Virus record (IMG/VR): IMGVR_UViG_3300047160_007712
Location: 1 to 50,683 of that record
Source: a virus
Reading direction: 5' to 3' (one strand)
Length of the DNA: 50,683 nucleotides
In this document: one piece after another, positions 1-50,683 of the stretch
Layout of the letters: each line of letters begins with the position of its first letter
Numbering within the stretch: position 1 is the stretch's first letter
Notes under the pieces: model-generated
The model's database searches: none
The model's input: only the letters and a program-made list of their open reading frames with translations
What the model was told of the DNA's origin: nothing
Position numbers and translations under genes: made by a program

Positions 1-97
1 TGGTGGAGTATTGGACGAGGGTAGCAATGCCGTTGGTGGGCGCGGTGCCAGCGGCGATGGTTGAGTCGATGGTTGCGCCCGCGTTGCCAACAATGCG
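1..97. repeat. Terminal overlap. Bases 1-97 are identical to 50587-50683, which is either a circular-assembly signature or a direct terminal repeat.
   Basis: Read directly. The string tggtggagtattggacgagg...gcgttgccaacaatgcg occurs at both window ends. Confidence 0.95.
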
Positions 98-2695
98 TGA
101 GGTCCAGTTGCCGGATTGGGAAACAGCGGGAGTGTTGGTGATGAAGGCGTTGACACCGTTGACGGCGACGGCGCCAGGGGAGGTGCCGTAGTTGCTTGGT
201 GAGCCAAGAGCGACGCCATTCCAGCTGGCGTTGTTAACGGCAACGGTGGCGGCAATGGAGACGGGTTGGGTGACGGCCGAACCATCAACGCGCATGGCTC
301 CGGCGGTGGTTAGGGAGAGGGGCGATGTCTGGGCGGTTGTGTAGGTTGGGGCGGCGGTGGTGACGGCGGCAAGGGCTAGATAGCCTGTTTGGCCGGATGT
401 GGTTGAGCCTTGGGCGGCGGCAGTTGGTTGGTTCGCGGACGTGGCGGCACCAGTCGGGAGGGAAACGGTGCCGGAAATGTTGTTGATGTTATTGGTCGAG
501 CCGGTCAGTTGGGTGGAGAATGTGCCAGTGCCAACGACCGTGGCGTTCAGGTTGGCTGCGGTTGCTTGGGAAACCGGTTGGGTGACGGAGGAGCCGTCAA
601 CGCGGAGGTTCCCGACGGTGGTTAGGGAGAGTGGATAGGAGTTGCCGGTGGTGTCGGTCGGGGCAGAGGTGGTTGCAGCGCCAAAGGCTAGGCCGCCGGT
701 CAGGCCAGAGGTTGCGCCGCCTTGAGAGACGTTGGAGGGCTGGTTGGCAGATGTTGCCGCACCGGTTGGGAGAGAGACCGTGCCGGAGATGTTGTTGATG
801 TTGTTTGTTGCGCCGGTTAGTTGGACGGCGAGGGTACCAGTGCCGACGATGGTGGCGTTGAGGTTCGCGGCGGTGGATTGGGAGACCTGAACCGGTGTCA
901 TCGAGGCGATGCCCTGGACGGTGAGGACGCCGGTTGCTGCGGTGCCAGCGGTGCCAGAGCCAGAGGCAACGAGGGGGTTCGAAGATGTGGCGATTTCGGT
1001 GCCTGAAGCGTTGCGGAGGTTAGTGAACAGCGCGCGATTGGCAGTGACTTGCAGGGTACCCCACTGGCCGGTGGTGAGGGCATTGTTGGTTGCGGTGGTT
1101 TGGTAGAAGCCGCCGGAGGGAGCAAAGACTGATGAGCCGGCGGTGAATGTGGCTTCGTCAGTTCCGGATGCACCGGAGCCCGAGCAATTGGCGCAGGTCA
1201 TGTTGAGGTTTGCAGCGGTAGCCTGGGCGACGGTGACAGAGTTGGTGACGAAGGCATTGACGCCAGGGACGGAGACAGCACCGGGCGACGTGCCGTAGTT
1301 GCTGGGCGAGCCTAGGGCAACGCTGTTCCAGCTGGCGATGTTGTCGGAGGTTGAGACGGCGGTGGAGTTCGAGCCAGTGTTGGCGAGGGAGACTTGGACG
1401 GGGGTGGAGGAAGTGCCGATCTCGGTGCCGGATGCGTTGCGGAGGTTGACGAACGCGGCGCGATTGGCGGTGAGTTGGAGAGTTCCCCATTGGCCATTGG
1501 TTAGGGCGTTGGATGTGGCGGTTGTTTGAAAGAAGCCACCAGATGGGGCGAAGATGGAGGAACCGGCGGTGAAGGTGCCTTCGTCTGTGCCAGATGCGCC
1601 GGAGCCAGAACAGTTGGCACAGGTGATGTTGAGATTCGCCGCGGTTGGTTGCTGGACTGTGACAGCGCCGGAGATTGAGACTGGTTGGGTGACGCCGGAG
1701 CCATCGACGCGAAGGCCCCCAGTGGTGGTGAGGGAAAGGGGCGACGATTGGCCGGTGGTGTAGAGTGGGCCGCCAGTGGTGACGGCGCCGAGGGAGAGGG
1801 TGCCGGTCTGGCCAGAGGTTGTTGAGCCCTGAGCGGCCGCGGTGGCTTGGTTGGCGGATGTGGCGGCGCCGGTGGGAAGCGAGACCGTACCGGAGATGTT
1901 GGTGAGGTTCCAAGTGCCGGACTGGGCGGCTTGGGTGGCGAATGTGCCTGTGCCGACGACGGTTGCGTTGAGATTGGCGGCGGTCGGTTGAGTGACGGTC
2001 GATTGGGTGACGAAGGTGCCGGTCCCGACAACGGTGGCGTTTAGGTTGGCGGCTGTGCCTTGGGAGACGGGTTGGGTGGTGGCGGAACCATCGACCCGAA
2101 GCCCGCCGGAGGTGTTGAGGGATAGTGGCCAAACGTCGCCGGTGGTTGTGGTGGGGGCGGAAGTTGAGGCCGCGGCGAGGGCGAGAGTGCCGGTTGTGCC
2201 GGCGGTTGCTTGGCCTTGGGTCGCATTGGAGGGCTGGAGGGCGGAGGTAGCAGCGCCGGAAGGGAGGGGGAGACTGGCGGCTGAGATTGGTTGGGTGGTT
2301 TGCCAGAAGGTGCCTGAGACGGGTTGGGTTGCTTGCCAGAAGGTTCCGGTGACGGGGAAGGTGCCGCCGGTGCCGGTGACAAGCCAGGCGGTGGTGTTGG
2401 CGGTGTTGCCGGGCTGAACGGTCCAAGTGCCGGATTGGGTCGCGGCGAAGGTGGTGTTGGCGATCGATCCGCCGGCGATGTTGATGTTGAGGCCCGAATT
2501 GCCGGCGTTGACGGTGGCGGAAGTTGTGCCGTCGTAGATTTGGACCAGCGGCCAGCACGGGGCGGTGCCAGTGACGCAGTTGAAGTTGAACGGCGTGCCG
2601 GAGCCGGGGACGGTGACGTTGAGTTGGGTGGTCGTGGCTAGGGCTGGCGCGGCGAGGAGCGCTAGGGCTAGGGCGGCTGTGAGGCGGCGGATCAC
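1..2695 (-). CDS. N-terminal 898 codons of a 1224-aa repeat-rich, signal-peptide-bearing fibre/adhesin-like protein. The ORF continues across the circular junction into 50586..49607.
   Basis: Absent from the ORF track because it runs off the window edge. My own minus-strand translation starts at GTG 2695, which overlaps the TGA of ORF 2692-2874 (GTGA). It is stop-free to base 1: (M)IRRLTAALALALLAAPALATTTQLNVTVPGSG...AANLNATVVGTGTF...ISGTVSLPTGAATSANQ...CANCSGSGASGTDE. The two other minus frames hold only R/P/H-rich shadow ORFs. Confidence 0.8.
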   Translation of the reverse strand, partial: MIRRLTAALALALLAAPALATTTQLNVTVPGSGTPFNFNCVTGTAPCWPLVQIYDGTTSATVNAGNSGLNINIAGGSIANTTFAATQSGTWTVQPGNTANTTAWLVTGTGGTFPVTGTFWQATQPVSGTFWQTTQPISAASLPLPSGAATSALQPSNATQGQATAGTTGTLALAAASTSAPTTTTGDVWPLSLNTSGGLRVDGSATTQPVSQGTAANLNATVVGTGTFVTQSTVTQPTAANLNATVVGTGTFATQAAQSGTWNLTNISGTVSLPTGAATSANQATAAAQGSTTSGQTGTLSLGAVTTGGPLYTTGQSSPLSLTTTGGLRVDGSGVTQPVSISGAVTVQQPTAANLNITCANCSGSGASGTDEGTFTAGSSIFAPSGGFFQTTATSNALTNGQWGTLQLTANRAAFVNLRNASGTEIGTSSTPVQVSLANTGSNSTAVSTSDNIASWNSVALGSPSNYGTSPGAVSVPGVNAFVTNSVTVAQATAANLNMTCANCSGSGASGTDEATFTAGSSVFAPSGGFYQTTATNNALTTGQWGTLQVTANRALFTNLRNASGTEIATSSNPLVASGSGTAGTAATGVLTVQGIASMTPVQVSQSTAANLNATIVGTGTLAVQLTGATNNINNISGTVSLPTGAATSANQPSNVSQGGATSGLTGGLAFGAATTSAPTDTTGNSYPLSLTTVGNLRVDGSSVTQPVSQATAANLNATVVGTGTFSTQLTGSTNNINNISGTVSLPTGAATSANQPTAAAQGSTTSGQTGYLALAAVTTAAPTYTTAQTSPLSLTTAGAMRVDGSAVTQPVSIAATVAVNNASWNGVALGSPSNYGTSPGAVAVNGVNAFITNTPAVSQSGNWTSRIVGNAGATIDSTIAAGTAPTNGIATLVQYST

Positions 2696-2874
2696 TCAAA
2701 CTCCACAGAGTTTGTCGTCGCGCAGAGGATGGTGGTGAGGGTGGTGACGGAGGAACAAGCGGGCGGGGCAGGTGTGCCGCCGCCGGACTGGGCATCAGTG
2801 ACGCCGTGAAGGGTTTGGGCGTCGGCGGCAAGGGCGAAGAACATGGCCATGACTAGCCAAAGCCAACGGTTCAT
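2692..2874 (-). CDS. Small secreted protein (60 aa), function unknown
   Basis: ATG at 2874 overlaps the upstream stop (ATGA). N-terminus is MNRWLWLVMAMFFALAADA/QT: positive n-region, hydrophobic core and an AxA site. I trimmed this from the track ORF 2692-2979. Confidence 0.6.
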   Translation of the reverse strand: MNRWLWLVMAMFFALAADAQTLHGVTDAQSGGGTPAPPACSSVTTLTTILCATTNSVEFE

Positions 2875-3362
2875 TGGGAAATTTGCCAACCCCACATGGT
2901 GACTGAGGCGGTTGTGCCAGCGCCGCCAGCTGGGACGGTTAGGGTGATGGCGGTGTTGGGGTTGGTCGCGCCGACGCATTGCGGGAATGCAACGCCGAGA
3001 ATGCCTTGGCCGGAAGAAACAAAAGTGTAGGTGAAGTACATTGTGCCGCCGACCACGCCGGTGATGGTGGGCTGGACGACGGCCGCGGTGGTTGTGCCGC
3101 CGGAAGAGATGACGAAGCCGCAGATGTAGTTGACCTCGCCGGGGGCAGCACTGAAGGCGGCGGAAAGTGTGCCGGTTGTGCCGAAGGATGACGCGGTGAT
3201 GTTCGCGCCCACACCGCCGGAGGGAGTGATGCCTTGGGCGACAGCGGGGCGAGAAAGAAGGCCCAGGGCCATCAAGATGATGAAGCCCAATGACATCATC
3301 GAGACCCTGGGCCCTACGCCAGGAGGAATAGGACGGGAGGAAATCCCCGCTGGCGATCTCAT
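2871..3362 (-). CDS. Secreted beta-rich protein (163 aa, or about 142 aa from the internal MMS start), function unknown
   Basis: Track ORF. ATG 3362 overlaps the upstream TGA (ATGA). Contains MMSLGFIILMALGLLSRPAVA/QG, a signal-peptide-like segment. The rest is G/T/S/A-rich. Confidence 0.65.
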   Translation of the reverse strand: MRSPAGISSRPIPPGVGPRVSMMSLGFIILMALGLLSRPAVAQGITPSGGVGANITASSFGTTGTLSAAFSAAPGEVNYICGFVISSGGTTTAAVVQPTITGVVGGTMYFTYTFVSSGQGILGVAFPQCVGATNPNTAITLTVPAGGAGTTASVTMWGWQISQ

Positions 3363-3901
3363 TCTGCTGTTACCTTTCGAGCTCGGGCCATGGCGGCTTC
3401 GAGGCGGTCGGCCATGCCAATGTTGACGTTGAGGTCTTTGGTTTGCTTTCTTGAAAGGCCGACACGGTCATGGGCGTCGGCCTGAATGGCGAGGAGGTTG
3501 GAAAGTGGGAGTGGGAGGTCCTCGTCGTCGAGGATGTCGTCGATGCGTCGGCCGGCCTTAACTGCACGGGCTTGATAGGCGGCGGTCTCACGGGCGAGGA
3601 AATCGGATTCCTCGTTGAATGCCAGGGCGCGATAGTGGGCTTGGAGCTCGATGTTGGCTGGATCGCGTTTGAGCAGGCCAATCATCGCGAGCGAGAAGCC
3701 GGTCATCTGGGCGACTTCATAGTCTTTGTAAAGGCCTGAAGCGAGAAGTCGGGCGACGCGATGATGCGAGTCCTTGAGCTTTTGAAAAGGCTGTTGGACC
3801 GCCCGTTCGCGCAGATGTGACAAGTCCGCCTCGGTCAGCGGGCGGACTGAGAGAATCGTCGCTGTGCCGGGCTTGCGGTGGGCTAGGCGAGACGGCGGCA
3901 T
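3359..3901 (-). CDS. HTH DNA-binding protein, possibly the terminase small subunit (180 aa)
   Basis: Start trimmed to ATG 3901, which has GGAG 11 nt upstream. The segment HHRVARLLASGLYKDYEVAQMTGFSLAMIGLLKRDPANIELQ has the layout of TerS N-terminal HTH domains. This is pattern-level only. Confidence 0.45.
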   Translation of the reverse strand: MPPSRLAHRKPGTATILSVRPLTEADLSHLRERAVQQPFQKLKDSHHRVARLLASGLYKDYEVAQMTGFSLAMIGLLKRDPANIELQAHYRALAFNEESDFLARETAAYQARAVKAGRRIDDILDDEDLPLPLSNLLAIQADAHDRVGLSRKQTKDLNVNIGMADRLEAAMARARKVTAE

Positions 3902-4053
3902 GTGAATATGAACTCCGGAGGTTTGGGCTCGGGCGGCGGCTGGGGCGAGCGGTGGATTAGATCGAACACAATTCGCGCCGGAATATCCCGTTCGCGCAGC
4001 CAAAACACCGTCGCCGGCCGCAACAAATCGCCCTTCCGAATATACTTCCTCAT
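3883..4053 (-). CDS. Small basic protein (56 aa), possible DNA-binding regulator on a near-leaderless mRNA
   Basis: ATG 4053 begins MRKYIRKGDLLRPATVFWLRERDIPARIVFDLI. It lies about 11 nt downstream of the -10 of the candidate promoter at 4064-4092. It overlaps the next ORF by 19 nt. Confidence 0.4.
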   Translation of the reverse strand: MRKYIRKGDLLRPATVFWLRERDIPARIVFDLIHRSPQPPPEPKPPEFIFTCRRLA

Positions 4054-4063
4054 CTTGCCCTTC

Positions 4064-4092
4064 ACTATGGCATGCTCCCCATTCTATGTCAA
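4064..4092 (-). promoter_or_regulatory. Candidate sigma70 promoter (minus strand): TTGACA-17 nt-CATAGT
   Basis: Plus-strand tgtcaa at 4087-4092 is a perfect -35 on the minus strand. Plus-strand actatg at 4064-4069 gives CATAGT (4/6 match). The spacer is exactly 17 nt. Confidence 0.4.
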
Positions 4093-4167
4093 GAACTATT
4101 TACTGAGATCTACTGTACACTAAACCAAAATTTGTAATATTTGCTGGGGGGGTGTCTGGGCGCGACG

Positions 4168-4217
4168 AAAAGCCAAAATTTTGGCCCCGGGGGTGGCGTC
4201 TGACCATCCCCGGGGCC
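4168..4217 (-). terminator. Rho-independent terminator candidate after ORF 4235-4570
   Basis: Perfect 10-bp GC stem, GGCCCCGGGG (4183-4192) paired with CCCCGGGGCC (4208-4217), and a 15-nt loop. On the minus strand it is followed by AAAATTTTGGCTTTTC. Confidence 0.55.
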
Positions 4218-4234
4218 AATGGTGAGAGCCTAGG

Positions 4235-4570
4235 TCACTTGGCCTTCGACGCAGCGTTGACGCGAGCGACCAGCTGGGCAAGGCCAGCGGAGGGCGCGGC
4301 GACCGGGGCGAGAGCGGCGGCTAGGCCACGCTTGTAGCTGAAAACCAAGCGAAGGTGAGGTTCGGGCTCTAGCATGGCAGTCATCGCGCCTTCGAAGGCG
4401 GATCGCGCCTTGCCAATGGCGTAGTACAGGGCCTGAACATCATCGGGAAGTTCGGTCGGGTCGATGTTGTCCCACACGAGCGTTGGCTTGGCGGAGGGTG
4501 CAGGGGCTGGCGCGACGGTGCCTTGCTTGGCCTTGGCAGCGGCGAGCATGGTGGTGATGTTGCTGGTCAC
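4235..4570 (-). CDS. Hypothetical protein (111 aa), first ORF of the leftward arm
   Basis: Track ORF with a GTG start at 4570. AGAGGA lies 8 nt upstream. Confidence 0.6.
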   Translation of the reverse strand: MTSNITTMLAAAKAKQGTVAPAPAPSAKPTLVWDNIDPTELPDDVQALYYAIGKARSAFEGAMTAMLEPEPHLRLVFSYKRGLAAALAPVAAPSAGLAQLVARVNAASKAK

Positions 4571-4698
4571 GGGCTTAGTCCTCTCGTGGCGTGATTGCCA
4601 CGGTCAACAGCCTCCCACACCATTGTGGCGAAAGTATGACAAGTTGAGAAAATAAATTTGTTCCCCAAATGTTCTCATTCCGTTCTCCACCTGTTCTG

Positions 4699-4742
4699 GA
4701 TATCCTTGAGATATCCCAGAGATATCCTATGGATATCCTATA
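4699..4742. repeat. Left iteron array: four GATATCC repeats at an exact 11-bp period
   Basis: GATATCC starts at 4699, 4710, 4721 and 4732. A degenerate GATTAAT follows at 4743, then GATTAATGGAT. Confidence 0.9.
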
Positions 4743-4803
4743 GATTAATGGATTAACAAAAAGTGACCCACATTCTGCAAGCCTGCAAATTCCAGCGCAA
4801 ATT

Positions 4804-4854
<51 letters not shown>

Positions 4855-4866
4855 TACATATACCAC

Positions 4867-4887
4867 CCCTCCCCCCCCCAGGGAGGG
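4867..4887. other. C-rich hairpin next to the A tract
   Basis: CCCTCCC (4867-4873) pairs with GGGAGGG (4881-4887) around a 7-nt C-rich loop. TCAATTTTC follows on the plus strand. Confidence 0.5.
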
Positions 4888-4915
4888 TCAATTTTCAAAC
4901 ATCCATTAATCCATA

Positions 4916-4959
4916 GGATATCTCTAGGATATCTCTAGGATATCTATAGGATATCCATT
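4916..4959. repeat. Right iteron array: four GGATATC repeats at an exact 11-bp period, inverted relative to the left array
   Basis: GGATATC starts at 4916, 4927, 4938 and 4949. A ninth copy sits at 4995-5001, just upstream of the early promoter. ATCCATTAAT (4901-4910) is the inverted partner of ATTAATGGAT (4744-4753). Confidence 0.9.
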
Positions 4960-4962
4960 AAA

Positions 4963-4974
4963 TCCATTAATGGA
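4963..4974. promoter_or_regulatory. Perfect 12-bp palindrome TCCATTAATGGA (operator candidate)
   Basis: The sequence is its own reverse complement and lies 42 bp upstream of the -35 at 5016. The same half-sites recur at 6468-6479 and 6490-6501. Confidence 0.4.
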
Positions 4975-5015
4975 GGACGGGCGATAACATCATGGGATAT
5001 CGGGGGAAATCATCC

Positions 5016-5044
5016 TTGACAACGGGGGCGATTTGTGGTATAAT
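5016..5044 (+). promoter_or_regulatory. Early promoter, perfect sigma70 consensus with extended -10
   Basis: TTGACA (5016-5021), a 17-nt spacer ending in TGG, and TATAAT (5039-5044). It sits 62 nt upstream of the first plus-strand ORF. Confidence 0.75.
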
Positions 5045-5106
5045 GGGCGCGGTTTGGTGAGAAATTCACTGACCATAGATCGCGATCTTAGCAAAGGACC
5101 ATTGTC

Positions 5107-5565
5107 ATGGCAGCTATACCTATCCAAATCGACGGCGTGTTGTGGGATCAAGCGGATAAATCAGGGCGGAAGGTCACGCTCATTGGGCAAGCATCCATCA
5201 TTGGCTTGACCATTGGCGGAGGGCCGATCATTCCGCCCGATGTATCGCCGCCTGAACTCCCACCGGGATCACCATCACATCCTATCTACACTCCACCTGG
5301 TTCTCCATCCCACCCAATCGCGGGCGTTCCACCAATCGGCCCTTCACATCCGATCGTAATCCCCCCAGACATCCCGCCTGAACTAACTCCACCAACCCCA
5401 CCAAATCCCGGCGATCCCACAGTCCCTGTTCCTCCGCCTCCGGGATCATCTGGTTGGCCGACAGCATCCATTGTCCCTCCGCCGTTTATCGTTGTCAACT
5501 ATCCCGGCATTGGGCCAGTGGTTGTAGCGCCGCCAGCACATAGCGCGCCAAAGCCCCCAGCATAA
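5107..5565 (+). CDS. Proline-rich early protein (152 aa) with PSHPI repeats, function unknown
   Basis: Track ORF with AAAGGAC 8 nt upstream of the ATG. Contains PGSPSHPIYTPPGSPSHPIAGVPPIGPSHPIVIPP. Confidence 0.65.
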   Translation: MAAIPIQIDGVLWDQADKSGRKVTLIGQASIIGLTIGGGPIIPPDVSPPELPPGSPSHPIYTPPGSPSHPIAGVPPIGPSHPIVIPPDIPPELTPPTPPNPGDPTVPVPPPPGSSGWPTASIVPPPFIVVNYPGIGPVVVAPPAHSAPKPPA

Positions 5566-5583
5566 AGCACGGACATAACCCTC

Positions 5584-5615
5584 GGCAATGGGCGAGCAAT
5601 TGCCTGCCCATTGCC
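5584..5615 (+). terminator. Stem-loop after the first early ORF (attenuator/terminator candidate)
   Basis: Perfect 10-bp stem, GGCAATGGGC (5584-5593) paired with GCCCATTGCC (5606-5615). ATTATTC follows, which is a weak U tract. Confidence 0.35.
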
Positions 5616-5771
5616 ATTATTCAAACTCAACTTCAACCTCAACTTCCCCGCGCGAATGCAAATTCCATGCCAGCCGGCCGCCTTAATTCCGCCACAATTT
5701 TGTTTCAAACTGGTCAAATCGTCGGCAAATTCGCCGAGGATAGATCAAGCCCAAAGGACTGGAAACGCCCA

Positions 5772-5996
5772 ATGACCCCTGAACTCGCCGCCTACTGGTC
5801 CAAACCCCGCTGGACAATCATCGCATCCAGCGACAACCACACAATCCACGAACACCGCACACCAGCTAGCGTCATCTGGTCATGCTCTTGCGGCTGGAAG
5901 ACACGCCAATCGCGACATCAACCCGTCTCCGCTCGATCCGTAAAGCTTAGAACCGCACTTGCCAAACATCATCTTTCCATCATGCAGAGGGCCTAA
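5772..5996 (+). CDS. Hypothetical protein (74 aa)
   Basis: Start trimmed from the track ORF 5667-5996 to ATG 5772, downstream of AAAGGAC. Begins MTPELAAYWSKPRWTII and contains SCSCGW. Confidence 0.5.
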   Translation: MTPELAAYWSKPRWTIIASSDNHTIHEHRTPASVIWSCSCGWKTRQSRHQPVSARSVKLRTALAKHHLSIMQRA

Positions 5997-6197
5997 ACAA
6001 TGTGCTTCATCGAATACAACTGGCCCAAGACAACATCACCCTAACCCTGACCAATCGTCGTGTCTACAAACTGCTTCCCCTAGGCGAGTAATCCAGTCCT
6101 CCCCGCCTAGTGGCTCTGGCAACGGGAGGGCTAGTGCAACCTCTCCCTCCCTGTTGTTAGCCCAAATTCAAATTCAACTTCAAAGGACCCAAGCCCG

Positions 6198-6464
6198 ATG
6201 ACCTTCACTCCCCTTGGCGATGTCGCCAACACCATTCGTGACAATCTTAAGCAACAACCAAAGGGCGAACCGATCAGAGAGTTGGTTCATCTGCGAATCT
6301 CACTAGCCCGTATAGCTCAGGCGACTAATCTCGAGGAGAAAATCCCCGGCATCGGTAATTTGCGAGAAGTTCCGTTCACGACGCTTGACTACTTGGCTCG
6401 AACGGAGGCCAGAGGGTGGAATGCCCTCGCCGCAGCAATTGTGGATCGAATGACGCTCCGCTAA
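6198..6464 (+). CDS. Hypothetical protein (88 aa)
   Basis: Track ORF with AAAGGAC 9 nt upstream of the ATG. Confidence 0.6.
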   Translation: MTFTPLGDVANTIRDNLKQQPKGEPIRELVHLRISLARIAQATNLEEKIPGIGNLREVPFTTLDYLARTEARGWNALAAAIVDRMTLR

Positions 6465-6467
6465 GTC

Positions 6468-6501
6468 TCCATCAATGGAGGGCGTGCTCTCCATCTATGG
6501 G
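6468..6501. promoter_or_regulatory. Two operator-like palindromes 22 bp apart
   Basis: TCCATCAATGGA at 6468-6479 and TCCATCTATGGG at 6490-6501. They lie in the 200-bp gap before ORF 6664. Confidence 0.4.
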
Positions 6502-6663
6502 AACTTAACCTTCCCAACCATTCCAACACAAAGTGCCTCAGCAAGGTAGACCAAAGCCAAATGCTAGCTCGGCGAGTAGTCCGTGACCCCAAGTGTTGCA
6601 AGTTGGAAGTCCAAGGGTGAGTAGCAATCCCGCTCTTGCCCAAACCTAAAGAGGATTGCATTA

Positions 6664-7374
6664 ATGGCAAACCTAGAAATCGCCATCACCAAGGCCAAAG
6701 GTAAAGCGTTCGTCATCGACAAGGCCCGAGTCAATGCCCTGTTAGACAATCCCCGCATCCTTGAGGAAGCAGTGACCGTCTACCTCGGCGTCATGCTCAA
6801 CCTTGGCATGTCGAAGCTCCCGGCGACCAAGGAATTGACTGGCGAAGCCCTCGAAGCGGCACAAGCCAAGGCAATGGAAGTTGCCGAAGCAAACTTCGCC
6901 GCAATCGAGGATGGCAGCAAGATCGGCAAACGTAGCGGCAAAGCCAAGTCGAAGGCCAAGGAAGACCAAAAGGTCATCAACGAGGCCCTTCGTCTTTGCA
7001 GGGAAGTCGTGCGAGACCGCCTGAAGGCCGCTGGTATCAGACTAAATACCCGCAAAGCTTCGGAAATCACCGAAGCCGCGAAACGGTACTTTGCCGAAAG
7101 AGAGGACTTCTACATTGCCAAAGCCAAGACCAACCTCGCCGAGCGTGAGGCTGAGGTCGAAGCCAATGGCGATGCGGAGTTCGTCGACGCTATCCTCCCC
7201 AAGGCCGATCCGAAGAAACTTGCAAAACTGCAAGCGGAGAAGGCCGAACGGAGTGCGGAGGCCGCTGCCAGGGCGGCTGCGGGTTATCCCACCAAGCGTG
7301 GCCGCAAGGCCAAGTCCGCAAGGGCTTCAGTCCCAACGCGCAAAGGTGACACCCCGCAGCACGCCAGCCATTAA
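6664..7374 (+). CDS. Lys/Ala/Glu-rich hypothetical protein (236 aa)
   Basis: Track ORF. The antisense ORFs in this region have low-complexity shadow composition. Confidence 0.6.
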   Translation: MANLEIAITKAKGKAFVIDKARVNALLDNPRILEEAVTVYLGVMLNLGMSKLPATKELTGEALEAAQAKAMEVAEANFAAIEDGSKIGKRSGKAKSKAKEDQKVINEALRLCREVVRDRLKAAGIRLNTRKASEITEAAKRYFAEREDFYIAKAKTNLAEREAEVEANGDAEFVDAILPKADPKKLAKLQAEKAERSAEAAARAAAGYPTKRGRKAKSARASVPTRKGDTPQHASH

Positions 7375-7695
7375 AGCCCTACCACCACGCTCAACAGCAA
7401 AGAACAAGCCATGCACGAAGAAGCTTCGGCCGATCTGCACACTAAGTTCTGGATGTTGACAGTTATTGGGTCTGAGTAAACCCTAGCCTATCGCGGCGAG
7501 CAACGAGCAAGCAACGCTAAAGGCAAGGCAACGTCCCCCGACCTTGTTGACGCGACTAAGCTCCGGATCGCCGCGCTCTTCCTTGCTGCTAGCTAACGCC
7601 GCTTGCGGCGGCAAAAGCAACCAGCAACCAACTTCCACCAAGGCCATTGTAACGCACCGCACCAAGACAATGGCAAACCATGAAAGTAAGCCCAA

Positions 7696-8370
7696 ATGAC
7701 AAACCAAGAAATCGGGCGAAGTCTCGCTTCGTCTTTCGTCGAAATGGCGGCGGCCTTAGACAAACTCCCGCAAGTCGAGGCCGATCTCGCCGCCGCCAAG
7801 GCCGACAACGACTCCCTCAACGAGCGTATCAAATCCCTCGAGCAAATCAACAACTCCCTCGGCGAAAAGATCACAACCTTGGAGGCGTCCCTTGACGACT
7901 CCACCAAAAGCCACAACAGCGCTTCGAACGCTCGCTCGTTGCTTTTGGAGGAAGTTCGTAAGGTCATCGGCCAACTCGCCGTTGTGACTGACATCGTCGA
8001 CCCTCAACCGGTCCCTACTGTGTCATCGAGCGATACCGACACCAACGCGTCGATGAATGCCTGTTTAACTGGTGTCGAAACCACCTCGACTGCATCGTCT
8101 TCAGATAAACCAGCAACGAGCAGTGAGGCCCCATCCAGCCCTTTCGTCCCTCCGACATCCGAGCTTGGAACCGTCCATTCCTCGGATGGCAGTCAAGCTC
8201 CTTCGACGCCGACTTCGGGTTCTGACGAAAGCCCTGAAAGCCCAACGCCGCCCACTGTCACTCGCCCCTATTGGCTCAAGCCCTCCAACCAATCCTGGCG
8301 CGAATGGCGAGCTAACCACGGCGATGTCCCACACTGGGTCACCGACGACATGATGGACATTGCCAGCTAA
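7696..8370 (+). CDS. Hypothetical protein (224 aa): N-terminal coiled coil, S/T/P-rich linker, small C-terminal domain
   Basis: Track ORF. Heptad-like LAAAKADNDSLNERIKSLEQINNSLGEKITTLEASL. Confidence 0.6.
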   Translation: MTNQEIGRSLASSFVEMAAALDKLPQVEADLAAAKADNDSLNERIKSLEQINNSLGEKITTLEASLDDSTKSHNSASNARSLLLEEVRKVIGQLAVVTDIVDPQPVPTVSSSDTDTNASMNACLTGVETTSTASSSDKPATSSEAPSSPFVPPTSELGTVHSSDGSQAPSTPTSGSDESPESPTPPTVTRPYWLKPSNQSWREWRANHGDVPHWVTDDMMDIAS

Positions 8371-8386
8371 CCAACCCCAAGGAGCC

Positions 8387-8409
8387 GGGCGGGGCCAATA
8401 ACCCCGCCC
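8387..8409 (+). terminator. GC-rich hairpin after ORF 7696-8370, with no U tract
   Basis: GGGCGGGG (8387-8394) pairs with CCCCGCCC (8402-8409) around a 7-nt loop. Confidence 0.25.
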
Positions 8410-8420
8410 ACCAACTCGCC

Positions 8421-8642
8421 ATGATCATCTCCCTCCGCAAATGTGGCTCAATGTGGCTGTTCACCCTTGGCCGACTCAAATTCGGCTTCATGTTCTACCT
8501 CACCCGCCCACTCCCCATCACGCCCAAAGACCACGGCCTACTCGCAGTCGAGGCCGAGCTACTTCGCCCCCATCCGCCCTCCACCATGCACGGCCTCATA
8601 ACCAAACTCAACGCCCCCGACCCATGCCTTTGGACAGACTAA
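8421..8642 (+). CDS. Hypothetical protein (73 aa)
   Basis: Track ORF. The overlapping alternative frame 8441-8773 is P/R/H-rich low complexity. Confidence 0.45.
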   Translation: MIISLRKCGSMWLFTLGRLKFGFMFYLTRPLPITPKDHGLLAVEAELLRPHPPSTMHGLITKLNAPDPCLWTD

Positions 8643-8658
8643 CCCAGGATCGCCCCCA

Positions 8659-8832
8659 ATGCCCGAGCAAGAACAACTCGCCGTCACTGGCCTTCTCACC
8701 GCCATTCTATACGCGATCACGACCACCAAGCTCGATTGCTCAACATGGGAGCCGGGCGATAAGCGCAAGCTAGCCCTCGAGATCGAGGCGGCGATCATGA
8801 AATTCCTGGGGGTTAAAGAAGACTATGAATAA
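8659..8832 (+). CDS. Hypothetical protein (57 aa)
   Basis: My own translation: MPEQEQLAVTGLLTAILYAITTTKLDCSTWEPGDKRKLALEIEAAIMKFLGVKEDYE. It is below the track size cutoff and overlaps the next ATG by 8 nt. Confidence 0.45.
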   Translation: MPEQEQLAVTGLLTAILYAITTTKLDCSTWEPGDKRKLALEIEAAIMKFLGVKEDYE

Positions 8833-9163
8833 GCCCAAACCCCCACCCAAGTCCCGGCGCCCATCCCTGCCCCCATCCGCCCTCCCATCCGCCGCGCCCC
8901 CAAACGCCCTAAAGGTCTGGTGCCTGAACGGGCGCGACATCCTCGTCGAAATCCCCGGCCAACACGGCCCATACATCGAGTCCTTCAACTACGACCATCG
9001 CGCGATCGTCCACCTCTTCGGCCTTCTCGGCGCAACCCGCGTTGACGGTGACTTCGCCTCCAAAATCCCTGAAAGCTACATCGACTCCAAGTCCAGATCC
9101 ACGTCCGATGTCGCCAATGCAACAATGGATCGCATTCTCCTGCAAATGGGCTTGATCAAATGA
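8825..9163 (+). CDS. Hypothetical protein (112 aa)
   Basis: Track ORF. Its stop overlaps the next start (ATGA). Confidence 0.55.
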   Translation: MNKPKPPPKSRRPSLPPSALPSAAPPNALKVWCLNGRDILVEIPGQHGPYIESFNYDHRAIVHLFGLLGATRVDGDFASKIPESYIDSKSRSTSDVANATMDRILLQMGLIK

Positions 9164-9501
9164 CCCTGGACGACCTAATCTCCGAACTAACCGCCCGCCA
9201 CTACCGCCTTCACTACCTCCGCCAGCCACGCCCAACCATCTGGGAAGCCCTCGTCTGTTGCCCGCTTGAACAATCCGTCAACGGCTACACCAACGCCATC
9301 GGCTACGGCCAATCCTATTCCCCTGTCCGCGCCCTCGCCGATGCCCTTGACGCCGTCGAGCGCGATCCCACCATCGACATCTTCGAACCTGCCGAAAACG
9401 CCCCATCCCCACCTCCCGCCCGCCTCGACATCATGGCCATTGTCCGCGCCGGCGAACCTGCTGAAACCCCCTCGCCCTTCACCCCGCGGAGGCTTTCATA
9501 A
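9160..9501 (+). CDS. Hypothetical protein (113 aa) ending in FTPRRLS
   Basis: Track ORF, translationally coupled on both sides. Confidence 0.6.
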   Translation: MTLDDLISELTARHYRLHYLRQPRPTIWEALVCCPLEQSVNGYTNAIGYGQSYSPVRALADALDAVERDPTIDIFEPAENAPSPPPARLDIMAIVRAGEPAETPSPFTPRRLS

Positions 9502-9731
9502 TGCGCCATTACGAAACCACCGCAGGCTACGTGACCCGCCAAGAGAACTTTGCAAAAATCCTCGAACTCATGCGCGAACTTGAGTCCTGCTTCTACGTCG
9601 CGGCCCATCTCCACCTCACCGAGACCGGCCATCGTGACGCCAACATCGCCACCGGCTTTCGTGCAATGGGCCAACTCATGTCTCGTGCGCGCGACCAAGT
9701 CCTCGCCCTCGGTCAAGGTCGGCTCTCTTGA
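9501..9731 (+). CDS. Hypothetical protein (76 aa)
   Basis: Track ORF. Its stop lies inside the -35 of the next promoter. Confidence 0.55.
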   Translation: MRHYETTAGYVTRQENFAKILELMRELESCFYVAAHLHLTETGHRDANIATGFRAMGQLMSRARDQVLALGQGRLS

Positions 9732-9756
9732 CAACACATCCATTATATGGTATACT
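9728..9756 (+). promoter_or_regulatory. Second strong sigma70 promoter
   Basis: TTGACA (9728-9733), a 17-nt spacer ending in TGG, and TATACT (9751-9756). The flanks resemble the promoter at 5016 (TTGACAAC...TGGTATA). Confidence 0.7.
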
Positions 9757-9784
9757 ATCCATACAATCCAAGGAGACCGCCCCC

Positions 9785-10102
9785 ATGTCCCTTCCCACTC
9801 GCCTAGACGCCTACCACGACTGCATCGACATCTTCGACGCCGCAGTCGCCAACACCAAGGGCCGGCGCGTTGCCTTCGCAACCCGCGAGAAGGCCAACAT
9901 CTTCCAACTCCGCATGTGTAACGCCCGCAGACTTCACCGCGAAGAGTCAACCCGCCTCTACGAGCGCGACGATCCACAATGGGGCCGATCGCCCTACGAT
10001 CGCCTCGTTGTTCGCAAGCCCGTTGAAGACGAAGCGGGCGAATGGTGGGTCTACATTGAGCCCCATGGCTCCGACATCCTCGCGGTGGAGGATGTGGCAT
10101 AA
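9785..10102 (+). CDS. Hypothetical protein (105 aa)
   Basis: Start moved to ATG 9785, which has AAGGAGA 7 nt upstream. The track start at TTG 9728 is the promoter -35. Confidence 0.6.
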   Translation: MSLPTRLDAYHDCIDIFDAAVANTKGRRVAFATREKANIFQLRMCNARRLHREESTRLYERDDPQWGRSPYDRLVVRKPVEDEAGEWWVYIEPHGSDILAVEDVA

Positions 10103-10315
10103 ATGATCGCCCGCGAAACCCTCCGCGAACTCCTTCACCGCGCGACCGAGGAAGCCATCGGCCTTTACCTTGAAACCAACAACGTCAACGCCCTACTCCA
10201 ACAAATCACCAACGACTTCCCAGGCATTCGCGATCGCCTCAACCTCATGATCTGCAAACCTGCGCTCCCCAACACCATCTTCATCATCCGCCGAACCACC
10301 GAGCTGCCACTATGA
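10103..10315 (+). CDS. Hypothetical protein (70 aa)
   Basis: Track ORF that abuts the previous stop. Its own stop overlaps the next ATG. Confidence 0.55.
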   Translation: MIARETLRELLHRATEEAIGLYLETNNVNALLQQITNDFPGIRDRLNLMICKPALPNTIFIIRRTTELPL

Positions 10316-10578
10316 CCCACCATACCGGCAACGTCCACGGCCACGTTCGCCACAATCCCGATAACAAGACCGGGGTGTTGATGTGCGTAACTCTGTTGGA
10401 TGTCGGCAATCTAACAGATTGGGAACGGGAGTTTATGTCGAGCATCTTGAGTCAAATCGAGCACCACCCCGTGAAGTATCGGCTGTCACCCCGACAATAC
10501 GCGAGCCTAATGCGCATTTGGCACACGCGAGGCGGTTGGCGCAGGCAGCCCAAGAAAGGACAGGAGATAGCCTCATGA
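10312..10578 (+). CDS. Hypothetical protein (88 aa)
   Basis: Track ORF, ATGA-coupled at both ends. Confidence 0.55.
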   Translation: MTHHTGNVHGHVRHNPDNKTGVLMCVTLLDVGNLTDWEREFMSSILSQIEHHPVKYRLSPRQYASLMRIWHTRGGWRRQPKKGQEIAS

Positions 10579-10757
10579 CCCCCTCCCAATTCCACCGCAC
10601 CAACATCTCCCTCCACTCCTCTGATGTTGAATACCTCAAATCCACCTTCGGCCACGGCTGGACCACACACCTCCGCGACATCATCCACCAAGAGGTCCGT
10701 GCGATCCAATCTCGCATCGCCCCAACATTCCGGAAACCCCCCAATGCCGCCAAATGA
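10575..10757 (+). CDS. Ribbon-helix-helix (CopG/Arc-like) DNA-binding protein candidate (60 aa)
   Basis: ATG 10575 with GGAG 8 nt upstream. MTPSQFHRTNISLHSSDVEYLKSTFGHGWTTHLRDIIHQEV fits a strand-helix-helix layout. Confidence 0.45.
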   Translation: MTPSQFHRTNISLHSSDVEYLKSTFGHGWTTHLRDIIHQEVRAIQSRIAPTFRKPPNAAK

Positions 10758-11007
10758 AATCGACATCCTCATGGCGCGAATGGCCGAGATCAACGCCAAA
10801 GACCCCCCACTCGACGCCTCCGACATCGCCACCCTCATCGCCAACGCCCGGCGCCAACGCCAGCTCAAATCCTCTGGCACTAAGCCCTCTCGCGCCAAAG
10901 CCGACATCAAATCCATCCTCGACATCGTTCGCGCCGCCGAGGCCACCGAACCTGCACAATCCTCCCCCTCCTCTTCCTTCACCTTCACCCCTCGCCGACT
11001 GCCATAA
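10744..11007 (+). CDS. Hypothetical protein (87 aa) ending in FTFTPRRLP
   Basis: ATG 10744 in the frame of track ORF 10624-11007. Begins MPPNEIDILMARMAEINAKD. Confidence 0.5.
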   Translation: MPPNEIDILMARMAEINAKDPPLDASDIATLIANARRQRQLKSSGTKPSRAKADIKSILDIVRAAEATEPAQSSPSSSFTFTPRRLP

Positions 11008-11011
11008 GCCC

Positions 11012-11971
11012 ATGACATTCCCCCAAGCCCAAGTCCCCACCCATCCATCTCCCTTCCTCCCCAACACCAAACTCCAATTCGCCTGGGACTCAACCTCCCT
11101 CGGCGACCTCAAGCGCTGCCCACGATACTACCAATACACCACCCTAGAAGGCTGGACCACTCGCCGTGAAGCCACCACCCTCCGTTTCGGGGCCGAATAC
11201 CACACCGCGCTCCAAGACTACGAGCTCGCCCGAGCCCAAGGCCAAGACCATGAAAATGCACTGGTCAACTGTATTTCTGCTCTCTTCACTCGCACTTGGG
11301 ACTATGCCGCCCTTCACGACGACGACCGCTACCGCACACGATCTAATCTTATCTGCCTTGTGGTTGATTACCTTGATCAACATGGTCCCAACGATCCCGC
11401 GCTGACCTACATCAAATCCGACAACACCCCTGCGGTTGAGCTCACCTTCAAATTCACCCTCGACTACGGGCCCGAACCCTCCCACCCCTACCTCCTCTGC
11501 GGCCATCTCGATCGCGTCGTCACCCTCAACGGCGCCCTGCTCGTCATGGACCACAAGACCACAACCAAACTCATCTCGGAGCGCTACTTTGACCAATGGG
11601 AACCCAACAACCAAATGTCCCTCTACACCCTCGCTGGACGACTTATCCTTGGCGCTCCGATACGCGGAGTGGTTATCAGCGCTGCGCAAATACTGCTTGA
11701 AGCACCCAACCGCTTTGTCCGAGGTTTCACATACCGGACTCAAGATCAACTTGACGAATGGCTTGGTGATCTCCGTGTGCTTCTGCGAGTCAACGAGGCC
11801 TATGCTTCCGCAGATCACTGGCCCATGAACGACACGGCCTGTGACAAATACGGCGGCTGTCGATTTCGCGAAATCTGTTCCAAGTCCCCCGATGCTCGCC
11901 CACGTTTCCTCAAATCCGATTTCACCCAACTGGAGCCTGAACACCGATGGAACCCCCTCAAACCCCGATAG
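11012..11971 (+). CDS. PD-(D/E)XK (Cas4/RecB-like) exonuclease with a Cys cluster (319 aa)
   Basis: GHLDRVVTLNGALLVMDHKTT (D...D-x-K core), QMSLYTLA, an N-terminal Cys in LKRCPRYY, and C-terminal CDKYGGCRFREIC. Start trimmed to ATG 11012. Confidence 0.7.
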   Translation: MTFPQAQVPTHPSPFLPNTKLQFAWDSTSLGDLKRCPRYYQYTTLEGWTTRREATTLRFGAEYHTALQDYELARAQGQDHENALVNCISALFTRTWDYAALHDDDRYRTRSNLICLVVDYLDQHGPNDPALTYIKSDNTPAVELTFKFTLDYGPEPSHPYLLCGHLDRVVTLNGALLVMDHKTTTKLISERYFDQWEPNNQMSLYTLAGRLILGAPIRGVVISAAQILLEAPNRFVRGFTYRTQDQLDEWLGDLRVLLRVNEAYASADHWPMNDTACDKYGGCRFREICSKSPDARPRFLKSDFTQLEPEHRWNPLKPR

Positions 11972-12153
11972 TTGAACACGTCATCTTCAACTGCACAGTC
12001 GACCGCGATGACCAAACCCAATGGTTTGAACTCACCAACATCGGCGCTCGATGGTTCTGCTCTGGCCACAGCTTTAAAGCTGGCGACCATATCAAAATCA
12101 TCATGGAGAAAGTCCCCGCCGATGTTCGTTCAGATCGTAATCACCCGCACTGA
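11947..12153 (+). CDS. Hypothetical protein (68 aa)
   Basis: Track ORF with globular-looking composition. It overlaps its neighbours by 25 and 32 nt. Confidence 0.4.
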   Translation: MEPPQTPIVEHVIFNCTVDRDDQTQWFELTNIGARWFCSGHSFKAGDHIKIIMEKVPADVRSDRNHPH

Positions 12154-12292
12154 CGCCGGCGATTTCAAAATCACCTTCTTCGACGAAACCGGCGTTGTCC
12201 TCGTCGAGCGCATGACCGACATCGGCCTATCCGACACCATCTACACCTGGCTCCAAGAACTGCGAGTTCCCAACAATGACATCCCTCGCTGA
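12122..12292 (+). CDS. Hypothetical protein (56 aa)
   Basis: ATG 12122 within track ORF 11972-12292. Begins MFVQIVITRTDAGDFKITFFDETGVVLVERM. Confidence 0.45.
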   Translation: MFVQIVITRTDAGDFKITFFDETGVVLVERMTDIGLSDTIYTWLQELRVPNNDIPR

Positions 12293-13109
12293 TCACCATT
12301 CCACCTCCATCGTCAAACTGCTGCTCCTCGGTGACGCCAAAGTCGGCAAAACCGGATCACTCATTAGCTTAGTTAACGCTGGCTACAAACTCCGCATTCT
12401 TGATTTCGACAACCTCCTAGATTACTTCTACCAACTTGTCAAGGAACAATGCCCCGACAAGTTGGATAACGTTGAATACCGAACCCTACGCGATCCAATA
12501 AAGGCCGGCCGAGAAGGTCCAGTGTATGATGGCAAACCCACAGCGTGGATCGACGCCATACGCATGCTGGACGATTGGAAATACGACGACGTTAACCTCG
12601 GCGACCCAAGCAAATGGGGGCCGGACTGTATCCTAGTCATCGACAGCCTCTCGCGAATGTGCGACGCAGCGTATGCCTTCCACGTCAGCATTGACAAAAA
12701 CCAAGACGGCCGCGCCGTCTACCACAACGCCCAAAGGAACGTCGAGAAAATCCTAGGAATGCTCACGGCTGGATCATTCAACACCAACCTAATCATCACC
12801 TCCCACGGCATGATCATGGAGATGGATGACAAGAAGAAAAAAATCTACCCATACGGTGTGGGCGAGAAGCTAAGCCCAAAAATCCCCAGCTACTTCCCAA
12901 ACTACATCCGCTACAACCTCGACATAAATGGCAAACGCACAATTGAGCTCGAAGGCGACAACATGATCGCTCTAAGTGTCGGACGCCAATTCAATCGCAA
13001 AGACCTCCCCATCTCCACTGGCCTCGCCGACTTCTTCGCCGCATTCCGAGAACCACCCGGCAAGAACACTACCCACCCCAAGGTTCTCACCCTCCAACGG
13101 AAGGCCTAA
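12276..13109 (+). CDS. RecA-fold P-loop ATPase, AAA_24/Sak4-like (277 aa)
   Basis: Walker A LLLGDAKVGKTG, then RILDFDN, and Walker B-like CILVIDSLSRM. Confidence 0.65.
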   Translation: MTSLADHHSTSIVKLLLLGDAKVGKTGSLISLVNAGYKLRILDFDNLLDYFYQLVKEQCPDKLDNVEYRTLRDPIKAGREGPVYDGKPTAWIDAIRMLDDWKYDDVNLGDPSKWGPDCILVIDSLSRMCDAAYAFHVSIDKNQDGRAVYHNAQRNVEKILGMLTAGSFNTNLIITSHGMIMEMDDKKKKIYPYGVGEKLSPKIPSYFPNYIRYNLDINGKRTIELEGDNMIALSVGRQFNRKDLPISTGLADFFAAFREPPGKNTTHPKVLTLQRKA

Positions 13110-13110
13110 C

Positions 13111-13284
13111 ATGCCCGAACACCCTCCCGGCCTTATCACCTTCGACCAGCTCCTAACCTGGCACGGTTACTTCAAACAAGTCACCGATCCCTCGGCCGAG
13201 ATCCGTCAAACCATCCACCAACTTGAACTCCGCCTTCTCGAAATCGTCACATCCTTCAACGCACAACAAGGCCCAATTCAATGA
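13111..13284 (+). CDS. Hypothetical protein (57 aa)
   Basis: ATG 13111 in the frame of track ORF 12976-13284. Its stop overlaps the next ATG. Confidence 0.45.
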   Translation: MPEHPPGLITFDQLLTWHGYFKQVTDPSAEIRQTIHQLELRLLEIVTSFNAQQGPIQ

Positions 13285-13790
13285 ACGATAACACCGACAG
13301 GAACCTCTTCGCCTCGATCCTCGACGCCTCAGTCGACCACGTCGAACTCCCCAAAGCCCTACCTGAGGGCGCTTACCGTGGCATTGTCGGCCTCGCGACC
13401 TACGACAAATCCAAAAACAAAGGCACCATGTTCGTCCGCTGGCCGATTTCATCCATTGAGGCCGTTGAAGCGCCCAAGTCCATGACCGAGGACGAATTCG
13501 CCGAGGCGATCGAGGCCGCGGGTGGTCTAGAGGGCAAATCCATCGACCACACCATCTACATCACCGAGCGCAACGCCTTCCGCATTGATCAATTCCACTC
13601 CCACTGCGGACTCAACCTTAAGGAAACCCACCGAGCCGGCGCATCCCGCCGCCAGCTCAATGACCAAGTAACCAACGCCGAGGTCGGGTTCATCATCGAG
13701 CACCAATTCCCCGAAGGGGCCGATCCCGATGATCCCGAAACTCCGCGGTTCGCCCGTATCGCCCGGACATACAACCTCTCCGATGAATAA
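13281..13790 (+). CDS. DUF669-like putative ssDNA-binding protein (169 aa)
   Basis: LPEGAYRGIVGLATYDKSKNKGTMFVRWPI fits the DUF669 pattern as I remember it. The gene also sits next to the Sak4-like ATPase. Pattern-level only. Confidence 0.45.
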   Translation: MNDNTDRNLFASILDASVDHVELPKALPEGAYRGIVGLATYDKSKNKGTMFVRWPISSIEAVEAPKSMTEDEFAEAIEAAGGLEGKSIDHTIYITERNAFRIDQFHSHCGLNLKETHRAGASRRQLNDQVTNAEVGFIIEHQFPEGADPDDPETPRFARIARTYNLSDE

Positions 13791-13850
13791 AAGCAGGGCC
13801 TGACCAAGCCCACGGTTAGGGTGTGGGTTACCCCTAACCACACCCAGACT

Positions 13851-13884
13851 GGGAGGGCACTACGCCAGCACTTAGCGCCCTCCC
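13851..13884 (+). terminator. Hairpin after the SSB-like ORF
   Basis: GGGAGGGC (13851-13858) pairs with GCCCTCCC (13877-13884) around an 18-nt loop, followed by ACTTTC. Two mutually exclusive 8-bp hairpins precede it at 13814-13845. Confidence 0.3.
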
Positions 13885-13906
13885 ACTTTCACGGAGACCA
13901 AGCCCA

Positions 13907-14074
13907 ATGGATGGTATCGCCCTAGTCATCGCCCTCATCGCCCTCACGCTTTCCGTTGTCAACTTCCTCGCCATCACCAGTGAAATCCAAGACCGCGCCC
14001 AGAACATCTCCCAGCTCTACGACGACATCACAAAGTGGATCAAGGACATCTACGCCGACATGGCGCGCCGATGA
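13907..14074 (+). CDS. Small membrane protein (55 aa)
   Basis: My own translation: MDGIALVIALIALTLSVVNFLAITSEIQDRAQNISQLYDDITKWIKDIYADMARR. GGAG lies 10 nt upstream, and the stop overlaps the next ATG (ATGA). Confidence 0.55.
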   Translation: MDGIALVIALIALTLSVVNFLAITSEIQDRAQNISQLYDDITKWIKDIYADMARR

Positions 14075-15168
14075 CACGCATCGTCCTTATCGGCGAGGCC
14101 CTTGGTCAAGAAGAGGTCCGCACCGGCGCGGCGTTCGTCGGCTCCTCCGGCGGCGTTTTGCTCAAAATGCTCGATGAAGCCGCCATCCTCACCCTCGACC
14201 ACACTGATCGCAGCTTGCTGGGCCAATACTACCGCACCCGCAATCCCAAACTCAATGCCAAAATCTGGGAACGCCACCCCGATGTTCATCGCACTAACGT
14301 CTTCAATCTCCACCCTGAAGGCAATGACCTTGCCACTCTTTGCGGCCCTAAGTTCCTTGGGCTGGACGATTATCCACCTCTGGCAAAATCCAAATACGTC
14401 TCACGCACCTATGCGCCCGAACTTGCCCGGCTTGCCGATGAACTTCTCGCCCACAACCCCAATCTGGTGGTTTGTCTTGGCAACACTCCCCTTTGGGCTC
14501 TCTCTGGCCGGATTGGGATTAAAAAGTTCCGGGGGACAACTTTCAACTCTGACCATTGCGTTGCTGATTTTAAGTGCCTTGCCACTTATCATCCTGCTTA
14601 TATCATACGCCAATGGCGCGATCGCTCCATCGTCATCGCCGACCTGATCAAAGCCCAACGGGAAGCCCACTCCCCAACCATAGAGCGCCCACACCATGAC
14701 ATCTGGATCGACCCGACGCTCGATGATATCGCGGCGTTCAATGCGAAATATGTTAACCAATCCCGACTCTTGTCTGTTGATATTGAGACTTCAGGCCAGC
14801 GTGTTACATGCATTGGATACGGATACAGCGAAGTTTCTATTGTTGTTCCATTCGATGACCCCAGAGCAGCGGGAAGAAGTTATTGGCCTACTCTGGCAGA
14901 TGAACGAGGCGCTTGGCAGATTATCAAACGGCTGTTGGAAGATGCAACAGTTCCCAAACTATTCCAAAACGGCCTCTACGACATAGCGTTTCTCTACAGA
15001 TCAATGAACATCCACGTCCTGGGCGCGAGTGAGGACACCATGCTCGCCCATCACGCCCTTCAGCCCGAAATGATCAAAGACCTGGGCTTCCTCGGCTCCA
15101 TCTACACGACGGAGCAAACATGGAAACACCTCGGCAAACGGGCGAAAACCATCAAAGGCGACAATTGA
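14071..15168 (+). CDS. DNA polymerase part 1: family-4 UDG-like domain plus the 3'-5' exonuclease ExoI/ExoII motifs (365 aa)
   Basis: LIGEALGQEEVRTGAAFVGSSG and LATYHPAYIIR are UDG4-like. SVDIETSG is ExoI, and QNGLYDIAFL with EDTML is ExoII. Start trimmed to ATG 14071. Confidence 0.75.
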   Translation: MTRIVLIGEALGQEEVRTGAAFVGSSGGVLLKMLDEAAILTLDHTDRSLLGQYYRTRNPKLNAKIWERHPDVHRTNVFNLHPEGNDLATLCGPKFLGLDDYPPLAKSKYVSRTYAPELARLADELLAHNPNLVVCLGNTPLWALSGRIGIKKFRGTTFNSDHCVADFKCLATYHPAYIIRQWRDRSIVIADLIKAQREAHSPTIERPHHDIWIDPTLDDIAAFNAKYVNQSRLLSVDIETSGQRVTCIGYGYSEVSIVVPFDDPRAAGRSYWPTLADERGAWQIIKRLLEDATVPKLFQNGLYDIAFLYRSMNIHVLGASEDTMLAHHALQPEMIKDLGFLGSIYTTEQTWKHLGKRAKTIKGDN

Positions 15169-16664
15169 AAATCATCTCCACCCACCTCACCGACCTAGAC
15201 ACCCTCACCGACTGGGAGAAGGATCAAGTCTACAATGGCCTCGATGTCTGCCAAACCGCCGCGATCTGGTCCGCCCTCGAGCCACAACTCGACGATCAAG
15301 CCCGCTCCACCTACGAGTTTTCAAAGTCACTTCAAGGCCCGGTGCTTGATATGCGGCTTCGAGGTTGCTTGGTGGACATGGAACGCCGCGACCAAGTCAT
15401 CGACGAATTCGCCGACCTCCTCGACCGCCTTGAGCGAGACCTTGACCGACTTATCCTCGAGGGCGTCGGCATGCTGTCCTTCAACTGGCGAAGCAATCGT
15501 GACCTGCAAGAGCTATTTTACAACCATCTCGCCCTGCCCGAAATCCTAAAGTCCGGCCGGCCAACCGTCGATCGCGCCGCCCGAGAACAACTCGAAAACT
15601 ACCCATCCGCCACCCAAATCGTCCGCCACATCAACCTCATGACCGAACTAGGAGACAAAATTGCAGTCCTTCGCACCGAAGTCGACCATGATCTCCGAAT
15701 TAGAACGAGCTATAACATCGCTGGCACAGGCACGGGTCGATTTAGTTCAAGCCTGTCCGAGTTCGGTACCGGGGGAAATCTCCAGAACGTTGAAGAGTCT
15801 CTCCGAAGTATCTTTATTGCTGACCGGGGTTATAAGTTTGCTAAATTCGACGCAAAGTCCGGCGAGTCATTCTGTGTCGGCGCTATCGAATGGGACCTAT
15901 TCCGCGACCCACGCTACCTCGACGCCTGCGAGTCTGGCGACCCTCACACAGCAGTTGCTCGACTGGTGTGGCCTTCCCTCCCATGGACCGGTGACCCAAA
16001 GCAAGATCGCAGTGTCGCCAACGGCAAATTCTATCGAGCTAAATCTTACCGTGACACTTGCAAAAACCTCGGCCATGGAACCAACTACCTAGCCCAACCA
16101 CCAACCCTCGCCGCGATGTACCGCGTTGACCTCGAGCTCGTTCAACAATTCCAGCCCAAGTACTTCGCCGCCTTCCCCGCCCACCAACTCTGGCACGAGT
16201 GGACAGCAGAACAACTCAAATCGAATGGCTTCCTCACCACCCTAACCGGCCGCCTTCGCCACTTCCACGGCCGACGCACTGACCCCCGCACCCTTCGCCA
16301 AGCGATCGCCTATTCCCCCCAAGGCTCCCTAGCAGACATCGTCAACCTCGCCATGCTCAACATCTGGCGCCAGAACATCGCCACCGTTATGTTCCAAGAC
16401 CACGACGCAATCACATTCATGTACCCCGAACACCTCGAAGACCACATCATCCCCTCCCTCCAGCGCAACCTCATCATCCCCATCCAACTCGCGGGCGGTC
16501 GCACCCTCCGCATACCCTACGACTGCAAGACCGGCTGGAACAAGTCCGAGTTTCATCCGGAGAAAAATCCAGATGGCTTAAAGGAGTGGGAAGGGCATGA
16601 CAACCGAAAGCGAACTCCACAAACAGAAATACTCGACAGGGTTATCTCAAGATCGACTGCGTAA
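15120..16664 (+). CDS. DNA polymerase part 2: ExoIII motif plus the family-A polymerase domain (514 aa as tracked). The frame is -1 relative to part 1.
   Basis: YNGLDVCQT is ExoIII. FDAKSGESF is motif A, RDTCKNLGHGTNY is motif B, and QDHDAITF is motif C. Confidence 0.8.
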   Translation: METPRQTGENHQRRQLKIISTHLTDLDTLTDWEKDQVYNGLDVCQTAAIWSALEPQLDDQARSTYEFSKSLQGPVLDMRLRGCLVDMERRDQVIDEFADLLDRLERDLDRLILEGVGMLSFNWRSNRDLQELFYNHLALPEILKSGRPTVDRAAREQLENYPSATQIVRHINLMTELGDKIAVLRTEVDHDLRIRTSYNIAGTGTGRFSSSLSEFGTGGNLQNVEESLRSIFIADRGYKFAKFDAKSGESFCVGAIEWDLFRDPRYLDACESGDPHTAVARLVWPSLPWTGDPKQDRSVANGKFYRAKSYRDTCKNLGHGTNYLAQPPTLAAMYRVDLELVQQFQPKYFAAFPAHQLWHEWTAEQLKSNGFLTTLTGRLRHFHGRRTDPRTLRQAIAYSPQGSLADIVNLAMLNIWRQNIATVMFQDHDAITFMYPEHLEDHIIPSLQRNLIIPIQLAGGRTLRIPYDCKTGWNKSEFHPEKNPDGLKEWEGHDNRKRTPQTEILDRVISRSTA

Positions 16665-17892
16665 GACTGATGCAGAGAATATTCTTGACACACCCCGCGG
16701 GGTTATAAACCGAAAGTGTGAGTCGTGGATTGCTAGCTTCATCGCTGAAACCTCCAACCTCGGCGCGCCCACCATCTGGCGGCAATGGGCGGCGATCTCT
16801 GTCATCGCCGCGGTCCTCGAACAGCGCGTTTGGCTCCAAACCTCCTCCCCGCTTTATCCCAACCTCTACCTAATGATCGTCGGCCCACCGGGCACTGGCA
16901 AGACCAGAACATTGCGTGTTGCCAAACGCCTGCTCCTAACCATCCCCGAGTTCGGCCTCGCCCCAACCTCCGTCACGTTCCCAGCCCTGGTCGACGCGAT
17001 GGACCTTTGCAAGCGCACCATCGCCATCCCAGGCTCTGACGAAGTCCAAGAATACAACTCCATCTACATCTGCGCGGAAGAGCTCGGCGCATTCATCCAC
17101 AAGTGGGATGAGGAAATGATCAAAGGCCTCTCCGCCTTCTACGACGTCGACCCCTACGCCCAGAACCGCCGAACCAACGATCTCAAGATCAAAATCGACC
17201 GGCCACAAGTCAACATGATCTGCGCCTGTACGCCCCAAGACCTGCTCAAACTCATGCCCGATGTCGCCTGGGGTCAGGGCTTTACCTCGCGCACTATCAT
17301 GATCTATTCCCCCGAGCGACTCAAGGTCGATGACTTCGCCCGCCGCCCGCCGCCCAAACTCCACAATCTCTCCTTCGACCTCAACATCATCCACAACCTC
17401 TCCGGGGAATTTCATGCGACTAAGGAATACATTTCGCGCGTTAATTCATGGATCGATCAAGGTGAGCCGCCCATTCCCAAACACCCTAAACTTCTCCATT
17501 ATATTTCCCGCAGAAAGGTTAATATTTATAAACTGTCAATGGTCGCATCGGTCGATCGATCAAACGCCCTCGTCCTCCGTGAGGAAGACTTCAATCGAGC
17601 TTACAACTGGCTATGTGAAGCCGAGTCACTCATGCCGGAGATCTTCAAAACCGGCGCGGTGAACCTCGACGCCCAGGCCATGGACGAAATCCGCCACTTT
17701 GTCATGGCGGCCGATCGGGGCAAGGGCGTTGAGGAACACAAGATCACCTACTTCGCGCGGGATAAGATCCAAATCAGCATGATCAAACACATGCTCGACA
17801 TCATGGAAGGGACAGGCATGCTGCGCAATCGCGGCGTTGATCCGCGGACGGGGTATCGCCTGTTCTCGGCCTCCGATCCCGAGGCCGATTAA
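16597..17892 (+). CDS. P-loop NTPase, DUF3987-like putative replicative helicase (431 aa)
   Basis: Walker A MIVGPPGTGKT and Walker B-like IYICAEELG. AAAGGAG lies 9 nt upstream of the ATG. It overlaps the polymerase 3' end by 68 nt. Confidence 0.6.
   Translation: MTTESELHKQKYSTGLSQDRLRKTDAENILDTPRGVINRKCESWIASFIAETSNLGAPTIWRQWAAISVIAAVLEQRVWLQTSSPLYPNLYLMIVGPPGTGKTRTLRVAKRLLLTIPEFGLAPTSVTFPALVDAMDLCKRTIAIPGSDEVQEYNSIYICAEELGAFIHKWDEEMIKGLSAFYDVDPYAQNRRTNDLKIKIDRPQVNMICACTPQDLLKLMPDVAWGQGFTSRTIMIYSPERLKVDDFARRPPPKLHNLSFDLNIIHNLSGEFHATKEYISRVNSWIDQGEPPIPKHPKLLHYISRRKVNIYKLSMVASVDRSNALVLREEDFNRAYNWLCEAESLMPEIFKTGAVNLDAQAMDEIRHFVMAADRGKGVEEHKITYFARDKIQISMIKHMLDIMEGTGMLRNRGVDPRTGYRLFSASDPEAD
17866..17888. 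terminator. Hairpin at the convergence point of the two arms
   Basis: TCGGCCTC (17866-17873) pairs with GAGGCCGA (17881-17888) around a 7-nt loop. There is no clear U tract on either strand. Confidence 0.25.
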
Positions 17893-18356
17893 CCCCCGGC
17901 CGGCGTTTCGGCCCTAGCCACATACTCCCCAAGCACAAATTCCCTATGCTCGCCATTGCGCCGAGTCACAATCTCGGGCGGTTGGTCCCACCACAGCAAC
18001 GCCTCAGCCGCGCCGGGTTTATCCCCCGCATTGAGCCGCTGAAGGAACGTCGAGTTCAAGAAATTCGTCGAGCCGACATTAAACACAAACGAACAACACG
18101 CATCATGCTCCCACTGCGTCAACACCGTCGTCACCGCCAGCGCGACTTCATCCCTAAACGTCGCGGCGTCATTGTAGAAGATCTGCTCGGCCTGTTCTTC
18201 CGTAATCACCATTCCCTGATAAACCGTCGGCGGCCCAGCGGCGGAGGTATGGCCGAGGCCGATCGTCAGCACCCCCGTCGTGTCCAGATACGCCTCTAGC
18301 CTCAAGCCCTCGCGCTCATGCAAAACCCTATACCCGTCCTCGCTGAGTATCATCAC
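17889..18356 (-). CDS. Endolysin, GH24 (T4/lambda-type) lysozyme (155 aa)
   Basis: HEREGLRLEAYLDTTGVLTIGLGH matches the E-x8-D-x5-T catalytic signature of the lysozyme family. Confidence 0.85.
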   Translation of the reverse strand: MMILSEDGYRVLHEREGLRLEAYLDTTGVLTIGLGHTSAAGPPTVYQGMVITEEQAEQIFYNDAATFRDEVALAVTTVLTQWEHDACCSFVFNVGSTNFLNSTFLQRLNAGDKPGAAEALLWWDQPPEIVTRRNGEHREFVLGEYVARAETPAGG

Positions 18357-18580
18357 TCCCTCCCTTCTTCTGTCAACTTCCCCCGCACTGTTTCACAATC
18401 CTCAACAACCGTAATGATCTTCCCATCGGTCATGTGCAGCAGACACTTGATCCCGGGGGCGAAATGTTCTGCCACTCTTGGTTCCCGCACGCTCACCACC
18501 TCGCGGGGGTTGACATCAATCCACTGCCCATCTGGCCCGGACAGTTGCACCAACACCACGGCTAGGATCGTTGGGCCCAT
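18353..18580 (-). CDS. Small protein (75 aa), function unknown
   Basis: ATG 18580 lies 3 nt after the upstream stop. The track ORF starts 6 nt earlier at TTG. Confidence 0.5.
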   Translation of the reverse strand: MGPTILAVVLVQLSGPDGQWIDVNPREVVSVREPRVAEHFAPGIKCLLHMTDGKIITVVEDCETVRGKLTEEGRE

Positions 18581-18582
18581 GA

Positions 18583-21500
18583 TCAATACGCCCTTCCGCG
18601 AATTCGATTAATCACCGTCGACGAGTGGTGCAAGCCCGTCCCATACCTCGCCCCAACCAGCCATCCCCACGGGCCCTTGGGATGCTCGAGGCCGTGCTTC
18701 ACACCATAGGCATAAGCCGCAACATTGCCCAACTCTTGTGGCACAAGCCCCTTCAACAACAACCCCGCAAGGCCGGCGAAGTCCTTGATCAACCTCTGTG
18801 CATGGGCCGGCGACATCGGCTGCTTCTTCCAAACATCCTCATAAACCTTCTGCAATTCCTTCACGCCGGTCTGGGACAATCCCAACGTCACATCGCCGCC
18901 CTCGATCAACGAATGCGCCACATCCCGCACCAGTGGCAAAGTCGAGGACTCGGTGTATGCCATTGCCTTCGCGGCCTTCTTGCCCCAACTATCCCCGGGC
19001 TCGGACTTGATCGGCGAGACGAGCTGCTCGATGATCGCCGGCCAAATCGCCGCAGCGAACAACCCCGCCGCAATCTTCGGCACCATCCCCATCGCCGCAT
19101 CTCGATCCCCGGCCTTCGCATGGCCCGCCGCTTCCCCCGCCATCCACAGCACCTCCATCGTTCGATTAAACATCGTCGACCAGAAGTTGTAAATCGACGT
19201 GAACCATGGGTTGAAACTCCGCTGAAATTGACTCATGTTGGTAATCGCCACATCCCCATGCGCCCGCCTCACCGCGCGCTCACCGGCGTAAATCGCATCG
19301 GCCTGGGTTCGCCCCTCATCAATCGCCCTCATATATCCCCCGAGAAACGTCGGGTTGCTCGACAGCAAATCTCCAAGCGCCACGGGTTTTGAATAAAGCC
19401 TCTCGGCCCGCATGTGTAATGTACTTTCCCCAGTCTGCGATGCAATCTGGCCGTAGAGTGTCTCTTGCCAATTCCTGTCCCGCGCCCGAAGCAACTCAGA
19501 CTTCTCCTTAATCCACTTATAATTCCTCTGCCCGGTTTCCTCATTCACCTCAAACAGCGCCCTCACCGCGCGGAGGAAGTACTCAGGCCCGACTTGGACG
19601 ATTGATGTCATCAGCGCGGTGGGTGTGTGCTTGGCAAATGTCCCGAGATTAGCCCCGGTCAAGACCGTGACCAGATTGCGCCGCAACGACTCTGCCCATG
19701 AGTTCGCATATGCTTGATTCGCAGTGAGATAATCCCGATTATTCGCCACATCCCGCACATACGACTTCAACATATCCGCATATTCCGTCCCAACATGCAG
19801 CGAGATCGCCGAGGTAATTCGCTTGTCGAAGAAGATCTTACTCGCATTGATCAGCGCCGGCCGCATGGCGATGTCATGCAACTGCTGGCGGATTAAAAAC
19901 GGCACACTCTTCAAATCCAACGCTAGTGGTGCAACGTACCCCGTTCGATCCCTCGCCCAGGAATTTGTCGGAAGGCCGGAGATGAAGTTCGACCCGAGTA
20001 GCGAATCGCCCTTACCAGCAAGGTCCTTGTTAACCCCATCATGAAACGTCGGGTGGAAGTCACTCGTCGGGAAATATCCGCCGCGATATGTGCCGAACTT
20101 GGTTTGGATCGGCTGGAACTTGATCGAGTCCGGCGCAACGCCCCCACTGAGTGACCGATATGACCGATCTCCGCGCTGTTTGATCTCGGCGAATATATCA
20201 TCCCAAATCCTCTGGACATAGTCCCAATGTTCCTTCTCGGCGACCTCATGCACCCATCCCTCGACCTGCTCGGGCTTGAGCGCATAACCATTCGCGCGTT
20301 TGAACAAATTCGACTTCGGTCCATCCCTCGAGCCCATATCGAGCATGATCCTTATCAAATTCTCCACGTTAAAATCCAACAACTGCCCAAAACCCCCACC
20401 CTTAAATGGCACACGGAACAACGGGTTCGACACGGGCTTGGACATATCAATGTCCCCCTTGAGGTCCTCAAACCTCTTTGCAAATTCCCTGTTCCAAGTT
20501 CGTTCTTGTAAATTGCCATCGATTAAATCCCTTAACCCCCACTGTTGCCACGGGCCCCATTGGTCGAAATGATCCCACCAATTCAGCACAAATTCCGCCT
20601 TCAGCCCCATGACCGAGAACACCCGTGGGAGCCTAAGCCCCTTCTCCAACCAACCAGCCCGCCCTTCACCTGCGGCGTATTTAACCTCGCCGAACCGCTC
20701 AAGGCTTTGGGTCAGTTCGCCGATCTTATCATCAAGATCCGCCTTCTCGCCCGCGCTGACAATCTTCCTCTCCTCGCGCCCGTTATGGTTCAGCGTCTTC
20801 AACGAGTCATGCAGCGCGGCGAACTGCGCGCCCGTCATCTCCTTCCAATTCCCAGCAGTGGCGTTGATCAATTCCTCCGCAACGGGCATAACGCGCCCGA
20901 ACCGCTGCTTTGCGTCGGTGAAATCCGCCAACGTCCCCGTCCCACGATCGGCGATGTCCGCGGCGATGGCTTGCACTGACCGCCGCACCGGATACCCAAC
21001 CGCGATCATAATCTGGTGCATGTAGTTCAAATACTCCACATCAATCGGCAAATCCCGCAGCTTCTCGCCCGAGCCCATTTTGCCAACGGTCTCGGTCAGC
21101 GCGTTCATCTGCTTAATGCGCTTTTCATATTCCTTCACCTCTGCGGCGATATACCCCGCACGAGCCCGCCGTTGCAGCGCCTGCACCGCGGTGGCCGGAT
21201 CGCCATTTGCCAACGACCGAATGACAAGTTCCTGCGCCCGCCTAATCACACTCCCCCATTTGTCCGACGACATCGACCCAATGGGCAATTCCCCCGCATC
21301 TTTCACCGCCTCGGCCTTGATCACTTCCTTATCAACCGCCGTGACCCCATGCCGCCACGCAGCGCCGAGATATTCCTCGGTGAGATAGTTGGTCTCTGCC
21401 TCACTCAGCGCCCGATCTTTGGCCTCGCTCAGCACATTCTCCGGCAAATCTCCATGCACCGCCTCCATCCGCCGATCGGTTTCAGCATTAACCAGTGCGG

Positions 21501-24297
21501 CGAAATGTTCTCGCGCAGTCAAACCGCCCTTGGTGGTTTGATACCCAACCAACGCCTCGACCAAGGCGTCTTTTCCATTAAACCCGAACAGCCGCGCCAC
21601 GTCATCCGCCGGGAAGCCGGACTTGCTAACATACCGCGGCGGCAATGCGGCGATCTGCTCGGGGGTTAGGTCAGCCGAACTCAGACTGTGCCTCGTTTTG
21701 CCCGTATCTTCCCCATACAATTGCCCCGCTCCAAGGAACAAATCGGCCGCAGTTGTGGGCCGATGTTGGACCTGTTCCTCAACCCTGACCTTCATCTCCT
21801 TGCGATTGTCCCGCCACTCCTTCCCTTGCCGGATGGTTTCATCCTTCTCGGCCTTCTTCATCGCGGCTGCGAGATCGCGGGCATAGCGTTCGTGGGCGAG
21901 CTTGGACAGATTAGCGTAGGTCTCAGCGTCCAGCCTAAGCCCTGAAGCTTTGAGGTTGTTGAGCTGGTCCTCAGCCATCGCTCGGGGCTCAACCTGCGCC
22001 ATCATCTCGCGCTGATGCAACGGCACACCTTCCCGTCGCCCAATCGCGCCCTCACCGGCTTGCTGGAACAACTCCTCCCATGTAGGTTCGTGCCCGAGCA
22101 ATGCCGTGATCCGATCCTTAATCGCCTTGAAGAACTCGGCGAGTTTCGCGAAGATCTGCCCGACGGGCGAATACTCCCGCACCGCTTCGCCCGCATCTCG
22201 GGCCTGGAGGTAGTGTCTAAACCCCTCCGCGATCGCTTCCTCGTCCCGCATCGCTGGGCTAGCATTTGGGTATCGTGTGTCGATGTGATATCGCTCGTGC
22301 CAACCCTCATCCCGCGCCGCATCGACCAGCGTCGTCCATTCATTATCCTTGATCAAGCCCTCTTGTCGAAGCCAATGCAAGCCCTCATGCCGCCCAGTTC
22401 CCAACGGGTTCCCGCTAAGCAAATCATGCACAATCCAACCCGAGCCCTCATGCAAGCCCTGGTACAGGCCCTGAGCCCGCCGACCACCGACCATCAACCC
22501 CGACGTGGTAACAACCTTCGCCTTTCCACCGGTGATCTTAGCAATTTCCTCCCGGGCGATTTTATCCAGCGCCGCTTGGTTCTTCGTCATCAACTCCGTC
22601 GGGAACGGCCGCGCTGACCAGTGCTCACTCATTTGCCTATAGGCCAACCCGTGGAAGATGTCCTGCATAGGTTCAACGACATTCCAGTCATTGGGCGTGT
22701 CGAGCCGAATCGTCACCATCTCCGGCCGACCCTCTCGGGCACCAGAGACCCGATAACCACTGATCGTCTCAGCTTCAGGGTACATCTGCTTGAGCTGCCG
22801 CACCAAATCCCTAATCAACGCCGGCCCAAAGTCATTCGCCCACATCCCGGCGATGCCGTTGATGTTTTCAATTTCAATGTTTTTGCCTTGCGGTGTGATC
22901 ACCATCCCACCGACCGGCCGACCATTCTCGTCGAGAATATCCAGCCCATGCATGCTTGGGCCGACATCGGTCTGGGCGAGACTCAGCTTCCTGTCCCCCA
23001 TTGAGAACATGGGCTCAAGGCCAAACGCGCCCCTCACCTGCGCGAGTGGATCATCCACCATCGCCTTGGGCACTGCCCCGGCCAGTTGCTTGGCCTCCTC
23101 GGCGCTCACCCCACCAGGCCAAATGGAAACAAAATCATCCAACTGCTTCGCTAACCCCGGGTCGATCTTCGCGATCCAATCCGCGATCGGTATCTCGACA
23201 TCCGCGCCCGCCTTCCGCGCTAGGTCGAGCTTCTTCCCAATCCCCTTCACCCAGCCCAGCAACCCATCGCCCGGTTCGGGGAGTTTGTCGCCATAGAGGC
23301 CGATTGCATCTTCGGCTGGGATGGATACATTACTCCGACCGTATTTGAATTGCACAAAATCCTTAAACAGTCGATCGGACAATTCTTTGGTCTTTGCATC
23401 CTGCGCCAGGGAGGTGATTCGATCAATCTCCTTCACCAACTCCGCATTGACCCCAGCCTTCACGGCGTCAATGAGCGGATGAATTCCCTTCGGCACTTCC
23501 CTCCCCGCTTCGCCCCATAGCCTCAATGCCGCGCCGAATTCCTTGCCGAATTCCCCACCCTTTACAAGCCCTGGTTCGGTGATCCGGCGCTCGAGCTCAC
23601 CCGACACATCGCGGCCGAGTTGTTCGGCAGTGCCAATGCGCCCGACCCAACCCGACGCATCAATCCCGACCTTGCCAAGGGCAGAGACCACATCCTGTGG
23701 CAACGCCCCAAGCGGCGCGGCTTCCTCCGCAACCATCGCGCCCGCACCATGAATCGCGCCCATGAGGAGGTTTGAAACGCCCTCCGTCGCAACCTCGCCC
23801 AGGTTCAACCCAACCGTCGCGGCGAAGTTCGACATCAGCGCCCGATGTTTGTCCAAGGCTGGGAACAACTCACCGACTTGATCCGGGGTGTATTGCGTAA
23901 TCGGCCGATTGAAGTCCTCCTTCGCGGCCGACCATCCAACCCCGAGTGTATCCCAGGGTGTATGCAACGCCTTGATCATCTGCGCCGACGTGTTCGCGGC
24001 GCTTGAGATGTTCGCCAAATTCCCCCAATCATCCTGACTGACCGCCGCGGCCATGGGGTGGGAATGGATATACGCCATCAGCTCCGCATCGCTCGACACC
24101 AACCGGGTCGCTAGTGAGCCCTTGTATTCCTTCTCAAACCCATCCGGATCGCCCGCGATGACCTCAGGCGCAACGCCCGATGAGTCGGACAGCGACGTAA
24201 TCCGCGCCGCTTCCTCGGGCGATGTCTCCATCCCCGTGACGGTTCGGGCCTTAGCGGCGGTGATGTAACTATCAACCGCGTCGGAATAATCGGTCAT
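18583..24297 (-). CDS. Giant internal virion/ejection-type protein (1904 aa) with a zincin HExxH motif
   Basis: Track ORF in the T7 gp16 position. HEGLH is at residues 637-641 (22375-22389), with EEAIAEGF downstream. Hydrophobic segments lie near the C-terminus. Confidence 0.7.
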   Translation of the reverse strand: MTDYSDAVDSYITAAKARTVTGMETSPEEAARITSLSDSSGVAPEVIAGDPDGFEKEYKGSLATRLVSSDAELMAYIHSHPMAAAVSQDDWGNLANISSAANTSAQMIKALHTPWDTLGVGWSAAKEDFNRPITQYTPDQVGELFPALDKHRALMSNFAATVGLNLGEVATEGVSNLLMGAIHGAGAMVAEEAAPLGALPQDVVSALGKVGIDASGWVGRIGTAEQLGRDVSGELERRITEPGLVKGGEFGKEFGAALRLWGEAGREVPKGIHPLIDAVKAGVNAELVKEIDRITSLAQDAKTKELSDRLFKDFVQFKYGRSNVSIPAEDAIGLYGDKLPEPGDGLLGWVKGIGKKLDLARKAGADVEIPIADWIAKIDPGLAKQLDDFVSIWPGGVSAEEAKQLAGAVPKAMVDDPLAQVRGAFGLEPMFSMGDRKLSLAQTDVGPSMHGLDILDENGRPVGGMVITPQGKNIEIENINGIAGMWANDFGPALIRDLVRQLKQMYPEAETISGYRVSGAREGRPEMVTIRLDTPNDWNVVEPMQDIFHGLAYRQMSEHWSARPFPTELMTKNQAALDKIAREEIAKITGGKAKVVTTSGLMVGGRRAQGLYQGLHEGSGWIVHDLLSGNPLGTGRHEGLHWLRQEGLIKDNEWTTLVDAARDEGWHERYHIDTRYPNASPAMRDEEAIAEGFRHYLQARDAGEAVREYSPVGQIFAKLAEFFKAIKDRITALLGHEPTWEELFQQAGEGAIGRREGVPLHQREMMAQVEPRAMAEDQLNNLKASGLRLDAETYANLSKLAHERYARDLAAAMKKAEKDETIRQGKEWRDNRKEMKVRVEEQVQHRPTTAADLFLGAGQLYGEDTGKTRHSLSSADLTPEQIAALPPRYVSKSGFPADDVARLFGFNGKDALVEALVGYQTTKGGLTAREHFAALVNAETDRRMEAVHGDLPENVLSEAKDRALSEAETNYLTEEYLGAAWRHGVTAVDKEVIKAEAVKDAGELPIGSMSSDKWGSVIRRAQELVIRSLANGDPATAVQALQRRARAGYIAAEVKEYEKRIKQMNALTETVGKMGSGEKLRDLPIDVEYLNYMHQIMIAVGYPVRRSVQAIAADIADRGTGTLADFTDAKQRFGRVMPVAEELINATAGNWKEMTGAQFAALHDSLKTLNHNGREERKIVSAGEKADLDDKIGELTQSLERFGEVKYAAGEGRAGWLEKGLRLPRVFSVMGLKAEFVLNWWDHFDQWGPWQQWGLRDLIDGNLQERTWNREFAKRFEDLKGDIDMSKPVSNPLFRVPFKGGGFGQLLDFNVENLIRIMLDMGSRDGPKSNLFKRANGYALKPEQVEGWVHEVAEKEHWDYVQRIWDDIFAEIKQRGDRSYRSLSGGVAPDSIKFQPIQTKFGTYRGGYFPTSDFHPTFHDGVNKDLAGKGDSLLGSNFISGLPTNSWARDRTGYVAPLALDLKSVPFLIRQQLHDIAMRPALINASKIFFDKRITSAISLHVGTEYADMLKSYVRDVANNRDYLTANQAYANSWAESLRRNLVTVLTGANLGTFAKHTPTALMTSIVQVGPEYFLRAVRALFEVNEETGQRNYKWIKEKSELLRARDRNWQETLYGQIASQTGESTLHMRAERLYSKPVALGDLLSSNPTFLGGYMRAIDEGRTQADAIYAGERAVRRAHGDVAITNMSQFQRSFNPWFTSIYNFWSTMFNRTMEVLWMAGEAAGHAKAGDRDAAMGMVPKIAAGLFAAAIWPAIIEQLVSPIKSEPGDSWGKKAAKAMAYTESSTLPLVRDVAHSLIEGGDVTLGLSQTGVKELQKVYEDVWKKQPMSPAHAQRLIKDFAGLAGLLLKGLVPQELGNVAAYAYGVKHGLEHPKGPWGWLVGARYGTGLHHSSTVINRIRGRAY

Positions 24298-26432
24298 TGT
24301 GGTTTAGCCTTGGCCCATTTGTCCATGTATTCCCTAGCAATATGCATTTGTAGGACTTGATCATCGCTCGGGTTCGCCCCACCCCAATTCGGCAATCGGC
24401 GAATGATGTCGGCCTCTTCGGGCGGGACATTCGTCACATCACCCGTCTCAAACCACGGCGGCTTGGCACCACCGCCAAACCAACCGCCCTCACTCCAGCC
24501 AGAGAACAGCCGCGTTCCGGCCTTTTGAATTTCCTCATCACTCATCGGCTTGTCATATTGGATTTGGTAATCGGTCATGATTTGATGCAGGGTGCCTTTA
24601 AACAGATTGTAATTGTCCGCATCACTCTTCAGGCCGATCTTGTTTATCATCGGCCCAAGAACCTGCAACGCATGGGGCACTTGCGGCGCGGCGTCCTCTT
24701 CATTGCGCACTTTCGCTTGCATATCGCTCAACACGCCCTTCCACTTGCGCGGTAGGTCAAGGGTCCATGGGTTAATTGCCAGGAAGTCTCGGCGGTCATC
24801 GCCCTGAGTGCTAATCCCCATCCCTTTCAAGCGATGGAATAGCTCCGATCGCTCTTCAGTCTCGCCCACATCGCCCTTCGCGTTGTCCTCCCAAGCGCGG
24901 CGGAACGTTGACAGCTTCTTCGGGTCGTTGAGCTGATACCACTCCAATGCCTGCTTCGCGGCCGGATCGGTCATGACCTCCTCGACCGAAGTCGGCAGGG
25001 TCTTGTTTGGGCCGACGCCGTTGTTAATTGCGTCGAAAATCGCACTGGATTGATGGAACTCAGTATCGTCGAATTCCTTCTTGTTCGCGCTGACTGCTGT
25101 ATCGTTTCGTTGGTGCGCCCGCTCCTTCAACGGCTCATTGCCGGGATCAATCATATCCGCCTGCCGATCGGTTTCGGCATTGATGTCGGCCAACGGCACA
25201 CGCTTGGCCAAGGCATGGTTGGCGATTTGGAGATACTGCGCGACGGTATGGAAACGATCTGATTTGTCCATCTCTGCATCTGGATTACCCGAGAACCAAG
25301 CCTTTGCGGCGCGATTGAACGAGCCGTATCGCTCCATGTATTGGCCAAATCTAATGTTAAACAATTTATCCTGCGCTGATCGATCGGCCAGGAACGCCTC
25401 CGCCGACATCGGTGGCATCTTGGCTTCATCAAGCCACTTATCCAGGTTATATGTCATGACCTGATACGCCCCAAGCCCATGTCCGGCCGGATGGTCTTTG
25501 GTCGCGGCGACTTCAGGCCCGGTGCCGGTGTAGTTTCCACCCTCAATCGCCTTGATCCCAATCTGGGCAGTGCCAGCGTCAACGATCTTTTCCCCGAACA
25601 TCAAATGCGCGCCAGACATCACTCCGGCCGAGAGGTTTCGTGACACTTGGTCGAGGAACTTCTCATTCACATACCCAAGCTCTTTATCAACCCGATCGCC
25701 CGAGACGTCCTTGTTGCTGATCGCCCGAGCCAACATCTCCTTGGCCTTTTGCGGCTCGGTGTCGGCCATAGCGTGAACTCTGTTAAGAAGATCGTCCGAC
25801 AACTGCATCGCGATTGTCAGGTTCAATTTGTCCTTCGACCAGCCCTTGGTCAAGGCCTGGCCCTGTAGTGTCTTTATCGAATCATTCCTCAACGCCTCGT
25901 ACATATCATCCGACGAGGGGTTTTGAACAATCCCACGACTATTTGCCTTGATCCGGGCGTCATCGGTTTCGTCGTTATAGACCTTGAGCTGCTGCCCAGT
26001 ATGACTGGCCATTTCATTCGACAGGCGAAATTGCCACATGCGGGATTCATTGTCGTAGAGCTGTTGCTCAAACGGGCCCGTGCCTTGGCCCCATTTGGTC
26101 CTTGCGGCATCGACCCGCTGTCGGGCTTGGTTGAATGCCTCGGGGCTGGCATTCGCGCCTTGTTTTGAAAGAAATTCGGAGGTAATATCCTGCGCTTCGT
26201 TTTGAAACCCGGTCAGTCGGGAATTGGCATCAGCGTGGATTTTGAACTCTTGCAGTGCATAGGCGCGGTCAAACATCTCCTTCCCAGCGCCCTGCTCAAC
26301 CGTGCCGAGATGGCCGATTGCCTCGGCGACGTTGATGCCAAAGGCCTGTGGCGGGACCTGCGGCCTTAACGGCGCGATTGGATCGACGTCTAAATGGCCC
26401 TGAATAACGCCGGTGTAGGGAACCTCAGGCAT
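24294..26432 (-). CDS. Internal virion protein with a lytic-transglycosylase-like domain (712 aa)
   Basis: AIEGGNYTG...GHGLGAYQVMTYNLDKW...AAKAWFSG (residues about 285-385) resembles the SLT E-x-G / G-L-x-Q / A-x-x-G motifs. Confidence 0.6.
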   Translation of the reverse strand: MPEVPYTGVIQGHLDVDPIAPLRPQVPPQAFGINVAEAIGHLGTVEQGAGKEMFDRAYALQEFKIHADANSRLTGFQNEAQDITSEFLSKQGANASPEAFNQARQRVDAARTKWGQGTGPFEQQLYDNESRMWQFRLSNEMASHTGQQLKVYNDETDDARIKANSRGIVQNPSSDDMYEALRNDSIKTLQGQALTKGWSKDKLNLTIAMQLSDDLLNRVHAMADTEPQKAKEMLARAISNKDVSGDRVDKELGYVNEKFLDQVSRNLSAGVMSGAHLMFGEKIVDAGTAQIGIKAIEGGNYTGTGPEVAATKDHPAGHGLGAYQVMTYNLDKWLDEAKMPPMSAEAFLADRSAQDKLFNIRFGQYMERYGSFNRAAKAWFSGNPDAEMDKSDRFHTVAQYLQIANHALAKRVPLADINAETDRQADMIDPGNEPLKERAHQRNDTAVSANKKEFDDTEFHQSSAIFDAINNGVGPNKTLPTSVEEVMTDPAAKQALEWYQLNDPKKLSTFRRAWEDNAKGDVGETEERSELFHRLKGMGISTQGDDRRDFLAINPWTLDLPRKWKGVLSDMQAKVRNEEDAAPQVPHALQVLGPMINKIGLKSDADNYNLFKGTLHQIMTDYQIQYDKPMSDEEIQKAGTRLFSGWSEGGWFGGGAKPPWFETGDVTNVPPEEADIIRRLPNWGGANPSDDQVLQMHIAREYMDKWAKAKPQ

Positions 26433-27010
26433 TAGAACATCCCTCCCGCAGCGCCGCTGCTACCACCACTCCCGCCCCAAAGACCCATCGTTCCACCCTT
26501 GAGCCATTCACTCGACACTGAACTCGCCGTGCCGAGGATCGACCCAATGCCGCCGATGATCCCGGCTTCTCGGGCGTTCTTCCCCGCGACCACATCGGCC
26601 GCGGCTTCAGCCCCAAACACATTCGCCTGTGCGCGATAGTTGTACGCAACCTTCGCGGCGTTTGATCGGGTGAAGGTCGTCTGCATGCGGTTGAGCTCGG
26701 CCGCACTCTGCTGTACGGCCTTGAACGAACCAGAGGTAACGGCCAATCCTGAGGCCGATTGGTTTGCAACAATCCGGCCCAACTGCTGCGCCCCGGCCTG
26801 GCCCTCTTGTAGGGCCTGAGCCTCACCAGCTTGAATTGCAAATTCAGAATTCTGCTGCATGATTTGGGCGTTGAGCCTCGCAACCCCGGCTTGATAGTCG
26901 TAGTATTGTTGTTGGGCCTGGCCACCATAGATTTGGCCTAGAAGGCCGCTAAACCCCCCGGCAATGGATGTGCCAATGCTAAACGCGCCGATGTTCTCTT
27001 GCAGCGACAT
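26432..27010 (-). CDS. Internal virion protein (192 aa), in the T7 gp14 position
   Basis: Track ORF that is Q/A/G-rich with a Gly-rich C-terminus. The call rests on position and size only. Confidence 0.5.
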   Translation of the reverse strand: MSLQENIGAFSIGTSIAGGFSGLLGQIYGGQAQQQYYDYQAGVARLNAQIMQQNSEFAIQAGEAQALQEGQAGAQQLGRIVANQSASGLAVTSGSFKAVQQSAAELNRMQTTFTRSNAAKVAYNYRAQANVFGAEAAADVVAGKNAREAGIIGGIGSILGTASSVSSEWLKGGTMGLWGGSGGSSGAAGGMF

Positions 27011-27011
27011 G

Positions 27012-27401
27012 TTATTTCACCAACTTGAACACCAATCCCCCCGGCCCGGGCTCTACCTTCGCCCCAAGACGCCGAAGCCAATGCGCGCTGTCACGGTTGC
27101 AATGGCCAACGATGCGAGGGTAGCGATACCAAGCGGCCTCAACAACTCGATATCCCCATCGGCCGAGGATATATGGAAATTGAACAGCTTGCTGGCTAGT
27201 GTACATCCACAAGTAAGCATCGTCGGCAAGGAGTGTTGGGGGGATAAAGCCCAAGACCACAAGGAAATGGCCACGATAGTCGCCCCGAAGGATAGGGTCG
27301 CTAAGGCCGCCAGCTCGAACGATGTCAGCGAGTTCGGCCGGTTCAGGAATTGGGAGGGCTTCAAGGTCATCTGGCTCCACGCGAGTGATGGCGGCGTTCA
27401 T
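27012..27401 (-). CDS. Hypothetical virion-assembly protein (129 aa), in the T7 gp13 position
   Basis: Start trimmed to ATG 27401, which overlaps the upstream stop (ATGA). Confidence 0.5.
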   Translation of the reverse strand: MNAAITRVEPDDLEALPIPEPAELADIVRAGGLSDPILRGDYRGHFLVVLGFIPPTLLADDAYLWMYTSQQAVQFPYILGRWGYRVVEAAWYRYPRIVGHCNRDSAHWLRRLGAKVEPGPGGLVFKLVK

Positions 27402-30289
27402 CGATCGTCGCCGATGGTATAGTTGGGGAACACACCAAGGATAGTTGCCGGATATGGGAGCGATTGTTGGATGCAATACTGGCCCGGGATGGTGTATGTC
27501 GGCCCGATGAATGTTCGAGCATCGCCGGTGAACAGGCCCGAGACCCGTTGAATGGGTTGGCCGATCAGCATTGAGCCGACGTTGCCAACGATCAAATCCT
27601 GCATCGGGACCAGATGCTGGAAGTCCGGGCCGATGGACAGACCGAGGGTTTGATGAACCCTTACATCCACGTTGTTGATCTTCTTCGCCTTGCCTTGGAC
27701 TGACGGCTCGCCTAGGTCCAAGGGTAGGGTTTGAAGCTGGCAGGTGTATGGCAGGCCGATCGTCACGGTCACGTACCCGACCGCGGGGGAGGGCGGCGCG
27801 GGGAGGGTGAATGCGCCGCCAAGGGGCATCACGAACGGCGCGATGACGGTGACGTTGCCGCGGTCATCGGTCGCTAGGCCCGTGACGGTAAGGCCGGACA
27901 GGTTCTCCGCGCCTTGAAATGCCAAGATCGGCGGCCCGTTGTACTGCGCGCCAGAGTCCACACACCAAGCAGACTGCACGCCCTGTGGGAACACGCGCTC
28001 GACCACGCGCTCGATGTATTTGACCAACTGCCCTTCCACCGCGCGCTCGACCACCACATACACCGAATTCACCGTCCCGGACTCTTGCGACGGCTCGGTG
28101 ACCGACGCCACCGACGAGAACGCGCCTTGAGTGATTTGATGTGACCAGCCGACGAACTCTTGCTCTTTGAGAAAAGTCAATGTGAGCATTACGCCGTCAT
28201 TGCGAATCGCCCAAACTTCGTAGAATGGTTGCTCGGCCCAAGCCCATTCGAGGAGGGTGAAGCCATAGAACAGATGTGAGGCCCAGACCGAGATGTCGAT
28301 CCCGGTGAAGGTGTTGAAGTAGATGTTGTAGGTCAGATCGCGGACCTTAACGTCGTTGGATTCAACGTAGAGGATGTCCCAATTGGTGGTGATCGGCGGC
28401 ATGTCATTCGCGCCGATGAAGGATTGCTGCGCCGCGACGATGGTGGTGGGGGTGACTGCACCACTGACGCCGGAGAAGTTAAACCCACCATTGATCGCCC
28501 ATGCGGCCTTGTCGGTTAGCATCAACATCCCGGCGGGAACACTGACAATTGACTTGATGGTTGATAGAGTGTTGGCGACTAGCGTGCCGGTGATCGCATC
28601 GCTGGCGATGATCGGGTTGTGGGTGTTGAAATTGAAGTAAAACCCCGGGGTCGACATCCAGAACGTGGACGGGGCGGAGGTGGTTGCCGCCAGGGTCAGG
28701 CGCTGTTGAAAGAACCCACAAACGCCCGGATTGCCGTTGCCGGTTGGGGTTAGATTCAAATCCCCCGTGGCTGAGCCAGAGGTGAAGAACAGCGACGGTT
28801 GGGAGGTGAACCCAAGGCCGGGGTTGGAAATCACAATCTGCCCAACGCCCCAACTCGCGGAGATCGTGCAGCCGGTACCGGTGCCAGTGGAGGAAATTTG
28901 CGGAATGGGATTGCTAGGCACTGAGCCCGAGGAGATCGCGCCGGGAGAGCGAACGCCGAGTGATGCCACCACGCCGCTCGACACCGTCAGCACGACCATG
29001 ACGATTGAATTGCCAAAGAACAACACATCGCCCACAGCATGCCCAGTGCCGCCAGCAGTGATCGTGGGCGCGCCCTGGATCGTGAGCACTGCATAGGCCG
29101 ACGCCCCAACCGTGGGCGAACCACCGGTAATGACCACGCCGGGGACGGTGGTGTACGAGCCGGGGGTTAGGACGGTGGCGAATGCAATGCCCTCACCAAC
29201 GAACGGGTTTTCACTCTGCGGCGGGCCTTCGCTGAAGTCAGGGACGATGTTGGAGTCAATGAAGGTTGTCCCATAGGCGAAGCCGACGAAACCATAGAAC
29301 ACCCCGGCGGGTTGGACGCCGAAGTAGGAAATATCGGCTTCATAGACGTTGTAGGCCTTCGCGCCCGGAACAGCGTTCCAGTAGATTTGATTCGACCCGC
29401 CATAGGTGCGGATGTCCACCACCGGGCCGAATGAGCCGATGTTCGACGGGAGGGACTCTTGGCCGTTGGCGTCGATTGAGGTCACTTCGTAGGAATAGTA
29501 TGATTGCCCAAGTGTGTTCGGGGTGGTGAAGATGTCAACTCCTGGAAGCGTGGTCGTGACTTGGGTCAACGTCGGCGCGGAGGCAGTTGAGCCGAAGCTG
29601 ATCGTTGACAGAACCCAATTCAGCGGGCCGGACAAGGTCAGGGTCATTGGTTGGTAGCTGGTATGGGTCAGCACCATTTCAGCCTGAGACTGCGCGAACT
29701 TCAGCTTGGCCAAATCGCTCGCGTTGTATGGTGTGCTGATGGTGTAAAGGCGCTGAGTGCCGCCCGTTCCACCGATCCAGGGCGAATAGGCGGTTGAATT
29801 GACCGGATTGCCGAACATGTCGTTGATGGTGACGGACGCGCCGGTGACAGCAGCAACGGTGAAATATCGCCCGTTGAGTTGCGTCATGCCCGCGGAGACA
29901 ATAGCATAGACCATATCCCCAACGGCGTAGTTGTTGCCGGTGATGGTCAGCACGCATGGGTTCGCTTGAGTCGCGCCCGAGATTGCGAAGGCGTTCTCAA
30001 GCACCGGCGAGCCTTGGTACATGAACCGGATGTAGTTCTGGCCGAATTCAAGAACATAACCCAGATTGTATGAGGCTTGGAATGGGATCAATCGCACCGC
30101 ATTGGTCGAGTCCCTGGCCGGCGCGATGAACTGGGTCCCGGCCCTGGTCGATGCGCCGCCACGATAATCGACGAAGAAGTTTTGCAGCAACGCCGCGGCG
30201 GAACGGTACTTGGCAATATCAACCCGCGCGAATAAACTCGGCGACCATTCGCCGGAGTTGAATGAGGCTGTAACGGCAATGTCGGCCAA
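27398..30289 (-). CDS. Tail tubular protein B (nozzle)-like (963 aa)
   Basis: The N-terminus SFNSGEWSPSLFARVDIAKYRSAAALLQNFFVDYRGGASTRAGTQF...LIPFQASYNLGYVLEFG matches the podovirus gp12-like pattern from memory. TTG is the only possible start in this frame. Confidence 0.65.
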   Translation of the reverse strand: MADIAVTASFNSGEWSPSLFARVDIAKYRSAAALLQNFFVDYRGGASTRAGTQFIAPARDSTNAVRLIPFQASYNLGYVLEFGQNYIRFMYQGSPVLENAFAISGATQANPCVLTITGNNYAVGDMVYAIVSAGMTQLNGRYFTVAAVTGASVTINDMFGNPVNSTAYSPWIGGTGGTQRLYTISTPYNASDLAKLKFAQSQAEMVLTHTSYQPMTLTLSGPLNWVLSTISFGSTASAPTLTQVTTTLPGVDIFTTPNTLGQSYYSYEVTSIDANGQESLPSNIGSFGPVVDIRTYGGSNQIYWNAVPGAKAYNVYEADISYFGVQPAGVFYGFVGFAYGTTFIDSNIVPDFSEGPPQSENPFVGEGIAFATVLTPGSYTTVPGVVITGGSPTVGASAYAVLTIQGAPTITAGGTGHAVGDVLFFGNSIVMVVLTVSSGVVASLGVRSPGAISSGSVPSNPIPQISSTGTGTGCTISASWGVGQIVISNPGLGFTSQPSLFFTSGSATGDLNLTPTGNGNPGVCGFFQQRLTLAATTSAPSTFWMSTPGFYFNFNTHNPIIASDAITGTLVANTLSTIKSIVSVPAGMLMLTDKAAWAINGGFNFSGVSGAVTPTTIVAAQQSFIGANDMPPITTNWDILYVESNDVKVRDLTYNIYFNTFTGIDISVWASHLFYGFTLLEWAWAEQPFYEVWAIRNDGVMLTLTFLKEQEFVGWSHQITQGAFSSVASVTEPSQESGTVNSVYVVVERAVEGQLVKYIERVVERVFPQGVQSAWCVDSGAQYNGPPILAFQGAENLSGLTVTGLATDDRGNVTVIAPFVMPLGGAFTLPAPPSPAVGYVTVTIGLPYTCQLQTLPLDLGEPSVQGKAKKINNVDVRVHQTLGLSIGPDFQHLVPMQDLIVGNVGSMLIGQPIQRVSGLFTGDARTFIGPTYTIPGQYCIQQSLPYPATILGVFPNYTIGDDR

Positions 30290-30296
30290 GGGTCAA

Positions 30297-31451
30297 TCAC
30301 CCAAATATCGGATACATCCCGCCCCAATCAAAGCCCGTGTATGGCCCCGAGTAGGGTTGGGGGAAATCAATTCCGCGAATTCGCATCCAATCGGGCGTGA
30401 CGTCGTTGACGGTAAACGCCTCATTGCCATCATTCGCCCGCGACCAAAGGATGGAATTGTTGACTTCTTGAATTGCCATATTCGCGAGCTTCTTGTCGCC
30501 GGTAAGGGGGATGGTGATCTCGGCGCCAAGGGCTTTGGCCCAGGTTTCAATGAAGTTCGCGTCCATTGTATCCGGGTCGGTGATGTCTTGGATGTATGAC
30601 CCAATGGCGAATTCTTGGTTGGTTAGCACCACACGCTGGTTCGAGGGCGAGGAGTAGGTCAGGTTGAACGTCGCGCCTGAGCCCGCGCCGGTGGTGAAGG
30701 ACATCGGGACGGGGTTTGGGAGTTGGGCGAAGTAACTCCCGCCGGTGATTGGGGCGAGGGCAATGCCGGGTTGCGGCGGGGCGGTTTGGGTGTTGAGCAC
30801 TTGGGAGATGACCGAGACGGTGGTGATCGCGCCGCCAACGCCCACAGCGGTGACGAGCAATTGCACTGGGCCGCCGACAGGTTGAAGGCCCTGAGCGGCG
30901 GTAGGTTGTTGGCCAGTGGTTGGATTGAGCATGCCGGGACCGAAGGCGATGTCGCCGACGGCAAATCCCGTGCCGCCGCTGACCACTGACGCGGCAATTA
31001 CTGGAACAAACGTGTCGTTTTGGACCTTGAACTTGACCGGCGGCCCTTGCCAGAACGATGCAGCGCCACCTGTGACGGCGGTGGTGATGGGAATGCCGCC
31101 CGCAAAGCCCGTTTGGGTTGAGGGAATGACAAAGCACATTCGAAGACAATCCACCGGGAATTGGTATTCATAACACCACGGTGGCGCTGGTTGGCCGGGC
31201 GACCATAGGGTTGTGGCCGCCATGGTGTTTTCGGGCGTTCCGGGGGCGGAGGTGATGTAGATTAGGTTCGCTGTTTTCATCCCGTGGTTCCACGGGGCCA
31301 TTCGCAGTAACCGCCGACGGACATTGTCGATGGTGAGGTTGATCTGGATCGCTTCGTTGGTTGAATTCCCCGCCAGCTCGGCGTCGGTCACGTTGGTGCG
31401 AGTGCCGGGGACCTTAAGCGCCCAGTTAGCAATGTCCGTCGCGGTGGTCAT
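30297..31451 (-). CDS. Tail tubular protein A (adaptor)-like with an inserted domain (384 aa)
   Basis: IANWALKVPGTRTNVTDAEL...EAIQINLTIDNVRRRLLRMAPWNHG resembles gp11-like N-termini. It lies directly upstream of the tubular B gene. Confidence 0.55.
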   Translation of the reverse strand: MTTATDIANWALKVPGTRTNVTDAELAGNSTNEAIQINLTIDNVRRRLLRMAPWNHGMKTANLIYITSAPGTPENTMAATTLWSPGQPAPPWCYEYQFPVDCLRMCFVIPSTQTGFAGGIPITTAVTGGAASFWQGPPVKFKVQNDTFVPVIAASVVSGGTGFAVGDIAFGPGMLNPTTGQQPTAAQGLQPVGGPVQLLVTAVGVGGAITTVSVISQVLNTQTAPPQPGIALAPITGGSYFAQLPNPVPMSFTTGAGSGATFNLTYSSPSNQRVVLTNQEFAIGSYIQDITDPDTMDANFIETWAKALGAEITIPLTGDKKLANMAIQEVNNSILWSRANDGNEAFTVNDVTPDWMRIRGIDFPQPYSGPYTGFDWGGMYPIFG

Positions 31452-31646
31452 CTAGTGTCGCCCTTGCATGACCTTATTGCCGTGATTTGTCCCAGCCGAC
31501 ATGCCGACGTATTGGTCCTTCGGGCCGGTTGGGGGCGAATACCGCAGCGGTTTGGCGCTCTCAACCCCGCCGCACTCAGCGCGGGCGACTCGACCAGTGA
31601 ACCGGCTGGCGTCGTTGCCGTACATGGACAGAATATCTTTTCCCAT
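31452..31646 (-). CDS. Hypothetical protein (64 aa)
   Basis: Track ORF, packed tightly between its neighbours. Confidence 0.5.
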   Translation of the reverse strand: MGKDILSMYGNDASRFTGRVARAECGGVESAKPLRYSPPTGPKDQYVGMSAGTNHGNKVMQGRH

Positions 31647-31870
31647 TAAATCCTCCTATCAGCGACGGTTGGTTGGGACGGGGTGACGATGTTGGGCGAC
31701 GGCGATGCAGATGCACCGGCCGATGCATTGGGCGACGCACCGGGCCTAAGCAACGCCACAAGCTCCATCCTCGCCGCGGATGCAAGCGGCATGGCCTCGG
31801 GAACGTTGATGGACTTATGCAGCACATCCAGCAACAACCTCGCGCGCTCGAAGTCAATTTGTGTCGCCAT
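31646..31870 (-). CDS. Hypothetical protein (74 aa)
   Basis: ATG 31870 with AAGGAAGG 8 nt upstream. Trimmed from the track ORF. Confidence 0.55.
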   Translation of the reverse strand: MATQIDFERARLLLDVLHKSINVPEAMPLASAARMELVALLRPGASPNASAGASASPSPNIVTPSQPTVADRRI

Positions 31871-32056
31871 GTTCAGTACCTTCCTTGTGAACCACAATGG
31901 TGGTGGGTGGATTTGTTCATCGGGGCCTTATAGCCACGACTGGCCGATTGGATTTGGTCGCTGCTCCCAACCTGCCGAATGCCGATGTGGGATGCGGTCT
32001 TGGGCGCGACTGCTCGAGGCCGTGGCTCGACCTTGGGCTCGGACACGTACGTTGTT

Positions 32057-32440
32057 CTACCCTGCGTCATCCTTTGGACTCCATTTTGGAAATGTACGAG
32101 TGTGGTCGTACCGATTGCCGCCGCGTTGGGACATCTCGCGGCGAACTCGTTCGAACGTCCCCCCATCGCCGAAGAGGTCTTCGACAATGTGGCGATATCG
32201 GTCCGAGCAGCGTTCGAGCTCACGGTGAAGGAACGGCGGTGGCTCTTGGCCGTTTTCGTGGTAAAGCCAAACGATGTCGTGCACGTCGTGGTAGTACATG
32301 ATAAACCGCCGAGCTTTTTCAGGAACTTCGCTCTCGGCGTCTTTCATGTACTTGACGACTTCACGAACCTCGAGTAGGATCGCGCGCATATCTCGGGCGA
32401 TGCGGGCGATTGATAGATCGTTGTCGTCATCCTCTACCAT
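32057..32440 (-). CDS. Hypothetical protein (127 aa)
   Basis: Track ORF with globular composition. Confidence 0.55.
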   Translation of the reverse strand: MVEDDDNDLSIARIARDMRAILLEVREVVKYMKDAESEVPEKARRFIMYYHDVHDIVWLYHENGQEPPPFLHRELERCSDRYRHIVEDLFGDGGTFERVRREMSQRGGNRYDHTRTFPKWSPKDDAG

Positions 32441-32568
32441 TACTTGCCTCGTTTCTTCTTCATTGCGGTCGAGAGCAGTTTCCCGCCCTTATCCGCACGA
32501 TTGAAATCCTTCCCGACCTTCTGCGGCACACCGCCGAAACCGCCTTTGGTATGTGCGGCGGCGGCCAT
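32440..32568 (-). CDS. Possible 42-aa Lys/Gly-rich peptide
   Basis: My own translation: MAAAAHTKGGFGGVPQKVGKDFNRADKGGKLLSTAMKKKRGK. TAATG overlaps the next ORF. There is no clear RBS. Confidence 0.25.
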   Translation of the reverse strand: MAAAAHTKGGFGGVPQKVGKDFNRADKGGKLLSTAMKKKRGK

Positions 32569-32593
32569 CAAGCGGGCTTGTGCTGGGGTTTTG

Positions 32594-32824
32594 CTAGGCG
32601 TGATCGGGCTCCTTGGTTGTGTTCAAGCCCGCGATTGGGATCACATCCCCGGGCAAGAACGGGTTGACGATAACATAGATCGAAACAATCGTCGTGGCCC
32701 AGGATTGGATGTAGTCCACAACCCACTGTGGGATACCGAGCGGGAAGTGGACCGCGCCTTGGGATGCCGCGGCGACTACGGCCATGACGATGGAGATGGC
32801 CAGGCCCCATTGCTTTTGGGTCAT
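32594..32824 (-). CDS. Holin candidate, two predicted transmembrane helices (76 aa)
   Basis: The hydrophobic stretches are WGLAISIVMAVVAAASQGAV and WATTIVSIYVIVNPFL. It follows the tail fibre, as T7 gp17.5 does. Confidence 0.5.
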   Translation of the reverse strand: MTQKQWGLAISIVMAVVAAASQGAVHFPLGIPQWVVDYIQSWATTIVSIYVIVNPFLPGDVIPIAGLNTTKEPDHA

Positions 32825-33063
32825 TTGGGTGGGTCCTTGGATGCGGTTGGAGGCGATTTCACCGCGTCGAGTTGCTTTTTTAAATCCGCGATTTCCTTTT
32901 CATCGGATTGAACCTTGGCGTTCAGCGCTGCAACCCGGCCATTGGCCTCAGTGAGGAGCTGGACGTAGCTGTCCACCACTGGGTCCGGCGGGGGCGGGCT
33001 TGGGCTTTGGGCCAGCGCTGGGCGCAGGGTGAGCAACATGCTGAGCAGCAATAATCTCTTCAT
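32821..33063 (-). CDS. Signal-anchor/coiled-coil protein (80 aa), i-spanin-like
   Basis: MKRLLLLSMLLTLRPALA/QS, then a Pro-rich stretch, then the coiled coil VVDSYVQLLTEANGRVAALNAKVQSDEKEIADLKKQL. It overlaps the fibre 3' end by 116 nt. Confidence 0.5.
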   Translation of the reverse strand: MKRLLLLSMLLTLRPALAQSPSPPPPDPVVDSYVQLLTEANGRVAALNAKVQSDEKEIADLKKQLDAVKSPPTASKDPPK

Positions 33064-35698
33064 CGTGCTTTACCTCGGTTTTGAGTTCTTGGACGGATTT
33101 GATCAACAGGGCGATTAGGGGCAGAGGTTCAAGCGATTGCGGCTGTGGATCACCGTCGGTGGTTAAGGCCCCAAGCTCGCCCTCAACCGCCTCGGGAAGA
33201 ATTGGCTGCACCTCGGTGGTTAGCAGGCCACTATGGCGCTTGAAGTCATCGCGGTAAATTCCTACATCGGCCCAATTGAAGGTTACGGGCCGGAGCTTCA
33301 TCAACTTGTCCAGCGCCCCATCGGCCATAGGCTCGATGTTGTGTTTGACCCGTGGGTCGGAGGTGAGGGAGATTGAGCCCTCGTTGGTTGAGTCGATCCA
33401 GAGTTGAGCAGCCGAACCGGTCCAGAAGATGTTGAAGTGGTTCGCGCCGTATGAGCCCGTCGCGCCGTTGCGAGATGTCCAACCCTGAGCCGCGGCGAAA
33501 CCATTGTAGCCGACGCAGAACAGACATGGAACAGTGTCGGAAGTACTGCCGTAGAACAGGAAGCTGGCGGTGCCGTTGGTCAGTGCGGACTGAAATGCGT
33601 GGAAGCCGTAGTTGAACGTCGCGCCGCTGAAGCCGGTTATGCCAATGGCGGCGGTCGAGCTGGTCGAACCCATCGCCGCGATCCAAAGGCCGACTTTGAA
33701 GTTGGTGGTTAGGTTCGGGACATAGGAGCCGTTGTTTTGGACATCGATCTCATCGCCGATCAACTGCCCATCGCCGCCCGAGACGATGTGCGCGACATCA
33801 ATCCCGCCCCAGATTTCGCAGTTCGAACACGACGAGGCGATGTCGCCCTCACGGCGCAGGCCAGTTGAGCCACCGCCGTTGGTTTGATAAAGGACGTTGT
33901 GGAACCACCCGCAGTCAAATTCCTGGGCCTCTAGCGCGGTGGTTTCGTTGTCGCAGCCGTAGAATAGTCCCTGCTGTGGGCCAGAGTTGTTGTTAAGCCT
34001 CACGGCGAAGCGGTTGTAGGAGTTGTTGAAGCCCCCAGCCCATGGCGGGTCTGAACCACCGGGCGCGGTGTTGGGGGAGTTGAAGTTGAAATCTGTCACG
34101 GCGTTGTTGCTGATCACGCCAGTGGCGTTGATCATCGTGGTGTATTTGAGTCGGCCGGATGAACACCCAAGCCCCGAGTCGATGATGCCGGAAGACCACG
34201 TGACACAATCGTTGGCGGTTGGGACCGTGGCGATGGTAGCAAGGCCCGAAGCGGCGTTGGTTGAATTGCCAAGCGCGGTGAGGACGCCTGTGCCAGCAGC
34301 GGTGCCAGACACGGCGGTGCCAGTTGAGGCGTAGTAAGCCAATTGGCCCGACGTGCCGGAGTTGACTGTGCCGGAGCCTGAGCCTGAGCAACTGGCCCAA
34401 GCCATGGCCGTCACGCCGGCGTTGGTGATTAGACATTGGTTCGCGGTGCCGAGGGCGGTTAGGCCTGTGCCACCATAGGCAAAGCCGATTGCGGTGCCTT
34501 GCCAAGTGCCGGTGGCGATGGTGCCGATGGAGGTCAGGGATGAGAGGGTTGTCACGGCGGAGGTTGCAAAGCCGCCAGAGCCGTTTGCCGCAATGCCAAG
34601 CGCCGTGATCACGCCCGCGCCAACGGTCAGGCCCGAGACGGTGGTGCCAGTGGCGGCATATTGGGCGAGCTGGCCAGAAGTACCGGAGGAGACGGTCCCC
34701 GAACCGCCAGAGGTGGTGCATGAACCGCCAGCATCAGCGATGGTGCCGCCAGTGCCAACGTTCAAGCAATGGCCGGTGGTTAGGGTGCCAGTGACCGCGG
34801 CATATCCGCCCGCCGTGCCATTAGCAATTGCAAGAGATGCAAGAACACCTGTCCCAGCGCCGGAGAGATGGGCGATGGTATAGCCCGTGGCGTTGGTGAG
34901 TGTGCCAGATGCGGGCGTGCCGAGGGCCGGGGTCACCAAGGTTGGGGAGGTTGCGAGGACAACTGATCCGGTCCCAGTCACGGCCTTCTCACCGAGAACA
35001 TTAGCGTTGTTGTATTCAATATTCCCGCTCGTGCCGCCCGAGATCGCGGTTGTGCCGACGATCATGTTGTTACTCGCCGCGCATGTGGCCCATATCATCG
35101 CGGTGGCGGAATTGTTGGTTGTGAGGCATTGATTGGACGTGCCGAGGGCCAAAAGGCCGGTGCCACCAGCGGTGAATGGGACCACAGCCTCGCCGCTAAC
35201 GGTGGTGCCGGTCGAGGCGTAGTAGGCGATCTGGCCGATGGTGCCGGACGAGACGGTTCCACTTCCGCTGCCGGTAGCGCATGCAGCCCACATCATGGCA
35301 GTCGCGCCGGAGTTGGTGACTAGGCATTGGCCGGATGTGCCTAGGGTGGTGAGGCCCGTACCGCCTTGGGTAAAGCCGACGGGGACTGTTGGGAAACCGC
35401 CGGTGGAGTTGGCGGCGATGCCTAGGGCGGTGAGAACGCCAGTGCCAGCATTGGTGCCACTGACAGCCGCGCCGGTTGTGGCGTAGTAGGTCAACTGCCC
35501 ACCGGTGCCGGAATTGACAGTGCCAGAGCCCCCACCACCGCCGCCATGGGCTTGAACCCATGCGGTCGAGGCGCAGGCGTTGGAGTTGTCGCCCGCGGGC
35601 CGGGTCGGGCAGAAGACCGGGGCCTGGGCGTGGGCCTGGGACGCACCGAGGGCGATGAAAGTGGCGAGGAGAAGCCTTTTGAACATCGGGATCCTCAT
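32948..35698 (-). CDS. Tail fibre with a C-terminal S74 intramolecular-chaperone domain (916 aa)
   Basis: SDPRVKHNIEPMADGALDKLMKLRPVTFNW (residue 780 onward, about 33061-33361) is the endosialidase-chaperone signature. GSGTVxSGTxGQLxYYAxTG repeats are present. The N-terminus MFKRLLLATFIALGASQAHA/QA looks like a signal peptide. Confidence 0.8.
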   Translation of the reverse strand: MRIPMFKRLLLATFIALGASQAHAQAPVFCPTRPAGDNSNACASTAWVQAHGGGGGGSGTVNSGTGGQLTYYATTGAAVSGTNAGTGVLTALGIAANSTGGFPTVPVGFTQGGTGLTTLGTSGQCLVTNSGATAMMWAACATGSGSGTVSSGTIGQIAYYASTGTTVSGEAVVPFTAGGTGLLALGTSNQCLTTNNSATAMIWATCAASNNMIVGTTAISGGTSGNIEYNNANVLGEKAVTGTGSVVLATSPTLVTPALGTPASGTLTNATGYTIAHLSGAGTGVLASLAIANGTAGGYAAVTGTLTTGHCLNVGTGGTIADAGGSCTTSGGSGTVSSGTSGQLAQYAATGTTVSGLTVGAGVITALGIAANGSGGFATSAVTTLSSLTSIGTIATGTWQGTAIGFAYGGTGLTALGTANQCLITNAGVTAMAWASCSGSGSGTVNSGTSGQLAYYASTGTAVSGTAAGTGVLTALGNSTNAASGLATIATVPTANDCVTWSSGIIDSGLGCSSGRLKYTTMINATGVISNNAVTDFNFNSPNTAPGGSDPPWAGGFNNSYNRFAVRLNNNSGPQQGLFYGCDNETTALEAQEFDCGWFHNVLYQTNGGGSTGLRREGDIASSCSNCEIWGGIDVAHIVSGGDGQLIGDEIDVQNNGSYVPNLTTNFKVGLWIAAMGSTSSTAAIGITGFSGATFNYGFHAFQSALTNGTASFLFYGSTSDTVPCLFCVGYNGFAAAQGWTSRNGATGSYGANHFNIFWTGSAAQLWIDSTNEGSISLTSDPRVKHNIEPMADGALDKLMKLRPVTFNWADVGIYRDDFKRHSGLLTTEVQPILPEAVEGELGALTTDGDPQPQSLEPLPLIALLIKSVQELKTEVKHDEEIIAAQHVAHPAPSAGPKPKPAPAGPSGGQLRPAPH

Positions 35699-38538
35699 TT
35701 AATCGGGAACGGCCAGATTGGGAACCTCCCACTCGCGCCGGGAAGGCCGCTAAGGACGATCGAGCCAGTCGCGCCGCCGTTTGTCACGGATGTAACCTCG
35801 ATCGGGCCGGTTATGAATGGCCATGGGCTATAGGTGGTGTCAGGCTGTTGGATCGGCGGCCAGAAGAAGATGCCGTTGGTGTAGAAGCTGGCGCCGAGAA
35901 AGTAGTCAGAGAGGGTCGTGGCATCGCCGGTTGGTGACCAGGTTACGTTAGAGACTGTCATGGAGCCGGTTGAGAATGTGCCATAGTAGACTTGATTTCC
36001 CGGCAGCCATTGGTTGGTGTTGATGACGACGAAGCTGCCACCGCCAAGGGTGGTTGCATTGATGGTGTTGGAGGAATAAATGCCGCCAACGAGATACAGG
36101 CCGTTTTGCTGCTGGGTGGTGATGGGGAAATTGCCCGATCCATCCGCCGCGCCGACGGCAATGACAAGGAAGATAATGCCGCTGTTGATGTGGTAGAGCA
36201 ACCACCCCGGCGCGACCTTGGCGTTGCCGAGGGCGGAACCGTAGGTTGAGGACTTTAGTGTGAATGACATGTAATCGCCCGACCATGTGGGGCCGACTGA
36301 CATGTCGTTGGAGACTGAGATCGTCGCCTCACGCGGGACCTGAACAGTCCATGTTTTGCCAAGTGTGTCACGGAACCATTTGCCGGACTGTACCATTGTC
36401 CATGTGTCGAAGATGATTTCATCACTAAGCTGTTGGGTGATTACGGTGTAGGACGGGTCGTTGCCGCTGATGGCGGGGGCGTTAGTGCGGCCATACCAGC
36501 GGGTTTGATCAACTGGCAGGCCGAATGTTGGGTCGTTGGCGTTGAAGCGTGGCGCACCAGCGAGCAGGCCGCCGGTGTAGTTCATGGCTTGTTGCACCCA
36601 CGGCGCGGAGAAGGTGATGGTATCACCCGAACCAACGCCCGGGCTGACGACATTGGCGCTGATCGTGACGGTGGTGGCGGTGTAGGACACGACTGTGGTG
36701 TTGGCCGGGATCGAGGCGGAATTCGCGGCGGTGGCGTCGATGACCCGCATGCCGGTGACTACATTAGACGGAACGCCGCCGGAGAAGTTGAGCACCCTGC
36801 TGCCGATTGCTGTCGTGCCGCTGGTTGTGGCGTTGAAGGCCGCCGAGATCTGGTTGGCCATGGTGTAGAAGTTGCAGTTGTCAATTTCCAGCATTGGCGC
36901 GCCGTTGTTGCATTGGACTATCGTCGTCATGCGCGGTACATCACCAATGGCGCAGTTTTTGAATCTGAATGGTATAGTAGCGAAGACGGTGGTGAGGAGA
37001 TATGGTGGGATGAGCCCGCCCGTTGGGTTGAGGTTGAACTTGCAATCTTCGAATGTTATCCCGGAGTTGAAGCCCAATGCGCCGGAGACGTAGCCGAGGA
37101 GCGTTACATCCTCACAGTAGCAACTCCGAAACGAACACGGCCCTGCCTGGCCCATTTGCAGACTGAACCACCGCTGGCAGGATTGGAAGCTGGTCGAGAT
37201 GGCGTTTAGTTGCCAGAGGCCATGGAATTGGCCATAGTTGGTGTTGTCGAGCGCATAGCACAGCGTCCGCATTTGGCAGTTGCGCAGCTCTACCAATCGA
37301 CTGTTTTGTTGGTAGATGCCGATGCCGATTGAGCCAACGTCGATGATGCAGTCGTTAAACTTGGCGAAGTCACCTTGGGAGTTGGCGTTTAGGCCAGCGC
37401 CATAGCCCATTACGAAGCCCGCAATGCGGACTGACTCCATGGTTACGCTGGAGGAAAACAGTGGGTTGTTGTAGGTTGTTATTGTCGGGGCGATTGCCAG
37501 AACCCAAGCGGGGAATGTGATGTTTGGGTACGGGGCCGATGGTGGGCCGCCGCTGTACGGGTCGATCGCCACGCCGACAAGTGGGGTGTTGTTCTGAAGC
37601 CCGCCCGGGGTTGAGCCGGAGGCGTTGAAGTTCGGATCCATCCAGTCGAATTCGTCGTCTGAACGGGCGCCGCTATTGCCTTGGGCGTTTTGGGCGAAAT
37701 TGTACATCGGGCCGAAGAGGGAAATGTTGCGCAGCCCACACATCCGTACGCCTTGGAAGACGATCGCCGGCGCGTTGTTGATCGTTGAGAAAATCTTCGC
37801 GCCGGCTTGGGTAAAGTCTAGGGGAAATCGGTTCGCGCCAACGAGCGAGACCTCATGAAAGGCCTCGCCGTAACCCATGTGGAGGGTGTTGGTGATCTTG
37901 TATGCGCCGGATGGTACATAGACCTCCGGCCAGTTCGATTGCATTGCGGCGTTGATGGCGTTTTGGAACGCGGTTGTGTTGTCGGTGCCGGTGATGTTGG
38001 TGGAATTGCCTGGGTACCAGGCTGAGAGCCAGAGGTTTGGGGCGGTGGCTACTGGGTTGCTAACGGTGATTGAATTGCCCGGGCCGATGCCAGTGATGGT
38101 GGTGTTGAGTGGGACGTTTGTGCCGCCACCTGAGTGCCAGTTGACTAGGGCAATGCTCATGCCGGTGGCGATGAAGCCGTTGTTTTGAGAGATTAGAGTT
38201 ATAGTGGTTGTGCCGTTGGCCGAGACGTTCAGATCGCCGCCGCCGGTGTTGTAAGCGGCATCTGCCACCGCGCCGAACTGTTTGACGTTGAGTTCCAGCG
38301 CGACTTGAAGCCAGGCGGCCGAGCCATTGCCGCCGGTCGGGACAATGATCGAGCCACCATTGTCGACGTAGGTTCCAGCGGGGGCGCCAACAGCGCCGGC
38401 GAACACATTCTGGCCGCCGTCATTGGAGGTGGTGTAACCCGCGGTTTGGGCGATGAAGCCGGTTGATGCAGGCGTGAGGAGACGTAACGCCGCGATGTTT
38501 GAGACAATTTGAGGATAAAAGCCGCCGACGATTGCCAT
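35695..38538 (-). CDS. Tailspike/depolymerase, pectate-lyase-type beta-helix (947 aa)
   Basis: LNVKQFGAVADA... and TDNTTAFQNAINAA...VYVPSGAYKITNTLHM are typical N-terminal motifs of the pectate_lyase_3 / GH28-like fold. Confidence 0.65.
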   Translation of the reverse strand: MAIVGGFYPQIVSNIAALRLLTPASTGFIAQTAGYTTSNDGGQNVFAGAVGAPAGTYVDNGGSIIVPTGGNGSAAWLQVALELNVKQFGAVADAAYNTGGGDLNVSANGTTTITLISQNNGFIATGMSIALVNWHSGGGTNVPLNTTITGIGPGNSITVSNPVATAPNLWLSAWYPGNSTNITGTDNTTAFQNAINAAMQSNWPEVYVPSGAYKITNTLHMGYGEAFHEVSLVGANRFPLDFTQAGAKIFSTINNAPAIVFQGVRMCGLRNISLFGPMYNFAQNAQGNSGARSDDEFDWMDPNFNASGSTPGGLQNNTPLVGVAIDPYSGGPPSAPYPNITFPAWVLAIAPTITTYNNPLFSSSVTMESVRIAGFVMGYGAGLNANSQGDFAKFNDCIIDVGSIGIGIYQQNSRLVELRNCQMRTLCYALDNTNYGQFHGLWQLNAISTSFQSCQRWFSLQMGQAGPCSFRSCYCEDVTLLGYVSGALGFNSGITFEDCKFNLNPTGGLIPPYLLTTVFATIPFRFKNCAIGDVPRMTTIVQCNNGAPMLEIDNCNFYTMANQISAAFNATTSGTTAIGSRVLNFSGGVPSNVVTGMRVIDATAANSASIPANTTVVSYTATTVTISANVVSPGVGSGDTITFSAPWVQQAMNYTGGLLAGAPRFNANDPTFGLPVDQTRWYGRTNAPAISGNDPSYTVITQQLSDEIIFDTWTMVQSGKWFRDTLGKTWTVQVPREATISVSNDMSVGPTWSGDYMSFTLKSSTYGSALGNAKVAPGWLLYHINSGIIFLVIAVGAADGSGNFPITTQQQNGLYLVGGIYSSNTINATTLGGGSFVVINTNQWLPGNQVYYGTFSTGSMTVSNVTWSPTGDATTLSDYFLGASFYTNGIFFWPPIQQPDTTYSPWPFITGPIEVTSVTNGGATGSIVLSGLPGASGRFPIWPFPIK

Positions 38539-38541
38539 TGG

Positions 38542-39183
38542 TCAGAGCCCACAGACGAGTTTGATGACATCAGTGCCGATGCCGTTGACGGTGACGGTGA
38601 CGGAGCCGCCGGATGGTGTGCCCTCAACGGCGTAACTGGTGTTGGCCGGGGTGGTGCGGTCGGCGGTGACACAGTTAGGCTGGGAAGAGCCGGTGTCGGA
38701 GAAGGTTACGTTAGCTGTGCCCGCGGAGAGAGTTACGGAGGTGTTGTAGGATGAGCCAGAGCTGCCACCGCCCATGCCATTGCCACCGGCGGATGAGAGC
38801 CAGGAATTGTAAACGGAGGAGAATTGGAGTTGGAAGCTGGTGTTGGGCGTTGTGCAGGTGGTTGGGTAGCTGCCGATGGTTGAGCCGTCGGTGGTGAGGA
38901 GGTTGAGGGTGGTGATGGCGTAGCGGCAGGTGAGTTGGATGATCTGGCCGTCCCATGGCGGGTTGGGGAGGGTGATGTTCCAAGTCGTGATCGCGCCGAT
39001 GGGATAGAGGTTGAGGTTGGTTGGGTGGTTGAAGCTCGCGGCGACGGTGGTGTTGGTGACGGGGGAGGTAGGGACGACGTTGATCACGCCAGTTGCGTAG
39101 ATCGGCGGATTGATGTAGCCCTGCTGCGCCAGAGCAAGCCCTGGAGCCAACGCCAGTGCCAGTGTGGTTAGCCACTTGATCAC
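38542..39183 (-). CDS. Signal-peptide protein (213 aa), fibre/adaptor-like
   Basis: GTG 39183 overlaps the upstream TGA (GTGA). The N-terminus is (M)IKWLTTLALALAPGLALA/QQ. Contains WNITLPNPPWDGQIIQL. Confidence 0.55.
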   Translation of the reverse strand: MIKWLTTLALALAPGLALAQQGYINPPIYATGVINVVPTSPVTNTTVAASFNHPTNLNLYPIGAITTWNITLPNPPWDGQIIQLTCRYAITTLNLLTTDGSTIGSYPTTCTTPNTSFQLQFSSVYNSWLSSAGGNGMGGGSSGSSYNTSVTLSAGTANVTFSDTGSSQPNCVTADRTTPANTSYAVEGTPSGGSVTVTVNGIGTDVIKLVCGL

Positions 39184-39587
39184 GTGTTTGAGTCCGTGAC
39201 GGTGAGGGTGTTGTTGGTGCCGGTGACCGCAAGCGCTTGCCAAGAGCGCTGACATTCGCCCGTGAAGGTGCGCGAACCACCGTTGGCGTAGATGCGATAC
39301 CCGCCGCCGAGGATGGAGGTGTTTGGGGAGAGGGCTGAGTCGATTAGGCTCACGGTACCGGGTTGGCCGCCGAGGAGGGTTGAGGTTGAAGCCCAAGTGG
39401 GGTTGTTGGCCTGGACGTTACATGGAAAGATGACGATGTCATTCAGGCCCGGGTTGTCGAAGGTGATTGAGGTGCGGTTGGGGTTGTTGGGCGCGACCAC
39501 CTCCGACGTAGTGCCGATGTTGTTGAAAGCATAGACCTTCCCACCGGAGGTCGGGCCGATCGGCACTGCGCTGAAGGCTGAGGGCAC
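39180..39587 (-). CDS. Hypothetical structural protein (135 aa)
   Basis: Track ORF with a GTG start and GGAGG about 9 nt upstream. Confidence 0.55.
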   Translation of the reverse strand: MPSAFSAVPIGPTSGGKVYAFNNIGTTSEVVAPNNPNRTSITFDNPGLNDIVIFPCNVQANNPTWASTSTLLGGQPGTVSLIDSALSPNTSILGGGYRIYANGGSRTFTGECQRSWQALAVTGTNNTLTVTDSNT

Positions 39588-39590
39588 GGC

Positions 39591-40148
39591 TTATAGCCTC
39601 CGAGGTTGTGGCTGGTCGGAGAGGCGTTTCACCAGCTCGGCGTTGCTAGCGATGATCAAGGCCATTTGTTTGACGAGGTCTTCAAGCCCGGGGATGACGA
39701 GTTGCTGTGGCGCATTGGCCTTGTCACGGGTCGCGGCCATCTCCACGTCAAATCGCTCGATGAGGGATTGACTGTGGGAGATTTCGGCGCTTTCAGGTTT
39801 GTATGCCCAGCGATCTCCAAAGGACGCGGAGATTGCCCGGGCTTCATCATCGAGTGGGTCCATGTCGGGGGTTGGATCGCCGCGGAACTCAATGTCCCCG
39901 GGCTTGCCTTTGCCTTCATGGCAGACGACGATGATGCCGTCGACCTCGTCGAATGAGCCGCCGCGAGCAACCGACACGCCATCGGGCTTTGACGTCCAAT
40001 CGGAGGGTTCTTTGACGTCGAGGAGTCGAGGGACCTGCCAGCGCATGCGATCTTCGCGGCCGGTTTTGCGGTTGACTTGTTTGTACTCCCACTCCCAACG
40101 TTCGACGACGTTGAGGTAGTGGTTGCAACGTAGGCGCCATCGGGCCAT
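39591..40148 (-). CDS. Hypothetical protein (185 aa) ending in PQPRRL
   Basis: Start trimmed to ATG 40148, which lies 2 nt after the upstream stop. Confidence 0.55.
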   Translation of the reverse strand: MARWRLRCNHYLNVVERWEWEYKQVNRKTGREDRMRWQVPRLLDVKEPSDWTSKPDGVSVARGGSFDEVDGIIVVCHEGKGKPGDIEFRGDPTPDMDPLDDEARAISASFGDRWAYKPESAEISHSQSLIERFDVEMAATRDKANAPQQLVIPGLEDLVKQMALIIASNAELVKRLSDQPQPRRL

Positions 40149-40149
40149 G

Positions 40150-40770
40150 TCAGTTCTCCGTCCAGATGAAGGTGATGTTGATAGCGCCGGTGGAGATGGT
40201 CTTGCCGTCGAGATTGACGCAGATTTGCTGGACCACTGTCCCGGCCTTGGGGATTTCAAAGGCCTGGGTGATGGGGAGGACATCTTGGGGAGAGGAAACA
40301 AAGGTCGGGACATTGGGAGAGGTGGTGACTTGGAAGGCCTGCGCGAAGGCCGCGAGCAGGGAAGGGGTGGAGTCGGTGACAGTTGGATTGGCGGAATAGG
40401 AGACGAGAGTCGCGGTTGAGGCGGAGTTGAACGGGCTCAATGGCGCGGCGACGGGAAGGGCAAGGCCGGTGTTGGCGGTGCCGCCTGTGTCGAGGGAGTG
40501 GTTGAGGTTGATCATGATCGGGGTCGTGATGGCGGTGCCAGCTGAGCCCGAGACGATGATTTCCTTCAACGAGACATTGCGCGACGTTGAGCCGTTTAGG
40601 CACATTAGGTCTGTGGCCGCTGCGGGCGGGACCATGAGCACGCCCGAGGCCGAGTAGGTTGGTTGGGGGACGTAGCCGGAGATCACGCCGGGTTGTGGCA
40701 CGACGTTGACTTGGGCGAATGCTGGGGCAGTGAGCCCCAGCAACGCGGCGGTGGTGAGGAGCTTGCGCAT
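40150..40770 (-). CDS. Signal-peptide protein (206 aa), function unknown
   Basis: ATG 40770 with AGGAC about 9 nt upstream. The N-terminus is MRKLLTTAALLGLTAPAFA/QV. Confidence 0.6.
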   Translation of the reverse strand: MRKLLTTAALLGLTAPAFAQVNVVPQPGVISGYVPQPTYSASGVLMVPPAAATDLMCLNGSTSRNVSLKEIIVSGSAGTAITTPIMINLNHSLDTGGTANTGLALPVAAPLSPFNSASTATLVSYSANPTVTDSTPSLLAAFAQAFQVTTSPNVPTFVSSPQDVLPITQAFEIPKAGTVVQQICVNLDGKTISTGAINITFIWTEN

Positions 40771-40781
40771 TGAGGATGGTC

Positions 40782-41087
40782 CTATCTGACTTGAAACCAA
40801 GACAAGGTCGGGGCGTTGAAGATGAATTTGACCGATGCCTTGGCGTTGATGGTTTGCGCCGTGAAGGCCGCGCTCATGGTATGCCCACTGCCGGCTTGGA
40901 TTGTTACAAGGCTCCCTAGGGTGGTGTCGGTGTTGACTGTTACTGTATCCCCGTTTGCAGCGGGGGAAGGGAGGGTTATGTTCCAAGCCGTAGGGGCAGT
41001 ACCACTCCATGTGATGACGCCACCTGGGCCGGCGGTGGTGTTCACCGTCCCAGATAGGCCCTTGACGATTGAGTGGGGGTTTGACAT
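40782..41087 (-). CDS. Small structural protein (101 aa) with a WNITLP motif
   Basis: ATG 41087 lies 1 nt after the upstream stop. Begins MSNPHSIVKGLSG and contains TAWNITLPSPAANGDTVTV. Confidence 0.55.
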   Translation of the reverse strand: MSNPHSIVKGLSGTVNTTAGPGGVITWSGTAPTAWNITLPSPAANGDTVTVNTDTTLGSLVTIQAGSGHTMSAAFTAQTINAKASVKFIFNAPTLSWFQVR

Positions 41088-41088
41088 T

Positions 41089-41652
41089 TTAGTTCGCGAC
41101 AACAACGCCGGCCGGGTAGTTGGATTGGAAGCCGGTCGGGCCGATGACTTGTTGGTCGAGGTCGAGGGCAACCCAGCATTCGATCGCGCCGGTGGTGTGA
41201 GTGCCGGACGAGACGAACTGCATGCGGAGGAAGCGGGGCATGACCTGTTCGAAGACCACGCGCGGGACATCGACGTTGGCGAGCTGTGCGCCCTGAATGA
41301 GGGAGGCTTCAACCACAGCCGCGGGCGATTGCCACATGGTGGTCCATGAGGCGGATGGTGCGCCGGAGCCATTGTCCGGGGCGCCTTGGAGGGTTAGGGA
41401 TAGACTGGTGCCGAGGGTGAAGGCGGTGGTGACGATGGCGGAGAGTTTCAGTGCCCGGGCATCGCCAATGCCGATGTCACGCGCGCCACCACCAGCGGCG
41501 GAAGATGGAATGCCGGAGGTAACGCCGAGGTCGATGATGTTGCTGGCGACTTGGGTGCCGGTGGTGGGCGAGTCGGTGTTGGCGCCGGAGGTGATGCCAC
41601 CAGTCGCCCCGTTTGACGTGCCCGTGAAGAGCATAAGGCCGTCGATGAACAT
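41089..41652 (-). CDS. Capsid cement/decoration protein candidate, Bbp16-like (187 aa)
   Basis: ATG 41652 with AAGGAC 7 nt upstream. Begins MFIDGLMLFTGTSNGATGG and contains RFLRMQFVSSGTHTTGAIECWVALD. It sits directly after the MCP gene. Family assignment is from memory. Confidence 0.5.
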   Translation of the reverse strand: MFIDGLMLFTGTSNGATGGITSGANTDSPTTGTQVASNIIDLGVTSGIPSSAAGGGARDIGIGDARALKLSAIVTTAFTLGTSLSLTLQGAPDNGSGAPSASWTTMWQSPAAVVEASLIQGAQLANVDVPRVVFEQVMPRFLRMQFVSSGTHTTGAIECWVALDLDQQVIGPTGFQSNYPAGVVVAN

Positions 41653-41680
41653 GGGTAGGGTCCTTGAGTTTGAGTGAGGA

Positions 41681-42724
41681 TTAAACCACCTGTGCTTCGG
41701 TCGAGGTGATGGCGTCAACCGTCCGGACTGGAACGCCGCGGAAGGTCGTGACGACCATGCCGTTGAATTCCTCGATCCGGAGTAGGACGTTGGTTTTGTT
41801 CATCGCTTGCAGGTCTAGGTAAGTGCGGATGATACGGTTGCAGTAGAAGACCAAGCGGCCTTGGTTAGCCCGGACTTCGGGCGTGTCGGAGGTTTGGACG
41901 GCGGTGGCGTTGGCCGGCGCGGTTGGGAGGCGATAGAGGCCACGGACGAGAAGATTGATCAGGTTTGCGGCCGAAACGCCGGTGAGTTGGGTCACGTCGA
42001 TGTTTGCCACGCGGAAGACATAACGCCAATCGCGGAGGACCAAGCCGATTTCCCATTTGAAGTGATCGCGGTAGGCCTGGTAGGTGTTGGAGGCCGAGTC
42101 AAGCACCGGCCATTCGCCCATGTCACGGTGTTGAAGGCCGGTGATTTTGTTCTTGGGGAATGTGGCGTGGATAGTGTCGTTGCCCCACACCACGCCCCAG
42201 ATGGAGGTGTTGGTGTTGGATGTGCCGCCACCGTTGAGGACGTTGTTCGCGGTTTGAGAGCTGGTGGTTGTGACGGTGGCATAGCGTGTGGCAAGGCCCG
42301 TGAAGCGCTCGGGGTTTACGTGTTGATTACCGTAGATGATGGTTGTCGCGACCTGTTGGGACATGCCCTCGAGGAAGGCTTTGACCTCAGACAGGCGGAA
42401 CTCGGCGGTGTTGCCGTTGAGATCGGCGATGTCCTTGTCGATGACCGCGTAGGTTTCGAGGTTGCCGCATGTGTCGACAAGCTGCGCGGTGGTGGACTTG
42501 GCGTTTGGCACGCCGGTGTTGAGCAAGCGCCAGGTCGCTTGGGGGAGCCCGGTGCGGACCGTGGTTTTGTGCCCGGTTTCTTGGTTGCCCATGACGACGA
42601 GCATGTCGTCGAGGATTTCATTGGTCTGGGAGAGGAGTTCGATAATCGTGGCGACTTTACCTTGATTATCCATTCGCTTCGCCCAGTCCGCGTAGGTGAG
42701 TGCGACTGAACCGATGGTTGCCAT
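41681..42724 (-). CDS. Major capsid protein, HK97 fold (347 aa)
   Basis: LSQTNEILDDMLVVMGNQETGHKTTVRTGLPQATWRLLNTGV...FRLSEVKAFLEGMSQQ...IIYGN matches the BPP-1/epsilon15-type MCP pattern from memory. It follows the scaffold gene. Confidence 0.8.
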   Translation of the reverse strand: MATIGSVALTYADWAKRMDNQGKVATIIELLSQTNEILDDMLVVMGNQETGHKTTVRTGLPQATWRLLNTGVPNAKSTTAQLVDTCGNLETYAVIDKDIADLNGNTAEFRLSEVKAFLEGMSQQVATTIIYGNQHVNPERFTGLATRYATVTTTSSQTANNVLNGGGTSNTNTSIWGVVWGNDTIHATFPKNKITGLQHRDMGEWPVLDSASNTYQAYRDHFKWEIGLVLRDWRYVFRVANIDVTQLTGVSAANLINLLVRGLYRLPTAPANATAVQTSDTPEVRANQGRLVFYCNRIIRTYLDLQAMNKTNVLLRIEEFNGMVVTTFRGVPVRTVDAITSTEAQVV

Positions 42725-42801
42725 TGGGGTTAGGTCCTAGGTTGGGGTTGGTGCATTGAACCAGTCTGAGCGAAGCTGTTCATCCCGCGACGGGGCCTGG
42801 G

Positions 42802-43467
42802 TTATGCGGTGGAGGAGGGTAGGTGGGGGTACATCTGTTGGGCCAAGGATGGCCGGGCAGAATTCGGGGCGACGACGGGCGCTGGGCCGGCGCCGGAGAC
42901 GTGTTTGCCTTCGATGAAGCGTTGGGACATCTTCCAGAAGGCCTTGACGAAGCCGGGGTGATCGCCCGCGCCGGTGAGGTTCATGGCGTCTTCGAACTCG
43001 CGGCGGGTGGTGGCGTCGAGGGTGTCTTTGAGCTGGCCGATGTCGGAGCGGATTTGATCAAGGCGACCGGACATCTCGCGGTCGTCGTTGACCTGCTTGC
43101 GCCAATCCGCGCGCATGGTTTCAACGGCTTTGATTGAGGAGTCTTTCATCGCGGCGTTGTAGGCGTCGACAAGCTTCTGGGCCTGAGCTTGTGTGAGGTT
43201 AAGTTCGCGGAAGATGGGGATAGCACGGTCGAGGGTGGGTTGGTCGAGGGATTGACCCTCGGGAGCGGTGAAGGTATACCTTTCCGGGGCGCCGGGCGTG
43301 GGGGTGGCGGGCTTATCACTGGGCGTCTCCGGGGATGGAGTCGGGGTAGAGGTCGGAGCCAGGGTAGATTGGTCCTTCAGCGTCCCATCCGTCGTCCGGG
43401 CTGAGGTCTCGTTCGGCTGGGGAGAGGGAGAGGGAGAGCTTGGAGTCAAGTTCGGTTCGTCGGCCAT
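42802..43467 (-). CDS. Scaffolding protein candidate (221 aa)
   Basis: Track ORF between portal and MCP. The N-terminus is acidic and S/T/P-rich. YTFTAPEGQSLDQ...LNLTQAQAQKLVDAYN is followed by a helical region. Confidence 0.6.
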   Translation of the reverse strand: MADEPNLTPSSPSPSPQPNETSARTTDGTLKDQSTLAPTSTPTPSPETPSDKPATPTPGAPERYTFTAPEGQSLDQPTLDRAIPIFRELNLTQAQAQKLVDAYNAAMKDSSIKAVETMRADWRKQVNDDREMSGRLDQIRSDIGQLKDTLDATTRREFEDAMNLTGAGDHPGFVKAFWKMSQRFIEGKHVSGAGPAPVVAPNSARPSLAQQMYPHLPSSTA

Positions 43468-43753
43468 TGGCGTCTTTCATCATGGAGATGTACTGGTCGG
43501 GGCAGTGGGCTGTGATGTCGGCGAATATGCGCAGCCCGACGTTGCGCTCGCCTTTGAGAAAGGCCTCGTGAAGGGCGTTGCCGGTGAAAGGATCACTGAA
43601 CAGATGGCAGGCGGAGAGGAGGTCGTAGAACCACAGTCGGCCCGAGGTTGTGGCGAGGCAGGACTTAAGAAAGTCGATCTTGGCGAGTTCTGCACGTTGC
43701 GCGGCCTTCTCGGCGATGCGGACTTGCTTGGTGTTGGAGCCATTGTAGGGCAT
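43316..43753 (-). CDS. Bbp19-like conserved phage protein (145 aa)
   Basis: GRLWFYDLLSACHLFSDPFTGNALHEAFLKGERNVGLRIFADI fits the Bbp19 family pattern from memory. It follows the portal gene. Confidence 0.5.
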   Translation of the reverse strand: MPYNGSNTKQVRIAEKAAQRAELAKIDFLKSCLATTSGRLWFYDLLSACHLFSDPFTGNALHEAFLKGERNVGLRIFADITAHCPDQYISMMKDANGRRTELDSKLSLSLSPAERDLSPDDGWDAEGPIYPGSDLYPDSIPGDAQ

Positions 43754-43756
43754 GGG

Positions 43757-45550
43757 TTAGCCGCCTCCACCGGGCGTTTGGCCCATCATCGCCTCGAGGG
43801 CATTGCCTTGGCCGACTGGGGCCTGGGCGAGGTTCTTGGCACCGGCCGAGAGCTTGTTGGCGATGTCGGCTTGTTGGGCTTGGGCCATTTGGTCGGCGCG
43901 CTGTTTGCGGATTTGAGCAAGGGCCTCGGGCGAGCGGATCATCTTGGGGTCATTGCCGAGGAGGGAGGACATTTTGTCGAGCCCGTAGTCGACGTCGATG
44001 TTGTCCATGGCGGATGGATCAACCCCGGCGAGTTGGGCGCCGAGGGTGAACATGCGCTCGATGGAACCGGCGCTGGTTGCTTGTTGGGCTTGGGAGAGCA
44101 TCGAGATGAATTCAATGTTCAGGAGTTCGCCCTGAACCTCCGGCGGCGGCGGTGGTAAAACCCCGGCCCGATTAGCGATAGAGAACGTGCGCTCGACGAT
44201 TGGTTTAAGAACCTCTGTATCGATGCGCTCAAGTACAGGTCCCAACATAACAAGCGCCTCTGACTTGCGCAGGTCCCACTCAACCGCCGTAACGTTCGAG
44301 CGAGTTTCGTACTGACTGGCGACTTTGAGAACATCATTGAAGAAGATCTGCGAGATACGTTGCTTGACCTCTAGGAGGTCTTGGGTGATTTCGGCGACGG
44401 GGAATTTGGACTCATAGACCGAGGCGAGCCCGGGTTTGCCACCGGCGGTGAACCCAGCAACATACGTAATGCCGCCCGGGGTGAGATTGGCCGGTTGGTT
44501 CTTGAGCTGGACATCCGCAACAAGTGGAGGATTGACCATCTTGTCAATAGCTTGCGCCTTACGTCGCTGTTCAAGTTGAATTTGCTTGATGTCTGGTAGA
44601 GCATCCATGCCAGGGCTTCGGCCATACGGATCGTTAGATACGAGGTCCCATCGGCCGATGATGATTGGTTTCTCATTGTAACCTCGCTTACGCAGGAAGC
44701 CGGGAGGGGCAGTTGCGCCGCCTTGAGGGGATGTGCTGCCGCCCCATTCCCAGTAGACTTCGCGGAAAGCCAGCTTGGGGTCGAAGCCAAACTGGCGGGC
44801 GTTGCCATCGTCGTTGGGCTCGATGCTATGGGCGACGATGAGTTCGCGGGTTCGATTGGCACCGCCGGGGTCGAGGTAGAGTTCGCGGATCGGGGCGGAA
44901 CAGTTGTCAAGGCCGAACTCAGCGACGCAGGCATCGACGGTCATGGTGAATTCGCGGTAGAAAACACACGGGCGGTATTTGCCGTCGATGTCGACGTAGT
45001 ATTCGCCGAGGCAGGGGTTGATGAAGTTGACAACGGTCTTACGGTCGAAGTATTCGAGCACGGCAGCAGTGCCGAAGACGACGAGGTCGAAGTAGAAGAC
45101 GCCGATGGAGGTGTAGAAGTTTGATTCGGCGAAAATCAAATACAACAGCCGTTCACACTCAGCGAGCCAGAGGGAGACGGGGGAGGTTTGGGTTGAGTCG
45201 AGTTTGCCAATCTTGAGCCGGAACCATTGTTGGGTGGGGGAGGATTTGCCCGAGACGAGGCCGGATGCTAGGTTGCGGGCGGAGATAGTGCCGGTGGAGT
45301 CGAGGATGTGTTGGTTGATCGGGGCGCCGCGGGCCATTTGATTGGGGGTGATCAGCCATTTGTAGCGCCGGGGGAGGATGTAGTCGGCCAGTTCGCGCCA
45401 ATGGACCCACCAGGAATAGCGGTTAACACGAAGCGCGATGAGTCGGCCTTCGCAATAACGATGGTAGGCATATTCGGCCTCGGAGATCGGGCGAATGGGG
45501 CCGATCTCGCGGGCTTCAGTTGGTCTGCGGGCCGAGGCTTGGCGAGCCAA
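43757..45550 (-). CDS. Portal protein (597 aa)
   Basis: RYSWWVHWRELADYILPRRYKWL...NQHILDSTGTISARNLASGLVSGKSSPTQQWFRL...SNFY...DLVVFGTAA is a typical podovirus portal N-terminal pattern. Confidence 0.8.
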   Translation of the reverse strand: MARQASARRPTEAREIGPIRPISEAEYAYHRYCEGRLIALRVNRYSWWVHWRELADYILPRRYKWLITPNQMARGAPINQHILDSTGTISARNLASGLVSGKSSPTQQWFRLKIGKLDSTQTSPVSLWLAECERLLYLIFAESNFYTSIGVFYFDLVVFGTAAVLEYFDRKTVVNFINPCLGEYYVDIDGKYRPCVFYREFTMTVDACVAEFGLDNCSAPIRELYLDPGGANRTRELIVAHSIEPNDDGNARQFGFDPKLAFREVYWEWGGSTSPQGGATAPPGFLRKRGYNEKPIIIGRWDLVSNDPYGRSPGMDALPDIKQIQLEQRRKAQAIDKMVNPPLVADVQLKNQPANLTPGGITYVAGFTAGGKPGLASVYESKFPVAEITQDLLEVKQRISQIFFNDVLKVASQYETRSNVTAVEWDLRKSEALVMLGPVLERIDTEVLKPIVERTFSIANRAGVLPPPPPEVQGELLNIEFISMLSQAQQATSAGSIERMFTLGAQLAGVDPSAMDNIDVDYGLDKMSSLLGNDPKMIRSPEALAQIRKQRADQMAQAQQADIANKLSAGAKNLAQAPVGQGNALEAMMGQTPGGGG

Positions 45551-45698
45551 CGGGCTGGTCCTTTTTGAGCAATCTACCGTCGCGGTGCATCAGTGCGGCG
45601 GCCATGAGGAGGTATTCATCGGGCGGGGGTTGTGTGGCGGCCATGGGGGACGGGGCGGGCTTCTGGCCATCACGGCGCATTGGGACAACGAGGGCCAT
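45516..45698 (-). CDS. Possible 60-aa protein
   Basis: ATG 45698 lies 4 nt after the upstream stop. It overlaps the portal start by 35 nt. Confidence 0.3.
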   Translation of the reverse strand: MALVVPMRRDGQKPAPSPMAATQPPPDEYLLMAAALMHRDGRLLKKDQPVGSPSLGPQTN

Positions 45699-45702
45699 GG
45701 GG

Positions 45703-45987
45703 TTATTGTCCGAGTAGGGTTTTGCCCTGACCGCCAATGGTGGAGGCCTGGGCGGGTGGGGCGGCGGCAGCAGCGAGGAAGGATGGCGTTTGCTGTGGGA
45801 CGGCGGAAGTGTTGGTGCCTTGGGGCTGCTGTGCGGGCGGGGGAGTGGGCGGGACGTTGGGCGCGGCGGGGGCTTTAGGCCTTGGGGCGAGGAGACTGCC
45901 AGCCGCGCCGACTAGGGCCGAGCCAAGGCCGATGGCGGCCGAGACTGGATCGCAGAGGATGACGTCGTAGAAGAATGGGAGTTTCAT
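45703..45987 (-). CDS. Hypothetical P/Q/A-rich protein with one hydrophobic segment (94 aa)
   Basis: Track ORF whose ATG overlaps the TerL stop (ATGA). Confidence 0.5.
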   Translation of the reverse strand: MKLPFFYDVILCDPVSAAIGLGSALVGAAGSLLAPRPKAPAAPNVPPTPPPAQQPQGTNTSAVPQQTPSFLAAAAAPPAQASTIGGQGKTLLGQ

Positions 45988-47492
45988 GCTGCGAGTCTTT
46001 CGGGGGAGTATGGATCATATTCAGATTCAACGAGGTCCTTGTGGGGGAATTCGCCGCCGGCTAGGGCTGAGGCAACCAACGGGCCGCCAAAGGTTAGGGC
46101 CAGCGCGTCGAGATCGTCGAGGACGAGGTTGGGGTTGTCTTCGAGGAGGTCTTCTTTGGAGACAAGGAGTATCGCCCCGGTTTTTTCTTGGAAGATGTAG
46201 CGAATGGAGAGCATGGCGGTTTTCAGCTCGGGGTCATTGGGCAGCGCGGCGGTTTTAAGCCAAGCTCTGACAGCACCGTACATCGCAGCTCGCATATTGG
46301 CATACCGCTCTCCGGAAGTGTCAAGGCTAACTCCGGAAATGGAGTCCTTTGCGCCGAATTGCACTTCGTGAACAGCAAGGCGGATGTTACGACACTGATC
46401 AACAACGCCGCCGCCAACGCCACCGCCATCGATGTATATGCCATCTGGGCGCCAATCGACCCAAGCGTCGAAGATGCGGTTGGTGAGGTCGGTGGTGGAG
46501 AGGCCATTGTAAGATCGGCGGGCGATTGATCGGGCATCACGGCCTTTGCGGGGAAAGAGGACGGAGTTGTTGCCGCCGTAACGGGCGACGTCAACACCAA
46601 GGGCGAGGGGAGTTGCGCGGTCAGTGTAGGGGACTTCGCGCGACATCGCGGCGTCGATCTCGGAGACTGAGAAGAACTCCTGCATGCCGCGGCGTGGGAA
46701 TTGGCCGAGGACACGGATGCGGACGAAATCACTGTCGGCCCCGTAGAGGCGGATCCATTGTTCGAACCGGGCTTTGTTGGTGATGCGGACTGTGCGGGAG
46801 TCGATTTGGGTCGAATGCCATGCGTCGGCGTGGGTTCCACCCGGGAAGCATTCGCGAAATCGGCCAGTGTTGCGGGTGGGGTTGCCGAAGACCAGCCAGA
46901 GGATTTGCGTGTCGGTGTCGGTGAGGGCGCCCTCGGCTGTTTCCCAGATGATGTCGTCGATTTCGGACGCTTCGTCGAAGACCAGCAGAATGCGCTTGCC
47001 TTGGTTGTGAAGGCCGGCGAATGCGGCGGGGTTGTTCTTGGACCAGGGCACCATGTCGATTCGCCAGGTGAATTTGCGCGTTGGATCACGCGAGAACAGG
47101 GCGGTGGCTTCGAGCTGGAATAGGTCGCGCGCGAAGAAGCAGAGGTTAAACCATTTGCCGAGTTCTGCCCAGGTTTTGGTTTTAAGTTGGACCTCGGTGT
47201 TGGCGGTGATGGTGCCGCGGCAATCGGGGTAAGTGCAAAACGCCCAGAGGATGAGCCAGGCAACGGTGGCGGATTTGCCAATGCCGTGGCCCGAGGCGGT
47301 GGCTTCTTGGATTGCTTGGTTGGGGGTCAGGAGGCCGATGCGAATTCGCTCGAAGAGGTTGCGTGACCATTCGTCGGGGCCGGAGTACTTTTCAAGAATT
47401 GAACCCGGGACATTCCATGGGTAGGCGGTCTGGGTGAACGCCAGTGGGTCGTTCTGGACTGAGACTAGCCATTCTAGGACTTTTTCGTCCAT
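45984..47492 (-). CDS. terL: Terminase large subunit (502 aa)
   Basis: Walker A ATASGHGIGKSAT and Walker B ILLVFDEAS. Start trimmed to ATG 47492 (MDEKVLEWL), 2 nt after the upstream stop. Confidence 0.85.
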   Translation of the reverse strand: MDEKVLEWLVSVQNDPLAFTQTAYPWNVPGSILEKYSGPDEWSRNLFERIRIGLLTPNQAIQEATASGHGIGKSATVAWLILWAFCTYPDCRGTITANTEVQLKTKTWAELGKWFNLCFFARDLFQLEATALFSRDPTRKFTWRIDMVPWSKNNPAAFAGLHNQGKRILLVFDEASEIDDIIWETAEGALTDTDTQILWLVFGNPTRNTGRFRECFPGGTHADAWHSTQIDSRTVRITNKARFEQWIRLYGADSDFVRIRVLGQFPRRGMQEFFSVSEIDAAMSREVPYTDRATPLALGVDVARYGGNNSVLFPRKGRDARSIARRSYNGLSTTDLTNRIFDAWVDWRPDGIYIDGGGVGGGVVDQCRNIRLAVHEVQFGAKDSISGVSLDTSGERYANMRAAMYGAVRAWLKTAALPNDPELKTAMLSIRYIFQEKTGAILLVSKEDLLEDNPNLVLDDLDALALTFGGPLVASALAGGEFPHKDLVESEYDPYSPERLAA

Positions 47493-47494
47493 GG

Positions 47495-48349
47495 CTATTG
47501 GCCAATTCCCATCATGGTTCGGAGGCGCGGGGTGACGGCAGCAGCGACCACGCCCACGTAGTCGGATTGGGGATTGTCTGGGTACCAGAACGACCACGGA
47601 TCGGCGGCCCAGGCTATTAGCTGTGATACAGACAGCTTCGCCGTACTCATCATAGCGCAGGCGATGCCTGGACCATGCGGCGGATCGGAAGTTCCAGTGG
47701 CACTGTCTGCGCCAACAGCACAGCTTCCTGCGAAGTTTCCAATTGTAGTCGCGCTGCCAGATTGAACGGAATATGTGACCGCGCCGGTTGTTAGATTTGT
47801 CCAAACGAAGTTGCCTATGCTCGGATTTGCTGGGAAATTGAAGCATACAAAATACGGCGTTAGTGTATATATTTGGCTGGAGATGGTTGCTGAAACATCT
47901 CCTCCGCTAAAGAGTTCTAGGTTCGCCGGGCTTGATAGGCCTTTTATGTACATGCCAATGGAAGAGCCGATGTCTAATATGACAGTTTTGTAAGCAGCAC
48001 CAATGGTGGTGTTCATTATAAGTATAGCGGCGCATGTAATCGCTGAAGGTGGACTAGCGGCCTTTGAAGGAAAGACATAGCCGCCAATGCTAATCATAGG
48101 CCCAAAGGAGGTTTGTGTTAAAACAGGTGCCCCGGCACCTCTAGCACTCGGCGTGACAGAAGCGTGAAGAGGCATATACCCGGGAAGTGATACCCCTGAT
48201 GGGATAGCAATAAACGAGCCGCCGTAGGCTATTCCTTGAGATGCCGGATGCGACGGGTCAAAGCCAGGCTGTCGACCGGCAGGGAAGGCAAGTGGGTTGC
48301 GCCAGATGCCGCGGCGATTGTAGGCGAGTGGTGGTAGGCCAAGGGGCAA
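47495..48349 (-). CDS. Jelly-roll (LamG/ConA-like?) fibre-module protein (284 aa) with a low-GC central part
   Basis: Track ORF that is beta-rich. C-terminal motif LIAWAADPWSFWYP. The fold assignment is a guess. Confidence 0.55.
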   Translation of the reverse strand: MPLGLPPLAYNRRGIWRNPLAFPAGRQPGFDPSHPASQGIAYGGSFIAIPSGVSLPGYMPLHASVTPSARGAGAPVLTQTSFGPMISIGGYVFPSKAASPPSAITCAAILIMNTTIGAAYKTVILDIGSSIGMYIKGLSSPANLELFSGGDVSATISSQIYTLTPYFVCFNFPANPSIGNFVWTNLTTGAVTYSVQSGSATTIGNFAGSCAVGADSATGTSDPPHGPGIACAMMSTAKLSVSQLIAWAADPWSFWYPDNPQSDYVGVVAAAVTPRLRTMMGIGQ

Positions 48350-48358
48350 GGTGGTGGC

Positions 48359-49036
48359 TCAGTACTGCATTGAGAACGGGGCAAGGGCAAGGGTGTTCGC
48401 GGAGGACGCGAAGGTCTGGCCGGTGTTGTTTTGAAGGAAGGTGTAGAACTCGAGGGCCTCAATGAAGGTTGGCGCGGAGGCGTAGATGTTGGCCGCGGTG
48501 ATGGTTGTGGAGGGGAGGGCGATAACGGCGTCGGGAGAGCGGGCTTGAGAGGCGTTGGAGACAGTGGTTTCGAAGTGGGTGCCATCGTAGGATGGGATCC
48601 ACCAGATCGATGCAGCGGCGCCGGCGGTAAGGGCGGTGCCAATAGTGCCGAGGGTGAGGAATAGGCGGCCGATCATGCCTTGAGCGGTGTTGGAGTTGGT
48701 GAATTTGCCCGATGAGCCACCAACGGATGACAGGGCGGTGTTGCCAGTGGCGAGGGAATTCATCTCGGTGGTGAGGAGAGTGAGGGCGGTGGCAAGCAGG
48801 CCGTTGTTGGAAGTGCCCGGGCCCCAGAGGAATTGGGTGGCGGCGAGAGCGGCGGTGGGAATGAGGAAGGGCGACAGAGCAGCGGCGCCAAGGAATGCAC
48901 GGCGAGAGATGGCGGGGACGAAGCGGGATTGACCTTCGTAGTGTTCGAAATGGCCTTCGCCCTCGAGGACGGGGTCGATGCCAGGTGGGTCGAAGCCAAC
49001 TAGGCGTGGGCGATAGATGCGGCAGAGCTTGGTCAT
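48359..49036 (-). CDS. Protein with a Tat-type signal peptide (225 aa)
   Basis: The ATG overlaps the upstream stop (ATGA). Residues 44-65 read SRRAFLGAAALSPFLIPTAALA/A, that is S-R-R-x-F-L, a hydrophobic region and AxA. Confidence 0.6.
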   Translation of the reverse strand: MTKLCRIYRPRLVGFDPPGIDPVLEGEGHFEHYEGQSRFVPAISRRAFLGAAALSPFLIPTAALAATQFLWGPGTSNNGLLATALTLLTTEMNSLATGNTALSSVGGSSGKFTNSNTAQGMIGRLFLTLGTIGTALTAGAAASIWWIPSYDGTHFETTVSNASQARSPDAVIALPSTTITAANIYASAPTFIEALEFYTFLQNNTGQTFASSANTLALAPFSMQY

Positions 49037-49620
49037 TGAAGTGGAAGTCCACCATTAGCCGGGGCTGCGGCGGTGAGATCGTTCGAGTTCACCGGCCCGT
49101 TCAGGCCACCACCACTGTTTTTAGCTGGAACGATGTACCATGGTTCTACCAGTGCCTTGGCGGCGGCGGAGAGACAGTTGATCGTCGGGCCGTTGTTGGG
49201 GAAGTTCTGGACGACCAGCGCGACGGTGAGGTAGGCGGTGTTGGCGGTGCCACCTAGCAGTTGGCCGGGAGTGGCGAAGAGGGACATGAGCTGTTGCTGG
49301 ATCGGGGCGGTGAGGGATTCGAATTCGGCGTAGTTGATGCAGTTGATGATCTGGGAGCCGGTGACGTAGTAGGTGGTTGGGATGGTGCCGGTTACGGTCC
49401 AGGCGTTGATTGCGGCCAGTTTATCGGTCGTGGTCAGGCCAAAGAGCGATGTACCCGCTACGCCTGAGGGCATTGCGCCGGACGAGGCGCTGGATAGGTT
49501 CCAGTCAGCGACCAGCGTGGCGTAGTAGGTCGCTGGGTCAGTCACGGCGAGGGAGGTGCTCGCCCAGAGCAGGGAGAGGGAGGCGGCGAGGAATGCGCGG
49601 AGGCGGCTATTGCTGAACAT
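49033..49620 (-). CDS. Signal-peptide protein (195 aa)
   Basis: Track ORF with N-terminus MFSNSRLRAFLAASLSLLWASTSLA/VT. Confidence 0.6.
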   Translation of the reverse strand: MFSNSRLRAFLAASLSLLWASTSLAVTDPATYYATLVADWNLSSASSGAMPSGVAGTSLFGLTTTDKLAAINAWTVTGTIPTTYYVTGSQIINCINYAEFESLTAPIQQQLMSLFATPGQLLGGTANTAYLTVALVVQNFPNNGPTINCLSAAAKALVEPWYIVPAKNSGGGLNGPVNSNDLTAAAPANGGLPLQ

Positions 49621-50683
49621 AGGTCAGGTTCCCAGCGATCTGCGCTGTGCCGGATTGGAAGATGCAGAGATAGTCCGCGGCGGTGGCGGTGACGGCGACT
49701 GTGCCACCGCCATTGCCAAGGGTTAGACCGCCGTTCGCGATCATGGACATGCCATTGGCCGCAGTGCCGGACGTGGCGACGCCAATGACCGCGGCTTGGT
49801 TGGATGTACCGCAGGTGGCCGATGAGCCTTCGGCGAGGGAGACCGAGACGGCGGATGGGACGACGAGGGACAGCGAGCAGACGTAGATCTTCTTGGCCGA
49901 AACGCCGGTCACGAGGGCGAATGTGCCGGAAGCGGACGAGAACGCCGCGTTGGTTTTGGCCTGGAACATGCATGGATCAGCGGCGGTTTGGTTAGAGGCC
50001 AGAACGACCGGGATGCTGGCGCTGGCGGTGGTAGAGCCAAGGGCTAGGGCTGAGCCGCCGACCTGGGAGAGGTTGACGGATTGGTTGGCGGCGAGTGAGC
50101 CGATGGTGTTTGAGCCCGGGAGCAGCGCGGTGTTTTGGGTGAGGACGATAGGGGTGATGAATGGCGTGACGGTAGCGGTGCCGGTGATGGCGGTGGATAG
50201 GAGCAGGCGCACCGCCATGCCGTTGGGGTAGATGAGGAATTGTTTATTGGTGCTGGCAACGAGGGTGTAGGGGAGGGAGATTTGGGCGCCGGTGGAGGAG
50301 GTAGGGTCGACGACTTGATAGGCGGAGATGGTGGTCCAGTTGGTGCCGTCACCTGAGACCTGGAAGTTGATCGCACCGGCTGTGATGGTAGTGGTGGTGT
50401 CGAGCTGGACGAGGTAGGCACTGGCTTGGGCGTTTTGATTGATGATGGTTTGGGTGGTGTTGACGGTGGTGGAGGATGTCCAGGCAGTGCCAGTGATGGT
50501 GACGTTGCCGGGGGCGGTGAGCAGATGGCCGCCAATGTCGTCGGTTTGCATCGAGACGGTCTGGCCGGCGGTGAGATTGGGGGGAGTGGTGGAGTATTGG
50601 ACGAGGGTAGCAATGCCGTTGGTGGGCGCGGTGCCAGCGGCGATGGTTGAGTCGATGGTTGCGCCCGCGTTGCCAACAATGCG
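49607..50683 (-). CDS. C-terminal part of the 1224-aa junction-spanning repeat protein
   Basis: Track ORF 49607-50551 is open upstream to the window end in the same frame (RIVGNAGATIDST...LVQYSTTPPNLTAGQTVSMQTDD). 50587-50683 duplicates 1-97. Confidence 0.8.
   Translation of the reverse strand, partial: RIVGNAGATIDSTIAAGTAPTNGIATLVQYSTTPPNLTAGQTVSMQTDDIGGHLLTAPGNVTITGTAWTSSTTVNTTQTIINQNAQASAYLVQLDTTTTITAGAINFQVSGDGTNWTTISAYQVVDPTSSTGAQISLPYTLVASTNKQFLIYPNGMAVRLLLSTAITGTATVTPFITPIVLTQNTALLPGSNTIGSLAANQSVNLSQVGGSALALGSTTASASIPVVLASNQTAADPCMFQAKTNAAFSSASGTFALVTGVSAKKIYVCSLSLVVPSAVSVSLAEGSSATCGTSNQAAVIGVATSGTAANGMSMIANGGLTLGNGGGTVAVTATAADYLCIFQSGTAQIAGNLTYVQQ
50587..50683. repeat. Terminal overlap, identical to 1-97
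   Basis: Direct comparison of both ends. Confidence 0.95.

Follow-up and report, generated by a model that had tools for sequence, protein, structure and literature searches.

The window analysed here is the whole of the viral record, 50,683 bp. Bases 50587-50683 are a copy of bases 1-97, and this 97-bp repeat at both ends indicates a circular genome of 50,586 bp. The source is a BPP-1-like (Rauchvirus-like) soil podovirus, with a GC content of 58.5% and an Ala/Leu-rich composition. A block of late genes spans the junction of the circle, bordered by a TerS-like gene and the gene for the terminase large subunit (TerL). In order of transcription, the features are:

3359..4003, minus strand: TerS-like gene (214 aa), upstream border of the cargo slot
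2871..3362, minus strand: 163-aa protein, predicted to be exported, with a signal/anchor segment LGFIILMALGLL followed by AVA/QG; 2 Cys
2692..2874, minus strand: 60-aa protein, predicted to be exported, MNRWLWLVMAMFFALAADA/QT; 2 Cys
1..2695, minus strand: 5′ part of the 1224-aa fibre-like gene, with a signal peptide (aa 1-20), a 2-Cys N-domain (aa 21-80), then repeats
49607..50683, minus strand: 3′ part of the 1224-aa gene, with a beta-sandwich (about aa 930-1045) and a 4-Cys C-terminal domain (aa 1101-1224)
49033..49620, minus strand: 195-aa protein with a Sec-like N-terminal extension of 25-30 aa
48359..49036, minus strand: 225-aa protein with a twin-arginine (Tat-type) signal and a jelly-roll domain of about 160 aa
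47495..48349, minus strand: 284-aa protein without a signal, conserved partner of the 225-aa family
45984..47498, minus strand: TerL (phrog_2, phrog_5902), downstream border of the slot

Successive genes, beginning with the TerS-like gene and ending with TerL, are coupled by 4-nt ATGA/GTGA overlaps, the exceptions being one 14-nt overlap and one 9-nt gap. The TerS-like protein has no Pfam or PHROG match, and a helix-turn-helix-like segment in it was read by eye only. In 23 related loci, a homologue with 34-72% identity directly precedes TerL or the cargo.

Signal peptides were called with a rule-based scan built for this analysis, a heuristic that flags none of 155 cytoplasmic controls (TerL, portal, capsid and TerS homologues from the same genomes). 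E. coli signal peptides score 4.7-5.6 on it and the TorA Tat signal only 3.1. Signal-like windows arise at a chance rate of 0.8-1.9% (all start-initiated, stop-free 45-codon windows in six frames), a figure that counts genuine signals too. At least eight late proteins (163, 60, 1224, 195, 225, 206, 213 and 916 aa) have signal-peptide-like N-termini, that of the 225-aa protein being Tat-type, not Sec. No alternative start codon is present in the first 68-75 codons of the 1224-, 916- and 225-aa genes, so their signals cannot be removed by re-calling starts, and mis-called starts, which an earlier note on this DNA had offered as grounds for setting the signals aside, do not account for them.

On the minus strand, the 1224-aa ORF opens with a GTG at 2695, crosses base 1 and terminates at 49607. 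GGAG is found 8-11 nt 5′ of this GTG, and the first 75 codons contain no ATG, GTG or TTG besides the called start. The N-terminus reads MIRRLTAALALALLAAPALA/TTTQ, and the three consecutive junction ORFs (1224, 60 and 163 aa) do start with Sec-type signals, their N-termini being as the earlier note quoted them. No virion-anchor domain is recognisable after the signal of the 1224-aa protein, which contains 5 evident Cys pairs. Its homologues number more than 1600, with signals in 65 of the best 120, and 47 homologues without a signal share its repeats but have other N- and C-termini. The C-terminal domain belongs to a family of 5718 cluster representatives; signals are present in 116 of the best 144 members, with even Cys counts in 113 of these. 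Residues 880-1224, which form two beta-sandwich domains, are matched best in the PDB by the fold of XepA, though weakly (E 3e-4, TM 0.24-0.46). In other, unrelated phages and prophages, 1224-type proteins occupy varied, moron-like positions, for example after a P22-type portal gene, or between the head-completion and tail genes of an HK97-like prophage. This distribution is closer to that of accessory cargo than to that of an essential part of the virion, and in that respect counts against docking on virions.

The 163-aa ORF, which contains MMSLGFIILMALGLLSRPAVA/QG, may start at 3362 (ATGA overlap with the upstream stop) or at Met22/23, and the hydrophobic segment is kept under every option. 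Past the signal, it is similar to the C-terminal end of a 478-aa ORF in the related locus L064 that likewise bears a signal (phmmer E 1e-6).

The 225-aa ORF has a single possible start, and its signal, ISRRAFLGAAALSPFLIPTAALA/ATQ, follows a 43-aa N-region. The twin arginine makes this signal Tat-like rather than Sec-like, and the mature part of the protein has no Cys. Some 50 homologues, around 161 aa long, start with M.TNFLW, corresponding to the window residues directly after ALA/ATQFLW, so the predicted cleavage restores the N-terminus of signal-less homologues. The RR extension is shared with P0282. An AF2 model of the 225-aa protein (mean pLDDT 80) gave weak fold matches to CBM, TNF and C1q domains. 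The 195-aa protein carries the extension MFSNSRLRAFLAASLSLLWASTSLA/V, and 15 homologues (154-165 aa) lack it, beginning at about residue 31 of the window protein; predicted cleavage lands within about 5 residues of their N-terminus. A GTG at codon 26 is an alternative start, which makes this signal the least certain of the five, though gene packing, the lack of a Shine-Dalgarno sequence before the GTG and the chance rate of <2% favour the long form. The 195- and 225-aa proteins thus differ from their homologues mainly by N-terminal signal extensions.

The 284-aa protein matches a 274-aa protein in L148 (BLASTP E 2e-9), and phmmer matches were found in L011, L150 and L148, the L011 copy having a Tat signal. 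That this partner is signal-less in the window is an observation less easily fitted to docking of the module on virions.

The earlier note had described five adjacent genes that all look exported by Sec-type signals. Export-like N-termini were found in all five, with the 225-aa protein reassigned to the Tat type and the Sec-like extension of the 195-aa protein absent from all detected homologues. Retention of the N-terminal segment in related phages, which the note had named as a check, is seen in 65 of the best 120 homologues of the 1224-aa protein and not in those of the 195-aa protein.

TerL gave 58 related loci, and the TerS-TerL interval is a hypervariable cargo slot in this clade. In the occupied slots of 19 related loci, 18 of the 29 occupants are signal-like ORFs, against 0 of the 155 cytoplasmic controls, and none of the 29 has BLAST similarity to the window block. 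Retention of a signal while the sequence diverges points to genuine export. The slot is empty in some relatives, indicating that the cargo is dispensable. A slot protein in L031 carries a Peptidase_S74 domain (E 4.6e-9), an endosialidase-type chaperone domain, and the same slot contains an endolysin-like gene and a small membrane protein. In L148, a signal-less module of 992, 154, 170 and 274 aa parallels the window order of 1224, 195, 225 and 284 aa; homology is detectable between the 154- and 195-aa proteins and between the 274- and 284-aa proteins, and the other pairs were matched by gene order.

Signal-bearing proteins are not confined to the junction, where the earlier note had placed them, and are found in the tail module as well. 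The tail-module and lysis genes are:

40150..40770, minus strand: 206-aa protein, predicted to be exported, MRKLLTTAALLGLTAPAFA/QV; 2 Cys
38542..39183, minus strand: 213-aa protein, predicted to be exported, GTG start, IKWLTTLALALAPGLALA/QQGYINPP
35695..38538, minus strand: 947-aa tailspike-like protein (phrog_2234 tail spike, E 1e-7, short match)
32948..35698, minus strand: 916-aa tail fibre, Sec signal MFKRLLLATFIALGASQAHA/QAP, with a T4-like distal-fibre tip and 9 evident pairs among its 18 Cys
32594..32824, minus strand: 76-aa membrane protein, holin candidate, hydrophobic segments read from the sequence
17889..18356, minus strand: soluble endolysin (Pfam Phage_lysozyme, E 1e-31)

The C-terminus of the 916-aa protein matches the distal long-tail-fibre tips of T4-like phages. 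Its N-terminal motif, C.TRP.GD.SNACASTAFV, was located in 58 viral contigs; 57 have a signal-like segment before it, the single exception being too truncated to judge, and no copy of the motif among the 58 is preceded by signal-less sequence. In nearly all of these contigs the conserved 22-aa motif lies 2-5 residues past a predicted AxA|Q site. The mature N-domain of the 213-aa protein recurs as the N-domain of spike-like proteins with signals in L031, L036 and L045, and homologues of the 206-aa protein in L088, L093 and L099 are likewise signal-bearing. No signal was found by the scan on the 947-aa spike, which could be the receptor-binding protein of the window phage; the presence of this signal-less spike is a further observation that speaks against docking of the exported proteins. 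The endolysin has no signal or SAR segment in its N-terminus, and should therefore depend on a holin, for which the 76-aa membrane protein is a candidate.

In the closest relative (portal 90% and capsid 93% identical), the only fibre-sized proteins in the tail module, of 746 and 1127 aa, are both signal-bearing; 33 of the 50 kb of this genome were read, and the remainder was assumed from synteny to hold early genes. Again only signal-bearing fibre-sized proteins are found in the tail modules of L086, L093 and L034. The 1127-aa type occupies the TerS-TerL slot in L027, indicating that cargo is exchanged between the slot and the tail module.

The signal-bearing proteins are fibre or spike proteins, on the basis of the shared repeats, the T4-like tip of the 916-aa protein and the endosialidase-chaperone domain in one relative. 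Cys counts are even in 40 of 50 mature signal proteins versus 141 of 352 others (Fisher p 9e-8). Four lines point to genuine export, namely the persistent signals, the even Cys counts, the 225- and 195-aa extensions and the position of the fibre motif. Signals and paired cysteines together suggest that these fibre-like proteins probably fold outside the cytoplasm. From the signals, their persistence across diverged relatives and their co-occurrence with the cysteine signature in proteins of fibre identity, we infer export, cleavage, disulfide formation and post-holin docking.

We favour, tentatively and at somewhat less than an even chance, a route in which receptor-binding proteins undergo oxidative folding in the periplasm and attach to virions once the holin has acted. 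The junction block (163, 60, 1224, 195 and 225 aa with the signal-less 284-aa protein) would be a receptor-binding fibre module that leaves the cytoplasm, directed by cleavable Sec-type signals on four proteins and a Tat-type signal on a fifth, and would represent exchangeable cargo of the TerS-TerL slot; the 916-aa fibre and its 213- and 206-aa neighbours, with their Sec-type signals, would take the same path. Fibre proteins and small partners would cross the inner membrane, lose their signals at AxA sites, and fold and oligomerise with disulfide bonds in the oxidising periplasm. Contact with DNA-filled, tailed particles still lacking fibres would come only once the inner membrane is opened by the holin, or at lysis, and docking via the new mature N-termini would follow. 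In P22, the last step of assembly, addition of tailspikes to heads, can be carried out in vitro, and the membrane lesions of canonical holins are very large. Periplasmic folding of tail fibres would be a departure from accepted tailed-phage assembly. We are aware of no tailed phage with virion proteins drawn from the periplasm, literature searches gave no published precedent, and we agree with the earlier note that signals on fibre-sized late proteins are unexpected. Of its suggestions, a fibre type not yet described fits best, given repeats and tip domains common to ordinary fibres and close relatives in which the sole fibre-sized tail-module proteins are signal-bearing.

The main rival, also raised in the earlier note, is that the proteins are exported but never enter the virion, acting instead on the envelope of the infected cell itself or on what surrounds it. 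From the periplasm they could bind or cleave a surface polysaccharide or receptor, or as free proteins after lysis could block superinfection or keep progeny from sticking to debris, which would make them functionally analogous to T5 Llp or to periplasmic tailspike-like enzymes, WceF among them. We regard this as less likely than docking, though it carries the most weight among the rivals: it draws on the same export evidence as docking, and the moron-like positions of the 1224-type, the empty slots, the signal-less 947-aa spike kept by the window phage and the existence of a bacterial Tat-exported tailspike-like enzyme (WceF, PMC7949094) are all in its favour. However, it would leave the closest relative, L034, L086 and L093, which have no signal-less fibre candidate in the tail module, with no receptor-binding protein. 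The genes are also translationally coupled in a late operon rather than early or independently expressed, and receptor-binding proteins docked on virions usually show this pattern of a short conserved motif at the mature N-terminus and variable sequence beyond it. Membrane tethering, a further suggestion of the earlier note, would make the hydrophobic N-termini uncleaved signal-anchors that hold fibres or assembly intermediates at the inner membrane, and would serve to concentrate fibres at the lysis site or keep them inactive until release. The regions before the hydrophobic segment in the 163-aa (21 aa) and 225-aa (43 aa, conserved in P0282) proteins do exceed typical n-regions, but in most of the signals the h-region is short (10-14 residues) and leads into a canonical AxA site, and the fixed distance from site to fibre motif across the 58 contigs suggests that a free mature N-terminus matters. 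These sites, together with mature N-termini that match those of signal-less homologues (225 aa) or fall close to them (195 aa), argue for cleavage, and tethering, which gained no specific support, is improbable.

That the block is a lysis accessory, its exported proteins breaching the envelope as spanin substitutes or in an XepA-like manner, we consider very improbable. Spanin genes do lie in the TerS-TerL interval of T7, the L031 slot pairs an endolysin-like gene with a small membrane protein, and XepA, a PBSX lytic-cassette protein, is the best fold match of the 1224-aa C-terminal region. But that match is weak (TM 0.24-0.29) and jelly-rolls are common, the 60-aa protein has no lipobox cysteine and the 163-aa protein no visible coiled-coil-like composition, and lysis does not need hypervariable 500-1300-aa fibres or spikes with tail-fibre tips and endosialidase chaperones. 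Least probable, and strongly disfavoured, is that the proteins are not exported and that the hydrophobic stretches reflect chance, the composition of the genome or wrong starts. The 195-aa extension, with its alternative GTG start and its absence from all 15 homologues, would suit this explanation; the unflagged same-genome controls, a chance rate of <2% per start site, main proteins without alternative starts, the frequency of signals in the C-terminal-domain family and before the fibre motif, and a Cys parity that differs sharply between signal and non-signal classes stand against it.

Among known systems, T5 Llp, lambda Lom/Bor and the spanins Rz/Rz1 are phage-encoded proteins with Sec or lipoprotein signals, some encoded within or beside late genes (the T7 spanin genes, for example, are located in the TerS-TerL interval). 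These are small proteins without fibre character, often transcribed from a promoter of their own or expressed early or from the prophage, whereas the proteins described here reach 1224 aa, are receptor-binding-like, hypervariable and translationally coupled to terminase genes, and lack the lipobox of lipoprotein-type phage exports.

PBSX XepA and SPbeta YomS are prophage lytic-cassette jelly-roll proteins (PMC6834076). XepA resembles the 1224-aa protein in fold (weakly), is exported and is encoded at a late-operon end, but belongs to a Gram-positive host and has no fibre repeats; one paper lists it under non-classical secretion, which proceeds without a signal peptide (PMC1266369). Pantoea stewartii WceF, a bacterial Tat-exported trimeric tailspike-like glycanase (PMC7949094), is alike in tailspike architecture, signal-peptide export and action on surface polysaccharide. 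It stands alone as the product of a chromosomal gene in an exopolysaccharide biosynthesis cluster, unlike the phage late genes here with their module of exported partners, and no sequence relation of the block to WceF was found in Pfam and PDB searches.

Podovirus fibres and tailspikes (T7 gp17, P22 gp9 and the K1F endosialidase type) are alike in fibrous repeats, variable distal parts and late-operon position. They likewise have a conserved N-terminal motif and a variable remainder, although the conserved N-terminal element of the 916-type family is only about 22 residues. The 916-aa protein bears a tip homologous to T4-like distal fibres, and one slot protein an intramolecular chaperone of the endosialidase type. 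Known podovirus fibres are signal-less and assembled in the cytoplasm, whereas the 916-type has a cleavable-looking Sec signal in 57 of 58 contigs and paired cysteines.

The first and last 97 bases of the window are identical, so that it represents a single turn of a circular genome of 50,586 bp (58.5% GC). On the minus strand the late genes run in the order 214 aa (TerS-like), 163 aa, 60 aa, 1224 aa (across the junction), 195 aa, 225 aa, 284 aa, TerL and portal. Adjacent genes are joined by ATGA/GTGA overlaps, save for 1224/195 (14-nt overlap) and 225/284 (9-nt gap). A scan of the whole genome with corrected starts revealed three further signal-bearing late proteins (916, 213 and 206 aa) outside this block. 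The signal-bearing proteins are listed below, with a slash at the predicted cleavage site.

163-aa protein, minus strand, N-terminus ...MMSLGFIILMALGLLSRPAVA/QG; the hydrophobic segment is present with every candidate start
60-aa protein, minus strand, N-terminus MNRWLWLVMAMFFALAADA/QT
1224-aa protein, minus strand, across the junction, N-terminus MIRRLTAALALALLAAPALA/TTTQ; the first 75 codons contain no other start codon
195-aa protein, minus strand, N-terminus MFSNSRLRAFLAASLSLLWASTSLA/V; alternative start GTG at codon 26
225-aa protein, minus strand, N-terminus ISRRAFLGAAALSPFLIPTAALA/ATQ; twin-arginine, single possible start
916-aa protein, minus strand, tail module, N-terminus MFKRLLLATFIALGASQAHA/QAP; GAGGA precedes the second ATG
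39183-38542, minus strand, 213-aa signal-bearing protein
40770-40150, minus strand, 206-aa signal-bearing protein

Signals were called with our own rule-based scan, which takes into account the charge of the n-region, a hydrophobic core free of charged residues, and the -3/-1 rule. Escherichia coli signal peptides score 4.7-5.6; one Tat signal, that of TorA, reaches only 3.1. The scan flagged 0 of 155 homologues of TerL, portal, capsid and TerS taken from related loci. Over all six reading frames of the genome, only 0.8-1.9% of the stop-free windows that begin with a start codon are signal-like, a figure that includes the real cases. The 1224-, 163-, 916-, 213- and 206-aa proteins score 4.8-5.8 and carry the features of a Sec/SPI signal, namely an n-region of positive charge, a 7-15-residue h-region that is hydrophobic and uncharged, and small residues at -3/-1 (AxA), at most about 30 residues from the start. 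The 195-aa protein scores 4.2, and the Sec signal of the 60-aa protein was read by eye. The N-termini that the earlier note had read for the 1224- and 60-aa proteins are confirmed from the sequence. Its assignment of Sec-type signals to the 1224-, 60- and 163-aa proteins stands. Of the two further adjacent genes that it called exported-looking, that for the 195-aa protein also has a Sec-type signal and that for the 225-aa protein does not. The 225-aa protein has a twin-arginine signal and is thus Tat-type, with the S/T-R-R-x-F-L-K motif followed by a moderately hydrophobic h-region and an AxA site, and the RR extension is kept in its homologue P0282 (ISRRAAFG). The 43 residues before the twin-arginine motif (YRPR.[IV]GFDP.G..P[IV]LEGEG) are no less conserved in P0282 (69% identity) than the mature domain is. 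Such conservation is unusual in an n-region and suggests that this segment may have an additional function, for example in chaperone binding.

Comparison with homologues suggests that families which are otherwise cytoplasmic have gained signals. For the 225-aa protein, about 50 homologues measure roughly 161 aa and start M.TNFLW..GTSNNGLL, which corresponds to the window sequence just past the predicted cleavage site ALA/ATQFLWGPGTSNNGLL; among them only P0282 has the N-terminal extension as well. Likewise, all 15 homologues of the 195-aa protein start at about residue 31. Contig L148 contains a signal-less module of 992-, 154-, 170- and 274-aa proteins that parallels the window order of 1224, 195, 225 and 284 aa. 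Similarity was detected for 154/195 (phmmer E 1e-34) and 274/284 (BLASTP E 2e-9); the 992/1224 pairing comes from gene order, as does that of 170/225, for which the BLASTP E value is 0.19. A homologue of the 284-aa protein with a twin-arginine signal (VSRRSLILGAGAGLITRPALA) is found in L011, a prophage in an alphaproteobacterial MAG. This homologue (about 10916-11790 of a 222-kb contig, signal MKVSRRSLILGAGAGLITRPALA) sits among signal-bearing fibre-like proteins in the prophage tail region and adjoins an amidase-like gene.

The cysteine content points in the same direction. The cysteine count of the mature part is even in 40 of 50 signal-like proteins versus 141 of 352 other proteins encoded at the same loci (Fisher p 9e-8). 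In the 1224-aa protein, ten cysteines form five evident pairs (40/47, 359/362, 501/504, 1104/1135 and 1157/1206), the 916-aa protein has eighteen in nine pairs, and the 163-, 60- and 195-aa proteins have two apiece. The mature part of the 225-aa protein is without cysteine, as expected for a Tat substrate, which folds before export. In alignments, the last 125 residues of the 1224-aa protein constitute a 4-Cys domain, for which a profile search of 1.84 billion representative proteins gave 5718 matches (E up to 1e-3). The match extends to within 3 residues of the C-terminus in all but one of the 150 matches listed. Among the best 144 of the 5718, the N-terminus is signal-like in 116, without a signal in 16 and ambiguous in 12, and 113 of the 116 signal-like members have an even cysteine count. 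Among the best 120 whole-protein homologues of the 1224-aa protein, 65 have a signal and 47 do not. The 4-Cys domain is present in 23 of these 65 and in 0 of the 47 (p 5e-7). Cysteine parity, together with predicted mature N-termini that match signal-less homologues, provides indirect backing for export and cleavage. Export of a fibre or receptor-binding module is considered well supported by four independent lines: the added signals, the cysteine content, the C-terminal-domain family and the signals kept in the TerS-TerL interval of relatives (below).

By homology, the signal-bearing proteins are tail-fibre and spike proteins. Over its last 190 residues the 916-aa protein is similar to distal long-tail-fibre tips from T4-like phages that infect Klebsiella, Salmonella and Synechococcus (332 phage records), and its C-terminus also matches phrog_33119. 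The 1224-aa protein consists of the signal, a small 2-Cys domain, repeats (residues 80-890, mapped by BLAST of 80-aa pieces), a beta-sandwich and the 4-Cys C-terminal domain. An AF2 model of residues 880-1224 has a mean pLDDT of 78, with both domains >90. The same repeats occur in signal-less proteins with other C-termini, whose sequences start MADPIVHITNGIPD... or MANITTVNL..., and these proteins we take to be ordinary fibres. In L031, a related locus, the signal-bearing 727-aa protein between TerS and TerL contains the endosialidase intramolecular-chaperone domain Peptidase_S74 (E 4.6e-9). The 916-aa tip, the 1224-aa repeats and this domain each provide homology to tail fibres or tailspikes. 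By eye, several other proteins look like beta-helix spikes. In the 225-aa protein the mature domain is a jelly-roll, weakly similar to CBM, TNF and C1q heads, and some homologues have it fused to fibre C-termini. A roughly 110-aa domain (QQGYINPPIYATG...NLNLYPIGAITTWNITLPNP) of the 213-aa protein stands alone in the window (38542-39183) and is the N-terminal domain of signal-bearing, spike-like proteins of 727-994 aa in L031, L036 and L045; it looks like a split or fused adaptor.

Database searches with these proteins were otherwise sparse. No Pfam, PHROG or PDB match was found for the 1224-aa protein, a PDB sequence search with the 1224-, 916- and 947-aa proteins gave none, and Pfam/PHROG scans of the block proteins gave no real matches, those to Anti-TRAP and DnaJ being CxxC noise. 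In tblastn against GenBank phages the 1224-aa protein has one weak metagenomic match, annotated 'glycoprotein repeat'. Foldseek with the 880-1224 model retrieved the XepA/YomS fold, the pentameric jelly-roll dumbbell known from the PBSX lytic cassette (E 3e-4), with a TM of only 0.24-0.29 (YomS TMt 0.46), and the PDB sequence search revealed no similarity to XepA/YomS. Functions suggested by fold searches were rejected, as only generic jelly-roll similarity (XepA/YomS, Ena pili, CBMs, TNF/C1q) was seen. With hhalign, the 163-aa protein reached a probability of 1% against the C-terminal-domain profile, so that the view of it as a free-standing copy of this domain was dropped.

TerL homologues were found in 58 viral contigs (36-84% identity). 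Where both borders are visible, the TerS-TerL interval is occupied in 19 of 22 loci and empty in 3. Each occupied locus carries 1-4 unrelated genes, typically a small signal protein (120-160 aa), a large one (500-1300 aa) and another small one, and 18 of 29 occupant ORFs are signal-like. No BLAST similarity of the occupants to the window block was detected. Hence the predicted signal is kept although the sequence diverges, and the interval (in the window, from 3359-4003 to 45984-47498; compared over loci L026-L083) is a hypervariable cargo site of the clade. In the related locus L027 it is occupied by a protein of the 1127-aa type found in the tail module of the closest relative, which indicates that the tail-module and TerS-TerL sites hold interchangeable cargo. 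A 72-aa ORF fragment just upstream of TerL in L027 (3253-3470) is similar to the N-terminal 45 residues of the 163-aa protein (phmmer E 2e-5) and may be a recombination scar at the cassette border.

The following products with recognisable functions are predicted in the genome.

Portal, T7-type (Pfam Head-tail_con, E 9e-126)
Large terminase, prohead protease and major capsid protein (Pfam/PHROG scans)
Tail tubular proteins, two (30297-31451 and 27398-30289)
Family A DNA polymerase, UDG-exonuclease and helicase-like protein
Phage lysozyme, soluble

No integrase was found among the window genes scanned. From their position, the 712- and 1904-aa proteins are taken to be internal virion proteins. 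The 1904-aa protein (18583-24297) is the last of the virion module; it carries an LPD22 domain at its N-terminus (Pfam E 4e-10), has conserved homologues in relatives at 35-37% identity, and is probably an ejected internal protein. The closest cultured portals are those of Bordetella phage BPP-1 (38% identity) and Caulobacter Rauchvirus phages, and megablast with 25 kb of the window gave no nucleotide match to GenBank phages. Contigs of JGI, ENA and Logan samples carry identical copies of the 195-aa protein, and a JGI/ENA contig is recorded with the 225-aa protein. A divergent intergenic region (4650-5100) includes an unbroken A40 tract (about 4813-4850), flanked on both sides by GGATATC-type iterons (about 4700-4745 and 4912-4960) and ATTAATGGA repeats, and a perfect TTGACA-17-TATAAT promoter consensus (about 5018-5046) directed at the plus-strand early genes. 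The region has the look of an origin or a regulatory hub. The first plus-strand ORF past the promoter region (5107-5565) encodes a very proline-rich 152-aa protein with repeated PSHPI motifs.

Relatives bear on whether the signal-bearing proteins might become part of the virion. In the closest, IMGVR_UViG_3300047508_000210 (portal 90% and capsid 93% identical), the late region was read from TerS to a 1901-aa protein. The only fibre-sized products encoded between the capsid and tail tubular genes are of 746 and 1127 aa, and both have signals. The same pattern is seen in L086, L093 and L034, and in L034 the TerS-TerL interval is empty. A pattern search located the N-terminal motif of the 916-aa type, GD..NACASTAFV, in 58 viral contigs. 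The signal upstream of it scores ≥4.5 in 52 and is lower-scoring but visibly signal-like in 5, and the one other contig is too truncated for a call; no copy among the 58 has signal-less sequence upstream. In nearly all copies the motif starts 2-5 residues past the predicted AxA|Q site, and a 22-aa Cys-loop motif is conserved at the predicted mature N-terminus of this family. The N-terminal motif, which may resemble a common tail-fibre motif, has no significant tblastn match in GenBank phages. A short invariant element at the new N-terminus with a variable body behind it is the form that a docking element would take. As a candidate for an N-terminal tail anchor, the 1224-aa protein has only the small 2-Cys domain after its signal.

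In podoviruses the receptor-binding proteins are added last, as a step that can be separated from the rest of assembly, and P22 tailspikes complement heads in vitro. The soluble endolysin implies a canonical holin that opens the inner membrane. The receptor-binding and accessory proteins would reach the periplasm by Sec or Tat export, signal peptidase would remove the signals, and disulfide bonds would stabilise these components. The fibres would attach to cytoplasmically built particles only once the holin has opened the inner membrane. Such periplasmic, disulfide-dependent maturation, with docking after holin action, is a tentative reading that we place slightly short of an even chance. The wider claim, that a large group of uncultured soil phages makes its fibres and spikes in the periplasm and so follows a two-compartment assembly pathway, is possible but put forward with more reserve.

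Several observations count against a virion role. Proteins of the 1224-aa type occur elsewhere at moron-like positions: one gene is located upstream of TerL in a phage whose portal is of the P22 type, another comes directly after such a portal, and a third has head-completion genes on one side and tail genes on the other in an HK97-like prophage (918-kb contig). The window phage also encodes a 947-aa spike without a signal, cultured Rauchvirus Jess A, of the closest cultured genus, has no signal-bearing structural proteins, and a literature search found no description of signal-bearing tail fibres. Proteins that resemble receptor-binding proteins may instead be exported to work on the envelope or receptor without ever becoming virion parts; with the only fibre-sized tail-module products of the closest relative bearing signals, this main rival seems less likely than docking. 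Autonomous morons of the Lom or Bor type, transcribed independently in a prophage and expressed in the lysogen, were rejected, as 4-nt overlaps join the block genes to the late genes on either side of them.

The hydrophobic N-termini might serve as uncleaved membrane tethers, which is improbable given the canonical AxA sites and the predicted mature N-termini that match signal-less homologues. A role as lysis accessories is more improbable still. An o-spanin has a lipobox with Cys at +1 and an i-spanin has an N-terminal transmembrane segment and a coiled-coil periplasmic domain; the 60-aa protein is predicted to be cleaved at ADA/Q with no Cys at +1, and the mature part of the 163-aa protein is Gly/Thr/Ser-rich and related to a beta-rich C-terminal domain in the related locus L064. 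Spanins were rejected for want of a lipobox. That the signals are an artefact is scarcely credible; mis-called starts, which could produce one, were rejected because the 1224-aa gene offers no other start codon early on and the 225-aa gene has a single possible start.

If the proteins are virion parts, assembly would extend over two compartments, particles would become infectious only at lysis, and the phage would depend on the Sec, Tat and Dsb functions of its host. Otherwise, large receptor-binding-like proteins are commonly exported by soil phages late in infection, which would be an unrecognised route of host-envelope manipulation. The pattern concerns the clade's standard fibre family, the 916 type, in 58 viral contigs and the C-terminal-domain family, which is spread across thousands of protein clusters. 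Annotation pipelines that take a signal peptide to mean 'not structural' or a secreted auxiliary enzyme would misclassify such genes, and recombinant production of these receptor-binding proteins would require periplasmic or oxidising expression.

To our knowledge, the textbook account has all tailed-phage virion proteins folding and assembling in the cytoplasm, and host-range-deciding proteins with conserved export signals and a disulfide signature run against it. For the non-virion reading, T5 Llp and WceF are functional analogues. The likeness to tail fibres and spikes is one of homology, but no characterised example is known to have the conserved export signals and disulfide signature seen here. 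This combination on tail-fibre and spike proteins appears to be new, and could represent a new assembly pathway.

Follow-up and report, generated by a model that had tools for sequence, protein, structure and literature searches.

Background

Split gp43 is known in T4-related phages. In S-SBP1-like T7-like cyanophages, PolA has been split by gene fission (Czernecki et al. 2023, NAR, PMC10201439). In that work, frameshifting was argued against by means of relatives and the complex was predicted to keep the intact fold. For Aeromonas phage Aeh1, a 'genes-in-pieces' ribonucleotide reductase has been described in which nrdA is split by the mobE homing endonuclease (PMC3045599). Genes that use programmed -1 frameshifting include dnaX and G/GT, the tail chaperone of phages (Xu et al. 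2004, cited in PMC10201439). Literature searches for the split described below returned only other split polymerases, namely those of T7-like cyanophages, MEP401-type OM43 phages and an uncultured cyanophage lineage. The paper on Caulobacter phage Kuura, a cultured relative, does not mention the split.

Organisation of the two genes

The window is the whole 50,683-nt stretch of viral DNA analysed (IMG/VR record IMGVR_UViG_3300047160_007712). All features given here lie on its plus strand. Gene A (14071-15168) encodes 365 aa, comprising a family-4-UDG-like N-terminal domain and the first two-thirds of a 3'-5' exonuclease domain. Its start candidates are GTG 14035 and ATG 14071, the latter matching homologues, and its stop codon is TGA 15166-15168. 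The UDG-superfamily domain (14071-14625; Pfam PF03167, E 7.5e-16, residues 9-197 of the 377-aa reading) is placed N-terminal to the exonuclease domain, as in UDG-PolA. The ExoI motif SVDIETSG (14773-14796) contributes the catalytic residues D237 and E239, both invariant in two alignments. The ExoII motif QNGLYDIAF (14965-14991) contributes N300, Y303 and D304, all invariant in alignments, and EDTML is also present in this ORF. The chain terminates with WKHLGKRAKTIKGDN before the stop, that is, with a conserved ...TIKGDN.

Gene B (15165-16664) is in frame -1 relative to gene A and encodes 499 aa from a TTG codon, with a conserved N-terminal strand (MKII), an ExoIII helix and a family A polymerase domain. 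The ExoIII motif YNGLDVCQT (15231-15257) carries the catalytic Y23 and D27 of chain B; the Y and D of YNGLD were found in all 75 related loci listed and are invariant in the alignment. The polymerase domain (DNA_pol_A, 15432-16472; Pfam PF00476, E 3.4e-28) gave PDB sequence matches to the Taq, Bst and Klenow enzymes, and D594 and H778-D779 (A+B numbering) are invariant in the alignment. The pair therefore has the features of a Klenow-like family A enzyme, with a DNA_pol_A domain bearing conserved motifs together with ExoI (DxE), ExoII (NxxxD/YD) and ExoIII (YxxxD), except that the exonuclease and polymerase do not share one polypeptide, given the stop at 15166-15168, which is the same in relatives.

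The open reading frames, motifs and Pfam matches thus agree with the earlier note, made from the sequence alone, that the exonuclease domain is split, with ExoI and ExoII in ORF A and ExoIII and the polymerase in ORF B, one frame back. The Pfam match to DNA_pol_A_exo1 (PF01612) was limited to profile positions 15-120 of 173 in ORF A alone, and grew to positions 15-172 when the tail of A and the head of B were joined; positions from about 122 to 172 sit on the polymerase-bearing chain. Since the match spans the junction only in the joined sequence, the two ORFs each hold part of a single domain model.

At the junction, the TTG start of gene B (15165-15167) overlaps the TGA stop of gene A in a TTGA stop/start overlap (15165-15168). 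This TTG went unmentioned in the earlier note and corresponds to the chain B start position in relatives. A putative Shine-Dalgarno sequence, AAAGG (15154-15158), lies 6 nt upstream of the TTG within the last codons of gene A; AAGAGGGA or similar is found at the corresponding place in relatives. No terminator-like site was found between A and B.

An ATG at 15120-15122 was considered as an alternative start for gene B. It is in frame with B, is preceded by GGAG (15111-15114) at a good spacing for initiation (GGAG-N5-ATG) and would add 15 residues (METPRQTGENHQRRQ). The codons around a Trp that is invariant in chain A give rise to it; relatives do not share it, and it was kept as an alternative only. 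In the closest relatives, frame B is not open upstream of the conserved start; in this window it is open back to 15033, which together with the well-spaced ATG makes the exact N-terminus of B uncertain.

The two frames are both open only over 15033-15168, as noted earlier: frame B opens at 15033 after a TGA (15030-15032) and A stops at 15168. An overlap of 136 nt at an offset of -1, together with an A-rich stretch (GCGAAAACC), would suit programmed -1 frameshifting within 15033-15168, which would give a fused UDG-exo-pol protein plus a short UDG/Exo product, but the sequence features associated with such sites were missing. No canonical X_XXY_YYZ heptamer occurs in frame A over 15033-15168, as had been stated before, and the sole homopolymer in that interval is AAAA at 15145. 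RNA around the B start and downstream (15150-15270) was unstructured, folding worse than shuffled controls (MFE -19.1 kcal/mol versus a shuffle mean of -23.8, z = +1.58).

Conservation of the break in relatives

Searched by blastn against 50,697 phage records, the region gave no match, and tblastn against phage records found relatives in six. The best 120 A homologues (53-100% identity) were 362-393 aa long and had their C-terminus at one position in 120/120 cases. The best 150 A representatives at the 50% identity level (36-53% identity) were 201-512 aa long, and none of the 150 was fused; matches at E<=1e-30 numbered 619 at this level. For chain B, 118 of the best 120 homologues were 490-564 aa long, and an M[KR]II-type N-terminus was called in about 100 of the 120. 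The relatives examined have in common a chain A end of the form ...WK..TIK[R/G]D-x-stop and a chain B start of the form M-[K/R]-I-I...YNGLD. In loci from metagenome-assembled genomes (MAGs), at identity as low as 26-32%, the split still fell between ExoII and ExoIII. In the cultured Caulobacter phage Kuura, Kuura_029 ends in DLGFLGSIYTNHPSWKLLNSRHADEFKQGN and the window protein in DLGFLGSIYTTEQTWKHLGKRAKTIKGDN, each directly before the stop; the Kuura polymerase gene, Kuura_026, begins LAIIIQ... and is preceded by two extra ORFs (98 and 102 aa). The conserved break accordingly takes in 120/120 and 150/150 protein matches, 66 non-redundant viral loci, nearly all of 18 MAG loci and Kuura.

The 66 non-redundant junctions comprised 45 with inserts (118-982 nt) and 10 with a 4-nt overlap (NTGA) as in the window; in 6 the overlap was 1 nt, and the other 5 had short spacers. 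Not one was fused, and all 66 had their own B start codon at the conserved position. All three relative frames were represented among 75 loci (33, 22 and 20). In the two closest relatives (L002 and L004, 70-79% identity), a frame-B TAA directly precedes the TTG, leaving no overlap window for shifting, so that a -1 frameshift fusion is excluded in these two. Relatives have offsets of 0, +1 and -1, and their halves can lie as much as 982 nt apart, with entire genes in between. These findings likewise speak against the frameshift proposed as one option in the earlier note, and together with the universal B start codon they make it very improbable as the explanation of the split. A low level of frameshifting is conceivable, if improbable, in this particular genome, where frame B stays open back to 15033.

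Sequence comparison shows that, throughout a very large clade, the A stop and the B start keep to homologous positions regardless of what intervenes, and that conservation extends over both halves and every catalytic residue; the exonuclease catalytic residues are conserved across both chains in the alignments, low-identity loci included. Orthologue comparison had been proposed in the earlier note as a check. It showed relatives split at the same homologous residue, and the single polypeptide expected there was not borne out, every relative examined having split genes at that one position. Unrelated break positions, which would have been consistent with decay, were the opposite of what was seen, the break position being invariant.

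If the gene were normally single-chain, one nucleotide lost through an error of sequencing or assembly, or else a mutation that inactivated it recently, would account for the frame offset. Artefacts most commonly take the form of such one-base offsets, and more distant homologues are indeed single-chain. The polymerases of Desulfofustis phage LS06-2018-MD01 (826 aa) and Microcystis phage Mel-JY34 (810 aa), for example, run uninterrupted through the junction. Against an error stands the stop at one homologous residue, shared by an isolate genome and by hundreds of assemblies made independently in different projects. Conservation extends to the new terminal motifs, TIK[R/G]D and M[KR]II, and, with all catalytic residues invariant, there was no sign of decay. 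The assembly deletion raised before can thus be set aside as having next to no chance of being correct. The same cut in hundreds of related phages instead points to an old two-subunit enzyme rather than to a sequencing error or a ribosomal frameshift, in line with the genuinely split two-chain exonuclease that was the remaining option of the earlier note and is favoured by the comparative evidence.

Genes inserted at the junction

Small genes lie between the halves in many relatives, Kuura among them, unlike in the compact junction of the window. The inserts include two of the HNH type (L012, HNH_3, E 2e-10; L063, PHROG match), one of the LAGLIDADG type (L026, LAGLIDADG_3, E 2e-5) and one that encodes a nucleoside deoxyribosyltransferase (L066), and most have no recognisable family. 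The junction would therefore appear to tolerate the insertion of small cargo genes, free-standing homing endonucleases among them. The presence of these genes suggests that the fission either began as, or was later exploited by, 'genes-in-pieces' insertions.

The window itself represents the compact, insert-free junction state, and no homing endonuclease gene was found between its two halves.

Metagenomes are known to contain fractured genes with split inteins and homing endonucleases (PMC2677866), and a classical intein occurs elsewhere in some B homologues. Joining of the halves after translation by a split intein (protein trans-splicing) is nonetheless hardly credible at this locus. Compared with single-chain homologues, the split clade has only about 15-20 extra residues at the junction, located at the new N-terminus, which is too few for N- and C-intein halves. 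Pfam found no intein or Hint family in A or B, and B begins M-K/R-I-I, which is not an intein C-terminal segment.

Structure models

AlphaFold2 modelling of A and B as one covalent chain gave a pLDDT of 84.5 and a pTM of 0.75, with a low-confidence loop at the junction. The model superposed on Pol I, Klenow and Bst large fragments (TMt 0.70-0.75, about 645 columns) and has the three-domain fold of a UDG-PolA, as a covalently joined model. A Foldseek search of BFVD with this artificially covalent model gave as best match a single-chain 823-aa viral protein, with the full length of the model superposed (TM 0.71/0.74, 900 columns). Because the natural-order model is covalently joined, adjacency of the termini in it is trivial. 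In the permuted B+A order, which leaves these termini free, the last 38 residues of A were below pLDDT 50 and the pTM was 0.52; docking of the A tail was therefore not confidently predicted.

This low confidence leaves some room for the two products working independently, A as a stand-alone UDG-like DNA-binding or repair protein whose exonuclease part is a crippled leftover, and B as a polymerase deficient in exonuclease whose ExoIII helix is vestigial, the more so as A and B are only predicted to associate and as PolAs are known that retain an inactive exonuclease domain for the sake of stability (Czernecki et al. 2023, PMC10201439). On both chains, however, all five catalytic residues of the exonuclease are invariant down to low identity, which is not expected of dead half-sites. 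A and B always lie next to each other, point the same way and are tightly coupled, and the A tail (LGFLGSxY..WK) is homologous to the matching segment of single-chain enzymes. Independence of the two proteins is thus improbable, if less so than a frameshift.

Proposed two-chain enzyme

The best explanation of the locus is an ancient fission that produced an obligate two-chain, translationally coupled PolA with a composite exonuclease site, not a fused enzyme. We put the probability of this reading at roughly 0.88. An old gene fission within the 3'-5' exonuclease domain, in the loop between ExoII and ExoIII, most probably gave rise to the two genes of this roughly 50-kb tailed phage. Both chains would be made from one mRNA. 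To judge from gene geometry, termination-reinitiation at the TTGA overlap probably couples A and B here, and such coupling would result in roughly equal amounts of the two. A and B would then associate non-covalently into a Klenow-like UDG-exo-pol enzyme, in which chain A is predicted to supply D/E and D to the proofreading site and chain B to supply Y/D.

A further-reaching proposal is that the inter-subunit proofreading site is obligate, that the split is maintained because it lets the phage adjust or switch proofreading, along with any editing linked to the UDG, through stoichiometry or subunit exchange, and that the junction also serves as a protected, coupled 'landing pad' for swapped homing endonucleases and cargo. 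This is speculative, and we consider it rather unlikely as a whole.

'Uracil-DNA glycosylase' is the source name of A homologues in the database. Pipelines can be expected to go on giving this label to A and calling B an odd or exonuclease-less 'DNA polymerase I', or else to flag a frameshift. Recognition of the pair as one enzyme would correct annotation for thousands of metagenomic phage contigs. A PolA with its exonuclease residues on two polypeptides would be a natural system for studying the folding of a proofreading domain and its cross-talk with the polymerase site, and could guide split-polymerase engineering. The range of junction states across genomes, from compact overlap to occupation by homing endonucleases, bears on whether mobile genes fracture essential genes or colonise those already fractured. 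As the clade has a cultured member in Kuura, the two-chain proposal is directly testable.

Comparison with known systems

The two-chain reading places the locus beside several described systems. Like the programmed -1 frameshifting genes dnaX and G/GT, it has two overlapping ORFs offset by -1 in one functional unit. Unlike them, it has no slippery heptamer or stimulatory structure, the overlap is unconserved, and the ORFs are wholly separate in relatives. The nrdA of Aeh1 is similar in that both halves are retained and presumed to reassemble; it differs in that no endonuclease lies between the halves in the window, and the inserts of relatives are usually small ORFs and only sometimes of the HNH or LAGLIDADG type.

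Single-chain UDG-PolAs (N4-like cluster 17, SPO1-type; PMC10201439) have the same order of domains (UDG-like, 3'-5' exonuclease, polymerase). They are one polypeptide of 800-900 aa, whereas the split clade has a stop/start in the ExoII-ExoIII loop. No N4-like phage was among the six phage records matched by tblastn.

The split PolA of S-SBP1 is similar in comprising two adjacent fission genes that run the same way, the stop of one overlapping the start of the other in a different frame, and here too adjacent exonuclease-bearing and polymerase-bearing fission genes are conserved among relatives. The subfamilies differ, with a UDG-like N-terminal domain here and a T7-like polymerase in S-SBP1. 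The clade described here is much larger and more divergent than the S-SBP1 type, and its junction often hosts inserted genes. By its published description, S-SBP1 is cut between a complete exonuclease domain and a polymerase-only protein, whereas the cut here falls inside the exonuclease domain, so that the active site would be composite. The present clade is almost entirely uncultivated, and its split, with a predicted composite site, is different from the known split PolA.

Division of the exonuclease domain

ORF A (+ strand) extended from GTG 14035 or ATG 14071 to TGA 15166-15168, encoded a UDG domain and part of an exonuclease, and ended in ...WKHLGKRAKTIKGDN*. SVDIETSG (14773-14796, +), QNGLYDIAF (14965-14991, +) and EDTML all lay within it. 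ORF B (+ strand), open from 15033 to 16664, was one frame back from ORF A and contained YNGLDVCQT (15231-15257, +). Pfam searches of chain A returned UDG (E 7.5e-16) and DNA_pol_A_exo1, the latter over profile positions 15-120 of 173 only; chain B matched DNA_pol_A (E 3.4e-28). A sequence made of the A tail followed by the B head matched the exonuclease model at positions 15 to 172, so one domain is shared between two reading frames. ORF coordinates, motifs and the joined match bear out the earlier note, which had described the domain as split over two frames.

Conservation of the break in relatives

A nucleotide search of phage records gave no match, and a protein search matched six records. 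Among these the best match was to a podophage in culture, Caulobacter phage Kuura (PMC9959647). Kuura_029 (369 aa) ended in ...DLGFLGSIYTNHPSWKLLNSRHADEFKQGN*, at the residue homologous to the last one of the window protein, and was followed by two small ORFs and then the polymerase Kuura_026, starting LAIIIQSATADL... The best 120 A homologues (53-100% identity) were all 362-393 aa and shared the C-terminus ...WK..TIK[R/G]D-x. Among the best 120 B homologues, 118 were 490-564 aa and most had an MKII or MRII N-terminus. In a protein set clustered at 50% identity (1.84 billion representatives), A had 5602 matches (619 at E<=1e-30); none of the best 150 (201-512 aa, 36-53% identity) was of fusion size (800-900 aa).

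At least 585 related stretches were present in IMG/VR. We compared 66 non-redundant junctions, with the window and Kuura among them; A stopped and B started at homologous positions in every one. The genes overlapped by 4 nt (NTGA) at 10 junctions and by 1 nt at 6, and were separated by a 3-60 nt spacer at 5 and by a 118-982 nt insert at 45. In MAG loci with identity down to 26-32%, the split was still between ExoII and ExoIII. Uninterrupted distant homologues were found in a Desulfofustis phage (polymerase of 826 aa) and Microcystis phage Mel-JY34 (810 aa); in the split clade, B begins with approximately 15-20 new N-terminal residues that both of these lack. The polymerase split is real, ancient and widespread. 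Assembly error or recent mutation, and with it the 1-nt assembly deletion suggested earlier, was ruled out because hundreds of independently assembled sequences, and an isolate genome, share exactly this break. The homologous positions likewise run against unrelated breaks of the kind expected from decay. Decay was excluded because no variation was seen at the catalytic residues of the polymerase or at the exonuclease residues of A (D237, E239, N300, Y303, D304) and B (Y and D of YNGLD). A split intein was excluded because there was too little sequence at the junction (only approximately 15-20 extra residues, with no intein family).

Programmed -1 frameshifting, another explanation listed in the earlier note, was contradicted by relatives, in which frame and spacer vary: all three relative frames of A and B were seen (33, 22 and 20 of 75 loci). 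L002 and L004, the relatives closest to the window (70-79% identity), read ...GATAATTGAG... at the junction, with a frame-B TAA directly before TTG, so a -1 shift cannot give a fusion there. The B start codon was conserved at 66/66 junctions. The window overlap lacked a canonical slippery heptamer, as first noted, its sole homopolymer being AAAA at 15145, and the downstream RNA folded worse than shuffled controls (z = +1.58). Of the options listed at the outset, the two-chain split exonuclease is the one upheld, by adjacent genes with conserved termini and a homologous break.

Some related loci were atypical. A split-type homologue (L099, 37% identity) was at 2501-3627 of CAVTRT010000003.1, from an uncultured Actinomycetota MAG; this contig is 4,735,474 bp, which is not phage-sized, and the position inside a 4.7-Mb contig suggests an integrated prophage. 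The remaining MAG matches came from contigs of approximately 2-64 kb; these had been placed in many unrelated phyla and look like phage sequences that were binned in error. Vibrio phage vB_VspS_VS-ABTNL-3 (L084; MF497422, 1835-4969) is a distant relative with a single exo domain and a polymerase cut elsewhere. Its gene order was PVS_29 (568 aa), which carries the exonuclease and an N-terminal portion of the polymerase domain, then PVS_28 (184 aa), whose only matches were to PHROGs of unknown function, and PVS_27 (298 aa, annotated 'DNA polymerase I').

Start of gene B

TTG 15165-15167, missed in the earlier note, overlaps the stop codon of ORF A (TTGA) and has AAAGG 6 nt upstream. B read from this codon begins LKIISTHLTDL... 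Frame B was open upstream to 15033 in the window only, and an alternative start (GGAG-N5-ATG at 15120) arose from the codons flanking chain A's invariant Trp and was not kept in relatives. TTG 15165 is favoured over ATG 15120 as the probable start.

Inserts at the junction

Inserts in relatives were small same-strand ORFs whose starts and stops usually overlapped the A stop and B start. Most had no recognisable family. Those that did included an HNH_3 endonuclease (locus L012), a LAGLIDADG_3 protein (L026), a second HNH case (L063) and a 144-aa nucleoside deoxyribosyltransferase homologue (L066; phrog_12607, E 1.8e-50); junction cargo is therefore not restricted to endonucleases. Separately, two B homologues (P0223, 789 aa; P0236, 804 aa) owed their length to approximately 289 extra residues in the polymerase domain, inserted just after KKLGHG. 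The insertion begins CLTPDHEVL..., carries a LAGLIDADG_3 domain and looks like a classical intein, so mobile elements of two kinds affect this polymerase family, each at its own site.

Structure models and proposed mechanism

Genes A and B always lay side by side on one strand, their termini were conserved, and no terminator-like site was found between them. They would be co-transcribed, and in the window termination at TGA 15166-15168 would be coupled to initiation at TTG 15165 behind the AAAGG. The products would then assemble as a UDG-exo-pol enzyme whose proofreading site would be composite. The covalently joined A+B model (pLDDT 84.5, pTM 0.75) had a low-confidence loop at residues 351-360; B residues 2-5 (KIIS) formed a short beta-strand with the ExoIII helix directly next. 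It superposed on Pol I, Klenow and Bst large fragments (TMt 0.70-0.75, approximately 645 columns) and on a single-chain 823-aa viral protein (TM 0.71/0.74, 900 columns). As modelled, no part of the fold is missing. Association of the chains is something we infer with limited structural support, because the last 38 residues of A were not confidently placed in a permuted model with free termini (pTM 0.52).

Genome context and UDG-like domain

The window appears to be a complete tailed-phage genome, and database entries for its own proteins place them on a contig of 50,683 bp. The replication module (exonuclease, Sak4-like annealing protein, split polymerase, primase) was on the + strand, and the structural genes (terminase, portal/adaptor-like protein, major head protein, tail protein) were on the - strand, with a very long ORF (1904 aa; 18583-24297, -) at their head. 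The longest ORF of the primase-like gene (16597-17892, +; phrog_14296, E 4e-47) would share its first 68 nt (16597-16664) with the 3' end of gene B; its true start may be further downstream, since the PHROG match began only at residue 43.

The family-4 UDG motif is GE(A/G)PG. The UDG-like domain (14071-14625) had GEALG at this position, kept the HPA motif (TYHPAY) and contained few cysteines. Judged from these residues, it may lack an Fe-S cluster and be catalytically inactive, and may in this resemble the UDG-PolAs of N4-like phages, for which the same has been reported (PMC10201439).

Comparison with known split polymerases

Split phage polymerases have been mentioned in passing (10.1101/325100; PMC10580990). 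Literature searches turned up no UDG-PolA described as split within its exonuclease domain, and the split is not mentioned in the Kuura paper (PMC9959647). It would be a moderate surprise to a specialist and is directly testable in a cultured phage. The occupied junctions of relatives resemble the 'genes-in-pieces' arrangement of Aeh1 nrdA as outlined in PMC3045599. A split PolA was reported as the first in the family from S-SBP1-like T7-like cyanophages (Czernecki et al. 2023, PMC10201439). In those phages the exonuclease gene is complete and separate from a pol-only gene, whereas in the window the cut falls inside the exonuclease domain.

Follow-up and report, generated by a model that had tools for sequence, protein, structure and literature searches.

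A soil podophage tail-fibre protein with a predicted export signal

A complete soil podophage genome encodes a tail-fibre protein that looks built for export into the periplasm, combining a predicted cleavable signal peptide, nine cysteine pairs and a C-terminal S74 chaperone domain of the self-cleaving type. A quarter to a half of its relatives in uncultured phages look the same, a pattern that the textbook cytoplasmic assembly of tailed phages does not explain. The window we analysed is the whole 50,683-nt stretch of the IMG/VR record, a complete, circular podophage genome of ~50.6 kb whose ends overlap by about 97 nt. It encodes TerL, portal, MCP, tubular A/B, internal virion proteins and an endolysin, and the fibre gene lies in its tail module between the tailspike gene and the tubular-protein genes. 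No integrase, repressor or tRNA was found. Full-text literature searches returned no report of Sec-signal tail fibres in tailed phages, and we found no published description of such a protein.

All four features listed in the preliminary description — the ORF, a C-terminal S74 signature, a repeat-built body and a signal-peptide-like N-terminus, also seen in the downstream 80-aa ORF — are present in the sequence, and the observation is thus confirmed. The ORF (32948..35698, minus strand) encodes 916 aa, and its first ATG overlaps the stop of the upstream 947-aa tailspike-like gene (ATGA). The second ATG (M5, 35686) is preceded by AGGA about 6 nt upstream and is the start used by the public gene call (912 aa), so that the N-terminus given in the preliminary description is probably 4 residues too long, without consequence for the signal. 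We also considered an internal start that would give a signal-less isoform, but no in-frame ATG, GTG or TTG occurs between codons 5 and 69.

The fibre matches Pfam PF13884 at 43.4 bits against a cut-off of 22 (aa 780-838), and its SDPRVK motif supplies the Ser780/Lys785 dyad. The region aligns to the solved putative tail fibre 8JOV (SDERLK; E = 1e-5) up to the terminal helix, where LIKSVQELKTEV aligns with LVKAVQELRSQV. The body contains four copies of GSGTV.SGT.GQ..YYA.TG..VSG (aa 57-81, 145-169, 332-356, 441-465) and three copies of GGTGL..LGT..QCL.TN...TAM.WA.C (aa 112-140, 178-206, 409-437); at the DNA level the first repeat is a 4-copy family of 70 nt at 70-73 % identity. The Pfam scan of the fibre found only PF13884, and neither it nor any other protein scanned in the window has the T7 gp17-type tail-attachment domain (Phage_T7_tail).

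The N-terminus has the layout of a Sec/SPase-I signal peptide: an n-region (MFKR), an h-region of 9-11 residues (LLLATFIAL(GA)) that is too short for a membrane span, and a polar c-region (GASQAHA) ending in A-H-A, with small residues at -3 and -1 and Gln rather than Pro at +1; the same pattern is seen in the signal-like homologues. There is no lipobox Cys, the first Cys being residue 30, and the n-region has K-R rather than a twin arginine. Only 6 of 43 proteins of this genome pass the same hand-written rule, against 1/17 and 0/17 in two cultured podophages. The signal assignment rests on rules and on comparative evidence, not on a trained predictor.

The cysteines are a feature absent from the preliminary description. 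The mature chain has 18 Cys in nine local pairs 3-16 residues apart, an arrangement seen in 0 of 200,000 random placements. Four of them (C125, C140, C311 and C327) are invariant in an alignment of signal-bearing relatives, and the equivalent motif in signal-less relatives has no Cys. Signal-peptide-like starts occur in 27-29 of 120 database homologues and 36 of 77 IMG/VR fibre relatives (24-47 %), and these proteins are 4-5 times richer in Cys: 1.23 % versus 0.27 % among the database homologues (p = 8e-13) and 1.43 % versus 0.28 % among the IMG/VR fibres (p = 1e-10), with an even Cys count in 23 of 31. To ask whether this link merely reflects host taxon, we compared proteins within single phages, and rejected that explanation: the fibre is richer in Cys than its signal-less neighbours in 27 of 33 loci (p = 1e-5), and signal-like neighbours have 1.43 % versus 0.61 %.

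We next examined whether the hydrophobic segment behaves as a conserved, buried docking helix, the outcome that had been set beforehand as a refutation of the signal. In two groups of orthologues it is less conserved than the residues after it (pairwise identity 0.51 versus 0.74, and 0.59 versus 0.70/0.89), and it carries indels but keeps A-x-A, as signal peptides do and buried docking helices do not. Signal-less relatives lack the segment altogether and start at the residue that follows the predicted cleavage site. In relatives, the signal thus precedes exactly the residue that is Met1 of signal-less fibres carrying the same N-terminal module, and cleavage would recreate a canonical fibre. 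The window's fibre does not itself carry this canonical module, having only 27 mature residues before a Gly6 linker.

Signal-bearing fibre homologues lie in podophage structural modules in all six looked-up loci whose neighbours were checked for phage genes (L001, L004, L005, L006, L009 and L020), and signal-like proteins cluster around such fibres (15.4 % versus 5.7 % of neighbours, p = 4e-4). In the window itself, four or five further late proteins bear signal-like starts. The coordinates of the fibre's parts and of its neighbours are collected below.

Table. Parts of the fibre ORF and selected proteins of the window (all on the minus strand; functions predicted from sequence)
Coordinates	Feature	Observations
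35627..35686	Predicted Sec/SPase-I signal peptide, M5-A24 (MFKRLLLATFIALGASQAHA, followed by QAP)	Alternative start M1 at 35698
35546..35626	Mature N-terminal module, Q25-H51 (QAPVFCPTRPAGDNSNACASTAWVQAH)	C30/C42 pair and a GDNS...A.T.WV motif, followed by the Gly6 linker; the same motif occurs internally in other fibres (P0036 and P0045); no Pfam tail-attachment domain found
34229..35545	Fibre shaft, aa 52-490	Both repeat families; Cys pairs 125/140, 191/206, 311/327 and 422/437
33362..34228	Orphan distal (presumed receptor-binding) region, aa 491-779	Cys pairs 498/512, 582/596, 624/627 and 725/728
33071..33361	S74 intramolecular chaperone/autoprotease domain, aa 780-876	Ser780 and Lys785 in SDPRVK
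32948..33070	Low-complexity C-terminal extension, aa 877-916 plus stop	Last 116 nt (32948-33063) overlap the next gene in another frame; beyond the end of the S74 alignment
32821..33063	80-aa protein with signal peptide (MKRLLLLSMLLTLRPALA/QSP), Pro-rich linker and coiled-coil-like segment	Stop overlaps the start of the next gene (ATGA); weak PHROG 2619 hit only
32594..32824	76-aa holin-like protein	Two hydrophobic spans; no family hit
35695..38538	947-aa tailspike-like protein without a signal peptide	PHROG 2234 tail spike, E = 1e-7; stop overlaps M1 of the fibre ORF, 9 nt upstream of M5; 12 Cys, by our reading mostly in recurring N-C/D-C positions, unlike the fibre's local pairs
38542..39183	213-aa late protein with a signal-like start (MIKWLTTLALALAPGLALA/QQGY)	GTG start; 4 Cys
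40150..40770	206-aa late protein with a signal-like start (MRKLLTTAALLGLTAPAFA/QVNV)	2 Cys
49033..49620	195-aa protein with a signal-like start (MFSNSRLRAFLAASLSLLWASTSLA/VTD)	No family hit

We considered whether the 80-aa protein could be an i-spanin, but its h-region is too short for a membrane anchor and no lipobox o-spanin exists in the window. The distal region of the fibre has no homologue among the 120 relatives and none in a 5.8-billion-protein search, and a single-sequence AlphaFold2 model of aa 490-916 is unusable (mean pLDDT 31). Scans of collections of genome contigs and viral contigs with the single protein found nothing, and only alignment-based scans were productive. Megablast of half the genome against cultured phages found no match, and tblastn of the shaft and of a signal-bearing relative (L071) against cultured phages found only short matches, the best of which, in Bradyrhizobium phage ppBjS10J-1, is a signal-less fibre. 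The paper on the Tunturi acidobacterial phages mentions neither signal peptides nor fibres.

Several known systems share parts of this architecture. Tail fibres and spikes with a C-terminal S74 chaperone (K1F endosialidase gp17, the T5 L-shaped fibre pb1 and 8JOV) likewise have the PF13884 domain with its SDxxxK dyad and terminal helix, an elongated repeat-built body and a gene in the tail module; they are not known to have a signal peptide, and they fold in the cytoplasm and carry an N-terminal virion-binding domain. The mosaic adhesive trimer (MAT) fibres of Bdellovibrio bacteriovorus are exported and act outside the cytoplasm: all 21 have a signal peptide followed by a trimeric fibre, and 13 end in an active, autoproteolytic S74 domain (PMC10769870). 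MATs are chromosomal genes of a predator whose products sit on the cell surface or vesicles, and no sequence match to the solved MAT fragments or to any PDB chain was found at E < 0.01 for the whole protein. MATs have a conserved ~130-aa beta-rich domain straight after the signal; in our protein 27 residues and the Gly6 linker are followed directly by shaft repeats, a layout that, without alignment to a MAT N-domain sequence, makes a 130-aa domain unlikely. In filamentous phages (pIII and pVIII of Ff), virion proteins are made with signal peptides, pIII needs periplasmic disulfide formation and assembly takes place at the envelope, but inoviruses extrude through the envelope without a cytoplasmic capsid, whereas the present phage is a T7/P22-type tailed particle, which is packaged in the cytoplasm. 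Tailed phages also export non-structural proteins with Sec or lipoprotein signals (spanins, SAR endolysins, T4 Spackle, T5 Llp, Cor), often encoded next to receptor-binding or lysis genes and acting in the envelope; these are small and not fibre-like, and none is known to have fibre repeats or an S74 domain. Finally, giant proteins next to a TerL-portal block in Acidobacteriaceae MAGs share the shaft repeat modules, including the Cys-stapled motifs, with a signal-like start and about 1.4 % Cys; they are 1785-3077 aa long, start with a TTTTVQGTVY-type domain, mostly show no SD.R.K (S74) motif and lie in large chromosomal contigs beside a conserved phage-derived block.

The preliminary description held that a signal peptide and an S74 fibre on one protein are contradictory under the standard assembly model, an interpretation that our results support only in part. 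The protein is an S74-type fibre in a podophage tail module with the full grammar of a cleavable Sec signal, but the MAT fibres show that the two features are not contradictory in themselves; the real tension is with cytoplasmic virion assembly, and it extends well beyond this gene, to many of the fibre's relatives and to several neighbouring late genes. Our preferred, still tentative, explanation is that the gene encodes a real tail-fibre-type protein made as a precursor with a functional Sec signal peptide. In this view, the unfolded chain is exported into the periplasm of a diderm host, probably an acidobacterium, and signal peptidase I cuts after AHA to leave Gln25 at the N-terminus; the host Dsb system then oxidises the nine cysteine pairs, which would staple the beta-hairpin repeats of the shaft and the tip; and the S74 domain drives trimerisation and cuts itself off before Ser780, giving a disulfide-stapled trimer of about 755 residues per chain. 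The fibre would meet the DNA-filled, tailed particles only when the holin breaches the inner membrane, shortly before or during lysis, docking through its short N-terminal module, possibly onto the signal-less 947-aa tailspike or another tail protein. The analysis itself establishes the sequence grammar, the S74 domain, the cysteine-pair architecture, the gene's place in the tail operon, the recurrence in many phages and the collinearity of the relatives' mature ends with canonical fibre N-termini, whereas export, cleavage, disulfide formation, trimerisation in the periplasm and S74 self-cleavage are inferred from sequence. Export, cleavage, disulfide formation and periplasmic trimerisation are, taken together, likely; late attachment to the virion, likewise inferred, is the weakest step, as likely as not even if export is real. 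No tailed phage is known to add fibres from the periplasm, attachment would have to occur in the short interval around lysis, the signal-less tailspike could be this phage's only virion receptor-binding protein, and all relatives come from uncultured phages for which no virion proteome exists.

The nearest competing explanation, which we consider less likely, is that the fibre is exported but is not a virion component, being secreted with the other signal-bearing late proteins as a phage "secretome" while the virion uses the tailspike. It could then act as a free trimeric lectin or adhesin in the periplasm, at the cell surface or in the lysate, masking or stripping receptors on debris and neighbouring cells, loosening the exopolysaccharide matrix together with secreted beta-helix enzymes, or making the infected cell sticky for new hosts. 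This reading is consistent with the tailspike just upstream, with the clustering of signal-bearing late proteins, with the lack of a known mechanism for post-export attachment and with the cellular analogues, since MAT fibres are surface fibres and the giant acidobacterial proteins may be similar. In L009, moreover, three signal-bearing proteins lie between the fibre and the endolysin/holin/spanin genes; two of them, of about 450 aa and read by eye as beta-helix-like, begin almost directly after the signal with no room for a docking domain, and look more like soluble secreted enzymes than virion parts. In L005 a signal-bearing Beta_helix protein follows the fibre. However, the collinearity of signal-bearing relatives with ordinary signal-less fibres, including within one prophage (L023), is hard to explain if they never dock; signal-bearing and signal-less forms alternate among close homologues as if interchangeable; and in the parts of L001 and L004 that could be read, every large fibre-like protein has a signal. 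A 755-residue S74-matured fibre would also be an expensive soluble lectin, and Sec alone does not take it across the outer membrane.

It is improbable that the hydrophobic N-terminus is not used for export and that the fibre assembles in the cytoplasm in the standard way, with the segment serving as a trimer-buried docking element or as a membrane-active element during adsorption. This is the standard model for tailed phages, and cysteine pairs could oxidise spontaneously after release in oxic soil, but homologues keep the signal grammar while the sequence drifts, signal-less relatives lack the segment completely, a functional Sec signal in the cytoplasm would be recognised by the export machinery, and the tight link between signal and Cys density is what export predicts. 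Least likely is a recently captured host surface-fibre gene, or a chimera with one, carried as cargo with no role in the phage's own cycle. The shaft repeats do match the giant acidobacterial proteins at up to 59-82 % over short stretches, and local GC is a little higher than in the flanks; yet the ORF overlaps the tailspike gene's stop and the next late gene, GC3 is typical of the genome, the DNA repeats are old, the same architecture recurs in many unrelated phage genomes, and no lysogeny genes were detected that would make cargo useful.

Collectively, these results raise the possibility, doubtful on present evidence but not excluded, of a widespread and so far undescribed class of tailed-phage receptor-binding fibres that are exported by Sec, disulfide-stapled and S74-matured in the periplasm, and that join the cytoplasmically built particle only once the holin has opened the inner membrane. 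This would be an extracytoplasmic branch of tailed-phage assembly, common in phages of soil Acidobacteriota and also present in phages with other signal-peptide styles that look like other phyla. It would explain why such fibres may fail when expressed in the cytoplasm and would show a natural way to make disulfide-stapled, very stable receptor-binding proteins, while signal plus paired Cys gives a simple sequence signature to split metagenomic "tail fibres" into two biologically different classes. The finding also ties this phage group, whose host is probably an acidobacterium, to Acidobacteriota, a dominant soil phylum with hardly any cultured phages. Tail fibres decide which hosts a phage can infect and are assumed to fold and dock in the cytoplasm; if a quarter to a half of this fibre family is made for export, either tailed phages have an assembly step outside the cytoplasm, with consequences for lysis timing and for dependence on host Dsb and Sec, or many soil phages secrete free fibre-like proteins late in infection, with consequences for receptor masking, matrix degradation and host-range prediction from genomes.

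The preliminary description was correct in what it observed, and the coordinates it gave for the ORF are exact. The ORF encodes 916 aa on the minus strand, and its first ATG overlaps the stop of the upstream 947-aa tailspike-like gene (ATGA). Because the second ATG (M5) has an AGGA about 6 nt upstream and is the start used in the public gene call (912 aa, P0001), we take M5 as the likely start. The C-terminus is a bona fide S74 intramolecular chaperone: PF13884 scores 43.4 bits against a cut-off of 22 at aa 780-838, the Ser780/Lys785 dyad sits in SDPRVK, and the region aligns to the solved tail fibre 8JOV up to the terminal helix. The last ~40 residues are low-complexity, and their coding sequence overlaps the next gene by 116 nt. 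The body contains four copies of GSGTV.SGT.GQ..YYA.TG..VSG and three of GGTGL..LGT..QCL.TN...TAM.WA.C; at the DNA level the first is a 4-copy 70-nt family at 70-73 % identity, so these are old duplications. The N-terminus reads MFKR / LLLATFIAL / GASQAHA / QAP, with a charged n-region, a 9-11-residue h-region that is too short for a membrane span, A-x-A, no lipobox and no twin arginine. There is no in-frame start codon between codons 5 and 69 that could give a signal-less isoform.

We further found a feature absent from the preliminary description, namely 18 cysteines that all fall in nine local pairs: 30/42, 125/140, 191/206, 311/327, 422/437, 498/512, 582/596, 624/627 and 725/728. Random placement of 18 Cys never produced nine successive pairs 16 residues or less apart in 200,000 trials. 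Four of these Cys are invariant in an alignment with four signal-bearing relatives, whereas in an alignment of signal-less relatives the equivalent repeat reads GGTGLTAVGATGNVLTSNGS-AWVS, without Cys. Paired cysteines that bracket hairpin-sized segments are the signature of proteins that fold in an oxidizing compartment. The signal-less tailspike also has 12 Cys, but most occupy recurring N-C/D-C/E-C positions (RNC, DNC, KNC, EDC, NDC) that read like a stacked ladder inside a beta-helix rather than disulfide pairs.

Coordinates of the features discussed, in the window unless another record is named
Feature	Coordinates	Strand	Description
Fibre ORF	35698..32948	-	916 aa; probable start M5 at 35686
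Tailspike-like gene	35695-38538	-	947 aa, signal-less
80-aa and 76-aa genes	32594-33063	-	chained to the fibre gene by overlaps (116 nt, then ATGA)
213-aa protein	38542-39183	-	GTG start at 39183
206-aa protein	40150-40770	-	start at 40770
~100-aa protein	40782-41084		signal-less
195-aa protein	49033-49620	-	
Internal virion (ejection) proteins	18583-27010	-	1904, 712 and 192 aa
Endolysin	17889-18356	-	GH24-type
Terminal overlap	1-97 and 50587-50683		first ~97 nt recurring at the end
Sign changes of GC skew	near 4000 and 26000		
505-aa fibre-like protein, signal-bearing proteins and lysis cassette in locus L009	8468-19370		T7-like phage from a metagenome

The overlap between the two ends shows that the window is a circularly assembled, complete genome of about 50.6 kb. 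The late genes on the minus strand run in the order TerL, portal, MCP and a Bbp16-like protein; several small proteins; the tailspike; this fibre; an 80-aa signal-bearing protein and a 76-aa two-span holin-like protein; tubular A- and B-like proteins; and three internal virion proteins followed by the endolysin, which was assigned from its sequence motif rather than from a family hit. The plus strand carries DNA polymerase A, a PD-(D/E)XK nuclease and a primase/helicase-like protein. Searches of the genome found no integrase, repressor or tRNA, and no protein scanned in the window has the T7 gp17 N-terminal tail-attachment domain. The nearest cultured relatives (Ab31-like, BPP-1-like and other podophages) share only 30-35 % identity in the tubular B protein. 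GC skew changes sign twice without following the coding strand, as the minus-strand genes at 18.5-26 kb have negative skew and those at 28-50 kb have positive skew.

When the same hand-written signal rule, which misplaces some cleavage sites, was applied to the whole genome, 6 of 43 proteins passed: the fibre, the 80-aa protein, the 76-aa membrane protein, and proteins of 213, 206 and 195 aa, all with even Cys counts in the mature part. In two cultured podophages, 1/17 and 0/17 proteins passed. The 213-aa and 206-aa proteins lie in the late region between the MCP and tailspike genes, and the former shares a 'WNITLP.P' motif with the signal-less ~100-aa protein; none of the 213-, 206- and 195-aa proteins has a family hit. 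The 80-aa signal-bearing coiled-coil protein and the 76-aa two-span protein may be lysis or fibre-maturation factors. No lipobox outer-membrane spanin was found anywhere in the genome, and the endolysin lies 15 kb away. In contrast to the Cys-rich exported late proteins, as predicted here, the three internal virion proteins contain no cysteine at all in 2808 residues, and the proteins that we take to be their counterparts in three related phage loci (L005, L006 and L009), by position and by hits to the window's internal virion proteins, are also Cys-free. This may reflect avoidance of disulfide trapping during passage through the periplasm.

We next asked whether the feature recurs. Of the 120 best homologues from a search of 5.8 billion proteins, 27-29 begin with signal-like segments, mostly ending A-x-A/Q, and these have a median of 1.23 % Cys against 0.27 % in the rest (p = 8e-13). 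An independent alignment-based scan of IMG/VR returned 79 loci, in which 36 of 77 fibres with an intact 5′ end are signal-like, with 1.43 % v 0.28 % Cys (p = 1e-10) and an even Cys number in 23 of 31. This is not a host-taxon artefact, because inside the same phage locus the signal-bearing fibre is richer in Cys than its signal-less neighbours in 27 of 33 cases (p = 1e-5), and signal-like neighbours have 1.43 % against 0.61 %. Signal-like proteins are also three times more frequent around signal-bearing fibres (15.4 % v 5.7 %, p = 4e-4). ORF calling in these loci was crude, and the comparisons cover only 20-kb slices of the related genomes.

Where genomic context was looked up, signal-bearing homologues sat in phage structural modules. 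Locus L001 encodes portal and MCP, then signal-bearing proteins of 442, 900 and 272 aa, then tubular proteins; L004 encodes portal, then signal-bearing proteins of 1061 and 1089 aa; in L005 a signal-bearing fibre is followed by a signal-bearing Beta_helix protein; in L006 a signal-bearing 133-aa protein is followed by the signal-bearing fibre; and L020 has five signal-like proteins next to TerL, portal and MCP. Locus L009 has a T7-like order in which a signal-less, Cys-free 505-aa fibre-like protein is followed by four consecutive signal-bearing proteins (1547, 242, 450 and 452 aa) and then by a complete lysis cassette, comprising an M15 endolysin, an i-spanin-like protein, a holin and a lipobox o-spanin.

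The preliminary description had named a conserved, buried docking helix as a finding that would overturn a signal peptide, and our comparisons argue against such a helix. In two groups of orthologues the hydrophobic segment is less conserved than what follows (pairwise identity 0.51 v 0.74, and 0.59 v 0.70/0.89), and it carries indels yet keeps A-x-A. When seven signal-bearing fibres were aligned with ten signal-less ones, the signal proved to be a pure N-terminal add-on: the predicted cleavage site coincides with Met1 of signal-less fibres, and the same module (I.NLP.a..LtG.E....vQ.G.s.r.T..QI) follows in both, with an extra Cys pair inserted in that module in locus L071. One prophage (L023) has a signal-less and a signal-bearing fibre with this module side by side. 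Cleavage would therefore recreate a canonical fibre N-terminus. The window's own fibre, however, lacks that module; its mature end is QAPVFCPTRPAGDNSNACASTAWVQAH followed by Gly6, the motif in it (GD.S...A.T.FV) occurs internally in other fibres, and its closest signal-less analogues (relatives P0107, P0024 and L108) have only about 6 residues before the Gly linker.

Taken together, the sequence indicates that the protein is exported, cleaved, oxidized, trimerized by S74 and self-cleaved. The sequence features, their recurrence and their correlation are shown by the analysis, whereas each of these steps, like any later attachment to virions, is inferred from sequence alone, AlphaFold2 having yielded no usable structure; we consider real export likely. 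That an S74 fibre can take this route is established for the Bdellovibrio MAT fibres, all 21 of which have a signal peptide and 13 of which end in an S74 domain, with self-cleavage shown for Bd3182 (PMC10769870). The interpretation in the preliminary description, that a signal peptide and an S74 domain on one protein are contradictory, was thus only partly supported: the two features are compatible, and the tension lies instead with a particle that is packaged in the cytoplasm.

As to how, or whether, such a fibre would reach that particle, our preferred reading is attachment once the holin has opened the inner membrane. This inference is supported by the gene's place next to the tailspike gene, whose stop the fibre ORF overlaps, by the interchangeability of signal-bearing and signal-less homologues, and by the collinear mature N-termini. 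A rough calculation of our own makes it physically feasible, since about 1 uM of trimers and an on-rate of 1e5-1e6 per M per s give attachment within seconds. The main rival is that the fibre and the other signal-bearing late proteins are a secreted set that never joins the virion, which is favoured by the presence of a signal-less tailspike in this phage, by the absence of room for a docking domain in the signal-bearing proteins of L009, read by eye as beta-helix-like, and by their location next to the lysis cassette. Given export, we regard the two fates as close to evenly balanced, with a slight preference for attachment.

The host is probably, though not certainly, a member of the Acidobacteriota. 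An alignment-based scan of one genome per species returned 22 loci, at least 13 of them in Acidobacteriota MAGs, and a GC content of 58-60 % fits that phylum, but the link rests on short shared repeat modules. Some IMG/VR relatives have Lys-rich signal peptides that we read as typical of low-GC hosts, so the trait is probably not confined to one phylum. Eleven Acidobacteriota MAG contigs (L011, L012, L015, L016, L017, L021, L026, L027, L029, L030 and L031) carry giant ORFs of 1785-3077 aa with 24-44 Cys, which have a signal-like start followed by TTTTVQGTVY.ANG.P.SGTL and share the fibre's repeat modules. In ten of the eleven loci a TerL gene follows on the same strand, in most of these as part of a conserved block (TerL, 342 aa, portal, 221 aa, 322 aa, head-tail adaptor, 144 aa), and between species TerL is 57-66 % identical, the portal 70-79 % and the 322-aa protein 82-88 %; L031 has the giant ORF, but no part of the block was detected in the stretch examined. 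This looks like a vertically kept, possibly domesticated phage-derived element.

No cultured phage in the collection searched has a signal-bearing relative, and full-text literature searches found no description of Sec-signal tail fibres in tailed phages; one recent preprint even uses the P22 tailspike as the example of a fibre-like protein that needs no signal. We regard the protein as an S74 tail fibre that differs from those already described in tailed phages by its predicted Sec signal, and that is MAT-like in its inferred export logic. The more radical reading, an extracytoplasmic branch of assembly, remains possible.

Follow-up and report, generated by a model that had tools for sequence, protein, structure and literature searches.

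It is generally assumed that tailed phages make and assemble their fibre and receptor-binding modules in the cytoplasm, and the proteins that phages export are usually seen as lysis proteins or small exclusion lipoproteins. T5 Llp, phi80/N15 Cor and lambda Lom/Bor are exported phage envelope proteins encoded beside receptor-binding genes, and act on the envelope or receptor of the infected cell; they are small lipoproteins or outer membrane beta-barrels, depend on Sec/Lol and are unrelated to fibre domains. Virion fibres are not known to carry cleavable signal peptides. A fibre- or spike-type protein with a Tat signal has been described in Pantoea stewartii, where WceF is a Tat-exported tailspike-like EPS depolymerase, a folded, probably oligomeric and glycan-directed cargo that crosses the inner membrane (PMC7949094). 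WceF is a chromosomally encoded beta-helix enzyme whose gene lies in an EPS cluster and whose signal is short (28 aa), in contrast to the 160-aa jelly roll encoded beside the terminase of a lytic-type phage that we consider here. In Tat hitch-hiker complexes such as HybOC, DmsAB and PaoABC, the signal is carried by one partner of a pair of adjacent genes (PMC4273604).

We analysed IMG/VR virus record IMGVR_UViG_3300047160_007712 over its whole length of 50,683 nucleotides (the window), which derives from a circular, 50.6-kb, epsilon15/T7-like, lytic-type soil podophage. In this podophage, and in several phage and prophage lineages with soil Alphaproteobacteria-type hosts, homologues of fibre shafts, tips and accessory proteins carry Sec- or Tat-type signals, whereas the same domains in their relatives are signal-less. 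Read from the sequence, these signals suggest that the phage may export proteins of fibre-like and sugar-binding-like type to the host envelope, something undescribed for such genes. Full-text literature searches returned no direct precedent for proteins of phage fibre modules bearing Sec or Tat signals, and no description of Tat substrates from late or fibre modules of phages, in line with the original prediction that a Tat substrate from a lytic-type late operon is not a described feature of virion modules. If export is real, the cassette would represent either phage envelope effectors of a class not yet described or a new route of assembly, as well as a natural viral use of Tat, possibly with hitch-hiking; annotation pipelines should then not call every fibre-like gene a virion part.

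The late operon and its signal-like N-termini

A 97-bp direct repeat at both ends of the window allows the contig to circularise, and only then does the 1224-aa fibre-like ORF appear. The cassette lies in a leftward late operon headed by a sigma-70-like promoter, in the promoter-proximal order 163-aa protein, 60-aa protein, 1224-aa fibre-like protein, ORF-A, ORF-B and ORF-C. Its members, and the further late proteins with signal-like N-termini, are as follows:

4064..4092, minus strand: sigma-70-like promoter, TTGACA-17-CATAGT, TG-extended
2871..3362, minus strand: 163-aa ORF, signal-like ...MMSLGFIILMALGLLSRPAVA/QG; homologous 138-aa protein in L063 with MTRVLRVALALALLWASPLAA/QG
2692..2874, minus strand: 60-aa ORF, signal-like MNRWLWLVMAMFFALAADA/QT, GTGA-coupled to the 1224-aa ORF; L063 has a small hydrophobic ORF at the same position
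1..2695 plus 49607..50586 across the circular junction, minus strand: 1224-aa fibre-like repeat protein, GTG start at 2695, stop at 49607, signal-like M/VIRRLTAALALALLAAPALA/TTTQ, then Cys pairs
49033..49620, minus strand: ORF-A, 195 aa, Sec-like N-terminus (aa 1-25), then a mostly alpha-helical domain
49546..49620, minus strand: signal-like extension of ORF-A, MFSNSRLRAFLAASLSLLWASTSLA/VT; alternative in-frame GTG start at 49545 (codon 26)
48359..49036, minus strand: ORF-B, 225-aa precursor with ATG start; 43-aa n-region, twin-arginine motif, h-region, AxA and 160-aa jelly-roll domain
47495..48349, minus strand: ORF-C, 284 aa, LamG/ConA-like, signal-less; conserved downstream partner of B, between ORF-B and the terminase
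40150..40770, minus strand: 206-aa protein in the structural module, signal-like MRKLLTTAALLGLTAPAFA/QV
38542..39183, minus strand: 213-aa protein in the structural module, GTG start, GTGA-coupled, signal-like MIKWLTTLALALAPGLALA/QQ
32948..35698, minus strand: 916-aa fibre, signal-like MRIPMFKRLLLATFIALGASQAHA/QAP; a Cys pair follows, and aa 780-838 form a Peptidase_S74 intramolecular chaperone domain

At least eight late proteins of the phage, including the 1224-aa and 916-aa fibre proteins, begin with signal-like N-termini. Within the cassette such N-termini are present on every product except ORF-C, which argues that the cassette delivers an assembly to the periplasm or envelope. The original prediction correctly placed ORF-A and ORF-B between the 1224-aa repeat protein and the terminase, omitting gene C from the same interval, but its treatment of the two ORFs as an isolated oddity was too narrow, given six further late proteins of this kind. 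The same cassette order with signals is found in L013 and L063, and related cassettes are also held by prophages. The 1224-aa protein has weak PHROG tail matches and shares the C-terminal ending GNLTYVQQ with the fibre preceding P0154 in L062; its signal-bearing homologous fibres include an 1122-aa protein in L013 and P0201 (853 aa, ending in a B domain), and a PDB sequence search with its C-terminus returned nothing. The S74 domain of the 916-aa protein is typical of virion fibres such as T5 pb1 and K1F endosialidase, and in both large proteins the Cys pairs follow the predicted cleavage sites. A 158-aa signal-bearing protein similar to the 213-aa protein is present in the related phage L030.

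Several simpler identities for the cassette were considered and set aside. A separate moron transcription unit was rejected, as promoters and terminators are not enriched within the cassette, whose genes are coupled by ATGA/GTGA overlaps. A spanin pair or exclusion lipoprotein was also rejected: A and B have no cysteine around their predicted cleavage sites, where a lipobox would place one at +1, coiled coils are absent, and 30 kb separate the cassette from the endolysin. Like Llp, Cor, Lom and Bor, the cassette products would be exported from genes beside receptor-binding genes, but they differ in having no lipobox, in being homologous to fibre shafts and tips, and in including one Tat-type signal. 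A temperate lysogenic-conversion gene was dropped for this phage, where a check of ten early-region ORFs turned up no integrase or repressor.

ORF-A had been predicted to start with a Sec-like signal, and this holds for the residues themselves: its N-terminus reads MFSNSRLR / AFLAASLSLLWA / STSLA|VT, with the positive n-region, hydrophobic core (h-region mean Kyte-Doolittle value 1.55) and small -3 and -1 residues of Sec signals. The extension is, however, absent from all 17 homologues, which start at aa 30, and is as such not conserved, and the GTG at codon 26 could bypass it to give a signal-less protein. The GGGAACC before the ORF-A ATG resembles the AGGACC preceding the MCP, portal and 206-aa genes, and nothing comparable precedes the GTG. 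An A12V variant is present in the h-region of the extension, which has a GC3 of 0.86; the extensions of ORF-A and ORF-B both have coding-like GC3. Structure modelling, proposed for both ORFs in the original prediction, yielded a jelly roll with weak fold matches for ORF-B, described below, and for ORF-A an AF2 model of pLDDT 67 with no meaningful Foldseek match.

Anatomy and fold of ORF-B

The features initially claimed for the N-terminus of ORF-B, an S-R-R-x-F-L motif, h-region and AxA site after a 43-aa n-region, are borne out residue by residue in the translation, and the sequence agrees with the ATGA coupling to ORF-A, the ATG of ORF-B at 49036 overlapping the TGA of the upstream ORF. The precursor divides into:

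48890..48907, minus strand: codons of S44-R45-R46-A47-F48-L49, the Tat consensus S-R-R-x-F-L (ORF translation, TatP-type regex)
48842..48898, minus strand: h/c-region A47-A65, AFLGAAALSPFLIPTAALA, with a predicted signal peptidase I cut after A65
48362..48841, minus strand: mature B domain A66-Y225, a cysteine-free all-beta jelly roll (alignment, AF2)

The n-region (aa 1-43) is nearly neutral in charge (+7/-6) and partly structured, forming a beta-hairpin in the AF2 model. The uncharged stretch A47-A65 spans 19 residues with a mean Kyte-Doolittle value of 1.6 and ends in A63-L64-A65, the AxA of the predicted cleavage site, followed by A66-T67-Q68; the scored run of 21 uncharged residues, A47-T67, has a mean value of 1.61, below those of most Sec-type signals in this phage (1.67-2.24), and this moderately hydrophobic h-region contains Pro/Gly. 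ORF-B shares with Tat signals (TorA, SufI; PF10518/TIGR01409) the S-R-R-x-F-L motif, a Pro/Gly-containing h-region, a predicted AxA site and a cysteine-free cargo able to fold first. It differs from typical Tat signals, which have short n-regions, in that its RR (residues 45-46) is preceded by 44 residues, including an n-region that is conserved and partly structured, and in its location in a phage late operon; unlike many Tat signals, it also has no basic 'Sec-avoidance' residue in its c-region. TATFIND demands RR within the first 35 residues.

ORF-B matches the regex RR.[FGAVML][LITMVF]. When counted in 729,080 residues of open frames, this pattern followed by at least 13 uncharged hydrophobic residues occurred by chance about once per 25,000 residues, and once per 56,000 with A.A. 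The Pfam TAT_signal model (PF10518, gathering 22.7 bits) did not match ORF-B, nor did it match the E. coli TorA control; the C proteins of L056 and L055 scored 20.4 and 16 bits. No in-frame ATG, GTG or TTG occurs between M1 and M92 of ORF-B, and the extension must therefore be translated if the conserved B domain is made. A true start downstream of RR, which the original prediction had named as grounds for refutation, was excluded, as no start codon is available there, and the export-signal character predicted for the N-termini is supported. A metagenome scan with the conserved n-region recovered only the same phage (L050) and two chance matches in restriction-modification loci, tblastn with ORF-A, ORF-B, ORF-C and the 206-aa protein as queries matched none of 50,697 phage records, and neither A nor B was recognised by Pfam, PHROGs or NCBIfam models.

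The AF2 model of ORF-B has a mean pLDDT of 81, with most of the mature domain above 90. In Foldseek searches this jelly roll weakly resembled CBM6/32/35, C1q/TNF heads and a tailspike C-terminal domain. The best PDB match was a CBM (E = 6.8e-3), with C1q/TNF, the tailspike C-domain and the HFTV1 turret weaker and PL7 alginate lyase also among the weak matches; PDB Foldseek gave no significant structural match to a solved receptor-binding domain, none of the fold matches suffices to infer a ligand or activity, and PDB sequence searches with B and C profiles returned nothing.

The B-domain family, its partner ORF-C and cysteine pairs

The B-domain family, of 1319 representatives, is mostly signal-less and located in fibre modules, often as the C-terminal tip of long fibres. 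In essentially all of 150 listed representatives the B domain is at the protein C-terminus, preceded by N-terminal extensions of up to about 690 aa with fibre-type repeats. As about 60% of family members are both signal-less and in fibre modules, a virion role for the domain is equally natural, and the choice made in the original prediction, 'rather than a virion part', goes further than these data can decide. About 120 of 200 B homologues are free-standing proteins of about 160 aa whose start coincides with the predicted cleavage site; their MxTNFLW aligns to the ATQFLW of ORF-B, and the RR pattern stops right at the domain boundary. Relatives without the signals place A, B and C behind a gp80-like fibre gene (PF23140), the type of fiber I gp80 in the podophage fibre module of Ralstonia phage GP4.

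The only close orthologue of ORF-B, the 69%-identical P0002, keeps the long n-region (about 55 aa) and the RR pair (at about 54-55), has a basic c-region (KDEAKA), and has a diverged but still hydrophobic h-region. Tat-like N-termini also occur in the independent family members P0100 (MRRSFLAG), P0163 (LSRRSMFRK) and P0154 (TRRKLIAG); P0154 has a 44-aa n-region with RR at about 46-47, and the n-regions of P0100 and of the C proteins are short. Twelve family members score as Sec-like, eleven of them convincingly, and about ten long fibres combine an N-terminal signal with a C-terminal B domain. The AxA/(A)T junction falls at one alignment position in all signal-bearing members, even where the n-region is very short.

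B and C are adjacent in most loci. ORF-C is Laminin_G_3-like (PF13385 on the homologue P0086), and its homologues have invariant PGFDPxHPA and AWAADPWSFWYP, with D31 and H34 invariant. Neither ORF-C nor its orthologue P0077 has a signal, or upstream coding room for one. In other lineages with a signal on B, C always has one, twin-arginine in four of five and SP-like in L064. Counted by lineage, both partners bear signals in five, neither does in 13, and B alone does only in the lineage of the window (Fisher p = 5e-4, with small counts and lineages that are not fully independent). The window and P0002/P0077 share the arrangement of Tat hitch-hikers, in which only one of two adjacent genes encodes a Tat signal, and the signal-less state of C in the window makes it plausible from these sequences that ORF-C hitch-hikes on the signal of ORF-B. 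Unlike the described complexes, that of B with C is proposed from the genes, and has no cofactor.

Cysteine content separates the family in a way that argues for real export. B domains behind Sec-type signals contain an even number of cysteines (at least two) in 16 of 18 cases, compared with 12 of 111 signal-less B domains (Fisher p = 4e-11), and the Tat-type B domain of the window contains none.

Possible routes of export and possible roles

We favour an account, to which as a whole we would assign a probability of about 0.5, in which ORF-B is made as a 225-aa precursor with a cleavable twin-arginine signal that has an unusually long 43-aa n-region. Its cysteine-free jelly roll would fold in the cytoplasm, and folded B would probably bind the signal-less LamG-like C. 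TatABC would then move B across the inner membrane, and signal peptidase I would cut after A65 to release a 160-aa protein starting ATQFLW, the unit that most related phages make without a signal. Through the cassette, an assembly of fibre-like, glycan-binding type would in this way reach the infected cell's periplasm or envelope. The analysis shows the anatomy of the sequence, the conservation of the signal, which lineages have signals and which lack them, the class of fold and the correlation with cysteine pairs; we infer Tat dependence, cleavage, the B-C complex and function alike. As function we favour binding of envelope or receptor glycans, the most likely role being to bind or remodel envelope polysaccharide or the receptor recognised by the phage's own fibres. 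Masking of the receptor could limit superinfection and prevent loss of progeny on the lysing cell. We note that a periplasmic protein would need a further secretion step to reach a surface receptor, which counts against this account.

It is possible, but rather unlikely, that B is instead exported and cleaved via Sec, with RR as the positive end of an ordinary signal and C remaining cytoplasmic. Plainly Sec-type signals are present in many family members (MKKLL..., MKHLS...), RR also occurs in Sec-looking N-termini of cassette proteins (MIRRLTAAL in the 1224-aa protein, MRRSAAIL in the B protein of L055), and both the missing basic residue in the c-region and an h-region hydrophobicity overlapping that of ORF-A (1.61 and 1.55) would suit such a signal. 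However, the motif is the full S-R-R-x-F-L and is kept in P0002 alongside an added basic c-region, C is twin-arginine in four of the five other exported lineages, the B domain is without the cysteine pair of Sec-type variants, and a partly structured 43-aa n-region would be awkward for co-translational or unfolded Sec targeting. If the hydrophobic segment were an uncleaved signal-anchor, B would be bitopic in the inner membrane, its jelly roll in the periplasm and a tail of 43 aa in the cytoplasm, and might tie a cytoplasmic partner (virion or tail) to the envelope. This reading draws on three lineages whose n-regions are unusually long, conserved or structured (43 aa in the window, 55 in P0002, 44 in P0154), and on P0002, where the n-region is more conserved than the h-region. 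Tat-inserted anchors exist, Rieske proteins being Tat-inserted signal-anchors. Tail-anchored Tat substrates are also known (PMC10924467). The presence of AxA at the domain boundary in every signal-bearing member, and an h-region whose Pro/Gly content and moderate hydrophobicity suit a signal better than a stable transmembrane helix, nevertheless make an anchor very unlikely in our view.

Absence of any export, with the extension serving as a cytoplasmic adaptor or docking element and A, B and C as ordinary accessory or tip subunits of virion fibres, would fit the many signal-less homologues beside gp80-type fibre genes or fused to fibre shafts, the location of B-C within the tail module of L030, and the failure of Pfam, NCBIfam and TAT_signal models to match (TAT_signal having also missed TorA). 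It would require eight signal-like N-termini in one phage to be coincidence, and would leave unexplained the co-occurrence of B and C signals, the cysteine pairs gained specifically by domains that follow Sec-type signals, and the divergence of the h-region with hydrophobicity kept; as such we regard it as quite improbable. The chance is likewise slim that export is real and the cassette enzymatic, B (CBM-like) and C (with a ConA-like glucanase/lyase fold) forming a secreted polysaccharide-modifying enzyme which, by analogy with Tat-exported WceF, would loosen capsule or EPS from within and allow progeny to escape. Besides the WceF precedent, this would be consistent with the resemblance of B to CBM6/32/35 and weakly to PL7, with the place of C in the ConA-like lectin/glucanase superfamily with its invariant D31 and H34, and with related prophages, whose version of the cassette includes a pectate-lyase-like 863-aa protein that bears a signal. 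Against it, B and C match no catalytic family in Pfam, PHROGs, NCBIfam or PDB searches, every fold match is weak, and the tailspike-like 947-aa protein of the window phage is itself signal-less. No features of a cofactor enzyme, another role suggested in the original prediction, were found.

A second, periplasmic route of fibre biogenesis is also unlikely. The 1224-aa protein, the 916-aa protein with its S74 chaperone, A, B and C would be exported, C being carried by the Tat signal of B, their cysteine pairs would oxidise and they would assemble in the periplasm, then either decorate the surface of the infected cell or join cytoplasmic virions only at lysis, when the compartments mix, and whole lineages would have switched these modules between cytoplasmic and Sec/Tat-exported assembly. 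Signal-peptide-bearing genes with SPase I-type signals have also been described in Porphyromonas gingivalis phages, where they are proposed host-surface modifiers (PMC10367356). Those genes belong to other phage and host groups, have no fibre homology and are not reported to carry Tat signals; several of the cleavage sites predicted in the window likewise expose Gln at +1.

The predicted precursor of B and its domain family

B lies in a run of three leftward genes:

49033-49620, minus strand: A, 195 aa
48359-49036, minus strand: B, 225 aa, ATG start
47495-48349, minus strand: C, 284 aa

The N-terminus of B reads MTKLCRIYRPRLVGFDPPGIDPVLEGEGHFEHYEGQSRFVPAISRRAFLGAAALSPFLIPTAALA/ATQFLW... (the slash marks the predicted cleavage site), with the twin arginines R45-R46 inside S-R-R-A-F-L and an uncharged run, A47-T67 (mean Kyte-Doolittle 1.61), ending A63-L-A65. 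This observation is solid and bears out the Tat-type motif of the original prediction. Six-frame open frames of the window and 61 loci, 729,080 residues in all, gave 29 matches to a TatP-style pattern (RR.[FGAVML][LITMVF] followed by at least 13 uncharged hydrophobic residues), and 13 when A.A was added. The Tat-like pattern of B stops exactly where most homologues begin: most of the 59 database matches are ~161 aa long and start M-x-T-N-F-L-W, aligned to A66-T-Q-F-L-W, and this start position recurs in 47 IMG/VR loci. The ATG of B lies in an ATGA that also holds the stop of A. A true start downstream of the arginines had been named as one finding that could overturn the motif; no in-frame ATG, GTG or TTG occurs between M1 and M92, and therefore the first 26 conserved domain residues are translatable only from the upstream ATG. 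The only close orthologue (P0002, 69% identity) retains IYRPR(L/M)(V/I)GFDP...P(V/I)LEGEG...ISRRA, with a hydrophobic core unlike that of the window, AFGALAGLGAFAFAL and then KDEAKA/NTQ; a kept n-region and arginine pair with a changed core is the way in which signal peptides evolve. GC3 is coding-like in the extensions of B and A (0.69 and 0.86; capsid, portal and tail genes 0.70-0.77). Long n-regions stand ahead of the Tat-like motif in three distinct B lineages (window, P0002 and L062/P0154; 44-55 aa in the latter two), that of P0154 being unrelated in sequence to that of window B. For residues 28-41 of window B, AF2 modelled a beta-hairpin, with block-mean pLDDT reaching 78.

Structure prediction, proposed earlier for B and now run with AlphaFold2 on a 54-sequence alignment, gave a confident all-beta jelly roll over residues ~70-225 (mean pLDDT 81, most of the domain >90). 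Foldseek against the PDB returned only weak matches (best E 6.8e-3), to CBM6/32/35, C1q/TNF heads, a Klebsiella tailspike C-terminal domain and the HFTV1 turret, and in BFVD the top matches, at E = 2e-7, were uncharacterised proteins of 137-164 aa from uncultured Caudovirales. Searching 1.84 billion representatives with a profile gave 1319 family members, with the B domain at the extreme C-terminus in essentially all of the 150 listed representatives. The N-termini of ~200 retrieved members were then classified.

N-terminal classes among ~200 retrieved B-family members
No extension before the B domain: 120
Short Sec-like signal directly ahead of the B domain: 12 scored, 11 convincing
Tat-like: 5 (window; P0002; P0100, MRRSFLAG...; P0154, 44-aa n-region and TRRKLIAG...; P0163, LSRRSMFRK...)
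Long fibre-like, N-terminal signal and C-terminal B domain: ~10 (e.g. P0201, 853 aa)
Fibre-like extension without signal, MANNV...ETIDQGGGVQRQ...: the rest

The GTFWQATQPVSG repeats of the signal-less fibre-like extensions are common to the 1224-aa protein of the window. Taken together, census and fold suggest for B a module of fibre-tip or lectin-like type, used free-standing, fibre-fused or exported.

Signal-like N-termini on neighbouring genes and in related cassettes

A begins MFSNSRLRAFLAASLSLLWASTSLA/VT, with the n/h/c layout of a Sec signal, in agreement with the Sec-like start first proposed. All 17 A homologues begin at residue 30 of window A, without the signal, and an in-frame GTG at codon 26 could bypass the signal-like extension; the upstream ATG has the better AGGACC-like motif, as ahead of other late genes. 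In P0060, a natural variant, A12 of the hydrophobic core is replaced by V. The structure check on A yielded a mainly alpha-helical AF2 model but no match in a fold search with it. C is LamG/ConA-like (PF13385 match on its homologue P0086), and it shares with its homologues the invariant motifs PGFDPxHPA and AWAADPWSFWYP. The homologues align across 85-100% of the 284 aa encoded from TTG 48349, and the public JGI gene call is truncated (173 aa, P0076). B nearly always has C next downstream and often A upstream, and in relatives without signals these three genes come after one that matches 'Podophage GP4 fiber I gp80' (PF23140).

The original picture of two signal-bearing ORFs took in only part of the pattern: six more N-termini in this phage are signal-like.

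Further signal-like N-termini in the window
1224 aa: MIRRLTAALALALLAAPALA/TTTQ, then Cys pairs and TCANCSG motifs
60-aa ORF: MNRWLWLVMAMFFALAADA/QT, GTGA-coupled to the 1224-aa ORF
163-aa ORF: ...MMSLGFIILMALGLLSRPAVA/QG
916-aa fibre, 32948-35698: MRIPMFKRLLLATFIALGASQAHA/QAPVFCPTRPAGDNSNAC, Peptidase_S74 intramolecular chaperone domain at aa 780-838
206 aa, 40150-40770: MRKLLTTAALLGLTAPAFA/QV
213 aa, 38542-39183: MIKWLTTLALALAPGLALA/QQ

No signal was seen on core T7/epsilon15-type parts (947-aa tailspike-like protein, tail tube A/B, internal virion proteins, endolysin). Of the eight cleavage sites predicted, five place Gln at +1. The 916-aa fibre, with a Cys-x12-Cys loop after its clear signal-like N-terminus, is encoded directly after the signal-less 947-aa gene. 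The proteins at 38542-39183 and 40150-40770 lie inside the head-tail structural module and have a common ...TWNITLPxPxxDGxxIxL... beta-domain; equivalents occur at 6352-7238 in the related phage L030 (TerL 65%, portal 59% identity).

Comparable cassettes occur elsewhere. One locus (L063) repeats the order HTH protein, signal-bearing 138-aa protein, small hydrophobic ORF and signal-bearing fibre, the last ending in a B domain, and in another (L013) a 1122-aa fibre with a signal is followed by Sec-signal B, Tat-signal C and a 1265-aa protein, the last again signal-bearing. In prophages of Alphaproteobacteria MAGs the stretch between TerL and portal encodes a pectate-lyase-like protein of 863 aa with a signal, two small proteins that also bear signals, B (MRRSAAILIALCTAMPAQA/ATP) and C (MMGPSRRRFLAGFAAGGVALAAARSATA/FQ), the last reading as a textbook Tat signal. 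The 863-aa insert, with five Ig-like repeats, was seen in L055, L056, L057, L009 and L018, which are soil Alphaproteobacteria MAG prophages and IMG/VR contigs.

The pattern across lineages is surprising. Where B bears a signal in other lineages, so does C, a twin-arginine one in four of five and an SP-like one in L064 (C motifs: SRRRFLAG, ISRRGLLTG, TRRYLLSG, LSRRRLIQV, PSRRSFLRG; in P0083, ISRRALIG); C lacks a signal wherever B does. Five lineages have both signals, 13 neither, none C only, and the window/P0002 lineage alone B only (Fisher p = 5e-4, with lineages not fully independent). An even Cys number (2 or 4) is found in 16/18 B domains behind Sec-type signals, against 12/111 signal-less domains (Fisher p = 4e-11), as would be selected for by export into an oxidising periplasm; window B has no cysteine, which suits folding ahead of Tat transport. 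Co-occurrence and Cys pairs thus argue that the signals are functional.

Proposed export route and possible role

We favour, at a probability of roughly one in two, a reading in which B is made as a Tat pre-protein and cut after A65, and the cassette as a whole carries a set of fibre-like, glycan-binding-type proteins to the envelope; both route and function are inferred. Window C and its P0077 counterpart have neither a signal nor coding room for one, and since C is signal-bearing in the five other exporting lineages, it may hitch-hike on the signal of B. Homology to fibres, the folds (CBM/C1q-like for B, LamG for C) and the analogy with WceF of Pantoea, a Tat-exported, tailspike-like bacterial enzyme (PMC7949094) that resembles window B in having a Tat-type signal on a fibre/spike-type protein, point to binding or remodelling of envelope polysaccharide or a receptor, which could serve masking, exclusion or help with release.

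Several findings weigh against this reading: the arginine pair of B is unusually deep, behind a nearly neutral n-region, most B-family members are signal-less fibre-module proteins, and a periplasmic protein needs a further step to the surface. The Pfam TAT_signal HMM had no match on B, and missed the E. coli TorA control too. Export of B by Sec instead of Tat is unlikely, and we also think it unlikely that fibre parts mature or assemble in the periplasm and later decorate cells or virions. That B is an ordinary virion accessory with no export is rather unlikely, and this would leave the six further signal-like N-termini, the cassettes of other lineages, the B/C co-occurrence and the Cys-pair pattern unexplained. 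An uncleaved signal-anchor with a cytoplasmic tail would fit the long n-regions that recur in three lineages; against it stands an AxA junction that is universal. We regard this reading as improbable, as we do a secreted enzyme complex.

Tat signals are known, as are phage-encoded exported proteins such as Llp, Cor, Lom/Bor, SAR endolysins and spanins. Signal-bearing genes without an assigned function are on record for Porphyromonas phages (PMC10367356). Our literature search found no description of a fibre-module cassette with Sec and Tat signals on its members, in keeping with the original claim of an undescribed Tat substrate in such a module, nor of a fibre-tip domain family switching between virion-type, free and exported forms; relatives of A, B and C were absent from 50,697 deposited phage genomes.

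Genome layout

A 97-bp direct repeat at the window ends (1-97 and 50587-50683) indicates a circular contig and a genome of 50,586 bp. Circularisation makes the listed 314-aa ORF (49607-50551) the C-terminal end of a 1224-aa ORF that begins at GTG 2695 and is the '1224-aa repeat protein' of the original prediction; such junction-crossing ORFs are missed by a linear ORF listing. A and B do lie between this protein and the terminase, as predicted, but C, also before the terminase, had gone unmentioned. Downstream of C are the large terminase (PHROG 2), a T7-type portal (PF12236) and an epsilon15 GP7-type capsid protein (PF20911). At its promoter-proximal end, after a sigma-70-like promoter, the leftward operon has the cassette (214 aa, 163, 60, 1224, A, B, C, TerL), inside which neither promoters nor terminators are in excess.

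Many window genes are ATGA/GTGA-coupled. Canonical Shine-Dalgarno sequences are mostly absent from late-gene starts (e.g. 42724, 45550, 40770, 49620), and several late genes have an AGGACC-like motif 8-14 nt upstream. Putative lysis genes lie at 32594-32824, 27053-27370 and 17889-18356; a 76-aa protein with two hydrophobic segments or a 105-aa protein with hydrophobic segments could be the holin, no spanin pair was identified in the window, and the endolysin (PHROG 7) is the last leftward-operon gene, far from both. The intergenic control region at 4600-5050 has the look of an origin or operator: its poly(A) run of 40 nt (4811-4850) is flanked by GGATATC(C/T) repeat arrays (4699-4745 and 4917-4956) and ATTAATGG/CCATTAAT motifs, with a perfect TTGACA-17-TATAAT promoter at 5016-5044 (+) and a divergent TTGACA-17-CATAGT at 4092-4064 (-).
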